Positions 1 to 64,000 of a DNA stretch of 64,000 nt are shown here, piece after piece. Source of the DNA: an uncultured Gemmatimonadales bacterium (GTDB lineage Bacteria > Gemmatimonadota > Gemmatimonadetes > Longimicrobiales > RSA9); contig OY970192.1 of assembly GCA_963708135.1 (NCBI GenBank), forward strand, positions 1,312,001-1,376,000, written 5' to 3'. The translations under genes and the position numbers were made by a program. Numbering within the stretch: position 1 is the stretch's first letter; each line of letters opens with the position of its first letter. The notes beneath the pieces were generated by a model. That model did no database searches and was not told the DNA's origin. It saw nothing but the letters and a program-made list of their open reading frames with translations.

Positions 1-909
1 GAGGCCGCGGACTGGGTGCTCCAGCATGCCCCCGCCAGCCCGGCCGTGGCCGCGGCGCGCTGTGCCATCTGCCACGCCCGTGAGAGCTGCGAGCGCTGCC
101 ACATGAACGCCGCCTCGATCCCGGCCATCCAGGCGCTCGCGCGCGACCGACGTGTGGCCGCGCTGCTCCGCGACCGCGCGCCCAGCTATCCCCGACCTCC
201 GAGCCACGGGAGCGGCAGCTGGGACTGGAAGCACGGCGCGGCGGCGGCCGGCGGGGCGGCTGGGCGCGAAGCCTCCGCATCGACCGCCGCCGGCTGCAGC
301 GACTGCCATGCCCGGGCGAGCTGCCGTGCGTGTCACCGGGACGGCAGCACGCCCGCGATCGAGGCGCTCCCGGAGCCCGGCGGCCGCCGGCCGGCCGGTG
401 TCAGCGTCGCGCCCCGACCGGTCCATGCCGCCGGCTTTCTGAAGGACCATCCGACGCAGGCGGCCGCGGGTGTCGCGTGCGCCGCCTGCCACACCCGGAG
501 TTTCTGCGTGGACTGCCACCAGGGACAGAAGGCCGGCTACCACGCCCCGAACTTCGTCGAGCAGCACGGCCCCGAGGCGTACGCGAACGACACGCAATGC
601 TCGGAGTGCCACAGCAACGAGGCCTTCTGTCGTACCTGCCACCTGCGCACGGGGCAGGGGGCCCGCACCCGCAACGGCGCGGCCTTCCACGGCGAGCAAC
701 CGCTGTGGCTGCTGAGCCATGGCCAGGCGGCGCGGCAGGGACTCGAAGCCTGCACCGCCTGCCACACCCAGACCAGCTGCGCGGAGTGCCACTCCGCAGC
801 CGGTGGCTGGGGCGTCAACCCGCACCCGGCGAATTTCGACGCCAGACGCGCCCGCGAACGAAACCCCTCGAGCTGTCTGCACTGCCACGCGGAGCTGCCC
901 AATGACTAG
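1..909 (+). CDS. Multiheme cytochrome c, 5'-truncated by window edge (>=11 CxxCH); paralog of 21382..22869
   Basis: Frame open from base 1; motifs CAICH, CERCH, CSDCH, CRACH, CAACH, CVDCH, CSECH, CRTCH, CTACH, CAECH, CLHCH. Confidence 0.9.
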   Translation, partial: EAADWVLQHAPASPAVAAARCAICHARESCERCHMNAASIPAIQALARDRRVAALLRDRAPSYPRPPSHGSGSWDWKHGAAAAGGAAGREASASTAAGCSDCHARASCRACHRDGSTPAIEALPEPGGRRPAGVSVAPRPVHAAGFLKDHPTQAAAGVACAACHTRSFCVDCHQGQKAGYHAPNFVEQHGPEAYANDTQCSECHSNEAFCRTCHLRTGQGARTRNGAAFHGEQPLWLLSHGQAARQGLEACTACHTQTSCAECHSAAGGWGVNPHPANFDARRARERNPSSCLHCHAELPND

Positions 910-2266
910 ACGCGTGGAGAACGCGGAGCGCCGCTCCTCGCGCAGCTCCTGGCACGGATCCCTGCGGCGCGGGGCGCTCGCGGCGTGGATGCTCCTCCTC
1001 CTGCTCGTGCCCGTGCTGGCGCGCGCCCAGGAGAAGCCCACCGCCGACAGGTGCATCGCGTGCCATCGGAAGCTCCCGGAGGAACGCCTTTCCGCGCCCG
1101 CCCGGACGTTCTCCGACGACATCCACTCCCAGAAGGGTCTCGGTTGTCTGGCCTGTCACGGCCTCGTGGCGCAGCACGGCGGCGATCCGCGAAACATCGT
1201 GCCCGGAACGGGCTTCCTCACCAGGCCCGCGCGGCGCGACATTCCGGCCCTTTGCGGCCGTTGCCACTCCGATGCGGCGTTCATGAAGCGCTACGACCCG
1301 ATGCTCCGTGTCGACCAGGTCGCGGAGTACCGGAGCTCCGTGCACGGCAGACGGCTCTTCGAGGACGGCGACACGGCCGTGGCGACCTGTATCGACTGCC
1401 ATCCCGCGCACCGCATCCTGGCGCCCTCGGAGCCCGCCTCGTCGGTGTATCCTACGCATGTGGCCGACACCTGCGGCCGCTGCCACTCCGATCCCGCACG
1501 CATGGCCGCCTACGGCCTGCCGACCGACCAGGCGAAGAAGTGGCGCGCCAGCGTGCACGGAGAGCAGATGCTGAAGAAGGGCGACACCTCCGCGCCCACC
1601 TGCAACGACTGCCACGGCAATCACGGCGCCGTGCCGCCCGGCGTCTCGGACGTCCCGCACGTGTGCGGCCAGTGTCATTCGACCATCGCCGAGCTGTTCG
1701 CCGGAAATGGACACGACAGCATCTTCGTCGCCGGCAAGCTGCCGGGTTGCGTCACCTGCCATAGCAACCACGAGATCGAGCAGCCGAGCGATTCCCTGCT
1801 CGTCGTGCGGGCGCGCACCGTGTGCGGCCGCTGCCACCGGTCGGGCGACCCGGCAGGGCGACAGTTCCTCGTGATGCGGTTGCTGGTGGACACGCTGGGC
1901 GCCGCGCGCGCCCGGGCGCAGGCCGTGCTCACCCGGGCGGACAACCTCGGCATGGACGTCAGCCAGGCGCAGTTCGAGCTGAGTGACGTGACCAACGCAC
2001 TGACAAAGGCCCGCAACGCGATCCACTCCTTCCGGGCCGACTCGGTGGCCGCCCAGGTCTCCGCGGGCCTGAAGACCGCCGACCACGCCGCCCGCCAGGG
2101 CCGAGCGGCGCTCGCGGAGCACCGCTTCCGCCGTGTCGGGCTCGGGCTCTCCGTGCCCGTCATCCTCGGCCTCGCCGGCGGACTCTGGCTCCGCCTGCGG
2201 ACCCTCGAGGGCGAATCCGAAGACGATGAGGACGACGGCCACCACCCACGTGGCCAGGAGCGCTGA
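902..2266 (+). CDS. Membrane-anchored nonaheme cytochrome c, partner of Rieske/cyt b
   Basis: ATG at 902 overlaps upstream stop; signal peptide ...VLARA; 9 CxxCH; helical C-terminal region followed by a TM helix (VGLGLSVPVILGLAGGLWL). Confidence 0.88.
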   Translation: MTRRVENAERRSSRSSWHGSLRRGALAAWMLLLLLVPVLARAQEKPTADRCIACHRKLPEERLSAPARTFSDDIHSQKGLGCLACHGLVAQHGGDPRNIVPGTGFLTRPARRDIPALCGRCHSDAAFMKRYDPMLRVDQVAEYRSSVHGRRLFEDGDTAVATCIDCHPAHRILAPSEPASSVYPTHVADTCGRCHSDPARMAAYGLPTDQAKKWRASVHGEQMLKKGDTSAPTCNDCHGNHGAVPPGVSDVPHVCGQCHSTIAELFAGNGHDSIFVAGKLPGCVTCHSNHEIEQPSDSLLVVRARTVCGRCHRSGDPAGRQFLVMRLLVDTLGAARARAQAVLTRADNLGMDVSQAQFELSDVTNALTKARNAIHSFRADSVAAQVSAGLKTADHAARQGRAALAEHRFRRVGLGLSVPVILGLAGGLWLRLRTLEGESEDDEDDGHHPRGQER

Positions 2267-2268
2267 TC

Positions 2269-2742
2269 ATGTGCGACTGTCAGAACGCCCCCCCCGCACC
2301 GCCGCCGCCGCTGCTCTCCCGCAAGCGGTTCATCGACTGGCTGCTGGGCACGACCTTCGGTGGCCTCGTCGTCGCCGTCGCCTATCCGGTGCTGCGCTAC
2401 ATCGTGCCCCCGGAGGCGGGCGAGGCCTCCCTCAACTCGGTGACGCTCCCGGTCAAGGCCTCGCAGGTGGCCGCCAACTCCGGCCAGATCTTCAAGTTCG
2501 GCAACAAGCCGGGCATCCTCATCCGCACCCCGTCGGGCGAGCTGCGCGCGTTCACCGCGGTCTGCACGCATCTCGGCTGCATCGTGCAGTACGACAGCGC
2601 CCATTCCGACATCTGGTGCGCCTGCCACAATGGCCACTATGACACCACCGGGCGGAACGTCTCGGGCCCGCCGCCCAAGCCGCTCTCGCCCTACGCCGTC
2701 AACGTGCGCGGCGACGAGATCGTCGTCAGCAGGGAGGCCTAG
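2269..2742 (+). CDS. Rieske [2Fe-2S] subunit of a Rieske/cytochrome b complex
   Basis: CTHLGC and CACHNG boxes; GPPPKPL; N-terminal Tat-like SRKRFI plus TM helix. Confidence 0.93.
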   Translation: MCDCQNAPPAPPPPLLSRKRFIDWLLGTTFGGLVVAVAYPVLRYIVPPEAGEASLNSVTLPVKASQVAANSGQIFKFGNKPGILIRTPSGELRAFTAVCTHLGCIVQYDSAHSDIWCACHNGHYDTTGRNVSGPPPKPLSPYAVNVRGDEIVVSREA

Positions 2743-2743
2743 C

Positions 2744-3826
2744 ATGGAGGATCCACGCCGCGGCCTCGCCGCCCGCCTCCAGGCCTGGCTGGACGACCGC
2801 ATCGGCTTCAGCGCCCTCCTGCCGCTGATCCGCAAGAAGCGGGTCCCGGTGCACCGCCATTCGATCTGGTACTTCCTCGGCGGCATGGTGCTCTTCCTGT
2901 TCATCCTCCAGGTGTGCACCGGCATCCTCATGCTGTTCTACTACCGCCCGAGCGCCGAGCAGGCCTACGACTCCGTGCAGTTCCTGATGACCCAGGCGAG
3001 ATTCGGCTGGCTCATCCGCTCCATCCACGCCTGGGGCGCCAATCTCATGATCTTCGTGCTGTTCCTCCACATGTTCAGCGTCTGGTTCCTGAGAGCCTAT
3101 CGCGCCCCCCGGGAGCTGACGTGGATGAGCGGCCTCGGTCTCCTCGGTGTCGTCCTCGGTCTGAGCTTCACCGGCTATCTCCTGCCCTGGAACACCCTGT
3201 CCTACTTCGCCACCCGTATCGGAACCTCCATGCCCGGCGTACTCCCCGGCATCGGGCCCTTCATCCAGCGCATGATGCGCGGCGGCGACGACGTGAGCGG
3301 CGCGACCCTGACCCGCTTCTACGCGCTCCACACCTCCGTCCTTCCCGGCCTCACCTTCCTCCTGCTGGGACTCCATGTCCTGCTCGTCCAGCGCCACGGG
3401 ATGAGCGTGCCCCGGAGCGTCGAACGGAAGGGACCGCCCCGCTCCGTCCCCTTCGTCCCCGACTTCCTGCTCCACGACCTCATCGGCTGGCTCCTCGCCC
3501 TCGCCGCCATCGCCGCCCTCGCCGTCTTCTTCCCCGCCGAGCTCGGCACCAAGGCCGATCCCTTCAGCCCCGCCCCCGCCGGGATCAAGCCCGAATGGTA
3601 CTTCCTCGCGCCCTACCAGACGCTCAAGTACCTCCCCGCCACCATCCTCGGCATCGCTGGCGACGCGCTCGGCGTTATCGTCTTCGGCCTCGCTGCCGGC
3701 CTGCTCGTCTTCCTCCCGTTCCTGGACCGCCCGCGCAGCGGCGAATACACCCCCTTCTGGCGCGTCGTGGCCTTCCTCACCCTCGCCTACCTCATCGTCT
3801 TCACCTACCTCGGACTGAGCTCCTGA
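2744..3826 (+). CDS. Cytochrome b (bc/b6-type; N-terminal part and subunit-IV-like part fused)
   Basis: GWLIRSIHAWGAN, FTGYLLPW, TLTRFYALH and PEWY motifs. Confidence 0.93.
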   Translation: MEDPRRGLAARLQAWLDDRIGFSALLPLIRKKRVPVHRHSIWYFLGGMVLFLFILQVCTGILMLFYYRPSAEQAYDSVQFLMTQARFGWLIRSIHAWGANLMIFVLFLHMFSVWFLRAYRAPRELTWMSGLGLLGVVLGLSFTGYLLPWNTLSYFATRIGTSMPGVLPGIGPFIQRMMRGGDDVSGATLTRFYALHTSVLPGLTFLLLGLHVLLVQRHGMSVPRSVERKGPPRSVPFVPDFLLHDLIGWLLALAAIAALAVFFPAELGTKADPFSPAPAGIKPEWYFLAPYQTLKYLPATILGIAGDALGVIVFGLAAGLLVFLPFLDRPRSGEYTPFWRVVAFLTLAYLIVFTYLGLSS

Positions 3827-4200
3827 GCCGCCGCTGAGCCCGCCGGCGCCACATTCCTGCCGCCGCCTCCTCGCGCCCATGCGGCGCGGTCGATCCAACC
3901 CCGCGACGGGGGCGCCTCGCCCCATCCGCCCCCTCACCAGGGGTCCTTCCGCGGCCGAGGACGATGGCTTGCCCTTTGCCCCTCTCCCTTCCCGAGATCC
4001 GTGGTTGGATCCCTTTCGAAAAGGCCGAAACACCGCGATGTCACGCGAAAAATTGTGCGGCGTGAGGCCCGCTCGAAGGCGCAGCCAGATCGGTTTGCGG
4101 GACAGTGCGCCCGAATACGCTGCGAGCGGCTGGGACAAATTGCCCGACGGAGGACGAGATGTCGATCGATCCACGAACCGAACGCGGGGAGGGCCCGGGA

Positions 4201-4311
4201 ATGAACCGTGGTGAAACGAGGCGACAGCCAATGGTGGCGTATGTCGCGATGGCGCTTTTTGCACTCGTAATGGCGGCGTTGCTGACGCCTGGCCTGACTT
4301 TGGGATTCTGA
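4201..4311 (+). CDS. Possible 36-aa single-TM small protein
   Basis: GGAGGG upstream of ATG 4201; hydrophobic MVAYVAMALFALVMAALL; stop lies 10 nt before the next gene. Confidence 0.3.
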   Translation: MNRGETRRQPMVAYVAMALFALVMAALLTPGLTLGF

Positions 4312-4321
4312 GGATACCGAC

Positions 4322-5800
4322 ATGATACCAGACTTCAAGCGACATATCGGCGTCTGCGTGGCCGCCGTCCTTGTGGCGTTGGCGGTGACGGGGTGCGTGG
4401 ACGAGAAGAAGGTGTTCGTGGAGCGTCCGCTGTTCGAGCAGCCGTCGGCGTCCGCCGCCGGCTTCATCGGCTACACGGACACGACGACGCAGAAGACGGT
4501 GTGTGGCAACTGCCACGTGGATCATCAGGCGGAATGGACGCAGACGAAGCACGCGTCGGCCTGGGTCGATCTGCAGGCGAGCGGCCATGCCTCGGCCACG
4601 TGCGAGCCGTGCCACACCGTGAACTCGCAGGGCAACGCGGTCACGGATCCGAACGTCGGGTTCGTGGCCACGAAGGACCCGCGCTACCACGACGTGCAGT
4701 GCGAGGCGTGCCATGGGCCTGGCCTGGATCACGTCACGACGCCGGACGGCAACACCGCGCCGCTGGCCTCGATCGCGGCGGACAGCGGGATGACGAACGG
4801 CTGCGCCGAGTGCCACACCGGCACGCACCATCCGTTCGTGGAGGAGTGGCAGAAGTCGAAGCATGCGACGCTCGAGCCGCACGTGCGCGACGGCATCATC
4901 GCGGGCACGGACCGCTCCGAGTGCCTCAAGTGCCACTCGGCCCAGGGCGCGCTCAAGCAGTGGGGCGTGACGAGCAACTACCTGGAGAAGAACGCCGCGC
5001 CGCAGGACTATCTTGGCATCACGTGCGCGGTGTGCCACGATCCGCACAGCGACAAGAACGTCGGCCAGCTGCGTTTCTCGATCGGCGCGCAGGACACGGC
5101 CACGAACCTTTGCATGAAGTGCCACCAGCGCGAGGGTGAGGCGAGCCCGACCAACTCCCGTGGTCCGCACTCGCCCGAGGGCCCACTGCTGCTCGGCGAG
5201 GCCGGCTGGTTCCCGCCCAACCTGATCGCCCAGGGGATCGTCCCGGGCAGCATCAAGGGCACCCACGGCTCGGAGGCCAATCCGGGGCTGTGCGCCACCT
5301 GCCACGTGAGCAGCTTCACGGTCACCGATCCCACGATCGGCGGCACGTTCACGGCCACGGGGCACCTGTTCTCGGCCACGCCGTGCATCGATCCGACGAC
5401 GAACCGGCCGACCACGGATGAGAGCTGTGACATCACGCAGCGCAGCTTCAAGGCCTGCACGGCCAGCGGCTGCCACGGCTCGGAGGCGGTCGCCCGTTCC
5501 GCGGAGCAGACGGCGCGCATCCGCATCCAGAACCTCGTCGATGAGGCCTACCGCCTCGTCGCGCTGGCTCCGGCGTCGGAGTTCAGCACGACGGATGGCA
5601 AGGTCACGACGGCGGAGGGCACCAAGTTCAACGCGCAGCTGGGTGATGAGGCGAACAAGCCCGGCAGCGTCGTTCACAACCCGTTCCTGGTCGAGACGCT
5701 GCTCACGGCCAGCATCAAGCAGATGCAGACGGACTACGGCCTCACGGCCGCGCCCGGCATCTCGCTGCAGAACGTTCTCAAGCAGCCCGGGATGAAGTAG
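4322..5800 (+). CDS. Multiheme cytochrome c lipoprotein (8 CxxCH + 1 CxxxGCH)
   Basis: RBS GAGGA; lipobox VTG-C; C-terminal helical region with VHNPFL. Confidence 0.9.
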   Translation: MIPDFKRHIGVCVAAVLVALAVTGCVDEKKVFVERPLFEQPSASAAGFIGYTDTTTQKTVCGNCHVDHQAEWTQTKHASAWVDLQASGHASATCEPCHTVNSQGNAVTDPNVGFVATKDPRYHDVQCEACHGPGLDHVTTPDGNTAPLASIAADSGMTNGCAECHTGTHHPFVEEWQKSKHATLEPHVRDGIIAGTDRSECLKCHSAQGALKQWGVTSNYLEKNAAPQDYLGITCAVCHDPHSDKNVGQLRFSIGAQDTATNLCMKCHQREGEASPTNSRGPHSPEGPLLLGEAGWFPPNLIAQGIVPGSIKGTHGSEANPGLCATCHVSSFTVTDPTIGGTFTATGHLFSATPCIDPTTNRPTTDESCDITQRSFKACTASGCHGSEAVARSAEQTARIRIQNLVDEAYRLVALAPASEFSTTDGKVTTAEGTKFNAQLGDEANKPGSVVHNPFLVETLLTASIKQMQTDYGLTAAPGISLQNVLKQPGMK

Positions 5801-6021
5801 CCGGCAAGGCCGGCGATCGGGCGGCGTCGTTCGTGCCGCCCGAGCCGCCGGCCCGAAGATCGATCGACATGGAACGGCCGGGCCGGCGCAGGATCGCCGG
5901 TCCGGCCGTTCCATGTGCGGGGCAGCGCCTCTTGCTCCGGCAGCACGCTCGTTCCCGACCCGAGGAGGATCCGTGATCCGGCCCCGAGCGCGCGGAGATC
6001 AACCGCGGCACCGGCGGGCTC

Positions 6022-6069
<48 letters not shown>

Positions 6070-6436
6070 GGCCACTGCGGGGGCACTGCGGGTGGGGCGG
6101 GGTGGCGGGTGCGTCGGCAGGGCGGGCGGCCGGGCGCCGGGCGCCGGGCGGACGGGGCTCCCGCCGGGCGGATGGCGCGGTCTGCGGCCGGCGCCGGATC
6201 GGGAACGGTGGGGCCGCGCTCGCAAGCGTTCCCCACCCGCCGTTCTCACCACCGGTTGTAAACTGGACAGGAGCGACGGTTTGAAAATGGACACTCCCGT
6301 CGAGGAGGTGAAGTCGAGGGCCGAAGCGCCGCAGGCGCGGGAGGCCACGTTGACAGGGAGATGAACGAAGCCCTCGCAGTGCGTAGAATCGGGGCGTCAG
6401 CTTAAAGACGTTCCCGAGCACCGGAGGGCTCCGCCA

Positions 6437-7753
6437 GTGATCCTACGGGAGAGGTCCATGCAGATCAAGTTCCTGGCCCGCGAGGGCATGCAGAAGAGTC
6501 GGATTGCCGAGCGGCTGGGCGTCAGCCGCCAGACCGTCTACAACCACCTGAAGCGAAAGGAGGGAGAGCCGTTTCCGAAACCGCGATCGAAACGGGTCTC
6601 GAAGCTGGAGCCGTTCAAGGAGCACATCCGGGCGCGGCTGGAGTGCTTCGATCTGCCGGCCACGGTGCTCGTCCAGGAGATCCGGGCGCAGGGCTATCGT
6701 GGCGGACTGACGCTGCTGCGGGAGTTCGTGCGCCCGCTGAAGCAGGAGTTCGTGCGGCGGGTGACGGAGCGCTTCGAGACGCTGCCGGGGCAGCAGGCCC
6801 AGATCGACTGGGGGGAGTGCGGCAGCATCGAGGTGGGCGGCGAGCGCCGGACGCTCTACGTCTTCGTCATGGTGCTGGGCTACAGCCGGATGATGTACGC
6901 GCGCTTCACGACCAGCTCGAAGCTGCCGGTGCTGCTGGCCTGTCTCGTTCGTGCCTTCAATGCGCTCGGCATCCCGAAGGAGATCCTGGTCGACAACATG
7001 AAGCAGGCGGTCGAGCAGCACGACGTCACCACCGGCACGGTGCGCTGGAACAAGGGCTTCCTGGATTTCGCCGAGCACCACGGCTTCCTTCCGGTGGCGA
7101 GCCCACCGTACTGGCCACGGGTGAAGGGGAAGGTCGAGCGGGGCGTGGGCTACCTCAAGACCTCGTTCCTGGAGGGCCGCACCTTCACCGACCTCGAGGA
7201 CCTGAACCGGCAGCTTGCGGTCTGGCTGGACACGGTGGCCAACGTGCGGATCCACGGCACCACCGGGCAGCGGCCGATCGACCGCCATGCGCTCGAGCTC
7301 GCGCACCTGCGGCCACTCGCAGCCGTGCCGGCCTACGACGTGCGCCCGGTGGAGCTCCGTACGGTCCCCTCCGACAGCCACATCAGCTACGGCGGGGTGC
7401 GCTACAGCGTGGATCCCATCGCGGTGGGTGGCACGGTGGTGGTCCGCTCGGAAGGGGGCGCGGTGGGAGACGCCTTCTCGGTCTACTTCGGTGCGCACCT
7501 GGTCGCGTGCCATCGGAGAAGGCCCAGCGGCTCGCCCCGCGTGACCCTGCCCGAACACGCGGCGCAGATCCGACGCCTCACGCGCGGCAGCGCCGAAGCG
7601 GCCGCTCGCCGCCGAGGCCATCAGCCAAGCTACGTACAGGTGGGCCAAGGCGGAGGCATTCTCTTGCTGGAGCGGATCCAGCGCTCGGCTCCGCAGGTCC
7701 AGGTGCAGCCGCTCTCGGCGTATGAGCGCCTCCTCGGGGACGGTGCGGCGTGA
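6437..7753 (+). CDS. istA: IS21 DDE transposase
   Basis: N-terminal HTH; FETLPGQQAQIDWG, LVDNMK and KGKVERGV motifs. Confidence 0.95.
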   Translation: MILRERSMQIKFLAREGMQKSRIAERLGVSRQTVYNHLKRKEGEPFPKPRSKRVSKLEPFKEHIRARLECFDLPATVLVQEIRAQGYRGGLTLLREFVRPLKQEFVRRVTERFETLPGQQAQIDWGECGSIEVGGERRTLYVFVMVLGYSRMMYARFTTSSKLPVLLACLVRAFNALGIPKEILVDNMKQAVEQHDVTTGTVRWNKGFLDFAEHHGFLPVASPPYWPRVKGKVERGVGYLKTSFLEGRTFTDLEDLNRQLAVWLDTVANVRIHGTTGQRPIDRHALELAHLRPLAAVPAYDVRPVELRTVPSDSHISYGGVRYSVDPIAVGGTVVVRSEGGAVGDAFSVYFGAHLVACHRRRPSGSPRVTLPEHAAQIRRLTRGSAEAAARRRGHQPSYVQVGQGGGILLLERIQRSAPQVQVQPLSAYERLLGDGAA

Positions 7754-8520
7754 GTGCGGCCGTGAGCTATGAGCGGGTGCGGGACCAGCTCGGGCGCCTG
7801 AAGCTCGAGTCCGCGCTTGCCTCCCTGGACAGCGTCCTCGAGCAGGGGCAGAAGCAGGAGCAGCTCCCGGTTGAAGTGCTCGATGAGCTGCTCGGCCGCG
7901 AGCTCGCCACCCGCTTCGAGCGCCGCGTCAGCACCAACCTGAAGCTCAGCGGCATTCCGGCACCCAAGACCCTGGAGAGCTTCGACTTCGACGCCCAGCC
8001 CTCCGTGCCGAAGGAGGTCATCCGGGAGCTCGCCACGCTGCGCTTTCTCCATCAGGGCGAGAACGTCGTGTTCCTCGGGCCCTGCGGGGTCGGCAAGAGC
8101 CACCTGGCCGTGGCCCTCGCGATCCGGGCGATCGAGCGCGGGCACCGCGCCTACTTCCTCAGCCTCCACGAGCTGGTGACCCGCTCCCGCGTGGCGCGCG
8201 AGAAGAACCGCCTCGACATCCTCCTGCGCGTCATCATCCGCGCCGATCTCTTCCTGCTCGACGAGGTGGGATACCTCCCGCTCGAGAGCGAGGACGCCAC
8301 CTTCCTCTTCGAGGCCGTAAGCCGCCGCTACGAGGCCAACAAGTCGATCCTCCTCACCAGCAACAAGAGCTACGGGCAGTGGGACGAGATCTTTCCGGAT
8401 CCGGTCCTCGCCACCGCGCTCCTGGACCGGCTGCTGCACCACGCCACCACCATCAACATCCGCGGCGAGAGCTATCGTCTCCGCAACCGCCGCGGCGCCG
8501 GCCTCACCACCACCCACTGA
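7750..8520 (+). CDS. istB: IS21 helper AAA+ ATPase
   Basis: GPCGVGKS Walker A; LLDEVGY; TSN; LLDRLLHH; GESYR. Confidence 0.95.
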   Translation: MSAAVSYERVRDQLGRLKLESALASLDSVLEQGQKQEQLPVEVLDELLGRELATRFERRVSTNLKLSGIPAPKTLESFDFDAQPSVPKEVIRELATLRFLHQGENVVFLGPCGVGKSHLAVALAIRAIERGHRAYFLSLHELVTRSRVAREKNRLDILLRVIIRADLFLLDEVGYLPLESEDATFLFEAVSRRYEANKSILLTSNKSYGQWDEIFPDPVLATALLDRLLHHATTINIRGESYRLRNRRGAGLTTTH

Positions 8521-8678
8521 GAGAGGAGATCCCCCATGCCGCGTTAGCGCCAAGACCGACGGAAGTGTCCAATTCTAAACCGTTGGACCTGTCAACTTCT
8601 CAACCGGCCTTGACACCGTTCCCCCGCTGTGTCCCAACCCCCGCCCGCACCCGCGCCCGCTGTTGCTCCCCGACGGGC

Positions 8679-10034
8679 TCAGCGTCCTTCGCGCCCCACC
8701 ACCGCCCGGTGGAAGTCCGCGGGCATGCGGTCGTAGTCCCAGGCCTCGTTCGAGCCGTAGTGGCAGTACGAGCAGAGCCCCTGGTGTGGCGCCGGGCCGA
8801 AGCTCGGCGGCGCCGGCGCCGCACGGCCCGCGAGGCGGTAGGCCTGCGCGGCGCGCTCGACGCTGGTCCGGAGCACGCGGTCGCTGAGCTCCAGGTTGTG
8901 CTGTCCGCCGGCCTTCTCCACGATGGCCAGCATCGTCGTGGCGCTGCCGAGCAGGGACTTCACCGTGTCGGCGCTCACGCCGGCCAGGCTCCTGCGCGCC
9001 TGGTCGGTGTAGCGCCTGGCCTCGGCCGTGCGGGCGCGCGTGCCGTCCAGCCACCACCGCAGCACCGTCGTGTACTCCTGCCGGTGGCAGCCCGCGCAGG
9101 AGCGCGCCTGTCCCTTGATGGCGACGTCGGCCGCGGTCGCGGCGCCGGGCTGTGGCGGCACGTGGCAGGAGCGGCACGTCATGCCGGCCACGAACTTCCG
9201 GCTGGGTGAGGCCGGCAGCCCCGGCACCAGCCCGAGCAGCAGCCGCTGCTGCGCCTGGTGGACGTCGCCGTGGCAGCTCTCGCAGTAGCTCGGTCCGGTG
9301 GAATCGGCCGCCAGGGAGACCTCGTGCGCCCGCTGGTGGCAGTCGCCACAGCGGAGCACGACGGCGGAGCTCATGGCCTGCACCCGGTGCAGGTCGGAGC
9401 TGTGGCATGACCTGCAGGCGATCCCCTCGTGCTGCGGGTGCACGTCCTTGCCGATCGCGGCCGCATCCACGGCCGCGGAGCTGCCGTGGCAGCCGCGGCA
9501 GCGCGAGGCGGCCACGGCCGTCGGCGGGGCGGAGACGTCGTAATGGCAGCGCACGCAGCCCGTCTCCAGCCAGGGCAGGGAGGAGTGCGGCACCGGTACG
9601 CCCTGGCTGGTCAGCGCGACGTGCTTCTCGTGCGCGTGGCAGAAGCGGCAGTCCTGGGGCTGCTTGGCCGCGATCCGGTCCACGTGGCAGAGGGCGCACG
9701 CGTCGGCCGAGGTCGTCAGCCGGTTCGTCCCCGGCGGATGCGTGTGGCACCCGGCGCACGACGGGGCGATGACGCCGTTCGGTGCGTGGTTCGCGTGCTT
9801 GAACTCGACGTCCCCGAGCGTGGCCTGCTGCGGGCCGCCATCGGTATGGCAGCCTGAGGCGGTGCACGCGGACGCCGGCACGGTAGCCGGCTGCGTCCCT
9901 ACCACGCGGCCCTGGTGGCACGCCGCACAGGCGAGCGCGCCGTGCGGCTCCGCCGCAGCGCGCGCGGCCGGCTCCGCCGGCTTGCACGCGGAGAGTGCGG
10001 CGAGAGCCGCGCAGATCAGCAGAGCTCGACCCAT
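8679..10034 (-). CDS. Multiheme cytochrome c lipoprotein (12 CxxCH + 1 CxxxGCH)
   Basis: MGRALLICAALAALSA-C lipobox; heme motifs counted in translation. Confidence 0.88.
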   Translation of the reverse strand: MGRALLICAALAALSACKPAEPAARAAAEPHGALACAACHQGRVVGTQPATVPASACTASGCHTDGGPQQATLGDVEFKHANHAPNGVIAPSCAGCHTHPPGTNRLTTSADACALCHVDRIAAKQPQDCRFCHAHEKHVALTSQGVPVPHSSLPWLETGCVRCHYDVSAPPTAVAASRCRGCHGSSAAVDAAAIGKDVHPQHEGIACRSCHSSDLHRVQAMSSAVVLRCGDCHQRAHEVSLAADSTGPSYCESCHGDVHQAQQRLLLGLVPGLPASPSRKFVAGMTCRSCHVPPQPGAATAADVAIKGQARSCAGCHRQEYTTVLRWWLDGTRARTAEARRYTDQARRSLAGVSADTVKSLLGSATTMLAIVEKAGGQHNLELSDRVLRTSVERAAQAYRLAGRAAPAPPSFGPAPHQGLCSYCHYGSNEAWDYDRMPADFHRAVVGREGR

Positions 10035-10915
10035 AGCATCATCCCGATGAGCGCGAGACCGATCGCGAGTGAGAGGAACCCCAGCGTCGCCGCCACGAGG
10101 GACTGGCGCCGGCCGGGTGGAGGGGCGGGCGCATCGACGAGCGGCGGCGCGCCCGGATCGCGCTGCGCCAGTTCCTCGATCCGTTCCGCCACCAGTGGGT
10201 GCTCCTCCTCCATGTAGTCCTTCGTGGCCCGGCCCGTGAACATCACGGCGTCCAGCGGGAATTTCTCCGGGCGCAGGTGGACGTTGAAGAAGTGCACGGT
10301 GAAGATGAACGCGGTGGCCAGCACCGCCTCGTCGGCGTGGATGACGGTCGAGACGTTGAAGAGCGAGCCGGGCAGGAAGCGCGCGAAGAACTCCGGGAAC
10401 CAGAGCGTCAGTCCCGAGAAGCCGATCATGGCCACGCCCCAGAAGACGGCGAGGTAGTCGAACTTCTCCATGTAGCTGTAGCGCCCGAACTTCGGCCGCG
10501 GCCCGAGGCCCAGGAACCACTTCCACTGCTGGTAGAACTGGACCACGTCGCTGGGCTGCGGCACCATCGACTCCGGTCCCCACAGCATCCGCTTGCGGTG
10601 CCGGGAGCGCGCGAGCGCGACGATGACGTAGCCCAGGTGCGCTCCGAAGTAGGCGAAGGTCACGAGCGCGGCCAGCCGGTGCAGCCGGCCGGCCATGGTG
10701 ACCCCGCCGAGCAGCCGGATCAGGGGCCGCGACCACGGCGCGCAGCTGAAGCGCAGCGGCATGCCGGTGATGACCAGCGTGAAGAAGGAGATCATCACCG
10801 TCGCGTGCGTCAGACGGTGGTAGAGCCGGAAGCGCCACACGAACGGGCCCCGGCCGCGCTGGGCGGCGTCCATCGGGACCGGTTCTGCCGGTGCGGGGGT
10901 CTGTACGCTGCTCAT
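10016..10915 (-). CDS. Di-heme cytochrome b (FdnI/HydC-like; CbcL C-terminal-like)
   Basis: RFRLYHRLTH...TGMPL, LHRLAA, YMEKFDYLAVFWG, IHADEAVLA, VHFFNVHLRP. Confidence 0.88.
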   Translation of the reverse strand: MSSVQTPAPAEPVPMDAAQRGRGPFVWRFRLYHRLTHATVMISFFTLVITGMPLRFSCAPWSRPLIRLLGGVTMAGRLHRLAALVTFAYFGAHLGYVIVALARSRHRKRMLWGPESMVPQPSDVVQFYQQWKWFLGLGPRPKFGRYSYMEKFDYLAVFWGVAMIGFSGLTLWFPEFFARFLPGSLFNVSTVIHADEAVLATAFIFTVHFFNVHLRPEKFPLDAVMFTGRATKDYMEEEHPLVAERIEELAQRDPGAPPLVDAPAPPPGRRQSLVAATLGFLSLAIGLALIGMMLWVELC

Positions 10916-12218
10916 GCCTCACCTCCGTGCTTCGATCCGGCCCCCCGCCTGCGCGCGCCGCCGACTCCGACGCGCACGAGCCAGAGCAGCGTGTGCAGCC
11001 CGAACACGCTCAGGACCCCGACCAGCAGCAGGCTCATGAAACGATAGACCCAGTAGAGGATCGGGTTCTTGGCGGCATCGTGCGGATCCGCGTGCGGCTG
11101 GAACTCGACGAAGGAGGCCGACGCCTGCTTGTGGCACTGCCCGCACGTCTGCACCAGGTTCGCACTGGCGACCGTCGAGCGCGGATCGGAGGCCGGCAGG
11201 ATCCCGTGCGCCCCGTGGCAGTCCGCGCACGTCGCGGCCGCCGGAGAGCCGAGCGATGTCGCCTGCCCGTGATACGAGTCGCCGAAGGTGTCGGCGTAGC
11301 GCTCGTGGCAGGCGGTGCACTTCTCGGTGGCGGCGAGCTCGAACGCCTGGCCGCGGGTGCGCAGCATGTCGTGCGCACCGTGACAGGTCGTGCAGGTCGG
11401 CGGCTGCTCGGCCGGCGCCGGAACCGCCCCGCTGCGGTGGGCGCGCGCCGGCGTACCCGTGAGCACGGCCGTCCCGTGCGCGTCGCCGCGCCAGGCGGCC
11501 GCGATGCGCTCGTGGCATGCTCCGCACGTCTCGACCTGCCTGCTCGCGGCCAGCCGGCTCCCCGCGCCGTCCGGAGGCTGCACGTCGTGCGCGCCGTGGC
11601 AGCCGGCGCACGGCACGCTGTCCGCGTGCGCCAGCCGCGGCGCCATCCGGGCCGCATCGTGGCAGGTGATGCAGCGGCCGTTCATGGTCCGCATCGCCGC
11701 GCCCAGGGAGAGCTCCGCCGCAGGCCGGACATCGTGCAGCCCGTGACACTGCTGGCAGGCGACGGGGGCCTTCCCATTGTGACCCGCGTGCACCCCTTCC
11801 TTCCACGTCGCCGCCTGCTTCTCGTGACAGGAGGCGCAGCTCCGCGTCTGCACATCGGTGCCTTCCTTCGGGTGCGGAAACCCGCCGTACCCGCGATGGC
11901 ACTCGGTGCACGCCAGCTTGCCGTGGACGGAATGCCGGACCACCGCGTCGGGCGTCAGCAGCGATTCCGCGCGTGCGAACGTCGGGGCCTGCTGCCGCAG
12001 GAGCTCGAGCTCGCCGTGGCAGCGCTCGCACCGCTCGACCGGGCGCTCGCTCGCCGCTGCCCGTGGCGTCTGCGCGGCGCCGGCGAGCGGCGGGGGAGAC
12101 GTGGCCTGCGGCATGGCCGCGGCCCTCCGGGCTCCGCCCCGGAACGCCGCTCCCGCCAGCACGGCCAGGATGAGGAGCACGCCCGCCAGCGCGGGGGCGC
12201 GGAAGCTCAGGCGCCGCT

Positions 12219-12222
<4 letters not shown>
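10912..12222 (-). CDS. 11-heme cytochrome c with C-terminal TM helix (CbcL N-terminal-like)
   Basis: ATGA overlap with upstream regulator; signal peptide; 11 CxxCH; FQPHADPHD...LLVGVLSVFGLHTLLWLVR. Confidence 0.88.
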
Positions 12223-13589
<1,367 letters not shown>

Positions 13590-15190
13590 GCCTCGTTCTC
13601 CGTTCTCGCGGGCGGCTCCGTCGGCAGCTCGATCCGCACGGTCGTGCCCTTGCCCGGCTCGCTGTCCACCGCCAGCCGCCCCTGATGCGCGGAGACGATC
13701 CGCGCCACGAGCGGCAGCCCCAGCCCGGTGCCCATCGGTTTCGTCGAGTGGAACGGCCGCAGCACCCGCTCGAGGTCCGGTTCCGGGATGCCGGGCCCGT
13801 AGTCGCGGAACACCAGCGCGACCCGCCCGGCCTCGGCCCGCTCCGTGCGCAGCTCCAGCACACCCCCTCCAGGCATCGCCTCCGCTGCGTTCAGCATCAC
13901 GTTCAGCACCGCCTGCTCGAGGCGCTGCGGGTCCGCCCAGGCGACCCGGGCGTCGCCGCCGTACTCGCGCACCACGGCGAGGCCCCGCCCCGCGGGGTGG
14001 CTTGCCATCTCCAGCAACGCGTTGTCCAGCAGCTCGGGAAGGTCCACCGGCGCCGCGACCAGGCCGTCGGGCCGCGCCAGTGCGAACAGGTCCCGCATCG
14101 TCTCCAGCAGCCGCTCGAGCTGCGCCGCGATACCCGCCAGCAGCTCCTGTCCACGCGGGTCCGGTACGTACTCCCGCTGCAGCAGCTCGATCGCCATCTG
14201 TGCCGATGCCAGGGGGCGCTTGAGCTCGTGCGCCATCTCGGCCGCCAGCTCGCCCACCTCCGCGAGCCCCGCCTGCGCCACCAGCCGCCGTTCCGTCGCG
14301 GCCTCCTTGGCCAGCAGCTTCGTCACCCCCGCCTCCAGCGCGCCCAGCTCCTCCTCCCGGCGCGGCGCCTCGCCCGTCCGGTCCAGCAGCCGCCGCACCC
14401 GTCGCAGCGGCACCACCACCTCCCGCTCGAGCATCGTGAACAGGATCGCCACGAGCGCCAGCACGGAGGCCACGAACAGCCCGATGCCCAGCCGCGCACC
14501 CCGGTCCATGGCCGCCTGCAGCGGCGCCACCGAGAACTCCACCTCGAACACCGCCGCCCCCGGCGCCGTGAGCGGAAGGAACGCGCGGATCGCGCGACCG
14601 TCTGCCGTCTGCCGCGCCAGGCCCTGCGCAGGCAGCTCAGGCGCCGGGGGCAGCCACACCCGCGCGTCGCGCGCGCCCTCCTCCGCGGGTAGCGCCGACA
14701 GGAGGATCCGGCCGTCGTCGCCGTACACGCGCGCGACGCCCGCATTCGCGTCCGTCAACAGCCGGCGCAGGCTGCGCCGCGCCTGGTCCTCCCGGCCGAG
14801 CGCCAGTGCCGCGTCCAGCGACGCGCGCGCCGCGCCTGCCGCCACCAGCGTCTGGTGCTCCGTCGCGGCCAGGGTCTCCTGGCGCCAGTATCGGAAGGAG
14901 AGGTAGGTGGACGCGCCCAGGAGGGCGACGCCCGCGCCAATGATCGTGATGATCAGCTTGGTCCGCAGCGGCAGGTCCCGCAGCCGGACATCGATGCTCA
15001 TATGTCGAACCCCAACGTCGGGGGTGTCGGTCATTTCGTCTCGAACAACGCCTGGCCCGTTGGACATCATGCCCTCATCGGACAAGGCGCGACGGGTGCC
15101 GCGGCGCGCCACTGCTGGATTTCCTCTGCGCGCACGCCGCGGCACACCGTCAGGAAGGGCAACCTTCAGACCACCTCGGACCTCTCCGCT

Positions 15191-16372
15191 TCAGCCGATC
15201 AGCAGCGCCAGCGCGGCCGCCGCCGTTGCGTTCGCGACCACCGCCGGGCCGAGTCCCCGCAGCCAGTACACGACCCCGAAGGCCGCCGCCGGCAGCAGCA
15301 CCGCGACCACCGCGTAGAGCAGCGCCGTCGTCGGGGTGGCGAAGCCGGTCGCGACGATCGCCGGTGCGTAGAGCGCGAGTTGGAGCGCCGCCGCGGCTAG
15401 CACCGCGAGCGTAATGGATTCCTCGCGGCTCCGCCGCCACCGCAGGAGCAGCCACAGCACCGACGTCATGGCGAAGAGGCGGAGGAAGATCTCGTCCACG
15501 AGCGCACGGCTGAGGGCCAGCACCACCGAGCCCGCCGGGCCCGTGGCTGCCGCGGGAGCCGGGATCCCCGCGCCGAAGTGGAAGGGCAGCGCGAGCAGCC
15601 CGAGCAGGGCACCGACGGCGAGCCCGATCGCCAACCCGCTTCCCAGCCGCCCCGACTGAACCAGCGCCGACGGGTGCTCACCCGGCAGGCGCCGGAGCAG
15701 CATGAGCCCGACCGTCACCACCGGCCCGACCATCCAGATCGCGACGAAGGCCGCGAGCAGCACCGCGCCGATCTCCGTCACCTGGAGATCGAAGCCCCAC
15801 AGCATCGGTCGCTTGGCCAGGAAGCTCACCAGCAGGGCCGCGAACGAGGCGCCCACCAGAAGACTGCCCGCCCGCCGGTCCGGCCAGCGGGCGAGCGCGT
15901 TCCGGAGCGCCCGCACTCCCGTCCCCGCCGCCACCGCCACCAGCGCCGCCCCCACCACCCAGCCCAGCCCCACGCCCACCCAGGCGCCGACCCGGTGCAG
16001 GTACGCGGCCACCACCGTCATCGCGATCCAGCCCGAGACCAGCCAGCCCAGGGCCAGTGCCGGCACCGTGTACAGCACCGCCATGCCCAGCCGCCCGAAC
16101 GCCTGCCGCGCTTCCAGACCTTGCGGCCGCCCGAGCAACCCCAGCGCCGCGCCGTGGAGCAACCCGATCGCCGCGCCGAGGATGAACAGCACCGTGCTCG
16201 TGAGCAGCAGCGCGTTTCCGCTCAGGCGCCCGGCCAGCGTCATGCCCGCCACGAGCATCCCGCCCACCAGCACGCCCCCGGCCACTGCCCAGCTCACCAC
16301 CACCGCCCCCGTCAGGCCGATCCCGCGCGCCACCGGCTCGTGCACCATTGTGCCCCGCATCTCGTCCGACAT
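15191..16372 (-). CDS. Multi-pass membrane protein with degenerate CPBP/Abi-like C-terminus
   Basis: About 10 hydrophobic segments; DEIFLR resembles EExxFR; RBS AAGGAGGG. Confidence 0.7.
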   Translation of the reverse strand: MSDEMRGTMVHEPVARGIGLTGAVVVSWAVAGGVLVGGMLVAGMTLAGRLSGNALLLTSTVLFILGAAIGLLHGAALGLLGRPQGLEARQAFGRLGMAVLYTVPALALGWLVSGWIAMTVVAAYLHRVGAWVGVGLGWVVGAALVAVAAGTGVRALRNALARWPDRRAGSLLVGASFAALLVSFLAKRPMLWGFDLQVTEIGAVLLAAFVAIWMVGPVVTVGLMLLRRLPGEHPSALVQSGRLGSGLAIGLAVGALLGLLALPFHFGAGIPAPAAATGPAGSVVLALSRALVDEIFLRLFAMTSVLWLLLRWRRSREESITLAVLAAAALQLALYAPAIVATGFATPTTALLYAVVAVLLPAAAFGVVYWLRGLGPAVVANATAAAALALLIG

Positions 16373-16631
16373 GGCTCCCTCCTTTTACTCCCCCGGATCC
16401 GGCCGCGTCCTTCGACCGGTGCTTCCGGCTACTCCTCTTGTCACGTCCGGTGCCGTACCGCGTGGGAGCCATGGAACCGTCGAAGCAGCAACAGGTTATC
16501 GCGAATTCGCCGCGTGCCGCCCTGCCCCGTTCAGCCCTCGAAACGCGCGTTTCTGCGCGCCGACGCGCGCGCTTTCGCGCGCCCGCTCCCCGCCTCACAC
16601 CCCGCGCCGCACGGCAGCATGCCACCCACGC

Positions 16632-16668
16632 AAAAGGAGCCGGGCGGGAGTGCTCCCGCCCGGCTCCT
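16632..16668 (-). terminator. Rho-independent terminator after the cyt c/TPR genes
   Basis: GGAGCCGGGCGGGAG / CTCCCGCCCGGCTCC stem followed by TTTT on the minus strand. Confidence 0.75.
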
Positions 16669-16692
16669 GCATGCCGGCTCCGAACGCGTCGC

Positions 16693-17202
16693 TCAGCTGT
16701 GCGGCGGGCCGCTGCCACTGGCGGCGCCGGCCTTCATCGCGTCGGGCCGCAGGACGCGAACCACGTAGTAGGCCGCCGCGTCGATCTCCCTCGGCGTGAG
16801 GTGCGCTACGCCCCACGTCGGCATGCCGGACGGGTGGCCCTCGAAGATGCGCTCGCGCACCCGGGCGACATCGCTGCCGTAGGCCCAGTCCGGCTTCACC
16901 AGGGACGGCGCGTTGATGCCCTGCGACGTGGCGTACGCGGTGTGCCCCTCGCCCAGGTACCCGTGGCAGTCGCGGCAGGCGCGCGCGTAGACCTCGTTGC
17001 CCGTGAAGGCGCGCGCGCTGTCGCTCGCCCACGTCACGGTGTCGAAGTCCACGGCTTGGTAGATCGAGTCCGCCTTCGCCACCTGGGCCGACCGCGACGG
17101 TGGCTCGAACTTGTGCTCGCCGCAGCCGCCCGAGGCGGCCGCCGCCAGCGCGAGCGCCGCCAACATCCCGCCGCGCCGCACACCCGTCCCGTTGCGGATC
17201 AT
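16693..17202 (-). CDS. Monoheme class I cytochrome c lipoprotein
   Basis: Lipobox SGG-C; CRDCH; distal GMP. Confidence 0.85.
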   Translation of the reverse strand: MIRNGTGVRRGGMLAALALAAAASGGCGEHKFEPPSRSAQVAKADSIYQAVDFDTVTWASDSARAFTGNEVYARACRDCHGYLGEGHTAYATSQGINAPSLVKPDWAYGSDVARVRERIFEGHPSGMPTWGVAHLTPREIDAAAYYVVRVLRPDAMKAGAASGSGPPHS

Positions 17203-17579
17203 GGCGTCTTCGTCGTATCGCCCGACGCCGGGTGCACCAGCGTCGCTCCCGGGGCCAGCGCCCGCGCCTTTCGCATGGCCGAATCCGCCGCCACCGTGTC
17301 GCCCAGCGCCGACTCGGCCATGTAGACGCCGAACCAGCTCGCCGGTGTGTGCGGCGCATCCTTCACGGCCTGCTGGTAGTGCTTCAGCGCCGTCTGATAG
17401 TCCTTCGCGCGATAGGCCGTGTTGCCGCTATCCAGCTGCGCCTGGGCCGCTGGCGCCAGCTTCGGCGCGGTCGTCATCTGGCTCGCGCCCAACGGCTGCT
17501 TCGGCGCTTCATCCTTCTTGCACCCTACCAGCAGCGCGCCCGCTGCCAGAATCGGGACCACGCCCTTGAAGATCCGCAT
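17199..17579 (-). CDS. Small TPR lipoprotein
   Basis: LLVG-C lipobox; TPR-like GNTAYRAKDYQTALKHYQQA; RBS GAGGG. Confidence 0.8.
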   Translation of the reverse strand: MRIFKGVVPILAAGALLVGCKKDEAPKQPLGASQMTTAPKLAPAAQAQLDSGNTAYRAKDYQTALKHYQQAVKDAPHTPASWFGVYMAESALGDTVAADSAMRKARALAPGATLVHPASGDTTKTP

Positions 17580-17685
17580 CAATCCCTCTTGGTCGTCTGT
17601 CGTTCGTCTCGAGGCGCGCGACACCGGGACCCCCCGGCCCCGTCGAGCCCGTCTGCCGGGGCCCGGTCACGCGCCGCTCCCCCCG

Positions 17686-17700
17686 GCAGCATTCATGCCC
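17686..17700 (-). promoter_or_regulatory. Putative sigma54 -24/-12 promoter (leftward)
   Basis: GGGCATGAATGCTGC fits GG-N10-GC. Confidence 0.45.
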
Positions 17701-17957
17701 CATGCTGTCCCGTTCCGTCCCGCCCGCGCCGGCGCCGCCGAATCGGCCGCCGCGTCCTGATCTGCCAGCCCGCGGCGGGCACTTTCCGGGCTGCGCCATC
17801 CACTCCCTGGCGGCGCGCCGCCGGATCGCCCATTCTTTCCGGTCATGTCGCGCAAAGCCCCAACCAACGTTTACCTCCGCGGCAGAATGTCGCAAGGTTC
17901 CGTTCCGCCCGCGGCGAATCTTGGCGCCGGGCAAGGTCTTTCGCGCGCGAGGCGGAC

Positions 17958-17973
17958 TGGCCTGCCCGTTGCT
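17958..17973 (+). promoter_or_regulatory. Putative sigma54 -24/-12 promoter for the NapC-like/porin/MHC operon
   Basis: TGGCCTGCCCGTTGCT matches TGGC-N7-TTGC. Confidence 0.6.
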
Positions 17974-18086
17974 GAGCGGGGCCCCGCCGAACACAACGGA
18001 TCTTCACCCGATGACGGGTTGCAGCCAATGAGGATGAGAAGGAGCGTTGCGCGGGTCGGGCTGGGTGGTGGCGGGGCAGGGCCCTC

Positions 18087-19925
18087 GTGAGTGGCCCCTC
18101 TGTTTGGGAGCGGCTGCGCGGGTGGGCCTTCGGGATCTCGCGGGGCTGGCTGATTGCGGCAGCGGCGGCGGGCGCGGTCATCGTCATCGTCGGCGGAGCG
18201 CTGCTGTTCCGGACGTACAACTACGTCCAGTACAACAACAACTTCTGTCTGCAGTGCCACCTCATGGCGGGGCCGTACGCCCGCTTCCAGCAGAGTGCCC
18301 ACCGCGGCCTGGGCTGCAAGGCGTGTCACCATCCGACGCCGATCGCGCGGGCCAAGATGGGCCTGACGCAGATCATCAAGCAGCCGACCAGCATTGAAGC
18401 CCATGCCGAGGTACCCAACTCGGCGTGCGAGAAGTGCCACGTGGAAGGGAACCCCAGGGAATGGACGCTGATCTCGGCGTCGGTCGGCCACCGGATCCAC
18501 TTCGAGTCGAAGGACACGGCGCTGAAGGGCCTGGCCTGCGTGCGCTGCCACTCCGTGTCGATTCACGAGTTCGCGCCCGTGGATCGCACGTGCGCGCAGG
18601 CGGGCTGCCACACGAACACGAAGATCAAGCTCGGCAAGATGGGCCAGCTCACGATCCACTGCGTGGTCTGTCACAACTTCAACAAGCCGGATACGCAGCG
18701 GGTCGGCCCCGATTCGCTGGCGCTGGCGCTCCGCCCGCAGCGGGAGGAATGCCTGAGCTGCCATGCCATGCGGCAGAAGGTCGGCGTGTTCCCCGCCAAC
18801 GAGCCCCACAAGGGCGTGTGTGGCGCGTGTCATGATCCGCACACCCAGTCGACGCCCGCGGAGGCGGTGCAGTCGTGCTCGAACGGCGGCTGCCACGAGC
18901 GGGCGGACACGATCACGCCGGCGCACCGCGGCCTCGAGCCCGGCGTGCTCGAGCGCTGCACGAACTGCCACGTCGCCCACACCTGGAAGCCGAAGGGCCA
19001 GGTGGACGACTGCCGGTCCTGCCACACGAAGATCTTCGAGGCGACGCCGCCCGGCGCGAGCACCCGCGCGGCGCTTCCGCCTCCGCCGCGCGGCCCGGCC
19101 GCGGCCGCCGCCGCGGGATCCGCCGCGGCCGCGGCACCCGCGCAGCCCGGGCGCGGAGCCGCCGAGGTCGGGCCGGCCGGCGAGGCCTCCCTGGGCGCAG
19201 CTCTCCTGCGGCTCGTGGGCGGCGCATCCCACGCCAGGCCCGCCTCCCGGCGGCCGCTCACCCCGGAGCATCCATTCCGCGCCGTCACGCAGGAGCCGCA
19301 GCAGCCCGTGGCTGGAACCGTGGCGCGGTGGGGCGGCCATTTCGACCATCGCACCCACCGGCAGCTCGACTGCCTGCAGTGCCACAGCATGCAGGACACC
19401 CACGGCGCGCTGAAGGTTCGCACGAAGCAGGACTGCGAGTCCTGCCACCACTCCGCGGATCAGAAGCGGCCGTGCGCCAGCTGCCATACGGCGGCCGAGC
19501 TGGGCTGGCAACGACCCGAGAAGGTCGAGGTCCGCACGAGCGTGTCGCGGACGACCACCACCCGGACGTTGCCGTTCCCGCACGCGCGCCACACGTCGCT
19601 CCAGTGCTCGGCGTGCCACGGGCCGCCGCCCACGTACACGCCGCGCGTGGACTGCGAGTCGTGTCACAGCAAGCACCACCAGGCGAACGCCGAGTGCAGG
19701 CTCTGCCACGCCGGGCTGCCGCTCAAGGCGCACACGCGGGCCGCGCACCTGGCGTGCGGCGGTAGCGGGTGCCATCAGGACGCGGCGGTCGCCTCCCTGT
19801 CCTGGTCCCGCGAGGTCTGCCTTGCCTGCCACCAGGACCGGGTGCTGCACGAGCCGGGACTCGCCTGTGAGAGCTGCCACAAGGTCCCGGCCCTCCATTC
19901 AACGACGAAGAGGTCCGCGCCATGA
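18087..19925 (+). CDS. NapC/NirT-anchored large multiheme cytochrome (17 CxxCH + 3 CxxxGCH)
   Basis: N-terminal TM helix; FCLQCHLM (CxxCHxM); Pro/Ala linker separating 11- and 9-motif blocks. Confidence 0.88.
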   Translation: MSGPSVWERLRGWAFGISRGWLIAAAAAGAVIVIVGGALLFRTYNYVQYNNNFCLQCHLMAGPYARFQQSAHRGLGCKACHHPTPIARAKMGLTQIIKQPTSIEAHAEVPNSACEKCHVEGNPREWTLISASVGHRIHFESKDTALKGLACVRCHSVSIHEFAPVDRTCAQAGCHTNTKIKLGKMGQLTIHCVVCHNFNKPDTQRVGPDSLALALRPQREECLSCHAMRQKVGVFPANEPHKGVCGACHDPHTQSTPAEAVQSCSNGGCHERADTITPAHRGLEPGVLERCTNCHVAHTWKPKGQVDDCRSCHTKIFEATPPGASTRAALPPPPRGPAAAAAAGSAAAAAPAQPGRGAAEVGPAGEASLGAALLRLVGGASHARPASRRPLTPEHPFRAVTQEPQQPVAGTVARWGGHFDHRTHRQLDCLQCHSMQDTHGALKVRTKQDCESCHHSADQKRPCASCHTAAELGWQRPEKVEVRTSVSRTTTTRTLPFPHARHTSLQCSACHGPPPTYTPRVDCESCHSKHHQANAECRLCHAGLPLKAHTRAAHLACGGSGCHQDAAVASLSWSREVCLACHQDRVLHEPGLACESCHKVPALHSTTKRSAP

Positions 19926-21385
19926 GAGCCGGATGCATCCTGATCCTGCTCGCGGCGTTTACGGCTGGTTCCTTGTCGGCGCAGGGGTTTCGGATCACGG
20001 GGGTCTCGACCGCGCAGTATATCGATGCGCGGCCTCTGGCCTCCGACAGTGTCCCCATCTCCCAGGCCCTCGGGACCGGCACGCTGCGGCAGACCGCCGA
20101 CGGCACGATCGTCAGCTGCACCAGTGCGGGATCGTACTGCTACTTCCAGCGCTCGGGTGCCACGCTCGCGGCCGTGCCCCTGATCCAGGATCTGGAGGTC
20201 AGCGCCTGGGGGCTCGCCACCGGGCTGCGCTTCTACGCGGATCTGCGCGGCCGCGCCGCGGCTGGCGATGCCGCCAGCTACTGGCCCCGCGCCGGTGATG
20301 CGTTCGACGCCCTCGCCGCCTACCTCGAGCTCGACCGCACCCGCTACCGGGTCCGGGTCGGACGCCAGTGGATGACCTCGGGGCTCGGCCTCTACAACTT
20401 CGATGGCGGCGACCTCGTCGTTCGCCCCCTGACCGGGGTCTCCCTCGAGGGCTACGGCGGGTGGAGCCTGGCCAACGGCCTCGACGAGTCCTACACCAGC
20501 AACGCCATCTCGGCCGTCGAGCCCTTTGCCCCGGACGAGGGCGCCTACATCCTGGGCGCCCAGCTTCACGTGCGTCCCACGCCGCGCTTCTCCGCGAGCG
20601 CTCTCTATCAGCGCGAGATCCGGAGGGACCGGGCGGGCCTCTACTCGGAGCGCGTCGCCGCGGACGCCCGGCTGCTCGTGCGCGGCTTCACGCTGGACGG
20701 CGCGCTTCAGGCGGACCTCGCCTCCGGCGACGTCAACGAGGGCCGCCTGCGCGTCCGCCTCCCGAGCCTCGCCGGGCTCGCGCCCACGCTCCAGGTCCGC
20801 CACTACCAGCCGTTCTTCGAGCTGTGGACCATCTGGGGCGCGTTCTCTCCCGTCGGCTTCGACGAGGCCACGGCGACCCTCGACTGGGCGGCCATGAACG
20901 GCCGCCTCGCCCTCGCGCTGCACGGCGGCCGCCGCCGTTACGGCGACACCGGCACCGGGGTGGAGTTCGCGCCGCTCCGCAAGGAGGGCTGGACCGCCGG
21001 TGGCGACCTCACCCTGCGGCCGGCCAGCGGCTGGACCGCCCTGGGCAGCTACGACGCCGACATCGGCTTCGGCGCGGCCTCGACCAACGAGACCGTCTCG
21101 CTCCGGCGTGAGCTCGGCGCGGTGGGCTACCTCGGAGTGACCGGGCTGGCGTTCCAGAACGCCTACGAGTTCCAGGTCGGCGAAGGGCGCGTGTGGGGTG
21201 GGGGAGTGACGGCCGGCGTCCGGCTGACGGATGCCGCGCGCGTCGATGGCAACATCTACAGCTACGTGCACCACGACCGCGGCAATGCGGCCGTGGACTG
21301 GACGCAGATGCGCGGACAGCTCCAGCTGTCGTGGTCCGTCGGCGCCGATCCCGGAATGCGGCGGCTGAAGGAGGTGGGGCCGTGA
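19922..21385 (+). CDS. Outer-membrane beta-barrel (putative cytochrome-associated porin)
   Basis: Signal peptide ...LSA-Q; many amphipathic, aromatic-bounded strands; translationally coupled between two MHCs. Confidence 0.75.
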   Translation: MRAGCILILLAAFTAGSLSAQGFRITGVSTAQYIDARPLASDSVPISQALGTGTLRQTADGTIVSCTSAGSYCYFQRSGATLAAVPLIQDLEVSAWGLATGLRFYADLRGRAAAGDAASYWPRAGDAFDALAAYLELDRTRYRVRVGRQWMTSGLGLYNFDGGDLVVRPLTGVSLEGYGGWSLANGLDESYTSNAISAVEPFAPDEGAYILGAQLHVRPTPRFSASALYQREIRRDRAGLYSERVAADARLLVRGFTLDGALQADLASGDVNEGRLRVRLPSLAGLAPTLQVRHYQPFFELWTIWGAFSPVGFDEATATLDWAAMNGRLALALHGGRRRYGDTGTGVEFAPLRKEGWTAGGDLTLRPASGWTALGSYDADIGFGAASTNETVSLRRELGAVGYLGVTGLAFQNAYEFQVGEGRVWGGGVTAGVRLTDAARVDGNIYSYVHHDRGNAAVDWTQMRGQLQLSWSVGADPGMRRLKEVGP

Positions 21386-22869
21386 GGACCCGTCTCTTCG
21401 CCGCGGCCCTCATGGTCGCGGCCACCGCCAGCGGCCTCTGGGCCGTCGCCTCGCGGGAGCGTGGCTTCCCGCACGAAAAGCACGCGCGGCTGTTCCCGGT
21501 GTGCACCGGCTGCCACACGGGAATCGCCGCCGGGGATACGGCGAGCTTCTACCCGGATGCCGCCTTCTGCGCCCGCTGCCATGATGGCAAGCGCGAGCCG
21601 ACCGTCGACTGGACCGGCCCTCACCGGCGGCCGACCAACCTGGCCTTCTCGCACCCGGACCACTTCCAGCGCACCGCTGCGCAGGGCGTGACGCCCGATT
21701 GCCAGACGTGCCACGGCGTCCCTGGCGCCACTGTGCCCATGGCCGTGGAGGAGGCCACGCCGCAGCAATGCATCGCCTGCCACACCCACCAGGCGCCGAC
21801 GCACCTCGCCGAGAGCGCCGTCTGCCGGACGTGTCACGTCCCCGTGGCCAGCGCGAGCGGCCTCGACACGGCGGCCATCGCGGCCTTCCCGCGGCCCGCC
21901 ACCCACACGGCCGCGGACTTCCTCCAGACCCACGGGAAGGGCGTCGGCGCCGCCCAGGCGCAGGCACGCTGCGCCATCTGCCACGCCCGCCAGAGCTGCG
22001 AGCGCTGCCATCTCAACGCCGGATCGGTGGCGGCCATCGCTGCGCTCCAGCCCGATCCCCGCATCGCGGCGCTCGTGGCCGCGAAGAGTGCACGCTACCC
22101 GGAGCCGGCCAGCCACCGCAGCCCCGACTGGAAGCTCGCCCACGGCGCGCGCGCCCGGGCAGGCATCGCGACGTGCGCGAACTGTCACTCCCGGGCGGGC
22201 TGCACCACCTGTCACATCGGGGGCACGGCCGCCCAGGTCATTGCCGCGCTCCCGGCGCCCCGCCCCGGCGGACCGGCCGGCGCGCTCGCCGGCCGGCGCT
22301 ACGCCGCCCGCGAGCCGATCACCCCTGGTGCGCCCCTGTCCAGCGCCGCGCTGCAGGGCGCCGGTGGCACGCGCATGCACCCCGCCGACTTCGCCACCAC
22401 GCACGGCACGGCGGCCGCGGCGGGCCAGCCGAAGTGCTCGAGCTGCCACGAGCAGGCCTACTGCCAGAAGTGCCACGCGGCACCCTCGCGGCCGGGATTC
22501 CACCCTCCGGACTTCATGGCGCGCCACGGCGCGCAGGCGTTCTCGAGCCAGACCGACTGCATGACCTGCCACAACCGCCAGGCCTTCTGCAAGACGTGCC
22601 ACGAGAACTCCCGGATCGCCGCGGGCGCTACGGCCGGGCCGTTCCACACCAGACAGCCGCTCTGGCTGCTCCAGCACGGGCAGGCGGCCCGCCAGGGGCT
22701 GGAGTCGTGCGCCTCGTGCCACAAGCAGCAGGACTGCCTGCGCTGTCACTCCGACATCGGCTGGGGCGTCAATCCGCACGGGCCCGGTTTCGATGCGGAC
22801 AAGATGGCCGCTCGAAACCAGCTCGTCTGCGCCCGCTGCCACGTGGGCGCCACGCCCCGTAAGCCTTAG
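21382..22869 (+). CDS. 16-heme exported cytochrome c
   Basis: RBS AAGGAGGT + GTG; signal peptide; FPHEKH; 16 CxxCH. Confidence 0.9.
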   Translation: MRTRLFAAALMVAATASGLWAVASRERGFPHEKHARLFPVCTGCHTGIAAGDTASFYPDAAFCARCHDGKREPTVDWTGPHRRPTNLAFSHPDHFQRTAAQGVTPDCQTCHGVPGATVPMAVEEATPQQCIACHTHQAPTHLAESAVCRTCHVPVASASGLDTAAIAAFPRPATHTAADFLQTHGKGVGAAQAQARCAICHARQSCERCHLNAGSVAAIAALQPDPRIAALVAAKSARYPEPASHRSPDWKLAHGARARAGIATCANCHSRAGCTTCHIGGTAAQVIAALPAPRPGGPAGALAGRRYAAREPITPGAPLSSAALQGAGGTRMHPADFATTHGTAAAAGQPKCSSCHEQAYCQKCHAAPSRPGFHPPDFMARHGAQAFSSQTDCMTCHNRQAFCKTCHENSRIAAGATAGPFHTRQPLWLLQHGQAARQGLESCASCHKQQDCLRCHSDIGWGVNPHGPGFDADKMAARNQLVCARCHVGATPRKP

Positions 22870-22931
22870 CCCCGCAGGGCGGGGAGGCGCGGCCCGACAG
22901 GCGCGCCTCCCCCATGTAGTCTCGCAACGGA

Positions 22932-22972
22932 CGACGGGTGGGGGAATCTCCGGTTGATTCCCCCACCCGTCG
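22932..22972. terminator. Perfect 17-bp stem-loop between the MHC operon and ccmF
   Basis: CGACGGGTGGGGGAATC-tccggtt-GATTCCCCCACCCGTCG. Confidence 0.65.
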
Positions 22973-23030
22973 CCATATCTTTCGTAACAGCACGGCACTG
23001 CCGTGATGGCTCATAGACTGGGGAGGACGC

Positions 23031-25010
23031 TTGATCCGGATCCTGGGGTACACGGCCATCGTCGTGGCGCTCGCCATCTCGACCTTCGGCGCCGTCGCGG
23101 CCGTCGTGGGCGTGCGGCGCCGCCAGGGCGCGCTGATCCACAGCGCGCAAACCGCCGCGTTCGTCAACTTCGGCCTCATGAGCCTCGCGAATCTCGCGAT
23201 GATCTACGCGCTCGTGACGCACGACTTCAGCATCTCGTACGTCGCGCAGGTGGGCAGCCGCGAGACGCCGCTCTTCTTTACGGTGATCTCCCTCTGGGGC
23301 GCCCTCGAGGGCTCCATCCTCTTCTGGGGCTGGATCCTGTCCGGCTACACCGCGGCGGTCGTCTTCTTCACTCGCGGCAAGCTCGGCTCCCTCGGCGTCT
23401 ACGCCACGGCGACGATGCTCACCGTGGGCGCCTTCTTCTACCTGCTCCTGGTCGGCCCCGCAAACCCGTACCACGCCGTCTTCCCCGTGCCCGCCGACGG
23501 GCCCGGCCCGAACGCGTTACTGCAGAATCATCCGCTCATGGCCGTCCATCCGCCCTTCCTGTACATGGGCTACGTGGGCATGACCGTGCCGTTCGCCTTC
23601 GCCATCGGCGCGCTGCTCTCCGGCAAGCTCGATGACACCTGGATGCGCGTGACCCGACGCTGGACCATGATGGCGTGGATCTTCCTCTCGCTCGCCATCA
23701 TCGCCGGCATGTGGTGGTCCTACGACGTGCTCGGTTGGGGCGGCTACTGGGCGTGGGACCCGGTGGAGAACGCCTCCTTCATGCCCTGGCTGACCGCCAC
23801 GGCCTTCCTCCATTCCGTCATGGTGCAGGAGCGCCGCGGGATGCTCCGCGTCTGGAACGTGAGCCTCGTCGTGGCGACGTTCGTGCTCACGATCCTCGGC
23901 ACGTTCCTCACCCGCAGCGGCGTCCTCTCCTCCGTCCACGCCTTCACCGAGGGGACCATCGGCTTCTACTTCCTCGGCTTCATCGCGCTGGTGCTGCTCT
24001 TCTCGATGGCGGTGCTCGCCGGCCGCAGCAGCGAGCTCCACAGCCAGGGACAGCTCGACCGCATGCTCTCGCGCGAGACCGTCTTCCTGCTCAACAACCT
24101 GCTGCTCACCGCCTTCTGCTTCACGGTGCTGCTCGGCACGCTCTTCCCCCTCCTCGCCGAGGCGCTGCGCGGCGTCAAGGTCAGTGTGGGCGCCCCGTTC
24201 TTCAATAAGATGACCGTGCCGCTCGCCGTCGGCCTGCTCTTCCTGCTCGGCGTGGGCCCCGTCCTCCCCTGGCGCGGCGGAAAGGCCGAATACCTCAGAA
24301 AGCAGTTCCTCGTGCCCGCTCTCGCGGCCCTCTTCGTGGCCGGTGCGAGCATCATCGGCGGGGTGCGCAACGTCTACACGGTCCTGGCCTTCACCTTCGG
24401 CGCCTTCGCCCTCGTCGCCAACCTCGAGCAGTTCGTGTCCGGCGCCGGCGCGCGCATGCGCGCTCACCATGAGGCGCCGCTCCTCGCCCTCGGACGGCTC
24501 GTCGCCGCGAATCGGCGCCGCTACGGCGGCTACATCGCACACATCGGCGTGATCACCGTCGCCATCGGCATCGCCGCCTCCTCGACCTTCCGCGCCGAGC
24601 GCGAGACCACGCTCAAGCCCGGCCAGAGCGTCTCCGTGCGCGGCTACACCGTTCGCTTTGACGGGCTCTGGGCCAAGGACGAGCCCCAGCGCTTCGTCGT
24701 CGGCGCCACCATGAGCGCCCTCGGCGCCGACCAGCAGCCGTACGCGCAGATGGAGCCGCGCCTCAACTTCTACGGCGGCCGCAGCGAGCCGATCACCACG
24801 CCCGCCGTCCGCAGCCGGCCCGACAACGATCTCTACATCAACCTGCTCGCCTTCGAGCGGGACGGCTCTTCCGCCACGGTCCACGTCATCGTCGAGCCGC
24901 TCGTCTACTGGATGTGGCTCGGCGGGCTCATCGTCGCTTTCGGCGGCCTCGTCGGCATCGTGCCTCTGCCGCGCCGCCGCCCGGAGCGGAGGAAGGTCTA
25001 CCAGGTATGA
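23031..25010 (+). CDS. ccmF: Cytochrome c heme lyase (CcmF/NrfE family)
   Basis: HPPFLYMGY; WGGYWAWDPVEN WWD domain; SVHAF. Confidence 0.95.
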   Translation: MIRILGYTAIVVALAISTFGAVAAVVGVRRRQGALIHSAQTAAFVNFGLMSLANLAMIYALVTHDFSISYVAQVGSRETPLFFTVISLWGALEGSILFWGWILSGYTAAVVFFTRGKLGSLGVYATATMLTVGAFFYLLLVGPANPYHAVFPVPADGPGPNALLQNHPLMAVHPPFLYMGYVGMTVPFAFAIGALLSGKLDDTWMRVTRRWTMMAWIFLSLAIIAGMWWSYDVLGWGGYWAWDPVENASFMPWLTATAFLHSVMVQERRGMLRVWNVSLVVATFVLTILGTFLTRSGVLSSVHAFTEGTIGFYFLGFIALVLLFSMAVLAGRSSELHSQGQLDRMLSRETVFLLNNLLLTAFCFTVLLGTLFPLLAEALRGVKVSVGAPFFNKMTVPLAVGLLFLLGVGPVLPWRGGKAEYLRKQFLVPALAALFVAGASIIGGVRNVYTVLAFTFGAFALVANLEQFVSGAGARMRAHHEAPLLALGRLVAANRRRYGGYIAHIGVITVAIGIAASSTFRAERETTLKPGQSVSVRGYTVRFDGLWAKDEPQRFVVGATMSALGADQQPYAQMEPRLNFYGGRSEPITTPAVRSRPDNDLYINLLAFERDGSSATVHVIVEPLVYWMWLGGLIVAFGGLVGIVPLPRRRPERRKVYQV

Positions 25011-25630
25011 ACTGGAAGCGCGCCGGTATCGGGATCGGAGCGGCCATTCCCGTGGTCGCGCTCCTCTCCTTCGGCCTCACCCGCGACCCGTCTCTCATTC
25101 CTTCCCCGCTGCCCGGGAAGGCGGCGCCCACGTTCGCCTTGAGGACCATGGACGCGGGCGACAGCATCCGGCTCGCCGACCTCCACGGCCAGGTCGTCGT
25201 CCTCAACTTCTGGGCCTCCTGGTGCCTGGCGTGCCGTGACGAGCACGCCACCCTCGCCGAGGCGGCCGCCCTCTACCAGCCCCTCGGGGTCCGCTTCTTC
25301 GGCGTCCTCTACGACGACTCGCCCGGCAATGGCAAGGCTTACATCCAGGAGATGGGCGGACAGGGCTACCCGACGCTGCTCGACCCCGAGACACGCACCG
25401 CCATCAGCTACGGCCTCTACGGCGTTCCCGAGACCTTCTTCATCGCCCGCGACGGCCGCGTCGCCTACAAGCAGATCGGGCCCGTCAGCCTCGACGGCAT
25501 GAGAAAGATCCTCGACCCGCTCCTTGCCGAGAAGGCGCCCCCCGCAGCCAGCGGCCGCGAGATCTCCCGCAGCCCCGCCCCCGACCGCCGCCTCGCCCGG
25601 CAGGGAGCGGGACGTCAGGAGTCACGATGA
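25007..25630 (+). CDS. ccmG: Thiol:disulfide oxidoreductase (CcmG/DsbE)
   Basis: NFWASWCLAC; YGVPETF; N-terminal anchor. Confidence 0.9.
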   Translation: MNWKRAGIGIGAAIPVVALLSFGLTRDPSLIPSPLPGKAAPTFALRTMDAGDSIRLADLHGQVVVLNFWASWCLACRDEHATLAEAAALYQPLGVRFFGVLYDDSPGNGKAYIQEMGGQGYPTLLDPETRTAISYGLYGVPETFFIARDGRVAYKQIGPVSLDGMRKILDPLLAEKAPPAASGREISRSPAPDRRLARQGAGRQESR

Positions 25631-26145
25631 ACCCCTTTGCGATCCTCGCCCTCGCCCTCGCCCTCGCGCCCGCGCCACCTCAGAGGCCCGACACCGGCAT
25701 GATCGGCGTCGTGCCCGCCGCCGCCGCCGCGCCCGGCTCGCGTCAGGACAGCATCCTCAATGCGCGCACCAAGGAGGTCGCCTCCCAGCTGCGCTGTCCC
25801 GTCTGTCAGGGACTCTCCCTCCAGGACTCGCCTTCCGACCTCGCCCGCCAGATGCGCGCGCTCGTCCATGACCAGCTCGCCGCCGGGAAGAGCCCCGACG
25901 AGGTCAAGCAGTACTTCGTCAGCAAGTACGGCGAGTGGATCCTCCTGCAGCCGCAGGCCCACGGCTTCAACCTCGTCGCCTACCTGCTGCCCGCCCTCGT
26001 CCTCCTCGCCGGCGCGGCCCTCGTCTGGACCGCCGCCCGCCGCTGGGTCCGCAGCCCCGAGGGACCCGAAGGGCCAGCCGAGGATCCGGGCCGCGATGCG
26101 ACAGCACCCCCCGAGGAATCGGGCGAAACAGCCTCGAGCCGCTGA
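25627..26145 (+). CDS. ccmH: Cytochrome c biogenesis protein CcmH/NrfF
   Basis: LRCPVCQG; YFVSKYGEWIL; C-terminal TM. Confidence 0.9.
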   Translation: MNPFAILALALALAPAPPQRPDTGMIGVVPAAAAAPGSRQDSILNARTKEVASQLRCPVCQGLSLQDSPSDLARQMRALVHDQLAAGKSPDEVKQYFVSKYGEWILLQPQAHGFNLVAYLLPALVLLAGAALVWTAARRWVRSPEGPEGPAEDPGRDATAPPEESGETASSR

Positions 26146-26186
26146 CGGATCGGGCGGCGTGGCTCTCCTCGCAAGGTACAGTCTTG

Positions 26187-26219
26187 CCCCTGAATGTCGC
26201 AAACTGCGACATTCAGGGG
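26187..26219. promoter_or_regulatory. Perfect 15-bp-arm palindrome; probable activator-binding site or terminator
   Basis: CCCCTGAATGTCGCA-AAC-TGCGACATTCAGGGG upstream of the NtrC-family gene. Confidence 0.55.
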
Positions 26220-26376
26220 AGCGTGCGGCCGGGGCCGGCCGCCGGATGTGGTCCGTAGGCGATTGTGTGGTAAGGGGTTACACGAATGAGCACCGCCGCC
26301 GCGCAAGTGGTATGGAATGCGCGACGGGATCCGTTCGGGCTCTCCAGTTGCGCAACGATACCGAGGCGGTTGACCG

Positions 26377-27786
26377 ATGACGGAGCAATCCAGCGAGCGT
26401 CCGAAGGCCCGCGTACTCGTGGTCGAGGACGAGGAGATCGTGCGGGACCTGCTGGTGAAGGTCCTGGACGACGAAGGGTACGTCGTGGAGTCGGTCGATA
26501 GCGGTGAGAAGGCGCTGAAGGCGCTGGACGCCGAGCTCTACGATGTCGTGCTGCTGGACCTTAACCTGCCGGGCATGTACGGGATGAACGTGCTGGCGGC
26601 GGCGCCGTCGCTTCAGACGGACGCGGCGTTCATCGTGATGACGGCGTTCGGGTCGGTGGACACGGCCGTGGAGGCGATGAAGCTGGGCGCGTTCGATTAC
26701 ATCAACAAGCCGTTCCGCCCGGAGGAGCTGCTGCTGGTTGTGGAGCGGGCGCTGCGGGAGACGGAGCTGCGGCGGGAGGTGGCGCAGCTGCGCCGGCGGG
26801 CGGGCGAGGGGGCGCGGGGGAGCATCGTCGGGAAGTCGCCGGCGCTCGAGCGGATGTTCGATCTGATCGAGCGGGTGGCGCCGACGCGGGCCACGGTGCT
26901 GATCACGGGGGAGACGGGGACGGGCAAGGAGCTGGCGGCGCGGGCGCTACACGAGCTTTCGGGGCGCGTGCGGAAGCCGTTCGTGGCGATCAACTGCTCG
27001 GCGCTGCCGGAGACGCTGCTGGAGACGGAGCTGTTCGGGCACATGCGGGGCAGCTTCACGGGGGCGATCCAGAACAAGCGCGGCCTGTTCGAGGAGGCGA
27101 ACGGCGGCACGCTGTTCCTGGACGAGATCTCGACGGTCTCGCAGTCGATCCAGGTGAAGCTCCTGCGCGTGCTGCAGGACCGGAAGATCCAGCGGATCGG
27201 CGGGACCCAACAGCTTCCCGTGGACTTCCGGCTGGTGGCCGCCACGAACGTCGAGCTGGCGGAGCGGGTGGAGAACGGGGAGTTCCGAGAGGACCTGTTC
27301 TACCGGCTGAACGTGTTCCCGATTCGAGTTCCGGCGCTACGTGAGCGGAAGAGCGACATCCCCTTGCTGGCCAACTACTTCCGGACGAAGTTCGCGCAGG
27401 AGAACGGGGTCGAGGCGCCGGAGATCTCGCCCGAGACCATGCGGCGCCTGATCGAGTACGAGTGGCCGGGCAACGTGCGTGAGCTCGAGAACTTCATCGA
27501 GCGGGCGGTGATCATGCACGCCGGCGCTCGCTCGATCCCCTTCGACGCGCCGGCCGGGCAGAAGGAGAAGACGGAGCGCGACATGATCGCGCGGGCCCGC
27601 CAGGAGCGCTGGAACCTCGAGCAGCTGGAGCGCGAGTACATCCTCAATGTGCTGGACCAGACGCGGGGCCACAAGGGCAACGCCGCCGAGGTCCTGGGCA
27701 TCGACCGCCGGACGCTCTACCGGAAGCTGAAGAAATATCAGGACGATGGGCTGCTGCAGGAGCTCGAGCTCGCCGGCGTCGATTAG
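26377..27786 (+). CDS. Sigma54-dependent response regulator (NtrC/AtoC/ZraR family)
   Basis: REC domain; GETGTGKE; GSFTGA; WPGNVREL; HTH. Confidence 0.95.
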   Translation: MTEQSSERPKARVLVVEDEEIVRDLLVKVLDDEGYVVESVDSGEKALKALDAELYDVVLLDLNLPGMYGMNVLAAAPSLQTDAAFIVMTAFGSVDTAVEAMKLGAFDYINKPFRPEELLLVVERALRETELRREVAQLRRRAGEGARGSIVGKSPALERMFDLIERVAPTRATVLITGETGTGKELAARALHELSGRVRKPFVAINCSALPETLLETELFGHMRGSFTGAIQNKRGLFEEANGGTLFLDEISTVSQSIQVKLLRVLQDRKIQRIGGTQQLPVDFRLVAATNVELAERVENGEFREDLFYRLNVFPIRVPALRERKSDIPLLANYFRTKFAQENGVEAPEISPETMRRLIEYEWPGNVRELENFIERAVIMHAGARSIPFDAPAGQKEKTERDMIARARQERWNLEQLEREYILNVLDQTRGHKGNAAEVLGIDRRTLYRKLKKYQDDGLLQELELAGVD

Positions 27787-27811
27787 GATGCGGAGGCGCG
27801 CGATCGTCTGA

Positions 27812-29404
27812 CTACGCGCGATCGACCGGCCTGGGCGTCGCCGGCCGTGCCGGCAGCCGCAGCGTGAACGTCGATCCGACGCCCGGCGTGGTGTCCACGG
27901 TCACATCCCCGCCCATGAGGCGGGCGAGCTGTCGGGAGAGCGGCAGGCCCAGGCCCGTGCCGCGGCCCTTCGCCGCGACCGACACCTGCTCGTACGGCCG
28001 GAAGATGCGCTCAATGTCCTCCGGCGCGATACCCGGACCGGTATCGCGCACCCACGCCAGCACCTCGCCCGCCTCGTTCCGCTCGACGCCCGCCGTGATC
28101 TCGCCGCCCGCCGGCGTGAACTTCGTCGCATTGGTCAGCAGGTTCACCATGATCTGACGGACCCGCATCGGGTCGGCCTCCACGACCACGCCGCGCTGCA
28201 GGGGCGAGGCGACCTGCATGCGGATGCCGGCGGATTCGGCATCCGGGCGCATCTGCAGCACGGCGTCGTGCACCACCTCCCCGACATCGACGGGCCAGGA
28301 GGTGAGCGTGAGGCGGCCCTCCTGGATGCGGGAGAGGCTGAGCAGATCCTCGATGAGCTTGCTTGCGCCCTCGGCGCCCTTCATGATCTTGCCGAGCCCG
28401 TCCCTCCACTCCTCGATGGTGTCCGGTTCGCGGCGGATCAGGTGGCGCGCCCAGACGGTGACCCCCGCCACCGCGTTTCCGAGCTCGTGGCTGACCGCGG
28501 CGAAGAAGCGGTCGCGCTCCTGGCGGAGCTGGGCGTTCTCGATGGCAACGGCCGCCTGGGCGGCGAGCATCTCGATGATGGCCAGGTCGTTTCCGCTGAA
28601 ATCCTCCGCCCCGACCTTCTCCGTCACGTAGAGATTGCCGAAGACGCGTCCTTTGCTGGTGACGGGCACGCCGAGGAACGACTGCATCTTGGGGTGGTGC
28701 GGGGGGACCCCGGAGGTGGCGGGGTGCTCGCTGAGGTCGTGCAGCCGGATCGGCTTGGGCTCACGGATCAGCAACCCGAGGATGCCGTGGCCGGCGGGCA
28801 GGTGGCCGATGCGCGCGCGTTGCTCGGGAGTGAGCCCGGCCGTGATGAAGTCGGAGAGTCCGGTGCCCTCTGCGTTGATCACGCCCATGGCGGCGTAGCG
28901 GGCATCCACCATTTCCCGGACCACGTCAACGAGCACCTGGAGCACACGATCGAGCGAGAGCGCCGAGGAGAGGGCGAGCCCGGCCTCGACGAGTCCCTCC
29001 GTGACGCGCTCCCCCTCAGCGTCCGCCGCCGCGGCGATGCGCACGTGCCGCTCGCGCAGCTGGACCAGGACGGACTCCCGAAGCGGCATGACGGTCACGT
29101 CGTAGTGGCCCTGATGCTGGTCCGTGCTGTAGCGCGTGGTGAAGGTGACGGTCTGCCCTTCATCCACCGCCTGGCGCACGCGTCGCTCGAAGGGGGTGTT
29201 CTCGAGCATCGGCAGCGCATCGTATACCGTCCCGCGGGGCACGAAGTCCACGCCCACGAGCCGGCGGGCGGCCACGTTGGCCCGCAGCACGCACCAGTCC
29301 CGGTCGAGGAGCACGACGGCGTCGGACAGCAGGTCGATCACCTGCCAGTCGGCGTCGGCGAGGCTGCTCGTCTTGCTCCGCTTCGCGCGCTTCTCGTTGG
29401 CCAT
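27812..29404 (-). CDS. Cytoplasmic PAS-GAF histidine kinase with DosS/DevS-like GAF
   Basis: IGHLPAGHGILGLLI...HPATSGVPPHHPKMQSFLGVP; SHELGN; N and G boxes; no TM helix. Confidence 0.9.
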   Translation of the reverse strand: MANEKRAKRSKTSSLADADWQVIDLLSDAVVLLDRDWCVLRANVAARRLVGVDFVPRGTVYDALPMLENTPFERRVRQAVDEGQTVTFTTRYSTDQHQGHYDVTVMPLRESVLVQLRERHVRIAAAADAEGERVTEGLVEAGLALSSALSLDRVLQVLVDVVREMVDARYAAMGVINAEGTGLSDFITAGLTPEQRARIGHLPAGHGILGLLIREPKPIRLHDLSEHPATSGVPPHHPKMQSFLGVPVTSKGRVFGNLYVTEKVGAEDFSGNDLAIIEMLAAQAAVAIENAQLRQERDRFFAAVSHELGNAVAGVTVWARHLIRREPDTIEEWRDGLGKIMKGAEGASKLIEDLLSLSRIQEGRLTLTSWPVDVGEVVHDAVLQMRPDAESAGIRMQVASPLQRGVVVEADPMRVRQIMVNLLTNATKFTPAGGEITAGVERNEAGEVLAWVRDTGPGIAPEDIERIFRPYEQVSVAAKGRGTGLGLPLSRQLARLMGGDVTVDTTPGVGSTFTLRLPARPATPRPVDRA

Positions 29405-29425
29405 ATTGGAATCCGGACTGCTGCC

Positions 29426-31093
29426 TCAGAACAGGCCGTGGATGGTCCCGTCCGGGTCCAGCCTCATCGCCTCGGCCGCCGGGGTCCTCGGCAGCCCGGG
29501 CATCGTCATGATATCCCCCGTCTGCGCGACTACGAACCCCGCTCCCGCGGAGGGCGTGACCTCGCGCACCGTGATCCTGAAGCCCGTGGGCGCTCCCAGC
29601 AGCCTGGGATCATCGGCGAAGGAATACTGCGTCTTGGCCATACACACCGGCACGGCGCCGAGGCCGATGGACTCGAGCTTCGCGATCTGCTTCTCCGCCG
29701 CGCTCGTGTAGTCCACGCCGTCCGCGCGGTAGATCTCCGTGGCGACCCTCTCCATCTTCGCCTTGAGCGGCTGCTCCAGCTCGTAGAGCGGAGCATACGT
29801 CGCGCCGCCCCCCTCCAGGACGTCCAGCACCAGGTCGGCGAGCTCCAGCGCTCCGGCTCCGCCGTGGCCGTGCACGTCGGCCACCGCCACCGGCACCTCC
29901 ATCCCCCGGCACGCTTCCACGAGCGCGTCCAGCTCCTCCGCGCTGTCGCTCGCGAAGCGATTGATCCCGACCACCGGCGGCACCCCGAACTTGCGCACGT
30001 TCTCGACGTGGCGCGCCAGGTTGGCCGCGCCCCGCGAGACGGCCGCGGGGTCCGGCGTCGCCAGCCCCGTGCGCGCCACGCCGCCGTGCATCTTGAGCGC
30101 CCGGATCGTCGCGACTACCACCGCCGCGCCCGGCTCGAGGCCGCCGGCCCGCGCCTTGATGTCGAAGAACTTCTCCGCGCCGAGGTCCGCTCCGAAGCCG
30201 GCCTCCGTCACCACGAGATCCGCGAGGGCCAGCCCCGCCCGCGTGGCGATGAGCGAGTTGCACCCGTGCGCGATGTTGCCGAACGGACCGCCGTGGATGA
30301 AGGCCGGCGTGCCCTCCAGCGTCTGGACCAGGTTCGGCGCGATCGCGTCTCCCAGCAGCAGCGTCATCGCGCCCGACGCGCCCAGGTCTGCCGAGCGCAC
30401 GGGCGCTCCCGCCCGGTCGTAGCCCACGATGATGCGGCCCAGCCGTGCCTCCAGGTCCTCCGCATCGCGCGCCAGCGCGAAGATCGCCATGATCTCCGAA
30501 GCCGCCGTGATCATGAACCCGTCCTGCCGCGGCACGCCGCCCGTGGGACCGCCGAGCCCGATCACGATCTGACGCAGCGCGCGGTCGTTCATGTCCACCG
30601 CGCGCTTCCAGGTGATCCGCCGCGCATCGATCCCGAGCGCGTTGCCCTGGTGCAGGTGGTTGTCCAGCATCGCCGAGAGCAGCGCGTGCGCCGACGTGAT
30701 CGCGTGGAAGTCTCCCGTGAAGTGGAGGTTGATGGCCTCCATCGGCACCACCTGCGCGTAGCCGCCCCCCGACGCGCCCCCCTTCACCCCGAACACCGGG
30801 CCCAGGCTCGGCTGCCGCAGGCACAGCACCACGCGCCGCGAGCGCCGGCGCAGCCCGTCCGCCAGCCCCACCGCCATGGTGGATTTCCCCTCGCCCGCCG
30901 GCGTCGGGTTGATCCCCGTCACCAGCACCAGGCGTCCGCCCGCGCCGCGCCGCCGCTCGATCGCCTCCAGATGCACCTTGGCCTTGTAGCGGCCGTACAG
31001 GTCGATGTCCGTCTCCGGCAGGTCCAGCTCCGCCGCTACCTCCACGATCGGCTTCAGCTCGGCGGCCTGGGCAATCTCGATATCCGTGCGCAT
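29426..31093 (-). CDS. fhs: Formate-tetrahydrofolate ligase
   Basis: TPAGEGKS, GVKGGASGGGY, INLHFTGD, HGGPFGNIAHG, CMAKTQYS, MTMPGL. Confidence 0.97.
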   Translation of the reverse strand: MRTDIEIAQAAELKPIVEVAAELDLPETDIDLYGRYKAKVHLEAIERRRGAGGRLVLVTGINPTPAGEGKSTMAVGLADGLRRRSRRVVLCLRQPSLGPVFGVKGGASGGGYAQVVPMEAINLHFTGDFHAITSAHALLSAMLDNHLHQGNALGIDARRITWKRAVDMNDRALRQIVIGLGGPTGGVPRQDGFMITAASEIMAIFALARDAEDLEARLGRIIVGYDRAGAPVRSADLGASGAMTLLLGDAIAPNLVQTLEGTPAFIHGGPFGNIAHGCNSLIATRAGLALADLVVTEAGFGADLGAEKFFDIKARAGGLEPGAAVVVATIRALKMHGGVARTGLATPDPAAVSRGAANLARHVENVRKFGVPPVVGINRFASDSAEELDALVEACRGMEVPVAVADVHGHGGAGALELADLVLDVLEGGGATYAPLYELEQPLKAKMERVATEIYRADGVDYTSAAEKQIAKLESIGLGAVPVCMAKTQYSFADDPRLLGAPTGFRITVREVTPSAGAGFVVAQTGDIMTMPGLPRTPAAEAMRLDPDGTIHGLF

Positions 31094-31304
31094 CGGGCTC
31101 CGGCACCTCGTTCGGTTGCTGTTTGCTGGTATCCGGCTTCGATCCAGCCGTTCAGTCAGTATACGCGCAAGCCCGACGGCCGGCCACACCTCGCCGCCAC
31201 CATCGCGCCCCGCGTCGGCGTAACCTCCGGGGCGGTGCGCGACTGCGATGGGGCGAAACAGGACAGGACGTTTCGGAAAGTCGCGTTTTTGGGCCATAGC
31301 CAGA

Positions 31305-31319
31305 GGGCACGCTTTCTGC
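31305..31319 (+). promoter_or_regulatory. Putative sigma54 promoter of the hypCDE operon
   Basis: GGGCACGCTTTCTGC (GGCACG-N4-CTGC), about 57 nt upstream of hypC. Confidence 0.6.
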
Positions 31320-31376
31320 CCCCTCGGACCGCCGATCCTTGCGATCGACAGGAACCCAAATCGGCGAGGAACGCAC

Positions 31377-31685
31377 ATGTGCCTGGGAGTGCCGGGACGC
31401 GTGGTCGAGGTGCACGGGCAGACCGCGATCGTGGACTTCTTCGGGGTACGCCGCGAGACGCGGCTGGATGTGGTCGATGAGCCGGTCGCGCCCGGGGACT
31501 ACATCCTGAACCACGTCGGCTTTGCGATCCGCAAGATCCCGGCGGAGGAGATCCAGGAGACGCTGGCGCTCTACGAGCTGCTGCTCCGGGAGGCGGAAGG
31601 GGACGTGATGGCGGCCGACGTCCGCGGCGAGATGGAGGCGGGCGGCTGGGCGGCGGTCCCACCGCAGGCGGGGTCCGATGGCTAG
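31377..31685 (+). CDS. hypC: Hydrogenase maturation chaperone
   Basis: MCLGVPG start; GDYILNHVGFAI. Confidence 0.95.
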   Translation: MCLGVPGRVVEVHGQTAIVDFFGVRRETRLDVVDEPVAPGDYILNHVGFAIRKIPAEEIQETLALYELLLREAEGDVMAADVRGEMEAGGWAAVPPQAGSDG

Positions 31686-32826
31686 CGCCACGGAGCTGCG
31701 TGGCGGGGCGGGGGCGCAGCTCGATGAGCTGAAGTTCCGCGATCCCGCCAAGGCGCGGGAGCTTTCGGCCGCGCTCGCGCGGGTGTGCGAGACGATCGGC
31801 CGGGCGCCGATCTCGGTCATGCACGTATGCGGCAGCCACGAGCAGTCGATCGCGAAGTACGGTCTGCGCGCGGTGCTGCCGGAGGCGCTGGACGTGATCA
31901 TGGGCCCGGGCTGCCCCGTGTGCGTGACGGACCTCCCGGAGGTGGACGAGGCAGTAGTGCTCGCGGAACAGGGGGTGAGGATCGCGACGTACGGCGACAT
32001 GCTCCGGGTGCCGGGCACGGCGAAGTCGCTCCTGGAGGCCCAGGCGGAGGGGGCGCACATCGACGTCGTCTACGGCGCGGCGCAGGCGGTGGAGCTGGCG
32101 CGCGGGACGAGCGAGGAGGTGGTCTTCTTCGCGACTGGCTTCGAGACGACGGCGGTCGCGACCGCGGCGCTCGTGCTCTCGGACCCTCCGCCGAACTTCT
32201 CGGTGCTCTCGGCGCACAAGTACATCCCGCCGGCGATGGAGATCGTGGCGGAAATGCCCGAGAGCCGGGTGGAGGGGTTTCTGGCCGCGGGGCACGCGGC
32301 CGCGATCACGGGCTGGGGGATCTTCGAGCGGTTCGTGGAGCGCCACGGCATTCCCGTGGTGGTGGCCGGCTTCGAGCCGCTGGACATCCTGGCCGGGCTT
32401 GTCCAGCTGGTGGAGCTCATCCGCGACGGCAGGGCGGAGGTCCGCAACGCCTTCCCGCGCTGCGTGACGAAGCAGGGCAACGTCAACGCGCAGCGGCAGC
32501 TCTGGCAGGTGTTCCGTTCGACGGGCGGACAGTGGCGCGGCATCGCGCACGTGCCGAACGGCAACCTTCGCCTGAGGGATGCCTACGCGCAGCTGGACGC
32601 GCGTCGCCGCTTCGACATCGACCTGCGCCGGTTCTGGAGCATGGCGCCGCCGGCGCTCACGCAGACGTGCATCTGCGGGGACATCATGGCAGGGACCCGC
32701 TCTCCGTCGGACTGCCCGCTGTTCGGCAAGGAGTGCGTGCCGGACGCGCCCGTGGGCGCCTGCATGGTGAGCAGCGAAGGCACGTGCCGCATCTGGCACC
32801 AGTACGGGGGGCATCCGAAGCTATGA
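31678..32826 (+). CDS. hypD: Hydrogenase maturation Fe-S scaffold
   Basis: CGSHE, GPGCPVC, GFETT, GFEPLD and C-terminal Cys cluster CMVSSEGTC. Confidence 0.96.
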   Translation: MASATELRGGAGAQLDELKFRDPAKARELSAALARVCETIGRAPISVMHVCGSHEQSIAKYGLRAVLPEALDVIMGPGCPVCVTDLPEVDEAVVLAEQGVRIATYGDMLRVPGTAKSLLEAQAEGAHIDVVYGAAQAVELARGTSEEVVFFATGFETTAVATAALVLSDPPPNFSVLSAHKYIPPAMEIVAEMPESRVEGFLAAGHAAAITGWGIFERFVERHGIPVVVAGFEPLDILAGLVQLVELIRDGRAEVRNAFPRCVTKQGNVNAQRQLWQVFRSTGGQWRGIAHVPNGNLRLRDAYAQLDARRRFDIDLRRFWSMAPPALTQTCICGDIMAGTRSPSDCPLFGKECVPDAPVGACMVSSEGTCRIWHQYGGHPKL

Positions 32827-33878
32827 GCGCGACCGACGCCTGTGTGGTGACGCTGGGCCGCGAGGAGCGCGTGCTGATGAAGCATGGCGCCGGCGGGCGG
32901 GCAATGCGGCGGCTGATCGAGAGCACGCTGACGCCGCAGTTCATCGGGCAGCCTGTGGACGGAGTGGGTCTCGCCGCGTTCGACGACGGCGCCGCCCTGC
33001 GGATCGGCGACCAGTGGCTGGTGGTCACCACGGATTCGCACGTGGTGCAGCCGATCTTCTTCCCGGGCGGCGACATCGGGCGCCTCTCGGTCTCCGGCAC
33101 TGTGAACGATCTCGCGATGATGGGGGCGGTCGAGCCGCTCGGCATCACGTGCGCGCTGATCGTCGAGGAGGGCTTCCCGATGGCGGACCTCGAGCGGATC
33201 CACCGCTCCATGGCGGCGGCGTGCGAGGAAGCCGGCGCCGCGATCGTCACCGGCGACACGAAGGTGATGGGGAGGGGCGAGCTGGACGGGGTCGTCCTGA
33301 ACACCACCGGCGTGGCGCTGACGCGGCGCTACATCCCCGACGCCGGCCTGCGGCCGGGGGATCGGATCCTCGTGACGGGCACGATCGGGGACCATGGCAT
33401 CGCGCTGATGGCTGCGCGCAAGGGGTTCGGTCTCGATGCCGACCTCGTTTCCGACGTCGCCCCGATCAACGGGCTGATCCGGGCCGCCCTCGAGGCCGCC
33501 GGCGATGCCGTCACGGCCATGAAGGATCCCACGCGGGGCGGCGTGGCCAGCGCGCTCCACGAGATGGCGCAGAAATCCGGAGTCGGCATCGTGGTGGACG
33601 AGGCGGCGGTGCCCGTGAGCGGCGTCGTGGCGGCGGCCGCCGAGATGCTGGGGCTCGACCCGCTCCAGATCGCGAACGAGGGCAAGGCGGTGCTGGGCGT
33701 TCGCGCCGACGCGGCCGAGCGCGTGCTGACGGCGCTGCGCGCCCATCCCCTCGGCGCCAACGCGGCGATTATCGGCTCGTGCACGACGGAGCACGCCGGT
33801 CAGCTGGTGCTGGACACCGGGTTCGGCCGCCGGCTCCTCTCGGAGCCCGAGGGCGAGCCGCTCCCTCGCATCTGCTGA
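32823..33878 (+). CDS. hypE: Carbamoyl dehydratase
   Basis: HGAGG, TVNDLAM, GDTKV, DPTRGG, ANEG; C-terminal PRIC. Confidence 0.96.
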   Translation: MSATDACVVTLGREERVLMKHGAGGRAMRRLIESTLTPQFIGQPVDGVGLAAFDDGAALRIGDQWLVVTTDSHVVQPIFFPGGDIGRLSVSGTVNDLAMMGAVEPLGITCALIVEEGFPMADLERIHRSMAAACEEAGAAIVTGDTKVMGRGELDGVVLNTTGVALTRRYIPDAGLRPGDRILVTGTIGDHGIALMAARKGFGLDADLVSDVAPINGLIRAALEAAGDAVTAMKDPTRGGVASALHEMAQKSGVGIVVDEAAVPVSGVVAAAAEMLGLDPLQIANEGKAVLGVRADAAERVLTALRAHPLGANAAIIGSCTTEHAGQLVLDTGFGRRLLSEPEGEPLPRIC

Positions 33879-33888
33879 GGACCGCACC

Positions 33889-34656
33889 ATGATCGCGGAC
33901 GGCCGGCGGCGACTGCGCGTGGCGGTGCTCTTCTCGCACCGCGCCCCCGGCCTCGACTACGTGCTCGAGGCGGACCCCGGACGCGGGCCGCTGTACGAGC
34001 TGGTCGCGTGTGTGACGAGCGAGCCGGCGAACGCGGAGCACGGTCGCCTCGCGGAGCAGGGCGTGCCGCTCCTCGCCCACGACATCCACGCCTTCCACCA
34101 GGCGCGCGGCGCGCCTCTCTCCGACCCGGACGTCCGGCGCGCGTACGACGCGGCGATGGCGACGCTCCTCGAGCCGTTCGCGCCCGACCTCGTCGTCCTG
34201 TGTGCGTACCTCTACCTCGTTGGTGAGCCGCTGCTGGGCGCCTTCGAGGGGCGGATCGTGAACATCCACGATGCCGACCTCCGCTTGCGCGATGCCGACG
34301 GCAGGCCTCGGTATCCGGGGCTCCACGCCGTGCGCGATGCCATCCTCGCCGGGGAGAAGGACACGCGGAGCACGGTGCACATGGTGACGGCCGACCTCGA
34401 CGCGGGACCGGTCGTCACGGTGTCGCGCGCGTTCCCGGTGCATCAGCGCTTGGTCCGTGAGGCGTGCGCCACCGGCGCCACGGACGCACTGAAGGCCTAC
34501 GCGTACGCGCACCGCGAGTGGATGATGCGCCTCAGCTGGGGGCCGCTGCTCTCCAGGGTGCTCGAGAAGGCCGCAATGAGCCGCAATCACCGCCTGTTAC
34601 GCGAGCGCCCCCAGGTCGCGCCGCGTGCCCTCCCGCCAGCTCCGGCGGAGCCGTGA
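33889..34656 (+). CDS. N10-formyl-THF-dependent formyltransferase (PurN fold); putative HypX N-module equivalent
   Basis: PDLVVL, IVNIHDADL, YPGLHA, TVHMV...DAGP; directly after hypE. Confidence 0.85.
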   Translation: MIADGRRRLRVAVLFSHRAPGLDYVLEADPGRGPLYELVACVTSEPANAEHGRLAEQGVPLLAHDIHAFHQARGAPLSDPDVRRAYDAAMATLLEPFAPDLVVLCAYLYLVGEPLLGAFEGRIVNIHDADLRLRDADGRPRYPGLHAVRDAILAGEKDTRSTVHMVTADLDAGPVVTVSRAFPVHQRLVREACATGATDALKAYAYAHREWMMRLSWGPLLSRVLEKAAMSRNHRLLRERPQVAPRALPPAPAEP

Positions 34657-34679
34657 GCCGAGCGCGCGAGGGGGCGTCC

Positions 34680-35510
34680 ATGCCGAACATCCGCGTCGAG
34701 CACGACGGCGCCGTCGGCATCCTCACCATCGCCCGCCGGGAGCGCTTCAACTCCCTCGACGTCAGGACCGCGCAGGACTTCCGGCGCGCCGGCATCCAGC
34801 TCGCGCGGGATTCGGCGGTCCGGTGCGTGGTGCTGCGGGGCGAGGGCGGCGTGTTCTGCAGCGGTGCGGACCTGAAGTACATACGGGAGCGCGGCGAGGC
34901 CTCCGACTTCTCCTACCTCCAGCCGGAAGGTGGTGCGCCGGCAAAGGGTTACGGCGAGAGCTTCAAGCAGATTCTCGAGTACATCCACAGCACGATCTCC
35001 GAGATCGAGCGGGCCCCGAAACCCTTTATCGCGGCGGTGGATGGCATCGCCGCGGCCGGGGGGTTCGGCATCGCCATGGCGTGCGATCTCGTCTTTGCCT
35101 CCCGGAGCGCGGCCTTCGAGTGGGCCTACCATAAGACGGGCCTCACGGGCGCGGAGAGCTCGACCTTCTTCCTTCCGCGTCTGGTCGGTCTGCGGCAGGC
35201 GCTCGAGCTGGTCCTCCTCAATCCGCGGCTCGACGCGGAGGAAGCATTGCGCCGCGGCCTGATCACGGGCGTGCTCGAGGACGACGGCTTCCACGAGGCG
35301 GTGCTCGCGGTGGCGCGCCGGCTCGCCGAGGGGCCGACGGAGGCGTACGGCATCGCGAAGTCGCTGATCCACCGGGCGGCGGGCGTGGAGCAGCTCGACT
35401 ATCACCTGGACGAGGAGCTGCGGAGTCTGGCGCGGATCGCGGAGGGGCGTGACTTCGCCGAAGGGCTGGAGGCGTTCTTCGGGAAGCGGAAGCCGGACTT
35501 CGGCGGCTAG
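34680..35510 (+). CDS. Enoyl-CoA hydratase/isomerase-fold protein; putative HypX C-module equivalent
   Basis: FCSGADL, KPFIAAVDGIAAAGG, ACD; unusual AYHKTGLTGAES segment. Confidence 0.85.
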   Translation: MPNIRVEHDGAVGILTIARRERFNSLDVRTAQDFRRAGIQLARDSAVRCVVLRGEGGVFCSGADLKYIRERGEASDFSYLQPEGGAPAKGYGESFKQILEYIHSTISEIERAPKPFIAAVDGIAAAGGFGIAMACDLVFASRSAAFEWAYHKTGLTGAESSTFFLPRLVGLRQALELVLLNPRLDAEEALRRGLITGVLEDDGFHEAVLAVARRLAEGPTEAYGIAKSLIHRAAGVEQLDYHLDEELRSLARIAEGRDFAEGLEAFFGKRKPDFGG

Positions 35511-35514
35511 CGGC

Positions 35515-37839
35515 TCACTGCCGCGCCTTCGCATACGCCACCACGGCCTGGCCGAGTGCCAGGCCGCCGTCGTTTGGCGGGACGAGCCGGTGCGTGTAGA
35601 CCTCGAAGCCGGCCGCGCCGAGTCGCTCGCTCAGCCGGTCCGTCAGGAGCGCGCTCTGGAAGCAGCCGCCGCTCAGGCACACCCGCTCGATTCCGGTCGC
35701 ATGCCCCACGAGCGTGCAGAGGCGGGCGGTCGCGGCGGCGACCGTGTTGTGGAACGCGCCGGCGATCGCGGACACCGGCACCCCGGCGCGGTGGTCCTGC
35801 CACAAGGCCCGCAGCGTCGGCGCCGGATCCAGGACGTGCACACCGCCATCGGCGGTCAGGATGTCGAAGGGGTAGACGACATCGCATGCCGCATCCGCCA
35901 CAGCCTCGAGCCGGACCGCCGGCTCTCCCTCGTACGCGGCCCGGGTGCAGACGCCCAGCAGCGCGGAGACGGCGTCGAAGAGGCGCCCGCAGGACGAGGT
36001 CATCGGCGAGTTCAGGCGCAGCTCCAGCTGCCGCCGCAGCACCTGCCGCTCGAGGCCCGCGAAGCGCTCGAAGAACGGCTCCAGCCGCTCCTCCGCCTCC
36101 GGCAGCATCTCCCACAGATACGCGGCGGCCATGCGGTCGGGGCGCCGGATCGCGGCCTCGCCGCCGAGCATCGGCACGGTCCGCAGGTGCGCCGCGCGCC
36201 TGAAGTCGGACCAGTCGGCCACGAGCACCTCGCCGCCCCACACCGTGCCGTCGGTGCCGTAGCCCGTCCCGTCGTACGCCACGCCGATGACGGGACCGAC
36301 CAGCCCGTTCTCCGCCATGCACGCCGCGATGTGCGCGTGGTGGTGCTGAACGGCGACGCGCAGCTCGCCGTCGGACGCGAGGCGCGCCGCGAGCAGGGTT
36401 GACATGTAGTCGGGGTGCATGTCGTGCGCGATGATACGCGGGTGGACGCGGAAGAGGTCGCGGTAGAGCTCGAGCGAGCCCGTGAAGTGCTCCAGGGTCT
36501 CGAGGTTCTCGAGGTCGCCGATGTGCTGGCTGAGAAACGCCTTGGACCCCTTCACGAGGCAGAAGGCGCTCTTCTGCTGGCCTCCGCACGCCAGGATGTC
36601 CGCGGCCGCGGAGAAGGGAAGGTCCACGGGCGCGGGCGCGAGCCCCCGCGAGCGCCGGATCGGCGTCGGCGTCTCGCCGAGCACGCGCACGACGGAGTCG
36701 TCGTAGCGCGCGCGGATGTCGCGGTCGTGGAGCAGGAAGGCGTCCGCCACGTCGGAGAGGCGGTCGAGCGCCTCCGCGTTCCCGATGGCGATCGGCTCCT
36801 CGCTCAGATTGCCGCTCGTCATGACCAGCGGCCCGTCGAAGGCCGCGACCAGCAGATGGTGGAGCGGCGTGTAGGGCAGCATGAGCCCGACCGTATCGAG
36901 GCCGGGCGCGACGGCCGGGGCAAGGCCCGAATCGGCACGGGCACGGACGAGCACGATCGGGCGCTCCCGCGAGCAGAGCACCGCCGCCTCGACGCCGGTG
37001 AGCTCCGCCACCCGTTCCGCCTGCAGCCGGTCGGCGACCATGACGGCCAGCGGCTTGCCGTAGCGGTGCTTCCGCTCCCGCAGCCGGGAGACCGCCGCCT
37101 CGTCCCGGGCATCGCAGGCGAGGTGGAAGCCGCCGAGCCCCTTCAGCGCGACGACGGCGCCCTCGCGCAGCAGCGCGGCGGCACCCGCGATCGGATCGCC
37201 CTCCGGTGCGGGCCGTCCCGGCGCGTGGAGCCAGACCTTCGGCCCGCACGTCGGGCAGGCGACCGGCTGCGCGTGGAAGCGTCGGTCGCGCGGGTCCTCG
37301 TATTCGCGCCGGCACGCCTCGCACAGCGCGAACTCTCGCATGGTCGTGCGCGCCCGGTCGTAGGGCATGCTCTCGATGATCGTGAAGCGAGGCCCGCAGT
37401 GCGTGCAGTTGATGAAGGGATAGAGGTAGCGGCGGTCGGCGGGGTCGAAGAGCTCGCGCAGGCAGTCGTCGCACGTCGCCACGTCGGGCGAGATGTTCTG
37501 CCAGCCGAAGTCCTGCCTGCTGGTGCGGATCTCGAAGGTTTCGAACCCCTCCGGCTCGTGCGGCTCGGCCACCACGGTCTCGATGCGGGCGAGCGGCGGG
37601 GGATCGCGGCGGAGATCCTGGAGGAACGTCTCGAGCGAGGGCGCGGCCCCCTCCACGTGGATCTCGACGAGCTCGGCCGTGTTGCGGACCCAGCCGCTCA
37701 GGGCGTGCTCCTCCGCGAGGCGGAAGACGAACGGGCGGAAGCCGACCCCCTGTACGGTGCCCGTGATCCGGACGCGCAGCCCCGAGAGCGGAGCCGATCC
37801 ACGACGGGTGCCGCCCTCGGCGGCGCGCGTTCGGTGCAC
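35515..37839 (-). CDS. hypF: Carbamoyltransferase
   Basis: GTVQGVGFRP acylphosphatase domain; Zn fingers; QHHHAH; DGTGYG; NDGG; start uncertain. Confidence 0.96.
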   Translation of the reverse strand: MHRTRAAEGGTRRGSAPLSGLRVRITGTVQGVGFRPFVFRLAEEHALSGWVRNTAELVEIHVEGAAPSLETFLQDLRRDPPPLARIETVVAEPHEPEGFETFEIRTSRQDFGWQNISPDVATCDDCLRELFDPADRRYLYPFINCTHCGPRFTIIESMPYDRARTTMREFALCEACRREYEDPRDRRFHAQPVACPTCGPKVWLHAPGRPAPEGDPIAGAAALLREGAVVALKGLGGFHLACDARDEAAVSRLRERKHRYGKPLAVMVADRLQAERVAELTGVEAAVLCSRERPIVLVRARADSGLAPAVAPGLDTVGLMLPYTPLHHLLVAAFDGPLVMTSGNLSEEPIAIGNAEALDRLSDVADAFLLHDRDIRARYDDSVVRVLGETPTPIRRSRGLAPAPVDLPFSAAADILACGGQQKSAFCLVKGSKAFLSQHIGDLENLETLEHFTGSLELYRDLFRVHPRIIAHDMHPDYMSTLLAARLASDGELRVAVQHHHAHIAACMAENGLVGPVIGVAYDGTGYGTDGTVWGGEVLVADWSDFRRAAHLRTVPMLGGEAAIRRPDRMAAAYLWEMLPEAEERLEPFFERFAGLERQVLRRQLELRLNSPMTSSCGRLFDAVSALLGVCTRAAYEGEPAVRLEAVADAACDVVYPFDILTADGGVHVLDPAPTLRALWQDHRAGVPVSAIAGAFHNTVAAATARLCTLVGHATGIERVCLSGGCFQSALLTDRLSERLGAAGFEVYTHRLVPPNDGGLALGQAVVAYAKARQ

Positions 37840-37844
37840 GGCCC

Positions 37845-38522
37845 TCAGCCCGTCACGACGCGCGTTCTGACCTGCGTACGCAGGAAATCGTACCATTCCT
37901 CCAGCCCCGCGCCGGTGAGCGCGGAGGTGAAGAAGAAGCGCAGGTCCGGGTTGATCTCGCGCGCGAACGCCACGGCCTTGTCCATATCGTAGGGCAGGTA
38001 CGGTAGCAGATCGATCTTGTTGATGATGGCGTAGCGCGCCCGGCGAAACATCGACGGGTACTTGAGCGGCTTGTCCTCGCCCTCCGTGACGGACAGGACG
38101 ACGACCTTCGAGTCCTCCCCCAGATCCCAGCTCGCGGGGCAGACCAGGTTGCCGACGTTCTCGATGAAGAGCAGTCCGGTCTCATCGAGGTCGATGGCCT
38201 CGAGAGCCGTGGCCACCTGGCGCGCGTCGAGATGGCACGCTCCGCCGGTCACGACCGCCTGAACCAGGCGCTCCGTGTGCCGGGCCAGCCGGTCCGCGTC
38301 GTTCTGCGTCTGCACGTCCCCCGTCACCACCGCCGCGCGAAGCTCCGTGCCGACATCGGCCAGCGTCCGCTCCAGCAGCGCGGTTTTCCCGGACCCCGGC
38401 GAGGAAACCAGGTTGAAGGTGGTGACGCCGGCATCGGCAAGGCGACGGCGCACGTCCCGCGCGATCTCGTCGTTCTTCGCCAGGACCCGCTCCCTCACCT
38501 CAATCGTCCGGACCGCCATCAT
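37845..38522 (-). CDS. hypB: Nickel-insertion GTPase
   Basis: SSPGSGKT, ACHLDA, ENVGNLVCP, EGEDKPLKYP, NKID; no His-rich N-terminus. Confidence 0.96.
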   Translation of the reverse strand: MMAVRTIEVRERVLAKNDEIARDVRRRLADAGVTTFNLVSSPGSGKTALLERTLADVGTELRAAVVTGDVQTQNDADRLARHTERLVQAVVTGGACHLDARQVATALEAIDLDETGLLFIENVGNLVCPASWDLGEDSKVVVLSVTEGEDKPLKYPSMFRRARYAIINKIDLLPYLPYDMDKAVAFAREINPDLRFFFTSALTGAGLEEWYDFLRTQVRTRVVTG

Positions 38523-38760
38523 CCACCTCCAGGTAGCTCACGCGCAGCACGTCACCCGGCAGCCGCAGCAGCACCGGGCGTGCCGCCACAAAGGGCGGCT
38601 GCGTCAGCAGCGCGTCGAGACAGAACTCCAGGTTCTCGGCCTCGAGGCCCGCGTCATCACCGACCTCGACCCCGACTTCCACCACCGACGGGAGCGTCGC
38701 GAGGCCGACCTGCTCCTCCACGATGCGGCAGACCTCCATCGCGACGCTCATCTCATGCAT
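38500..38760 (-). CDS. hypA: Nickel chaperone HypA, truncated form lacking the Zn-binding CxxC pairs
   Basis: MHEMS start; EVG..AGLEAENLEFC; G-x-x-LRVSYLEV C-terminal strand. Confidence 0.85.
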   Translation of the reverse strand: MHEMSVAMEVCRIVEEQVGLATLPSVVEVGVEVGDDAGLEAENLEFCLDALLTQPPFVAARPVLLRLPGDVLRVSYLEVDDGGPDD

Positions 38761-39265
38761 ACGCCCGCTCCCGGAGGCGCCGCAACGCATGGCCCTCCCC
38801 GCGCAGCCGCTCGGCCACGGCCTCGACCAGCGCCGGCAGGCCGCGCTCCAGAACCGGGCTCAGCTCGACCTGCATCTCCAGGACTGCGGGCTGCAGGCCC
38901 ATGGCCGCGGTGCGGGCAGGGAGGGTGCCGCGCCACTCCGCCAGCGCCAGCACCTCGCGCAGGTCGATCTGGTGCGGCGAGAGCTTGTGGCCGAAGTAGC
39001 GTGGGATCTCCTCGCGCTCGAGCACGATCTGCGTGCCCGGCGCGGTCCGCAGGTCGATCGCGTCGAGGAAGAGCAGGCTCTCCGCCTCCTCGATCATCGG
39101 CAGCAGGTTCATCCCCCAGGTCCCGCCATCGAGCACCTCGACCGTGGACGGCAGCTCCCAGTCCTGAACGAGACGGGCCAGGGCGGCAAGCCCCAGCCCG
39201 TCGTCGCCCATGAGCGGGTTGCCCAGGCCGATCACCGTGATCCGGCCCGGGCTTGCCTCAGTCAT
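38753..39265 (-). CDS. hyaD: Hydrogenase maturation endopeptidase (HyaD/HupD/HybD)
   Basis: GLGNPLMGDDGLG, LDGGT, DAID, SPHQ. Confidence 0.93.
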   Translation of the reverse strand: MTEASPGRITVIGLGNPLMGDDGLGLAALARLVQDWELPSTVEVLDGGTWGMNLLPMIEEAESLLFLDAIDLRTAPGTQIVLEREEIPRYFGHKLSPHQIDLREVLALAEWRGTLPARTAAMGLQPAVLEMQVELSPVLERGLPALVEAVAERLRGEGHALRRLRERAYA

Positions 39266-40004
39266 CCGTGTACTCCCGGTCCTCCGGTACGAACCGGCCA
39301 CCGCTGATGATCGAGGAGATCGTGCCCGTGCGTTCCACGACCTCCGCCCGCAGCGCCAGGTAGACGTGGATCGGAATGAAGATCAGGAAGACCCACGTCA
39401 GCACGTGGTGCACGAACCGCACGACCTGCATCCCGCCGAACAGCGGGCCCACCCAGTTGAACAGGTGGAAGAACAGCCCGTTCGGGTTCGACTGGCCGTA
39501 CATGGCGAACCCCGTCACCACCATGATCGCCGCCAGCAGATAGATGCCCGTATACGAGAGCTGCTGCAGCGGGTTGTGCCCGAGGTAGTGCGGCTCATCG
39601 TGATCGATCAGCAGGTAGTAGCGCGCCATCTTGACGAGGTTCTTCCAGTCCCGCCCGCGCACCGGGAAGAGCGCTCTCCAGCGCTCGAACTTGTTCCCCG
39701 CGAACAGCCAATAGAACCGCAGGATGGCTGTGGCCACGAGCACGCCCGCCGCGCTGAAGTGGACCAGCCGCACCCAGCCCATCATGAAGTGCTCGCTCGC
39801 GGCACCGCTCGGGAAGAAGTACGGCCTCCCGATGTAGAAGCCGGTCACCGCGAGCGTCAGGATGCAGCCGACGGCGATCCAGTGCATCGCGCGGATCGGC
39901 CACTGCCACAGGTAGACCCAGCGATACTCCCCGCTCGGCGGAGGGACCGGGTGCGCGATTCCTCGCGCACCCGGCTCGGCGATCGTCTGCTCGAGCTTCG
40001 TCAT
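39258..40004 (-). CDS. hyaC: Ni/Fe-hydrogenase cytochrome b subunit
   Basis: PIRAMHW, RLVHF, GHNPLQ, FVHH, IHVY. Confidence 0.93.
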   Translation of the reverse strand: MTKLEQTIAEPGARGIAHPVPPPSGEYRWVYLWQWPIRAMHWIAVGCILTLAVTGFYIGRPYFFPSGAASEHFMMGWVRLVHFSAAGVLVATAILRFYWLFAGNKFERWRALFPVRGRDWKNLVKMARYYLLIDHDEPHYLGHNPLQQLSYTGIYLLAAIMVVTGFAMYGQSNPNGLFFHLFNWVGPLFGGMQVVRFVHHVLTWVFLIFIPIHVYLALRAEVVERTGTISSIISGGRFVPEDREYTDD

Positions 40005-41716
40005 AGCACCTTCACCTCCGTGACGACGGCGCCCTGTGCGTCGAGCACGTGCACTCCGCAGGCGATGCACGGGTCGAAGGAGTGGACCGTGCGCAGGATC
40101 TCCAGCGGCTGGTCCGGCTTGACGAGCGGGTGGTTGTCCATGAGCGACAGCTCGTACGGCCCCGCCTGCCCCTTCGGATCCCGCGGCGACGCGTTCCACG
40201 TCGTCGGCACGACGCATTGGTAGCGCGAGATCTTGCCGTCCTTGATCTGCACCCAGTGCCCGAGCGCGCCGCGCGGCGCGTCCAGGTAACCGTAGCCCTG
40301 CGCCGTGGCCGGCCATGAGCTCGGATCCCACTTCGACGCGTCGAACGTCTTGGTGTCCCCGCTCTTGATCCGGTCCACCAGCTCGCCGTACCACTTGTTC
40401 ATGCGCCGCGCGAGCACGACGGTCTCGATGGCACGTGCGGCCGTTCGTCCTAGCGTCGAGAAGAGCGCCTCCGGCCCCACCTGCAGCTTGGTGAGTGCGG
40501 CATTCGTGAGTTCCTTCACCTCGGGATGCCCGACCGCATAGGCGACCAGCATGCGCGCCAGCGGACCAACCTCCATCACCTGCCCGTCGTAGCGCGGCGC
40601 CTTCATCCACGTGTACTTCTTCTCGTCCTGCAGGTAGGTCCACGGTGTGGGCGGGCCCGTGTACTTCGGCGTCGTCTCGCCCTCGTAGGGGTGCAGCCCG
40701 ACGTCTTCGCCGCCGCTGTACTCGTACCACGCGCTCGTGACGTACTCCTTCACCTTGTTCTGGTCGTACTCCACGATCTTGGAGAGGTCGCGGTTCAGGA
40801 TGATGCCCCGCGGCAGGTAGAGCGACTTCGGATCGTTGATGCTGCCCTCGGGGAACTCGCCGACCGACAGGTAGTTCTTGGCACCCCCGCCGATCGATGC
40901 CCACTCCTTGTAGAAGCCGGCGATGGCAACCAGGTCCGGCCAGTAGACCTCCTCGACGAAGCGCTGCGCCTTCTGGATCATGCCCTGTACGTCTGTCAGC
41001 CGTGCCGCGTTGATCGTCGCCGTGTCGTTCAGGTTGATGGCCGAGGCCATCCCGCCCACCAGGAAATTCGGGTGCGGGTTCTTGCCGCCGAAGATGGTAT
41101 GCAGCCGGATTACGTCCTTCTGCCAGTCCAGGGCCTCCAGGTAGTGCGCCGTGGCGAGGAGGTTCACCTCGGGCGGCAGCTTGTAGGCCGGATGACCCCA
41201 GTAGCCGTTGGCGAAGATCCCGAGCTGCCCGCTCGCGACGAACGTCTTCAGCCTGTTCTGCACCTCCGCGAAATAGGTCGCGGAGTTGTTCGGCCACGGC
41301 GAGATCGACTTGGCGATCGCCGACGTCTTGACCGGGTCCGCGGACAGCGCGCTCACCACGTCCACCCAGTCCAGCGCATGCAGGTGGTAGAAGTGGATCA
41401 CATGGTCCTGAATGAACTGCATACCGTGTACGAGGTTGCGGATCAGGTTGGCGTTCGGCGGGATCTCGATGCCGAGCGCATCCTCCACGGCCCGGCACGA
41501 CGCCACCGCGTGCACGACCGTGCACACGCCGCAGATGCGCTGCGTGAACGCCCACGCATCCCGCGGGTCGCGGTCCTGCAGGATCGTCTCGATCCCGCGG
41601 AACTGCGTGGACGACGCCCAGGCGTTCGCGATCTTCCCGTTCTCGGCCTGGGCCTCGATCCGGAGGTGCCCCTCGATGCGGGTGATCGGATCGACGACGA
41701 CCTTAGTTCTCGCCAT
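40001..41716 (-). CDS. hyaB: Group 1 [NiFe]-hydrogenase large subunit
   Basis: DPITRIEGH, RICGVC, SFDPCIACGVH plus cleavable C-terminal tail. Confidence 0.97.
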   Translation of the reverse strand: MARTKVVVDPITRIEGHLRIEAQAENGKIANAWASSTQFRGIETILQDRDPRDAWAFTQRICGVCTVVHAVASCRAVEDALGIEIPPNANLIRNLVHGMQFIQDHVIHFYHLHALDWVDVVSALSADPVKTSAIAKSISPWPNNSATYFAEVQNRLKTFVASGQLGIFANGYWGHPAYKLPPEVNLLATAHYLEALDWQKDVIRLHTIFGGKNPHPNFLVGGMASAINLNDTATINAARLTDVQGMIQKAQRFVEEVYWPDLVAIAGFYKEWASIGGGAKNYLSVGEFPEGSINDPKSLYLPRGIILNRDLSKIVEYDQNKVKEYVTSAWYEYSGGEDVGLHPYEGETTPKYTGPPTPWTYLQDEKKYTWMKAPRYDGQVMEVGPLARMLVAYAVGHPEVKELTNAALTKLQVGPEALFSTLGRTAARAIETVVLARRMNKWYGELVDRIKSGDTKTFDASKWDPSSWPATAQGYGYLDAPRGALGHWVQIKDGKISRYQCVVPTTWNASPRDPKGQAGPYELSLMDNHPLVKPDQPLEILRTVHSFDPCIACGVHVLDAQGAVVTEVKVL

Positions 41717-42860
41717 GCGGCACCTCCTCGCCCTTCGGAGCCTGATTCAGTATCGGAAGCTCGCCACGCCGCTTCTCGCGCGTCCGCTGGATCCCCGTCG
41801 CCGCCGCGTGCGCGGCTACGCCCGCCGTCGCGCCGATCGCCAGAGCGGCGCCCAGCGTGTCCGCGAAGCTCTCCACGCCGAGTCCCGCCACGTCCGGGAG
41901 GCGCCCGTAGAACGGCGTCATCGTGTCCCAGAAGTGCGGCTCGGTGCAGCCGATGCAGGGATGCCCCGCGCCGATCGGCCAGCTCGTGCGCGTGTTCCAC
42001 TGGAAGATCGGGCAGGGCGAGAACGTCGCCGGCCCCTTGCAGCCCACCTTGTACAGGCACCAGCCCTTGCGCGCTGCGTCATCGTCGAACGCCTCGACGT
42101 ACTGCCCGGCGTCGAAGTTGGCCCGCCGCGGGCACTGGTCGTGGATCCGCGCCCCGTACGCGAAGAGCGGCCGCCCCTGGCCATCCAGCTCCGGCAGCCG
42201 GTTGAAGGTGAGGAAGTGCACGACCGTCGCCGTCACGACATCCGCGATCGGTGGACAGCCCGCAATGTTTACCACCGGCTTGTCCTTGACGATGTCCTGC
42301 ACGCCCACGGCGCCTGTCGGATTCGGCCGGGCCGCCTGGACGCTGCCCCAGTGCGCGCACGCGCCCACCGCCACCACCGCCGCGGCTCCCGCCGCCGCCT
42401 CCTTGAGCAGGTCCTCGGCCGTGCGCCCCCCGATCGTCGTGTAGATCCCGTTCTCCTTCGTCGGGATCGACCCCGTCACGATCAGGATGTAGCCCCCCTT
42501 GTTCGCCTCCATCGACTTCATCATCGCGCCGTCCGCCTGCAGCCCGGCCGCCGCCATGATCGTCTCCTGGTAGTCCAGCGAAATGACGTCCAGCACCAGG
42601 TCACCGATCGTCGGCGCATCCGACCGCAGCACGCTCTCCGTGCACCCGGTGCACTCCTGCAGGGACAGCCAGATGACGGTCGGGCGCTTCACCGCGGCCA
42701 GCGCACGCGCCATCTTCGGCGTGGCCAGCTCGCTCAGCCCGAGGATCACCGCGAACTCCCCGCAGAACGCGAGAAAGTCCCGTCGGCTTACGCCCCGCTT
42801 CTTGAGGTAGGCGCCCAGGGTTTCCCCTTCGGCCCACGGCTCGGGGTTCGGGAAGTACAT
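41703..42860 (-). CDS. hyaA: Group 1 [NiFe]-hydrogenase small subunit (Tat, membrane-anchored)
   Basis: SRRDFL; ECTGC; GCPP; HDQC; CLYKVGCKGP; HPCIGC; C-terminal TM. Confidence 0.96.
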   Translation of the reverse strand: MYFPNPEPWAEGETLGAYLKKRGVSRRDFLAFCGEFAVILGLSELATPKMARALAAVKRPTVIWLSLQECTGCTESVLRSDAPTIGDLVLDVISLDYQETIMAAAGLQADGAMMKSMEANKGGYILIVTGSIPTKENGIYTTIGGRTAEDLLKEAAAGAAAVVAVGACAHWGSVQAARPNPTGAVGVQDIVKDKPVVNIAGCPPIADVVTATVVHFLTFNRLPELDGQGRPLFAYGARIHDQCPRRANFDAGQYVEAFDDDAARKGWCLYKVGCKGPATFSPCPIFQWNTRTSWPIGAGHPCIGCTEPHFWDTMTPFYGRLPDVAGLGVESFADTLGAALAIGATAGVAAHAAATGIQRTREKRRGELPILNQAPKGEEVPHGEN

Positions 42861-42884
42861 TGGCAGCCTCTCCGGTTGCTCTGC

Positions 42885-43211
42885 TCAGGGAAGGAACTTC
42901 AGGACCGTCTGCCCGCCTGCCTGCGCCACGCGCACCGCCTCATCCCGGCCCCCGGCGCCCGACAGCACGTCCACCGCCGTGGGCGCGCTCACGCTTCTCG
43001 TCAGGTGCGCCTCCACGCTCGCCAGCGCCCCCAGCATGATCTCCACGCGGTCATCCCGCGGATCGTACGCGACCCCGCGCAGCGCCAGCCCGTGTACCTC
43101 CTCCTGCGCGCCCACCTCGGGGTCGTCCACCTCGAGGAACGTGCGCCGGCCCGCGTTGCGCTTCGTGAACTCCTCCAGCTCTCTCCGCCACATTGCCGTT
43201 TCGGCCCTCAT
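42885..43211 (-). CDS. Small hypothetical protein (DUF5335-like) heading the hydrogenase operon
   Basis: RBS GGGAG; W..EL..F..RN.GR...LEV....GAQ.E....LRGV.YD...HLT pattern. Confidence 0.6.
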   Translation of the reverse strand: MRAETAMWRRELEEFTKRNAGRRTFLEVDDPEVGAQEEVHGLALRGVAYDPRDDRVEIMLGALASVEAHLTRSVSAPTAVDVLSGAGGRDEAVRVAQAGGQTVLKFLP

Positions 43212-43660
43212 GGCCCGACTCCCGTTGGGGGGGTGCGGAGCATTCTCCCTGAACAACGCGTACCAATCCGCGACGCGCCCGGAGGCCTGCCCAGATTCGC
43301 GGGAAACCCGCGCCGTTACGCGAAAAGTGATCTGCCCGGCCCGCGTCCTCGCCGCGCCGGGGACATTCGGCCTCACGCCATCCTGTCCCAGGGCTGGGGC
43401 GGTGTGACCAAAGGCGACCCGGGCGCGGGCGGACGCGCGCCGGCCCCCGATTGGGACTAAGTGTCCGCAGCCGCCGTGGCGGGGCGCCGGCCGACGCCTC
43501 GCGCGCAACCTCGTAACCGTTGGCGCTGGCAGGGAATGCGGCAGGGGGACCTCGCGCGCCGCGTCGGGGCATGCATCTCGTACCAATGCGCGGCGGGGGT
43601 GCCGGCGCGAAGTGGCGCCTCGCTCCCCGGAGCGAACGGATCATGGGCAAGGAGGAGCAG

Positions 43661-44608
43661 ATGTCCACGATGGAGCTCCTGGCCGCAGAAGCGGCGGTCG
43701 CGGCGGAGCCGCCGGCCCTCCCGGAGGTGGCGGTGGGGCACGTGCTCGTGGGCAGCGACGGGTCGGCGGCGGCGGAGGCCGCGCTGCGCGTTGCGGCGGC
43801 GCTCTCGACCGAGCGCGGCGCGGAGATCGAGGTGCTCACGGTGCTCGAGCCGCTGCCGGTGTACGAGGGCGGCTACGTCCCGGCGTTGCCGTACGGCGAG
43901 ATCGATGAAGCCCGCGAGCGGGAGCGGAGCGCGCGGGTGCGGAAGCAGCTCCTGGCCCTCGGCGAGGTGGACTCCGACTGGCCGCTGGAGCTCGGGCGCG
44001 GGCGGGCCGCGGAGACGTTGGCGGCGCGGGCGGTGGCTTCCGGCGCGCGTCTGGTGGTGGTCGGGATCGGCCGGCACCGGCCGGTGGATCGGCTCCTGGG
44101 AAGCGAGACGGCGCTGCAGCTGGTGCGGCGCTCGCCGGTCCCCGTCCTGGCGGTGCACCCGTCCGCGCCAGCGCTTCCTCGGCGCGTGCTGGTCGGGACG
44201 GACTTCAGCGCGTCGAGCGGTCGCGCGCTGCGAGTCGCGCTGTCCCTGATGGGCGCGGGGGGCGAGCTCGACGTGGTGCACGTTCAGCCGGCGGTCGAGC
44301 TGCCGGGAGAGGCGGAACGGGACTGGACGGTGGGCTATGCCCGCGAGATCGACGCGCAGTTCGCTCGCCTTCTCGCCAGCCTGCAACTGCCGCGCGGGGT
44401 GCGGGTGCGTACCGAGCGGGTGGAGGGAGATCCAGCCGCACAGCTGATGGCCCATGCCGAGCGGATGGGCGCGGACCTCGTGGCGGTCGGCAGCCATGGC
44501 CGCTCGTACCTCGAGCGGCTGCTCGTGGGAAGCGTCGCCACCCGGGTGCTGCGCTCCTCGCACACGTCCGTGCTCGTAGCCCCGCCGGAGGTCGCGCCCG
44601 CGGCGTGA
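43661..44608 (+). CDS. Tandem universal stress protein
   Basis: Two Usp domains (VLVGSDGS...LGS; VLVGTDFS...GSHG...VGSVA); RBS AAGGAGGAG. Confidence 0.92.
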   Translation: MSTMELLAAEAAVAAEPPALPEVAVGHVLVGSDGSAAAEAALRVAAALSTERGAEIEVLTVLEPLPVYEGGYVPALPYGEIDEARERERSARVRKQLLALGEVDSDWPLELGRGRAAETLAARAVASGARLVVVGIGRHRPVDRLLGSETALQLVRRSPVPVLAVHPSAPALPRRVLVGTDFSASSGRALRVALSLMGAGGELDVVHVQPAVELPGEAERDWTVGYAREIDAQFARLLASLQLPRGVRVRTERVEGDPAAQLMAHAERMGADLVAVGSHGRSYLERLLVGSVATRVLRSSHTSVLVAPPEVAPAA

Positions 44609-44640
44609 CGGCGGGCGAGCCCCGACATGGGCGGACGGCG

Positions 44641-44847
44641 TCAGCGCTCGTCTTCGGCCGCCCGGTTGAGCGCGCCCAGGAGCGTGATGGCGTCCGCGCC
44701 GTCGCGCTCCGCCGCCTGCGCGATGCTGGCTTCGCCGCCGCAGCACGCGTCGATTCCGAACTGGTTGAAGATCGCCACCGTGTCCGGGAACAGGCGGATC
44801 GCCTTGTTCACCGACATCGTGGGCGGGATCAGGATCTGGACCTCCAT
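44641..44847 (-). CDS. Stand-alone DUF542/ScdA_N (RIC N-terminal-like) protein
   Basis: FGIDACCGG motif; RBS GGAGGAGGAG; 68 aa. Confidence 0.8.
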   Translation of the reverse strand: MEVQILIPPTMSVNKAIRLFPDTVAIFNQFGIDACCGGEASIAQAAERDGADAITLLGALNRAAEDER

Positions 44848-44908
44848 CAGCTCCTCCTCCGCTCGCGAGCGGCAGGTGTAGGAATTTCGTTGCACGCGAC
44901 GACCCCCT

Positions 44909-45403
44909 TCAGCCACCCCTCGCCAGCCGCACGGCGGCGATGACCAGCACCAGCCCGACCACCACGTTGATGCGCGCCGTCCACGCCGCCTGCCGCCGCA
45001 GCGCCTGCGCCCGGGCCGAGCCCGGCTGCAGCGCCGAGGCCGCCGGGCCGATCGCGAAATCGTGGACCGCCTGCGCCACGAGCATCACGAGGACGCAGCC
45101 CAGCTTCCAGGCGAGCGCGGTCCCGAAAGGCGTGCCCCAGAACCGCGTCGAGCCGAGCACGCTCCAGGACAGCACGCCGCGGAAGTAGAGGTTCCCCACG
45201 CCCGTCACCAGCAGCACCGCGAGCGCGCTCCAGCCCGCGACCCGGAACTGGCGCCCGAGCCTGCGGAACAACTCCGCCCGCAGCGCCGGCGGCTCGACCG
45301 CCCGCAGCACCGGGGCGCCCACGACGGCGAGGAAGAAGATCCCGCCCAGCCAGAACAGCGCGGCCAGCACGTGCAGCGTCACGTTCAGGTAGTACGGCGA
45401 CAC
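44909..45403 (-). CDS. CopD/DUF4149-like 4-TM membrane protein
   Basis: LHVLAALFWLGG; LLVTG; KL...HDF. Confidence 0.75.
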   Translation of the reverse strand: MSPYYLNVTLHVLAALFWLGGIFFLAVVGAPVLRAVEPPALRAELFRRLGRQFRVAGWSALAVLLVTGVGNLYFRGVLSWSVLGSTRFWGTPFGTALAWKLGCVLVMLVAQAVHDFAIGPAASALQPGSARAQALRRQAAWTARINVVVGLVLVIAAVRLARGG

Positions 45404-45779
45404 GTCGGGTCACGTCCGGTTCCGGGTGCGAGCAGGGGCGGCGCCATCGCGGGACCGGTCCGCGACCGTCCCCGACTGGAGAGGAAGCTACGTGCGGCAA
45501 GGGACCGGCTCTGTGGGGAGTCCACGGCATCCAGGGACCGGCAAGGGAGGAAAACGGTGTGGGGAAAACTCCGACGCGAGCGTCTTGCGCCGCCCCGGGC
45601 AGAGCCGCGCCACCCACGCGGTGCAGCATCCTAAGCGCTGTGACCACAGTCAGTTGCATCGGACCGCGGGGGCTTCGACGGAACGTCCCTTGCACCAATC
45701 GGGTGGGAGAGAGATTTCCGGCCGCTGCCGCACGCCCGCGGCCCCGGCCGTGGCAGCATCGAGTCCGGAGGAGGCCCCC

Positions 45780-46052
45780 ATGGACGATGGCGCAAACCGC
45801 TGCCCGTCGGGTCTGGATCTCTTCTGGGAGCAGGCGGACGCGGAGGCGCTCGGCGAGCACCCGCTTCAGCGCGAGCTGGACCACCGGGTGGACGCGCTGG
45901 CGCGCTACCGGGCGATGATCGTGGAGGCCCATGCGTCGGGCCGGGAGCACCTGGCCACACTGCTAAAGGCCGAGCACGACCGCGAACAGTCGCTCGCGCG
46001 GCGGCTCCGGCACGAGCTCGCCCGGCTGCGTCGTGGGGACGGTGCGGCGTGA
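45780..46052 (+). CDS. Small helical hypothetical protein
   Basis: RBS GGAGGAGG; 90 aa, two-helix Glu/His-rich pattern. Confidence 0.55.
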   Translation: MDDGANRCPSGLDLFWEQADAEALGEHPLQRELDHRVDALARYRAMIVEAHASGREHLATLLKAEHDREQSLARRLRHELARLRRGDGAA

Positions 46053-46080
46053 CGTTTTCCGCGAAAGCAAACAGATGTGC

Positions 46081-46109
46081 TTGACACGCCCCCACGCCCC
46101 GCCTAGCAT
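46081..46109 (+). promoter_or_regulatory. Sigma70 promoter of tRNA-Gln
   Basis: TTGACA-17 nt-TAGCAT. Confidence 0.75.
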
Positions 46110-46122
46110 TTCCAGACACCTC

Positions 46123-46195
46123 TGCCCCTTGGTGTAATTGGCAACACGCCTGACTCTGGATCAGGAGAGTCCTGGTTCGACCCCAGGAGGGGCAA
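46123..46195 (+). tRNA. tRNA-Gln(CTG), CCA not encoded
   Basis: Acceptor TGCCCCT/AGGGGCA; anticodon arm CCTGA-CTCTGGA-TCAGG; T-loop GTTCGA. Confidence 0.95.
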
Positions 46196-46420
46196 CTTCA
46201 CGCACGGACCGCCGCGGAGGCCCCCCGGCCGCCGTGCCCGCGCCCGGCTCACGACAGCCTCGCCGGGAGAAGCCGGTCTCCACACCGTCATCCAGAGCGG
46301 GTCCAGGAGCGACGCGAGATCCCCTCGGCCCGTCCGACCCGGCCTGAGCGGCCGCGGGTCGTTGCGCGATTGCAGGAGGCCCGGCGCCGGCCGGGCGCTC
46401 TCACCGAAGCAACGGAGGCG

Positions 46421-47095
46421 ATGATGGCGGAGCCGTTGACCAAGCTGGAGCGGCGGATCCTGGACTACCTCGTCGATTATCTCCGTCGCAACACCTACCA
46501 GCCGTCCATCCGCGAGATCGGGCGGCGGTTCGACATCAAGAGCACGAAGACGGTCTCCGAGTACCTGCAGGCGCTGGCGGACAAGGGGTGGATCGAGCGC
46601 GACCCGTCGCGCTCGCGCGGCGTTAAGCTGCTCGGCCTGGACCTCCACCCGCAGACGGTGACGGTCCCGCTCTACGCCGCCCATGCCGGCGGTGACGGGG
46701 CGGGGGGTCCGGGGGCGCTGGACGAGCTCGAGCTCGACCGCAGGCTGGCCGGCTCGACCGGCACGTTCTGCGTCGTCATGCGGGGTGACGCGCTGGAGGA
46801 TGCGGGCATCCGCAGCGGGGATCTGCTGCTGGTCGAGCCGGTGGCGCGCGAGGAACTGGAGGACGGCGATGTGGCCGTCCTGCGGATCGCCGGCGAGCTG
46901 GGCGTGCGGCGCTGCTCCCGGCGCGACGGGGCGGTGGTGCTGGAGGCGGCCCGGGCGGGGCAGCCGGGCACGCTGGTTCAGCGCTCCGCGGAGACGACGG
47001 TGCTCGGGCGGGCGACGGGCGTGCTCCGGCGCCTGCGCCAGCCGCTGGCCGCGTCGCCCGCGTCGCCCGTCGCCGGCGCGGAGGCGCCTCGCTGA
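46421..47095 (+). CDS. lexA: LexA-like repressor with degenerate S24 peptidase domain
   Basis: PSIREIG...L..L..KG.I.R...SRG winged HTH; GDAL in place of GDSM; GVRR in place of TVKR. Confidence 0.85.
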   Translation: MMAEPLTKLERRILDYLVDYLRRNTYQPSIREIGRRFDIKSTKTVSEYLQALADKGWIERDPSRSRGVKLLGLDLHPQTVTVPLYAAHAGGDGAGGPGALDELELDRRLAGSTGTFCVVMRGDALEDAGIRSGDLLLVEPVAREELEDGDVAVLRIAGELGVRRCSRRDGAVVLEAARAGQPGTLVQRSAETTVLGRATGVLRRLRQPLAASPASPVAGAEAPR

Positions 47096-47098
47096 CGC

Positions 47099-47572
47099 GT
47101 GCTGTGCCTCCCCGAGGCGCCGCTCCCGGAGGATGCGGCGTGGATGCGGCGGGCGCTGGAGGAGGCCCGTACGGCCGCCGTGGCGGATGAGGTGCCGGTC
47201 GGCGCCGTGCTCGTGGCGGATGGACGGGTGCTGGCGGCGGCACACAACCGGACGCGCACCCGTAACGATCCCACCGCGCACGCCGAGATGGAGGTGATGC
47301 GTCGTGCCGGCGAGGTGCTCGGCGGGTGGCGCCTCCTGGAGGCCACGCTCTACGTCACGCTGGAGCCGTGCGCAATGTGCGCCGGCGCGCTCGTGCTCGC
47401 CCGCATTCCCCGCCTCGTCTACGCCGCGCCGGACCCGAAGGCCGGCATGTGCGGCTCCCTCGGCTGCATCATCCAGGACGCGCGGCTCAACCATGGCGTC
47501 CGCCTCACAGCCGGCGTTCTTGCCGAGGAGGCCGGCGCGCTCCTGCGGGACTTCTTCCGGGCGCGGCGCTGA
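47099..47572 (+). CDS. tadA: tRNA adenosine(34) deaminase
   Basis: EVPVGA, DPTAHAE, TLEPCAMC, FFRARR. Confidence 0.93.
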   Translation: MLCLPEAPLPEDAAWMRRALEEARTAAVADEVPVGAVLVADGRVLAAAHNRTRTRNDPTAHAEMEVMRRAGEVLGGWRLLEATLYVTLEPCAMCAGALVLARIPRLVYAAPDPKAGMCGSLGCIIQDARLNHGVRLTAGVLAEEAGALLRDFFRARR

Positions 47573-48504
47573 TGCGGGTGCTCGTGGCCGCCTCGCTCGC
47601 CCCGTTCCTCGCGGAGGTGGAGCCGCCGGCCGACATCGCCGTCGAGCTTCTCGGCGACGATGCTCCGCTGCCCGCCGGCGACTACGCCGGCATCCTGCCG
47701 CTTCTCACGCGCCGTCTCGGAGCGGAGGAGCTCGCGCGCCTTCCCCGACTGCGCGTCATCGCCAACTACGCCGTGGGCTACGACAACGTGGATGTGGCGG
47801 CCGCCCGCGCGTGCGGCGTGGGGGTGTCGAACACGCCCGATGTGCTCACCGCCGCGACGGCGGAGCTGACCTGGGCGTTGATCCTGGCCGCGGCGCGGCG
47901 GCTCGGGGAGGGGGAGCGTCTCGCGCGCAGCGGGCAGTGGGGCGGCTGGGCGCCGACGGAGCTCCTCGGGATGGGGCTCTCCGGCAAGCTGCTCGGGATC
48001 GTCGGAGCCGGCCGCATCGGCCGCGAGGTGGGCGTGCGCGCGAGGGCGTTCGGCATGCGCGTCGCCTACTGCAGCCGGAGCCGCCCGGATGCGTGGGAGC
48101 GTGAGACCGGCGCGGTCCGGCGGAGCCTCGAGGCGCTGCTGGCCGAGGCGGACGTGTTGACGCTCCACGTGGCGCTCGCGCCGGAGACCGCCGGGCTGAT
48201 CGACCGCGCGGCCCTGGCGCGCATGAAGCCCGGCGCGATCCTGATCAACACCGCCCGGGGCGGGATCGTGGACGAGGACGCCCTTGGCGTGGCGCTCGCG
48301 AGCGGCCGGCTCCGTGCGGCGGGGCTGGACGTCTACACCGCCGAGCCGCGCATCCCGGATGCGCTGCGCCGCCTGGAGAGCGTCGTGCTGCTCCCGCACA
48401 TCGGCAGCGCGACCGAGGAGGCGCGGCGCGGAATGTTCCGCGTCGCCTGGGAAAATCTGCTGCGGGGAGCTCGCGGCGAGCCGCTGCTGAACCCCGTCCC
48501 CTGA
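47572..48504 (+). CDS. D-2-hydroxyacid dehydrogenase (glyoxylate reductase-like)
   Basis: AVGYDNVD, GAGRIG, INTARG, GLDV, PHIGSA. Confidence 0.92.
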   Translation: MRVLVAASLAPFLAEVEPPADIAVELLGDDAPLPAGDYAGILPLLTRRLGAEELARLPRLRVIANYAVGYDNVDVAAARACGVGVSNTPDVLTAATAELTWALILAAARRLGEGERLARSGQWGGWAPTELLGMGLSGKLLGIVGAGRIGREVGVRARAFGMRVAYCSRSRPDAWERETGAVRRSLEALLAEADVLTLHVALAPETAGLIDRAALARMKPGAILINTARGGIVDEDALGVALASGRLRAAGLDVYTAEPRIPDALRRLESVVLLPHIGSATEEARRGMFRVAWENLLRGARGEPLLNPVP

Positions 48505-48524
48505 AGGCGAGAAGGGAGGCCCGC

Positions 48525-48953
48525 GTGGCCGCGACGCACCCACCGATGGGCGGCCTGCACGAGGCCGCCCTCTACGTTTCCGATCTGGAGCGGGCCGAGC
48601 GTTTCTGGACCCGTCTCGGGCTGCCGCTCGTGGGCCGCGCGCGCGGACGGCACGTGTTCCTCCGGGCGGGCGCGGACCTGCTGCTCCTGTTCGATCCCCG
48701 CGCCACCATGCTCGTGGGCGTGGTGGGCAGCCCGGCCGGGCAGGCGCCGCCGCACGGGGCGGTGGGACAGGGCCACGTCGCCTTCGACGTGCAGGGCGAG
48801 GAGGCGCTCCAGGCGTGGCGCCGGCACCTGGCGGATGCGCTCGTCCCGATCGAGACGGAATTGTATTGGCCAGGTGGTGGAACGTCCCTCTACTTCCGCG
48901 ACCCGGACGGCAACAGCATCGAGCTGATTACGCGCGGGACCTGGGGGTTCTGA
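48525..48953 (+). CDS. VOC/glyoxalase family protein
   Basis: EAALYV.DL, HVAF, YFRDPDGNSIEL. Confidence 0.9.
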   Translation: MAATHPPMGGLHEAALYVSDLERAERFWTRLGLPLVGRARGRHVFLRAGADLLLLFDPRATMLVGVVGSPAGQAPPHGAVGQGHVAFDVQGEEALQAWRRHLADALVPIETELYWPGGGTSLYFRDPDGNSIELITRGTWGF

Positions 48954-49071
48954 GCCCCGTCACCGTGCGGCCCCCGGGGCGCGGCGCTCGCACGCGCCTT
49001 GCACGTGCGCAAGCGGGTCGGCGCCTCTCGCGCCGTGCCTCCGAGCGCTGCCAATCCGGGAGGAGGATGAT

Positions 49072-49284
49072 ATGATCGGAACGATTGCCACCGTGGCCGG
49101 CTATGCCAGGGCCCCGAAGACCACCTTCATCGTGAGGCATCCGGTGCGCGCCATGGAGATCATGGCCGTCCGGCGGAAGGTGAGGCACACGGTCTCTTCA
49201 CCGGCGTTCCTCGCCGGAGTCGGTGCCGCAGCGCTGGTCGTGCCGGTCGGCCTGTGGCTACGCCGCCGCGCCAACCACGGCTGA
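49072..49284 (+). CDS. Small hypothetical protein with C-terminal TM
   Basis: RBS GGAGGAGG; 70 aa. Confidence 0.6.
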   Translation: MIGTIATVAGYARAPKTTFIVRHPVRAMEIMAVRRKVRHTVSSPAFLAGVGAAALVVPVGLWLRRRANHG

Positions 49285-49388
49285 TCCGGTCCCGCCCGTG
49301 CCCGAGGCGGGTCCGACTGGCCGGGGCCGGAGGGTGGAGTCTCCCTCCGGCCCTCGCGCGGGCGCCGTGACGCGGGTGCGCGGGCGCC

Positions 49389-50942
<1,554 letters not shown>

Positions 50943-51123
50943 CAATGCGTTCGCTCCCGAGAATTGGCAGGCGGTGGGTTCGGCCGAAAGTAAGAGCGGG
51001 CCGGGGGGCTGTAAAGCGCGCCGCCATCGCCGCGTTCGGGGCCGCGCGGTCCGTTGACACGCCGTGGCCCCGCGGCTAGTCTTCCCGGCGAGTCTTCCAC
51101 CCCGCCCCGTGCCCCCGGGCTCG

Positions 51124-51684
51124 ATGAACGAATCCCGCGGACAACTCCTGATGGACGACCGCGCCGTCGAGCGCGCGATCGCGCGCATGGCGCGCGAGAT
51201 CGTGGAGCGGAACCACGGCGTGGAGGGCCTGGCGCTTCTCGGCATCCACCGCCGCGGCGTGCACCTGGCCGACCGCATCGCCGAGGAGATCGAGACGGCG
51301 GAAGGGCAGCGTCCGGCCGCCGGCTGGCTCGACATCACTCTCTACCGCGACGACCTCATGGCGATCGGGCCCCGGCCCGTCGTGGGCGAGACGCGACTGC
51401 CGGAGGGCGGCATCAACGGCCGGACCGTCGTGATCGTGGACGACGTCTGCTACACGGGCCGGACGGTACGGGCGGCGCTCGACGAGCTGGCGGATTTCGG
51501 CCGCCCGGCGCGCACGTATCTGGCGGTGCTCATCGACCGCGGCGGCCGCGAGCTGCCGATCCAGCCGGACATCGTCGGCCTGCGCGTGGAGGCGGGGCCG
51601 GGCGAGCGCGTGGACGTGCTCGTGCCCGAGCTCGACGGCCGCCTCGCCGTCGAGCTCGTGCCGCGCGCAACGAACGGAGCGTGA
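51124..51684 (+). CDS. pyrR: Pyrimidine operon regulator/UPRTase
   Basis: [34 protein letters not shown]. Confidence 0.93.
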
Positions 51685-52646
51685 TGCGGGCCGCACCCTA
51701 CCTCGGCAAGGACCTCGTCGGCCTGGAGCACCTCGAACCGGACCAGATCCGGGGCGTGCTCGACACCGCGGAGCCCTTCAAGGAGATCAGCGAGCGGGCC
51801 ATCAAGAAGGTGCCCGTCCTGCGCGGCAAGACCATCGTCAACCTCTTCTTCGAGCCGTCCACCCGCACCCGCATCTCCTTCGAGTTCGCCGAGAAGCGCC
51901 TCTCCGCCGACACCGTCAACGTGGCCGCCAGCGGCTCCAGCGTCGTGAAGGGCGAGACGCTGGTCGACACCGCCAGGAACCTCGAGGCCATGCGGATCGA
52001 CATGGTCGTGATCCGGCACGCCTCCTCCGGTGCGGCACGCTTCCTGGCGGAGCGCATCCCCTCGAACGTCGTGAACGCCGGCGATGGCCGCCACGAGCAC
52101 CCCACCCAGGCGCTCCTCGACATGCTCACGATCCGCGATCGCCTCGGTCACATCGAGGGAGCGCGCGTCTGCATCGTGGGCGACATCCTGCACTCCCGCG
52201 TCGCCCGCTCGAACCTGTGGGGGCTCACGAAGCTGGGCGCCGAGGTGGCCGTGTGCGGGCCGCGCACCCTGCTGCCCGCCGGCATCGAGGAGCTCGGCGT
52301 CCGGGTCTTCGGCCGGGTCGAGGAAGCCATCGAGTGGGCCGAGGTGCTGAACGTGCTGCGCCTTCAGCTGGAGCGGATGCAGGCCGGCTACGTGCCCAGC
52401 CTGCGCGAGTACAACCGTGTCTTCGGCGTCACCCGCGAGCGCATCGAGCGCGCCCCGCGGGACCTCCTCATCCTTCACCCCGGACCGATGAACCGCGGCG
52501 TCGAGATCGACAGCGACGTGGCCGACGGCCCCCACTCCCTGATCCTGAACCAGGTCACCAACGGCGTGGCGGTGCGGATGGCCGTCCTCTACCTGCTGGC
52601 GGGCGGTGCCCCCGAGCGCGCGGAGGTCGCCAAGCGTGAGGACTGA
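51684..52646 (+). CDS. pyrB: Aspartate carbamoyltransferase
   Basis: [18 protein letters not shown]. Confidence 0.96.
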
Positions 52647-52724
52647 GCGGCGGGGAGCGCGCTGGGCGCCTCGATCCGGCCACGCTCTCTCGGACAGCCG
52701 GCGGTGCGCGTCGGCAGGGGCGCA

Positions 52725-54065
52725 ATGATGGCCGATCGAGCCATTCTCCTGCGCGGGGGAAGGGTGCTAGATCCCTCGCAAGGCATGGACGCCGTGCTCG
52801 ACGTCCTCGTGGCCGACGGGCTGGTCGCGGCCGTCGGCAGCGGCCTGGATGCCCCGGAGGGAGCCGAGATCGTGGCCGTCGAGGGGCTGGTGGTCTGCCC
52901 CGGGCTGATCGACCTGCACGTCCACCTCCGAGAGCCGGGCGGCGAGCACAAGGAGACGATCGCCAGCGGGGCGCGGGCGGCCGCGTCGGGAGGCTTCACG
53001 GCGGTCTGCGCGATGCCGAACACCGACCCGCCCGTGGACACGCCGGCAGCGGTCGGCTTCGTTCGCGCCGAGGGGCTCCGCGCCGGGGCAGCCCGCGTCT
53101 ATCCCGTGGGCGCCGTCTCGGTGGGGCAGAACGGAGAGCGCCTCACGGAGATCGGCGAGATGGTCGAAGCCGGCGCGGTCGCCATCACCGATGACGGCCG
53201 TCCCGTCTCCGATGCCGGGCTCATGCGTCTGGCCCTGGAGTACGCGCGCACCTTCGACATCCCCGTCGCGAGCCACTGCGAGGAGCGCAGCCTCTCGCGC
53301 GGCGGGTCGATGAACGAGGGCTTCGTCTCCACCCGCCTCGGCGTCATGGGCATCCCCAACGCCGCGGAGGACGTGATGATCGCCCGCGACCTGATCCTGA
53401 CGGAGCTCACGGGCGGCCGGCTCCACATCCAGCACGTCTCCACCCGGGCCGGCGTCGAGATGATCCGGCGGGCCAGGGAGCGCGGCGTGAACGTGACGGC
53501 GGAGGGCACGCCCCACCACTTCACGCTCACGGACACGGCCGTGGACGGCTACCGCACCGAGGCCAAGGTGAACCCGCCGCTGCGCGCGGCGGAGGACCGG
53601 GACGCCGTGCGGCAGGGGGTGGTGGAGGGGACCCTGGACGTGATCGCCACCGACCACGCGCCGCATCACTACGACGAGAAGGAACAGGCCTTCGACGACG
53701 CGCCGTTCGGCCTCGTCGGGTTGGAAACCGCTCTCGGGATTGCGATCACTGAGCTCGTGGATACAAAGCTACTTACGTTGTCCGACCTCATCCAACGCAT
53801 GAGCTGTCGGCCGGCGCGGGCGTTCTCGCTTCCCGGTGGCACGCTGAAGGTCGGCTCGCCGGCCGATGTGGCCGTGCTGGACCCCGCGGCGGAATGGATC
53901 GTGGATCCGACGCGCTTCCTGTCCAGGAGCCGGAACACGCCGTTCGCCGGGCGCCGGCTGCGGGGGCGGGCGCGCCTCACGCTGGTGGCCGGCCGGCCGG
54001 TGTTCGACCGGGAGCGCATGCCGCTTGCTGGCGGCCCGCCGGCGGGGGAGCGGCAGGGTGGCTGA
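52725..54065 (+). CDS. pyrC: Dihydroorotase
   Basis: DLHVHLREPG, MPNT, KVNPPLR, TDHAPH. Confidence 0.95.
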   Translation: MMADRAILLRGGRVLDPSQGMDAVLDVLVADGLVAAVGSGLDAPEGAEIVAVEGLVVCPGLIDLHVHLREPGGEHKETIASGARAAASGGFTAVCAMPNTDPPVDTPAAVGFVRAEGLRAGAARVYPVGAVSVGQNGERLTEIGEMVEAGAVAITDDGRPVSDAGLMRLALEYARTFDIPVASHCEERSLSRGGSMNEGFVSTRLGVMGIPNAAEDVMIARDLILTELTGGRLHIQHVSTRAGVEMIRRARERGVNVTAEGTPHHFTLTDTAVDGYRTEAKVNPPLRAAEDRDAVRQGVVEGTLDVIATDHAPHHYDEKEQAFDDAPFGLVGLETALGIAITELVDTKLLTLSDLIQRMSCRPARAFSLPGGTLKVGSPADVAVLDPAAEWIVDPTRFLSRSRNTPFAGRRLRGRARLTLVAGRPVFDRERMPLAGGPPAGERQGG

Positions 54066-55263
54066 GCCCGTGCCGCAGCGGGTCGCGCCGCGGGACTGGG
54101 TCGGTCGGGAGCCGTACCCGTGGCCGGCCTTCGCGACCCTGGAGCCGGGGACGGCGCTGGCCGGCTGCTACGCCCTGGTCTCCTTCCAGGTGGATCGGAC
54201 GAAGCAGGGGAAGCCCTACGTCAAGCTGCAGCTGAGCGATCGCCACGGCACCGTCGAGGCGCGCATCTGGGAGCCGACGGACGGCGTGGTCGGCGTGCTG
54301 AGGGACTGCGCCTACGTCGGCGTGCGGGGGCGAGTGGAGAGCTTCAACGGCCTGCAGCTCCGCGTCACCTCGCTGGCCCCGCTGGTCGTGGAGGCCGAGG
54401 ACCTCGCCCTGTTCATGCCGCGCTCGCCCAGGGATCCCGCGCGCATGGAGGCGGAGCTTCAGGCGCTCACGGCCTCGATCGGCGACGCGGGGCTGCGCGC
54501 GCTCGTGACGCGGCTCCTCGACCCGGCGGCGGAGAGCGGCCGGCTCTTCCGGGTCGCGCCGGCGGCCAAGCACAACCACCACGCCTACCTCGGCGGGCTG
54601 CTGGAGCACACGCTCTCCATGGCCACGGTGGCGGATGCGCTGGCCCGGCACTACGGAGCCGCGGTGGACCGCGACCTGCTCGTCGCCGCGGCGCTCCTGC
54701 ACGACCTCGGCAAGACGCGCGAGATCAGGGCGCGGCCGGGCTTCCCCTACACGGACGAAGGGAAGCTGCTCGGCCACATCCTCATCGGGCTCCAGATGGT
54801 GGCCGACGAAGCGGCCGGCGTGCCCGGGCTCCCGCCCGAGCGCCTGCTCCTGCTCCAGCACCTGATCGCCAGCCACCAGGGGCGCTACGAGTGGCAGAGC
54901 CCGCGGGAGCCGCGCCTGCTGGAGGGGCTGCTCCTCCATTATGCCGACGACCTGGACGCCAAGATGAACCAGGCCGGAGCTCTCGTCGCGGGCGTGGACA
55001 GCGGATGGACGGGCTACGATCGCTCGCTCGGCCGGGATTTCCTGCGCCATCTCGCCCCCGCGCCGGACGGCGGCGACGTGCCGGAAGACGCGCCGCGACG
55101 TACCCGGCGCCTGCTCGGGCGCTTCTCCCCGGGCGGGGCGAGCGGAAGCAGGGAAGGCGCGGAGCCGGCCGACGCGCCCGACGCCGCCGAGAGCGAGCCC
55201 CCGGCGCCGGAGGAGGGCTCCGGGGAGGCCCCGGATCCGGCTACGCTCGATCTCTTCGGCTGA
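54058..55263 (+). CDS. OB-fold + HD-domain 3'-5' exoribonuclease (YhaM/CBF1-like)
   Basis: HHAYLGGLLEH, LHDLGK, GHI, SHQG, ADDLDAK. Confidence 0.88.
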   Translation: MAEPVPQRVAPRDWVGREPYPWPAFATLEPGTALAGCYALVSFQVDRTKQGKPYVKLQLSDRHGTVEARIWEPTDGVVGVLRDCAYVGVRGRVESFNGLQLRVTSLAPLVVEAEDLALFMPRSPRDPARMEAELQALTASIGDAGLRALVTRLLDPAAESGRLFRVAPAAKHNHHAYLGGLLEHTLSMATVADALARHYGAAVDRDLLVAAALLHDLGKTREIRARPGFPYTDEGKLLGHILIGLQMVADEAAGVPGLPPERLLLLQHLIASHQGRYEWQSPREPRLLEGLLLHYADDLDAKMNQAGALVAGVDSGWTGYDRSLGRDFLRHLAPAPDGGDVPEDAPRRTRRLLGRFSPGGASGSREGAEPADAPDAAESEPPAPEEGSGEAPDPATLDLFG

Positions 55264-55285
55264 CGCCCCGAGGGCGCCCGACGCA

Positions 55286-55335
55286 GAACGGCCGCGGCGT
55301 CCGAACCCCGGGGGGTCCGGACGCCGCGGCCGTTC
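55286..55335. terminator. GC-rich hairpin between convergent genes
   Basis: GAACGGCCGCGGCGTCCG...CGGACGCCGCGGCCGTTC, 18-bp stem. Confidence 0.65.
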
Positions 55336-55356
55336 CAGCCGATGCGAGGCGGCGCG

Positions 55357-55614
55357 TCAGGCGCCGAGCTGCGCGATGTGGCGCGCCAGCTGCGACTTCT
55401 TGCGCGCGGCCTTGTTCGGGTGGATCAGCCGCCGCGACGCGAACCGGTCCAGTAGCGCGGAGGTCTCGCGGAACGCCTCCTGTGCTTCGCCCGGCTCGGA
55501 CGCGTTCAGCACCTTCTTGATGGACGTCTTCATCCGGGACCGCTGCGCGCGGTTGCGCTGCGCACGCTTCTCGGCCTGCCGGACCCTCTTCTCGGCGCTC
55601 CTGGTGTTGGGCAA
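55357..55614 (-). CDS. rpsT: 30S ribosomal protein S20
   Basis: PNTRSAEKR...N...S..KT...IHPNKAARKKS; TTG start. Confidence 0.95.
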   Translation of the reverse strand: MPNTRSAEKRVRQAEKRAQRNRAQRSRMKTSIKKVLNASEPGEAQEAFRETSALLDRFASRRLIHPNKAARKKSQLARHIAQLGA

Positions 55615-55799
55615 CGGCCCCTCTCCGTGCTTCTGGTACGCAATTGCGGATGACGTAGCCCAAAAAGCTATATACGGGGCTGCGTAGTGTCAACGGCTGG
55701 TGGGCCGCTGCGTCCTGCGGGAGCTGCGGCTGCGGGTCTGGCCCACTGCCTGCCCGCAGGGTGGCGAATCCCCTGGCGGCGCCGTTACCTTTCGCCGCC

Positions 55800-56453
55800 A
55801 TGGAACTGCTTCTGATTCTGCCGGTCCTGCTCTTTTCGGTCGTGCTTCACGAGGTCGCCCACGGCTGGGTGGCGCTGCGCGAAGGAGACGCAACAGCCTA
55901 CATGCTGGGGCGCCTCACGCTGAACCCGATTCCGCATATCGACATCTTCGGCAGCATCATCTTTCCGCTCCTCCTCTGGATCTCGCATGTCGGCGTGCTG
56001 TTCGGCTGGGCCAAGCCGGTTCCGGTGAATCCGCGCAACTACAGGAACTTCAAGCGCGGGGACATCCTCGTCTCGATCGCCGGGATCACGGCCAACCTTC
56101 TGCTCGCGATGGCGTGCACGCTGCTGACGGTAGTGGTGATCTACCTCGCCCGTGCGCTGCCGGCGCTGCTGCCGACTTTCGGGCTGCTCGTGCAGATGCT
56201 GCGCTACGGCATCCTGATCAATCTGGTGCTGGCCTTCTTCAACCTGATCCCGATCCCGCCGCTGGACGGCTCGCACCTGTTCTACTATCTGCTGCCGCCG
56301 CGGCTCGGGATGCAGTACCGGGAGTTCGGCCGCTACGGGATGTTCATTCTGCTGGCCGTGTTCCTCTTCCTGCCGGGGCTGGTCAACTTCTTCCTGGCAC
56401 CGGTGACGGTGTTCCAGGGGCTCGCTCAGGCCTTCATCCAGGCGCTCACCTGA
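55800..56453 (+). CDS. Site-2 protease (M50 family)
   Basis: HEVAHG; GRLTLNP; FNLIPIPPLDGS. Confidence 0.93.
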   Translation: MELLLILPVLLFSVVLHEVAHGWVALREGDATAYMLGRLTLNPIPHIDIFGSIIFPLLLWISHVGVLFGWAKPVPVNPRNYRNFKRGDILVSIAGITANLLLAMACTLLTVVVIYLARALPALLPTFGLLVQMLRYGILINLVLAFFNLIPIPPLDGSHLFYYLLPPRLGMQYREFGRYGMFILLAVFLFLPGLVNFFLAPVTVFQGLAQAFIQALT

Positions 56454-57217
56454 TGGCGACGGCCGCTCCTCTCGAGACCGGCTTCATGGTCGAGCTGGAG
56501 CGGTTCCAGGGGCCGCTCGATCTGCTGCTGCACCTGATCCGCGAGCAGGACATCGACATCTTCGACATCCCGATCGCGCAGATCACCGCGCAGTTCCTGG
56601 CGGCGATCGAGGGGGTGGAGCGGCTGGGGCTGGACCGCGCGGGCGAGTTCCTGGAGACGGCGGCGCTGCTGATCCGGATCAAGGCGCAGCTGCTGCTGCC
56701 GCGCTCCGGCGGTGCGGAGGGCGAGCTGGAGGATCCGCGGGCCGAGCTGGTACGGCGGCTGCTGGAGTACGAGCATTTCCGCGAGGTTGCCCGGGTGCTC
56801 GAGGAGGGGGAGGCGGACCGCATCCGGCACTTCGGGCGCGGCTACGTGCCGCCCCGGCCGCGGCCCGAGCCGGCCGAGCTGCCGCTCGAGACCGCATGGG
56901 AGGAGGTCTGGGCGACGGTCCTCGTGCTGGGAGAGCGGCAGCACGCGCCGGCGGACCACCACGTCGCGGCCCGCGCGGTCCCGCTGGAGGACAAGATCGC
57001 GCTGATCCGCGACACCCTGGCGCGCCTGGCGCGGGTGGAGTTCCGGCGTCTCGTGGCCCCCTTCGGGGACCGCCTGCACGCCGTGGTGACGCTGCTGGCG
57101 GGGCTCGAGCTCTCGCGCCGTCGCGTGCTGGCCCTGCGGCAGCGGGCGCCATTCACCGATCTCTGGCTCTACCGCCGCAGCGACCCGGGAATCGATGAGG
57201 ACGACGCAGATCGTTGA
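56453..57217 (+). CDS. scpA: Segregation and condensation protein A
   Basis: FQGPLDLLLHLI, DPRAELVRRLLEY. Confidence 0.93.
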   Translation: MATAAPLETGFMVELERFQGPLDLLLHLIREQDIDIFDIPIAQITAQFLAAIEGVERLGLDRAGEFLETAALLIRIKAQLLLPRSGGAEGELEDPRAELVRRLLEYEHFREVARVLEEGEADRIRHFGRGYVPPRPRPEPAELPLETAWEEVWATVLVLGERQHAPADHHVAARAVPLEDKIALIRDTLARLARVEFRRLVAPFGDRLHAVVTLLAGLELSRRRVLALRQRAPFTDLWLYRRSDPGIDEDDADR

Positions 57218-57992
57218 GGCCCTGCTCTTCGCCAGCGACGCGCCGCTGACGGCGGCCGATCTCGCGCGCGGCGATGAGACCCTGGACGAGGACCAGGTGG
57301 AGGCGGCCGTCCAGGAGCTCCGCTCGGAGTACGAGTCGCAGGAGCGCGCCTATCAGATCTACGAGCTGGGCGGCGGCTACCAGATCCTCACGCGCCCCGA
57401 GTTCGCGCCCTACCTCGAGCGCTTCGACACCGTCCCGCAGTCCTCGCGGCTCTCCGGCCCCGCCCTCGAGGTCCTCGCCGTCATCGTGTACCGCCAGCCG
57501 ATCGGCCGCTCGGAGATCGAGGAGATCCGGGGCGTCGGCTCGTCGGGTGTGCTGCGCACGCTGCTCGACCGTGGCCTGATCGAGGTGGCCGGCCGAGGGG
57601 AGGGGCTGGGCCGGCCGCTCCTCTACGGCACGACGTCGCGCTTCCTCGAGCATTTCGGCTTCCGCTCGCTCGAGGACCTGCCGCGCCCGGAGGAGTTGCC
57701 CGTGGTGCTGCGGGAGCGGCCCGACGAGGAAGCGGCCTCCGACGAGGCTGTCACCGTTGCATCGCCCTCCGGCGAGCCGGCGCCGCCGCCGGACGAGGCG
57801 GGCGGCGAAGCGGCGCCGGACGCCCCGGCCGCCGAGCACGGGACCGCCGGCTCCGGCAATGGCAGGACCGCCGCGTCGGAGCGTTCCCAGCCCGGCGCTG
57901 CCGTGGACGCTCCGGATGCGACGGACGGTCCGGCTCCTTCGCAGGCCGTGGACGCGCCGGGCACGGCGGGCGCGCGCGAGCCGCGGGACTGA
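57195..57992 (+). CDS. scpB: Segregation and condensation protein B
   Basis: VEALLFAS, YRQPI, IRGV, GRPLLYGTT. Confidence 0.94.
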   Translation: MRTTQIVEALLFASDAPLTAADLARGDETLDEDQVEAAVQELRSEYESQERAYQIYELGGGYQILTRPEFAPYLERFDTVPQSSRLSGPALEVLAVIVYRQPIGRSEIEEIRGVGSSGVLRTLLDRGLIEVAGRGEGLGRPLLYGTTSRFLEHFGFRSLEDLPRPEELPVVLRERPDEEAASDEAVTVASPSGEPAPPPDEAGGEAAPDAPAAEHGTAGSGNGRTAASERSQPGAAVDAPDATDGPAPSQAVDAPGTAGAREPRD

Positions 57993-58008
57993 GACAGCGA
58001 GGCGGGAG

Positions 58009-58743
58009 GTGGGCGCGCCGGTCCGGCTGCAGAAGCTGCTCTCGCAGGCCGGCGTCGCGTCGCGGCGGCGGGCGGAGAGGTACATCGAGTCCGGGCGGGT
58101 CCGCGTGAACGGCCGGGTGGTGACGGAGCTCGGGACGAAGGTGGATCCCGACGTGGACGTGGTGGAGGTGGACGGGCGTCCTGTGCGGCCGGCACCCACC
58201 GTCTGGATCGCGCTGCACAAGCCGGTCGGCGTCGTGAGCACGCGCCGGGATCCGCAGGGCCGGCCGACCCTCTACGGGCTGCTGCCACCGGAGCTGTCCG
58301 GCCTCTTCCACGTTGGCCGGCTGGACGCCGACAGCGAGGGTCTGATCCTGCTGACCAACGACGGCGAGACGGCGCACCGGCTGACGCACCCCCGCTACGG
58401 GGTGGACCGCGTCTACGAGGTCGAGGTGGAGGGGCCGCTCGATTCCGGGGTGCTGGCGCGCCTGCGCGGCGGCGTGCGGCTGGAGGATGGCGTGGCGCGG
58501 CCCGAGGCGGCGCGTGTTCTCGAGGGCGCATCCGGAAGGCAGTGTCGCCTCGAGCTCGTGCTGCGGGAGGGCCGCAAGCGCGAGGTGCGGCGCATGCTCG
58601 CCGCCCTCGGACATCCGGTGCTCCGGCTGGTCCGCCGCCGCTACGGTCCGGTCGAGCTCGGCCGCCTGGCGTCCGGCGGGTGGCGCAGGCTGGGAGAGAG
58701 AGAGGTGCGGGCGCTCGAGACGACGACGCGCGGGCCCCGCTGA
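58009..58743 (+). CDS. rluB: Pseudouridine synthase (RsuA/RluB family)
   Basis: RLQKLL S4 domain; HKP; GRLD; EGRKREVRRM. Confidence 0.9.
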   Translation: MGAPVRLQKLLSQAGVASRRRAERYIESGRVRVNGRVVTELGTKVDPDVDVVEVDGRPVRPAPTVWIALHKPVGVVSTRRDPQGRPTLYGLLPPELSGLFHVGRLDADSEGLILLTNDGETAHRLTHPRYGVDRVYEVEVEGPLDSGVLARLRGGVRLEDGVARPEAARVLEGASGRQCRLELVLREGRKREVRRMLAALGHPVLRLVRRRYGPVELGRLASGGWRRLGEREVRALETTTRGPR

Positions 58744-58759
58744 GCCGAGGGAGGCGAGG

Positions 58760-60421
58760 ATGGAGGTCAGGGACCGTACGATCGTGATCCTGGGGGGGAC
58801 GGGGCTGGTCGGGATGGCGGTGGCGCGACGGCTCCTCGAGCTGGGCCCCGCGCGCATCGTGCTGAGTGGGCTCGCCCGCGCGGAGGCCGAGCAGGCGGTG
58901 GCGGAGCTGGCCGGGGAGGGCCTGCCGGACGGGACGGAGCTCGCGACCGAGTGGGGCGACCTCTTCACGCAGGAGGAGGGCAGAGAGCGCCCGCGGGCCG
59001 AGCTGCTCGCGGATCCCTCCGCCCGGGCCCGCCTGCTGGACGACCTCTACGGCGAGCTGACCGGCGACGTCGTCGAGCGCTCGACCCTCGGCGCGCTCCT
59101 GCTCCGCTGGCGGCCGCACCTGATCGTGGACTGCGTGAACACCGCCACGGCCTTCGCCTACCAGAACGTCTTCGACAGCGCCGGCCGGCTGCGCGCGGAG
59201 GCGGCGGCGGGCGGCGTCGGCCTGGAGAGCGTCGAGCGGCACCTCGCCACGCTCTACCTGCCGCAGCTGATCCGGCACGTGCAGATCGCGATCGAGGCCA
59301 TGCGGCGCGCGGGCACGGAGATGTACCTGAAGGTCGGCACCGCCGGCACGGGCGGCATGGGACTGAACATTCCGTTCACGCACTCCGAGGAGCGTCCCAG
59401 CCGCATGCTGCTGGCCAAGGCGGGCGTGGCCGGCGCGCACACCCTCCTGCTCTACCTCATGGCCCGCACGCCGGGCGCCCCGGCGGTCAAGGAGGTGAAG
59501 CCGACGGCGGCGATCTCCTGGAAGCGGATCGCCTTCGGCGAGGTGCTGCGCCGGGGCCGTCCGATCGCGTGCTGGGATGCGCTCGAGCCGCTGCCGCTGG
59601 AGGGCGCCTTCGCGCCCGGTGCGGCGGAGCGGGCCGCGGCGCCGACCGGCTCCAACCTGCGCGGCGTCTTCGTGGACTCGGGCGAGAACGGCCTCTTCAG
59701 CCTGGGCGAGTTCGAGACGCTGACGGCGCTCGGGCTCATGGAGTTCATCACCCCCGAGGAGATCGCGGACACGATCGTGCGCGAGGTCCGGGGGGCGCCG
59801 ACGGGGCGTGACGTGGTGGGCGCGCTCGACGGCGCCACATCCGGGCCGACCTACCGGGCGGGAGTGCTCCGGCAGGTTGCGCTGGATGAGATGGAGGCGC
59901 TGGAGCGCGAGCACGGCGTGGATGCCGTCGCCTACGAGATGCTGGGGCCGCCGCGGCTCTCGAAGCTGCTCTTCGAGGCGGCGATCCTCGCGCGCCTGTA
60001 CGGGGACCTGCCGGCGGTGGCGGCGCTCGACCCGGAGGAGGCGGGGAGGCGGGCGGCCTCGCTCGTGGAGGAGGACGCGGACCTGCGGGTCCGGATGCTG
60101 ACGATCGGTCTGCCCGTGCTGCTTCCGGACGGCCAGCGGGTGCTGCGGGGCCCCGAGGTCAAGGTGGCGCCGGAGCCCGGCCGGCCGGCGGCGGACGCGC
60201 GGCTGATCGACAACGGGTGGGTGGATCTGCGTCCGTCGAACTGGGAGCGCTGGCGCGGGCGCGCGGCGGCAATGCTGCGCGAGGCGCGCGAGCAGCCCGG
60301 CCCGGATCAGGGCTCGCGCTCCGACGTGGCGCGCGGGGCGAGGTGGCGCCGGCTGCGGCCGGGCAGCCTGGTCGCCTGGATCTTCCGCACGGAGGACCGC
60401 GGCGAGCGGGTGAAGCGCTGA
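58760..60421 (+). CDS. Large Rossmann-fold (SDR-like) protein of unknown function
   Basis: ILGGTGLVG N-terminal nucleotide-binding motif; GTAGTGGMG; about 553 aa. Confidence 0.75.
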   Translation: MEVRDRTIVILGGTGLVGMAVARRLLELGPARIVLSGLARAEAEQAVAELAGEGLPDGTELATEWGDLFTQEEGRERPRAELLADPSARARLLDDLYGELTGDVVERSTLGALLLRWRPHLIVDCVNTATAFAYQNVFDSAGRLRAEAAAGGVGLESVERHLATLYLPQLIRHVQIAIEAMRRAGTEMYLKVGTAGTGGMGLNIPFTHSEERPSRMLLAKAGVAGAHTLLLYLMARTPGAPAVKEVKPTAAISWKRIAFGEVLRRGRPIACWDALEPLPLEGAFAPGAAERAAAPTGSNLRGVFVDSGENGLFSLGEFETLTALGLMEFITPEEIADTIVREVRGAPTGRDVVGALDGATSGPTYRAGVLRQVALDEMEALEREHGVDAVAYEMLGPPRLSKLLFEAAILARLYGDLPAVAALDPEEAGRRAASLVEEDADLRVRMLTIGLPVLLPDGQRVLRGPEVKVAPEPGRPAADARLIDNGWVDLRPSNWERWRGRAAAMLREAREQPGPDQGSRSDVARGARWRRLRPGSLVAWIFRTEDRGERVKR

Positions 60422-60515
60422 GGGGCCTGTGGGGCCGGTAAGACTCTTGCGGATCCTCGGCCGGCCGACGGGCGTAGCATAGGAGGATTTCGCACCGTTC
60501 CAGACACGGAGGAGG

Positions 60516-61505
<990 letters not shown>

Positions 61506-61512
61506 AGGGGGC

Positions 61513-62507
<995 letters not shown>

Positions 62508-62511
<4 letters not shown>

Positions 62512-63527
62512 TGGGGGGCCGCTCCACGCCTGACCGCGCGTCAGGCGCGACGCCCACCGTTTCGGCGACGCCGCCGCTCGCGCGCCACGCGGTCCCGGTG
62601 CTGCTCGCGCTGGTCACGCTCCTCGCCCCGCCGAGCCCGGCCGGCGCGCAGGAGGTGCGGACCGCGCTCTCGCCGGACTCGGCCACGGTCGGCGACGTGG
62701 TCGAGGTGGCGGTGCGGGTGCACCTGCCGCCGGGGTACCGCGTTGCGGCGCCCGATTCGCTGACGCTGCCGGAGACCCTCGAGAACGCCGGCCGCCGCCG
62801 GGTCCTCGACGAGGAGCGCCCGGACAGCTCGCTGCAGGTGACCTTCGTCTACCCGGTGACGCCGTGGCACCCGGGCAGGCAGGCGCTGCCGATCGTGCCG
62901 GTCAGGGTCGTCGGGCCCGGCGGCTTCGACCGGACGCTCCAGGCGGCGCTGCCGCCCCTCACCGTGCTGTCCGTGCTGCCGCGCGACACGACGGGAATCA
63001 AGCCCCGGCCGGCCCGCGGAGTGCTGGGCGCGAACCGGCTCCTCTGGCCCTACATCCTGGCCGCGCTGCTCCTGCTGCTCCTGCTCGCACTTCTCGCCTG
63101 GTGGCTGTGGCGGCGGCACCGCCGCCGCACCGCCGCGGTGCCGGTCATCCCGCTCCGCACGGCCCGCGAGCAGGCGCTCGAGGCGCTCGACCGCGTGCGC
63201 GAGGCGGGGCTGATCGCCGCGGGGGCGCACAAGGAGCACTACAGCCGGATCGCGGCCGCCGTGCGTACCTACCTGGCCACGCTGGATCCCGCCTGGGGCA
63301 CCGAGCGAACCACGTCCGAGCTGCTCCTCGGGATGCGCGCCGGGATGGATGCGGACGCGGTGCGTGAGCTGCGCCGGCTGCTCGGCTCGGCGGACCTGGT
63401 GAAATTCGCCCGCCACCGGCCTGACGCCGCCGAGGGGGAGGAGGCGTGGCGGGCCGCCCGTGCGTGGGTGCTGGCCTACCCGCCCGCCGCGAAGCCGCCC
63501 GAGCAGGTCACCGCGGAGGCGGCCTGA
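62508..63527 (+). CDS. Bat-locus membrane protein (BatD/DUF4381-like)
   Basis: Signal peptide, Ig-like N-terminus, TM helix, TTSEL...ADLVKFA. Confidence 0.75.
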
Positions 63528-64000
63528 TGAGCTTCGGCTTCACGCATCCCTGGCTGCTCCTGCTCGTGCTCCCGCTGGCCGCGTTCCTCTGGTGGGCGAG
63601 GCGGGGGCCGCGCGCGGCGCTGGTCTTCTCGCGCGCTCCCGTGCTGGCACGCCTCGCCCGGCCGAGCGCCGCCTGGCTGGCGCGCGTGCCGGGGGTGTTC
63701 CGCACGCTCGGGGTGCTCGCGCTGATCCTGGCGCTCGCCGGTCCTCGAACCGGGATGTCCGCTGTGGACGTGCAGTCGGAGGGGATCGCCATCGTGCTCG
63801 CGCTCGACATCTCGAGCTCCATGCTGGCGGAGGATTTCCACCCGCGGAACCGGCTGGCGGTGGCCAAGCAGGTGGTGCACGACTTCGTGCAGGGGCGCAG
63901 GGAGGACCGGATCGGCCTCGTCGCCTTCGCCGGGGAGGCGCTGACGCAGGTGCCGATCACGGTGGACTACCAGGTCGTCTACCAGGCGCTCCAGCAGCTC
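63527..64000 (+). CDS. VWA-domain protein (BatA-like), 3'-truncated by window edge
   Basis: MSFGFTHPWLLLL; LALAGP; DISSSM MIDAS; RIGLVAF. Confidence 0.88.
   Translation, partial: MSFGFTHPWLLLLVLPLAAFLWWARRGPRAALVFSRAPVLARLARPSAAWLARVPGVFRTLGVLALILALAGPRTGMSAVDVQSEGIAIVLALDISSSMLAEDFHPRNRLAVAKQVVHDFVQGRREDRIGLVAFAGEALTQVPITVDYQVVYQALQQL

Follow-up and report, generated by a model that had tools for sequence, protein, structure and literature searches.

Separate formyltransferase and crotonase genes in a Gemmatimonadota [NiFe]-hydrogenase cluster: a putative two-protein analogue of HypX

Can two separate proteins supply the CO ligand of a [NiFe]-hydrogenase? The question is raised by a hyp locus in a 64,000-nucleotide stretch of DNA (the window) from a bacterium of the phylum Gemmatimonadota, a soil organism, in which hypE is followed by genes for a PurN-fold formyltransferase (FT) and a crotonase (ECH). 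HypX forms CO from N10-formyl-tetrahydrofolate (N10-formyl-THF) via formyl-CoA; HypX/HoxX is known from Cupriavidus necator pHG1 and Rhizobium leguminosarum, with structures from Aquifex aeolicus (6J0P and 6J1F). Our analysis of the protein families and their gene neighbourhoods suggests that FT and ECH, two proteins of different descent, probably use HypX chemistry to make the CO ligand for the hydrogenase encoded alongside.

Pfam profile searches placed every gene named in an earlier sequence-only reading where that reading had located it, to the base. The genes hypC, hypD, hypE, FT, and ECH form a single operon on the plus strand, consisting of hypC (31377–31685; 102 aa, N-terminus MCLGVPG; PF01455, 89.4 bits), hypD (31678–32826; 382 aa; PF01924, 422.6 bits), hypE (32823–33878; 351 aa with AIRS and AIRS_C domains and the C-terminus PRIC), FT (33889–34656; 255 aa; PF00551, 68.4 bits), and ECH (34680–35510; 276 aa; PF00378, 151.6 bits). 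hypC and hypD overlap by 8 nt and hypD and hypE by 4 nt, while the gaps of 10 nt between hypE and FT and of 23 nt between FT and ECH each hold a GAGG-type ribosome-binding site. Upstream, hypC is divergent from fhs, with a common intergenic region of 283 bp. Inspection of this region revealed a candidate sigma-54-like −24/−12 element, GGCAC-N5-CTGC (31306–31319, plus strand), approximately 58 nt 5′ of the hypC start, which may serve as a promoter; no copy of the strict consensus TGGCAC-N5-TTGC occurs in the window, and a sigma-54 activator gene is present at 26377–27786.

FT and ECH are located between hypE and hypF, within a full hupSLC-protease-hypABF cluster for a membrane-bound [NiFe]-hydrogenase. 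hypF (35515–37896; 793 aa, five HypF domains) converges on ECH and is followed, likewise on the minus strand, by hypB (37845–38522; PF02492), a short hypA (38500–38760; 86 aa) that lacks the zinc-finger half and matches only positions 1–57 of the 112 in PF01155, the maturation protease gene (38753–39301; PF01750), the b-type cytochrome subunit (39258–40004; PF01292, 116.9 bits), the large subunit (40001–41716; PF00374, 791 bits), which is 50% identical to C. necator HoxG, and the small subunit (41703–42860, start codon uncertain; PF14720 and PF01058). The small-subunit sequence contains the Tat motif SRRDFL and, at the proximal cluster, the standard C-T-G-C motif. HypX is known for O2-tolerant hydrogenases, whose small subunit is of a six-cysteine type, unlike this one, which speaks against a HypX-like role; the hosts of FT and ECH, which are Gemmatimonadota, Acidobacteriota, and others, are a further difference from HypX.

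The simplest account of the two genes would be that FT is a spare PurN and ECH a PaaG-like enoyl-CoA isomerase/hydratase, ordinary metabolic genes riding in the operon. The top database matches are indeed PurN and PaaG-type crotonases, and the source annotations name FT "PurN", as the sequence-only reading had foreseen of annotation pipelines. FT shares the fold of PurN and PurU, with 3AUF and 3P9X as best matches, and the FT model (pLDDT 92) has PurN as its closest folds. The formyl-transfer triad N-x-H...D is kept as Asn125, His127, and Asp171, and the family alignment (A1) shows that His127, Asp130, and Asp171 are invariant. The active-site motif (34261–34281, plus strand; from the sequence and the family alignment) is N-I-H-D-A-D-L, comprising N125, H127, and D130, where PurN has N-I-H-P-S-L-L. 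FT further departs from PurN and PurU in an additional, invariant Asp130, in 8 residues inserted behind the His motif, and in a long C-terminal helix that is conserved as A-Y-A-x-x-E-W-M-M...W-G-P-L-L. In PurN, the loop S-G-S-G-T-N-L (in general S-G-x-G-[ST]-N-L) binds the GAR phosphate; FT has S-H-R-A-P-G-L in its place, conserved across the FT family as S-x-R-A-P-G-L. FT is not PurN, because the genome has its own canonical PurN gene adjoining purH (as well as Fmt), the score of FT against TIGR00639 is 76.1 bits with a cut-off of 150.1, and the acceptor loop is replaced.

Turning to ECH, its best sequence matches are PaaG-like crotonases, with which it shares the crotonase fold (2e-36 to 4FZW_C, a 1,2-epoxyphenylacetyl-CoA isomerase, and 172 bits to NF046063, "oxepin-CoA hydrolase, alternative type"). 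The family shows no variation in its CoA and oxyanion-hole motifs (F-C-S-G-A-D-L and G-x-A-A-A-G-G), and the ECH model has a pLDDT of 87. Nevertheless, ECH falls below every NCBIfam cut-off among those listed, including NF046063 (172 against 300) and TIGR02280 (162 against 345), and the P-D-G segment with the catalytic Asp of PaaG-like enzymes is G-A-E in ECH. This change lies in the segment Y150-H-K-T-G-L-T-G-A-E159, which the bases at 35127–35156 (plus strand) encode exactly as previously read. Tyr150 and Glu159 are invariant in all 72 ECH orthologues, and BLASTP and MAFFT alignments place them in the same columns as HypX Tyr439 and Glu449; the spacing Y-x8-E equals that of four of the seven aligned HypX sequences. 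The claim that ECH carries HypX-type catalytic residues thus held in the alignment. As a HypX-like signature, the glutamate stood and the tyrosine did not: among the 110 nearest crotonases outside the family, Glu occurs at the E159 column in none and Tyr at column 150 in 87, while 104 have the PaaG-type Asp one column before E159, which is missing from both ECH and HypX. The case from residues therefore depends chiefly on a single Glu and the loss of one Asp, and by these sequences only these two, not the Tyr, are diagnostic for ECH. Of eight paralogues of this genome in the alignment, none shows either residue at these columns. According to one report, mutation of Tyr439 or Glu449 in HypX gives a HypX-minus phenotype, and both residues are required and are the candidate bases for decarbonylation (PMC6802093).

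How far does the likeness to HypX extend? HypX of C. necator pHG1 occupies the same operon place, directly after hypE, and combines the same pair of folds, formyltransferase and crotonase, in one polypeptide where the window has two genes. BLASTP of the C. necator HypX C-domain against ECH gave 28% identity over 228 aa (E 5e-10), and with C. necator HypX as the query, ECH was the best C-domain match of the genome (2.3e-7; next 7.3e-5). Residues 286–544 of A. aeolicus HypX superpose on residues 1–271 of the ECH model with Z of 30.4–30.8 and rmsd of 2.1–2.4 Å, at ranks 6–13 among 1000 chains, with other crotonases scoring equally; Foldseek with the same model did not return HypX among the matches listed (to rank 50). 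Overall, ECH is much nearer to PaaG-like crotonases (2e-36) than to HypX (5e-10), and the tree of ECH, HypX, and PaaG-like crotonases is a star that cannot show common descent and does not separate an ancestral from an independently assembled route. The previous remark that the crotonase scaffold is unlike canonical HypX was borne out. The same remark on the formyltransferase was also borne out, since the HypX N-domain is Fmt-like with a Formyl_trans_C domain, whereas FT is PurN/PurU-like without one, and the two have almost no similarity (E 0.011 over 41 aa). The Asn of N-x-H is kept in FT and absent from the seven aligned HypX sequences (V/I/F-H-P-G), and an extra Asp is at His+3 in FT, where it is invariant, and at His+6 in HypX. 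Because FT is PurN-like and not like the Fmt-like HypX domain, the sequences mark FT and ECH as an analogue of HypX rather than a simple split of it. No fused HypX was found in this genome, in five other carriers of FT and ECH, or among the 401 phylum genomes searched, the only matches there being N-domain-only and Fmt-like (best 5e-18), which agrees with the expectation that canonical HypX is absent; a search for FT-ECH fusions found none.

The arrangement of FT, ECH, and hyp genes is conserved far beyond chance. Across 80 FT-anchored loci, the gene immediately 5′ of FT is hypE in 72, hypD in 5, and hypC in 1, with none in 2. Where at least 1 kb of sequence remains downstream (75 loci), ECH is the next gene after FT in 73. 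These loci come from Gemmatimonadota, Acidobacteriota, one Nitrospiria MAG, and one Actinomycetes MAG, and include a genome of the same family (G012) with the same five genes and an FT of 50% identity. The proposal that the pair is conserved with hyp genes was right for these loci, but the pairing is not obligate. In the phylum sample, hyp-linked ECH was found in 22 genomes (13 and 2 by locus, 6 by coordinates, and this window), beside hypCDE in all of them; FT was found in 7 and is missing from 15, and in most carriers hypE is succeeded by ECH with no FT-family gene. Five of the FT-less carriers were searched for an FT-family gene anywhere in the genome, and none had one (best 54 bits, against 319–382 for members); no conserved gene was found 3′ of ECH in FT-less loci. 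FT occurs beside hypC without ECH at two loci (L032 and G485), and once outside any hyp context (L065), while in the Acidobacteriota sample all seven ECH-positive genomes also have FT. ECH is thus the constant core, and FT an optional add-on lacking in many relatives, another difference from HypX. HypD proteins fall into two score classes, and the 22 ECH-positive phylum genomes are exactly those with the lower-scoring class, to which HypD of the window belongs; none of the other 128 HypD-positive phylum genomes has ECH. Linkage to hyp rather than paa genes, strict for ECH and kept across several phyla, together with this match to one HypD class, the replaced PurN loop and PaaG Asp, and scores of both proteins below every curated family cut-off listed, makes it extremely improbable that FT and ECH are ordinary metabolic genes.

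The sequence-only reading had further proposed that fhs is a dedicated feeder of the module, providing its own formyl-THF in a route formate → formyl-THF → formyl-CoA → CO. The gene (29426–31093, minus strand; 555 aa from MRTDIEIAQ; PF01268, 833 bits) encodes formate-tetrahydrofolate ligase, scoring 863 bits against a cut-off of 652 for NF010030; its product is the proposed substrate of FT, and 283 bp separate its start from hypC, which runs the other way. This part of the proposal found no support. The gene is the sole fhs of the genome, and therefore the housekeeping copy, and none of the 80 FT-anchored and none of the 13 ECH-only loci has an fhs within 10 kb (0/93 other loci); the 20-kb locus examined in G012 also lacks it. 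For these reasons, a role of fhs as a dedicated feeder is very doubtful. fhs is probably a neighbour and not a module member, its position here being best read as lineage-specific or coincidental.

In the mechanism that we infer, FT would act as a putative N10-formyl-THF:CoA formyltransferase, a PurN-fold enzyme with the Asn-His-Asp triad and without the PurN acceptor loop, taking the formyl group from N10-formyl-THF and passing it on to coenzyme A. ECH, as a putative formyl-CoA decarbonylase with Tyr150 and Glu159 in place of the usual crotonase catalytic acid, would convert formyl-CoA to CO and CoA, and the CO would be delivered to the iron on HypC-HypD. As many relatives lack FT, ECH would be expected to accept free formyl-CoA that is supplied in some other way. 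That same absence of any FT-family gene from most carriers in the phylum fits a different view, in which FT and ECH are hydrogenase-maturation accessories with other chemistry, formyl-CoA not being a free intermediate or CO not being the product. ECH might then act on a different thioester (another acyl-CoA, or one bound to HypC, HypD, or HypE), and FT might simply hydrolyse formyl-THF, or might place the formyl group on a protein thiol such as one of a HypC paralogue. The loci L032 and G485, where the hypC adjoining FT is a paralogue, agree with this view, as does the ECH acid, one position from the PaaG-type Asp, with which PaaG-like proton transfer on another substrate is conceivable; the acceptor loop of FT differs from that of PurN, yet CoA binding by FT is putative. 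We consider such other chemistry rather unlikely, given that G-[AS]-E with Tyr is specific to ECH and HypX (0/110 nearest crotonases), that FT adjoins ECH in 73 of 75 FT-anchored loci, and that both occur together throughout the ECH-positive genomes of the Acidobacteriota sample. According to a further source, HypX is the only hyp-linked formyltransferase and crotonase of known function (PMC12134894). Our literature search found no description of a two-gene module of FT and ECH. Synthesis of the CO ligand by a formyltransferase and a crotonase, so far known only for fused HypX, would in these bacteria be carried out by two separate proteins.

Pfam analysis of the window identified all the genes named in the sequence-only reading, which had proposed fhs and a divergent hypCDE-formyltransferase-crotonase operon as a split form of HypX, the fused formyltransferase-crotonase that forms the CO ligand of [NiFe]-hydrogenase; its motif coordinates for the last two genes are also exact. 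The plus-strand operon consists of hypC (31377-31685), hypD (31678-32826), hypE (32823-33878), the gene of a PurN-fold formyltransferase of 255 aa (FT, 33889-34656; PF00551) and that of a crotonase of 276 aa (ECH, 34680-35510; PF00378, 151.6 bits). These five genes overlap or are spaced by 10-23 nt, and FT and ECH are two separate genes with a gap of 23 nt, each preceded by a GAGG-type ribosome site. The minus strand carries hypF (35515-37896), hypB (37845-38522), a short hypA (38500-38760), and the genes of a hydrogenase maturation protease (38753-39301), the cytochrome b of the hydrogenase cluster (39258-40004), the [NiFe] large subunit (40001-41716), and the Tat-dependent [NiFe] small subunit (41703-42860). 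The large subunit shares 50% identity with HoxG of Cupriavidus necator, and the small subunit has an ordinary C-T-G-C motif. The hypA product of only 86 aa matches just Pfam positions 1-57 (of 112) and contains no CxxC pairs, so its zinc-finger half is absent.

The surroundings of the operon, in a window of about 71% G+C, include several further elements. A candidate sigma-54-like -24/-12 site, GGCAC-N5-CTGC, is located at 31306-31319 on the plus strand, about 58 nt 5' of hypC, while the strict sigma-54 consensus has zero matches in the 64-kb window. Close beyond fhs lie the genes of a receiver-domain sigma-54 activator (26377-27786, plus strand) and of a PAS-GAF histidine kinase (27812-29404, minus strand), and together with the putative site they resemble the HoxA-type control beside C. 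necator hypX. Genes for multihaem c-type cytochromes, cytochrome b, and ccmF lie around the hydrogenase cluster (716-5800, 16693-21385, and 23031-25010), and the modules of other genomes are likewise flanked by cytochrome and ccm genes. An IS21-type element with an rve transposase followed by an IstB ATPase occupies 6365-8520 (plus strand). Elsewhere in the same genome, a second hypC-hypD-hypE set (C1:3017269-3023339; L101:5234-11339 in the extracted locus) lies beside a distant [NiFe]-hydrogenase, the large subunit of which is only 25% identical to that of the window, and a third large-subunit-like gene is found at C1:3668242-3669402; no FT, ECH, or HypX lies near the second hyp set or the third gene. 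Among the sequencing runs listed for the stretch 31300-35600, a single soil-metagenome DNA run contains it, and no RNA run does.

The pairing of FT and ECH with hyp genes is conserved well beyond the window. A profile built from 40 FT relatives (alignment A1) retrieved 124 relatives from a species-representative genome collection, and the 80 loci kept were surveyed by tblastn with the window's own proteins, ECH being scored at the 75 that extend 1 kb or more beyond FT. The start of ECH follows FT within 400 bp in 73 of these 75 loci, and the gene directly upstream of FT is hypE in 72/80, hypD in 5/80 (all five in the order hypD-FT-ECH-hypE), hypC in 1/80, and none in 2/80, which bears out the proposed conservation of the pair. 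The structural genes, hypF, and hypB are also present in most of the 80 loci. The hosts are Gemmatimonadota, Acidobacteriota (Vicinamibacteria and Thermoanaerobaculia), one Nitrospiria MAG, and one Actinomycetes MAG. Many of the FT relatives share 50-69% identity, and wherever the source gives them a name it is PurN, the mislabelling that had been predicted for annotation pipelines. ECH is missing from the other two of the 75 loci, L032 and L065. In L032, hypF-hypC-FT is followed by an unknown gene. The FT-family gene of L065 (L065:4311-5174, 43% identity) lies beside a DUF169 gene and an MCP fragment on a contig binned as Halodesulfurarchaeum, the 6.1 kb of which contain no hyp genes.

The same survey removed fhs (29426-31093, minus strand) from the module. 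It is the sole fhs of the 5.45-Mb genome, and no fhs match lies within about 10 kb at any of the 80 FT-anchored loci or of 13 loci with ECH only. We therefore reject fhs as a member of the module, and with it the dedicated formyl-THF supply assigned to it earlier; the divergent arrangement is thus peculiar to the window's genome.

Analysis of FT indicated a PurN-like enzyme distinct from both PurN itself and the N-domain of HypX. The PurN-type triad is kept, with N125 conserved in at least 90% of the A1 sequences and H127 and D171 invariant, and the FT model (pLDDT 92) is predicted to fold like PurN, with 3AUF and 3P9X as best matches. On TIGR00639 (PurN), FT scores 76.1 bits, below the equivalog cut-off of 150.1. 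The loop S-G-x-G-[ST]-N-L of PurN (S-G-S-G-T-N-L in 3AUF) is the GAR phosphate site, whereas FT has S-H-R-A-P-G-L and its family S-x-R-A-P-G-L, with R18, A19, P20, and G21 conserved in at least 90% of members. Asp130 of FT is also invariant, and the protein carries an 8-residue insertion and a C-terminal helix that is long and conserved. Nor is FT the only PurN of the genome: a separate PurN adjoins purH and shares only 32% identity with FT over 93 aa. Comparison with HypX revealed that FT carries PF00551 only, whereas C. necator HypX combines PF00551, PF02911, and PF00378 in one chain, and that FT aligns with the HypX N-domain over 41 aa only (E 0.011). The HypX N-domain is Fmt-like, with Formyl_trans_C and without the Asn, whereas FT is PurN-like with Asn125, in line with the scaffold difference noticed at first sight. 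The HypX triad is His-Asp-Asp (H74, D80, and D109 in A. aeolicus), with the second Asp at His+6, whereas the invariant D130 of FT lies at His+3. Because FT is PurN-like and barely similar to the Fmt-like HypX N-domain, the system is, as judged from sequence, an analogue from another formyltransferase lineage and not a HypX cut in two.

ECH is a crotonase by its PF00378 score and by its invariant CoA/oxyanion-hole motifs G-A-D-L and A-A-A-G-G, and it scores under every NCBIfam cut-off listed. The first catalytic Glu of canonical enoyl-CoA hydratase, in the column that we take to be that of Glu144 of the rat enzyme, is absent: ECH has A-Y there, and five of eight same-genome paralogues have P-E. 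At least 90% of ECH orthologues retain the second Glu position of crotonases (E176). ECH reaches 161.9 of the 345.15 bits required by the PaaG-type isomerase model (TIGR02280), and the catalytic Asp of the PaaG-type P-D motif is replaced by A158. Methylmalonyl-CoA decarboxylase (E. coli ScpB/YgfG), whose catalytic residue is presumably Tyr140, aligns with ECH by BLASTP at 24% identity (E 9e-25); Y140 lies opposite ECH G157, and ScpB has Pro at the column of Y150 and Leu at that of E159. In view of this residue alignment, we discard the methylmalonyl-CoA decarboxylase analogy.

In C. necator pHG1, hypX directly follows hypE, as FT-ECH does in the window. A search of the window's genome with HypX gives ECH as the top C-domain match, and ECH can be aligned to residues 337-552 of HypX with 28% identity (E 5e-10). 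In this alignment, ECH Y150 and E159 correspond to HypX Y439 and E449 of C. necator, the counterparts of which in A. aeolicus are Y416 and E426. According to the available text of a study of HypX, mutation of Y439 and E449 gives a HypX-minus phenotype, both residues being candidate bases for decarbonylation (PMC6802093). Y150 and E159 are kept in 72/72 ECH orthologues, inside an invariant F-E-W-A-Y-x-K-T-G-L-[TS]-G-A-E-S-S-T-F block, and the HypX motif is P-H-Y-[KRQ]-x-[ML]-G-(N)-L-[YS]-G-S-E (seven sequences from four phyla). The control consisted of 118 representatives of 240-300 aa from the best 150 profile hits, comprising 8 family members and 110 ordinary crotonases. Tyr and Glu occur together in 8/118, all of them of the ECH family. 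The ordinary crotonases have Tyr in the first column in 87 cases (Phe in 22), so the source of the Tyr in ECH is the crotonase clade next to it. The Glu column contains Glu in 0/110, and the column before it, A158 in ECH, contains Asp in 104/110 as part of a PaaG-like P-D-G motif; what is specifically HypX-like in ECH is therefore G-[AS]-E in place of P-D-G. Two divergent crotonases, P0167 and P0196, 42-45% identical to ECH, also keep Tyr and Glu, in F-E-[WY]-A-Y...A/T-E-G.

Overall, ECH is much nearer to PaaG-like crotonases (2e-36) than to HypX. Its model has a typical crotonase fold with a predicted self-associating C-terminus, matching 3P5M with Z 34. A. aeolicus HypX aligns with the model at Z 30.4-30.8, ranking 6-13 of 1000 chains and tied with unrelated crotonases (VIA-align), and HypX is not among the Foldseek PDB matches listed, down to rank 50, for the ECH or the FT model; the predicted fold thus does not discriminate HypX from other crotonases. 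A tree that joins ECH with the C-domains of HypX and with paralogues is a star of three groups with a HypX branch of 3.6 changes, and cannot say whether ECH and HypX had a common Tyr/Glu-bearing ancestor. Prediction of an FT-ECH complex, run without controls, gave a score of 0.00 and is evidence neither way.

Fusions of the two proteins were found neither in a search for longer proteins nor among the best 150 representatives. An apparent HypE-FT fusion, P0122, results from a frameshift, since the tail of its HypE part is an Arg/Ala-rich sequence read out of frame up to the start of FT, and the remaining 35 long matches are PurN-PurH proteins. None of nine long motif-bearing representatives carries PF00551, one continues into hypA, and they look like broken gene calls. 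With C. necator HypX as query, fused HypX is absent from the window's genome, and no match in 401 genomes of its phylum spans both domains; Fmt-like matches to the N-domain only occur in 32/401 (best 5e-18), a count that includes G026, a genome flagged unpublished. Five other FT and ECH carriers gave separate weak matches only. HypX is readily retrieved by the same query from 51 plasmids, which belong to Proteobacteria, Actinomycetota, Cyanobacteriota, and Campylobacterota. In two of these matches, H27 (Mesorhizobium huakuii) and H36 (Sulfurovum mangrovi), a canonical HypX is annotated as a "formyltransferase family protein" plus a second gene, which may reflect genuine splitting or a frameshift in an ordinary HypX copy.

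The census of these 401 phylum genomes, each at least 80% complete, placed ECH and not FT at the centre of the system. An ECH orthologue is present in 22 genomes (68-75% identity in the 21 other than the window's own) and an FT-family member in 7, giving a ratio of ECH, FT, and fused HypX of 22 : 7 : 0. HypD is found in 150/401 (including G186, flagged unpublished) and its Pfam scores form two sharply separate classes, one of about 500-525 bits and one of about 410-423 bits. ECH goes with the lower of the two only: the 22 ECH carriers are the lower-class genomes, the window's hypD included. The hypD of G302 is broken by a frameshift. The order hypC-hypD-hypE-ECH is observed in 13/13 FT-less loci of the lower class and in two further loci, and ECH, FT, and hypD lie within 4 kb by coordinates in six FT-positive phylum genomes. 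In 5/5 FT-less ECH carriers, with all candidates scored, the best FT-profile match is an ordinary PurN or Fmt of at most 54 bits; true members score 319-382 bits. Among 166 Acidobacteriota genomes, ECH occurs in 7 and FT in the same 7, adjoining ECH in 6. In genome G485, FT lies beside a second hypC on another contig, with ECH in a separate hypFCDE-ECH-hypB operon. No recurrent or CoA-related gene is found downstream of ECH among 27 ORFs (from 84 candidates) at the 13 ECH-only loci, these ORFs being V-ATPase, Ccm, permease, and cytochrome genes. ECH is the core of the system, and FT is optional.

We consider it reasonably probable that the two proteins provide a three-step route to the CO ligand, in which FT would convert N10-formyl-THF to formyl-CoA, ECH would decarbonylate formyl-CoA, and the CO would be passed to HypCD; in carriers without FT, ECH would be fed by formyl-CoA from another source. 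The main rival is a maturation role of FT and ECH with different substrates. Other substrates are suggested by recurrent hypC-FT pairs without ECH, in which a hypC paralogue is followed by an FT-family gene, in two unrelated genomes (L032:9604-10774, and L128:8573-9552 in G485). A more tentative proposal is that the hyp-linked crotonase could act as a formyl-CoA decarbonylase in its own right and represent the minimal CO-ligand synthase in the maturation of [NiFe]-hydrogenases. It would work by itself in most carriers, and since these are without a dedicated formyltransferase, free formyl-CoA from general metabolism would be a natural CO-ligand precursor.

What is new here is the tie of ECH to one HypD class, the finding that the Tyr is not HypX-specific, the exclusion of fhs, the debunking of the HypE-FT fusion, and the 22 : 7 : 0 census. 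The available text of a 2025 review names fused HypX as the only known CO-forming enzyme and leaves the HypX-independent CO source unresolved (PMC12134894), and no published account of the FT-ECH pair or of a stand-alone crotonase was found in the literature searched, mostly outside subscription journals. The 276-aa crotonase, alone or with the 255-aa formyltransferase, is a compact, assayable candidate, widespread in hyp operons of soil phyla where HypX was not found. Its recognition can be used to correct the systematic mis-annotation as "PurN" and "enoyl-CoA hydratase", and the small two-gene cassette could aid heterologous hydrogenase production in air. If the proposal of a free-standing decarbonylase is true, ECH would be the first HypX-independent enzyme for CO-ligand synthesis and would directly support the formyl-CoA proposal discussed for HypX-less organisms, and HypX and FT with ECH would be two separate additions of a formyl-THF feeder to the same decarbonylase idea. 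A positive assay would mean that formyl-CoA decarbonylation can run on free formyl-CoA and is used far beyond HypX, and that a formyl-THF feeder was acquired on two or more occasions, as a PurN-type enzyme here and an Fmt-type enzyme in HypX.
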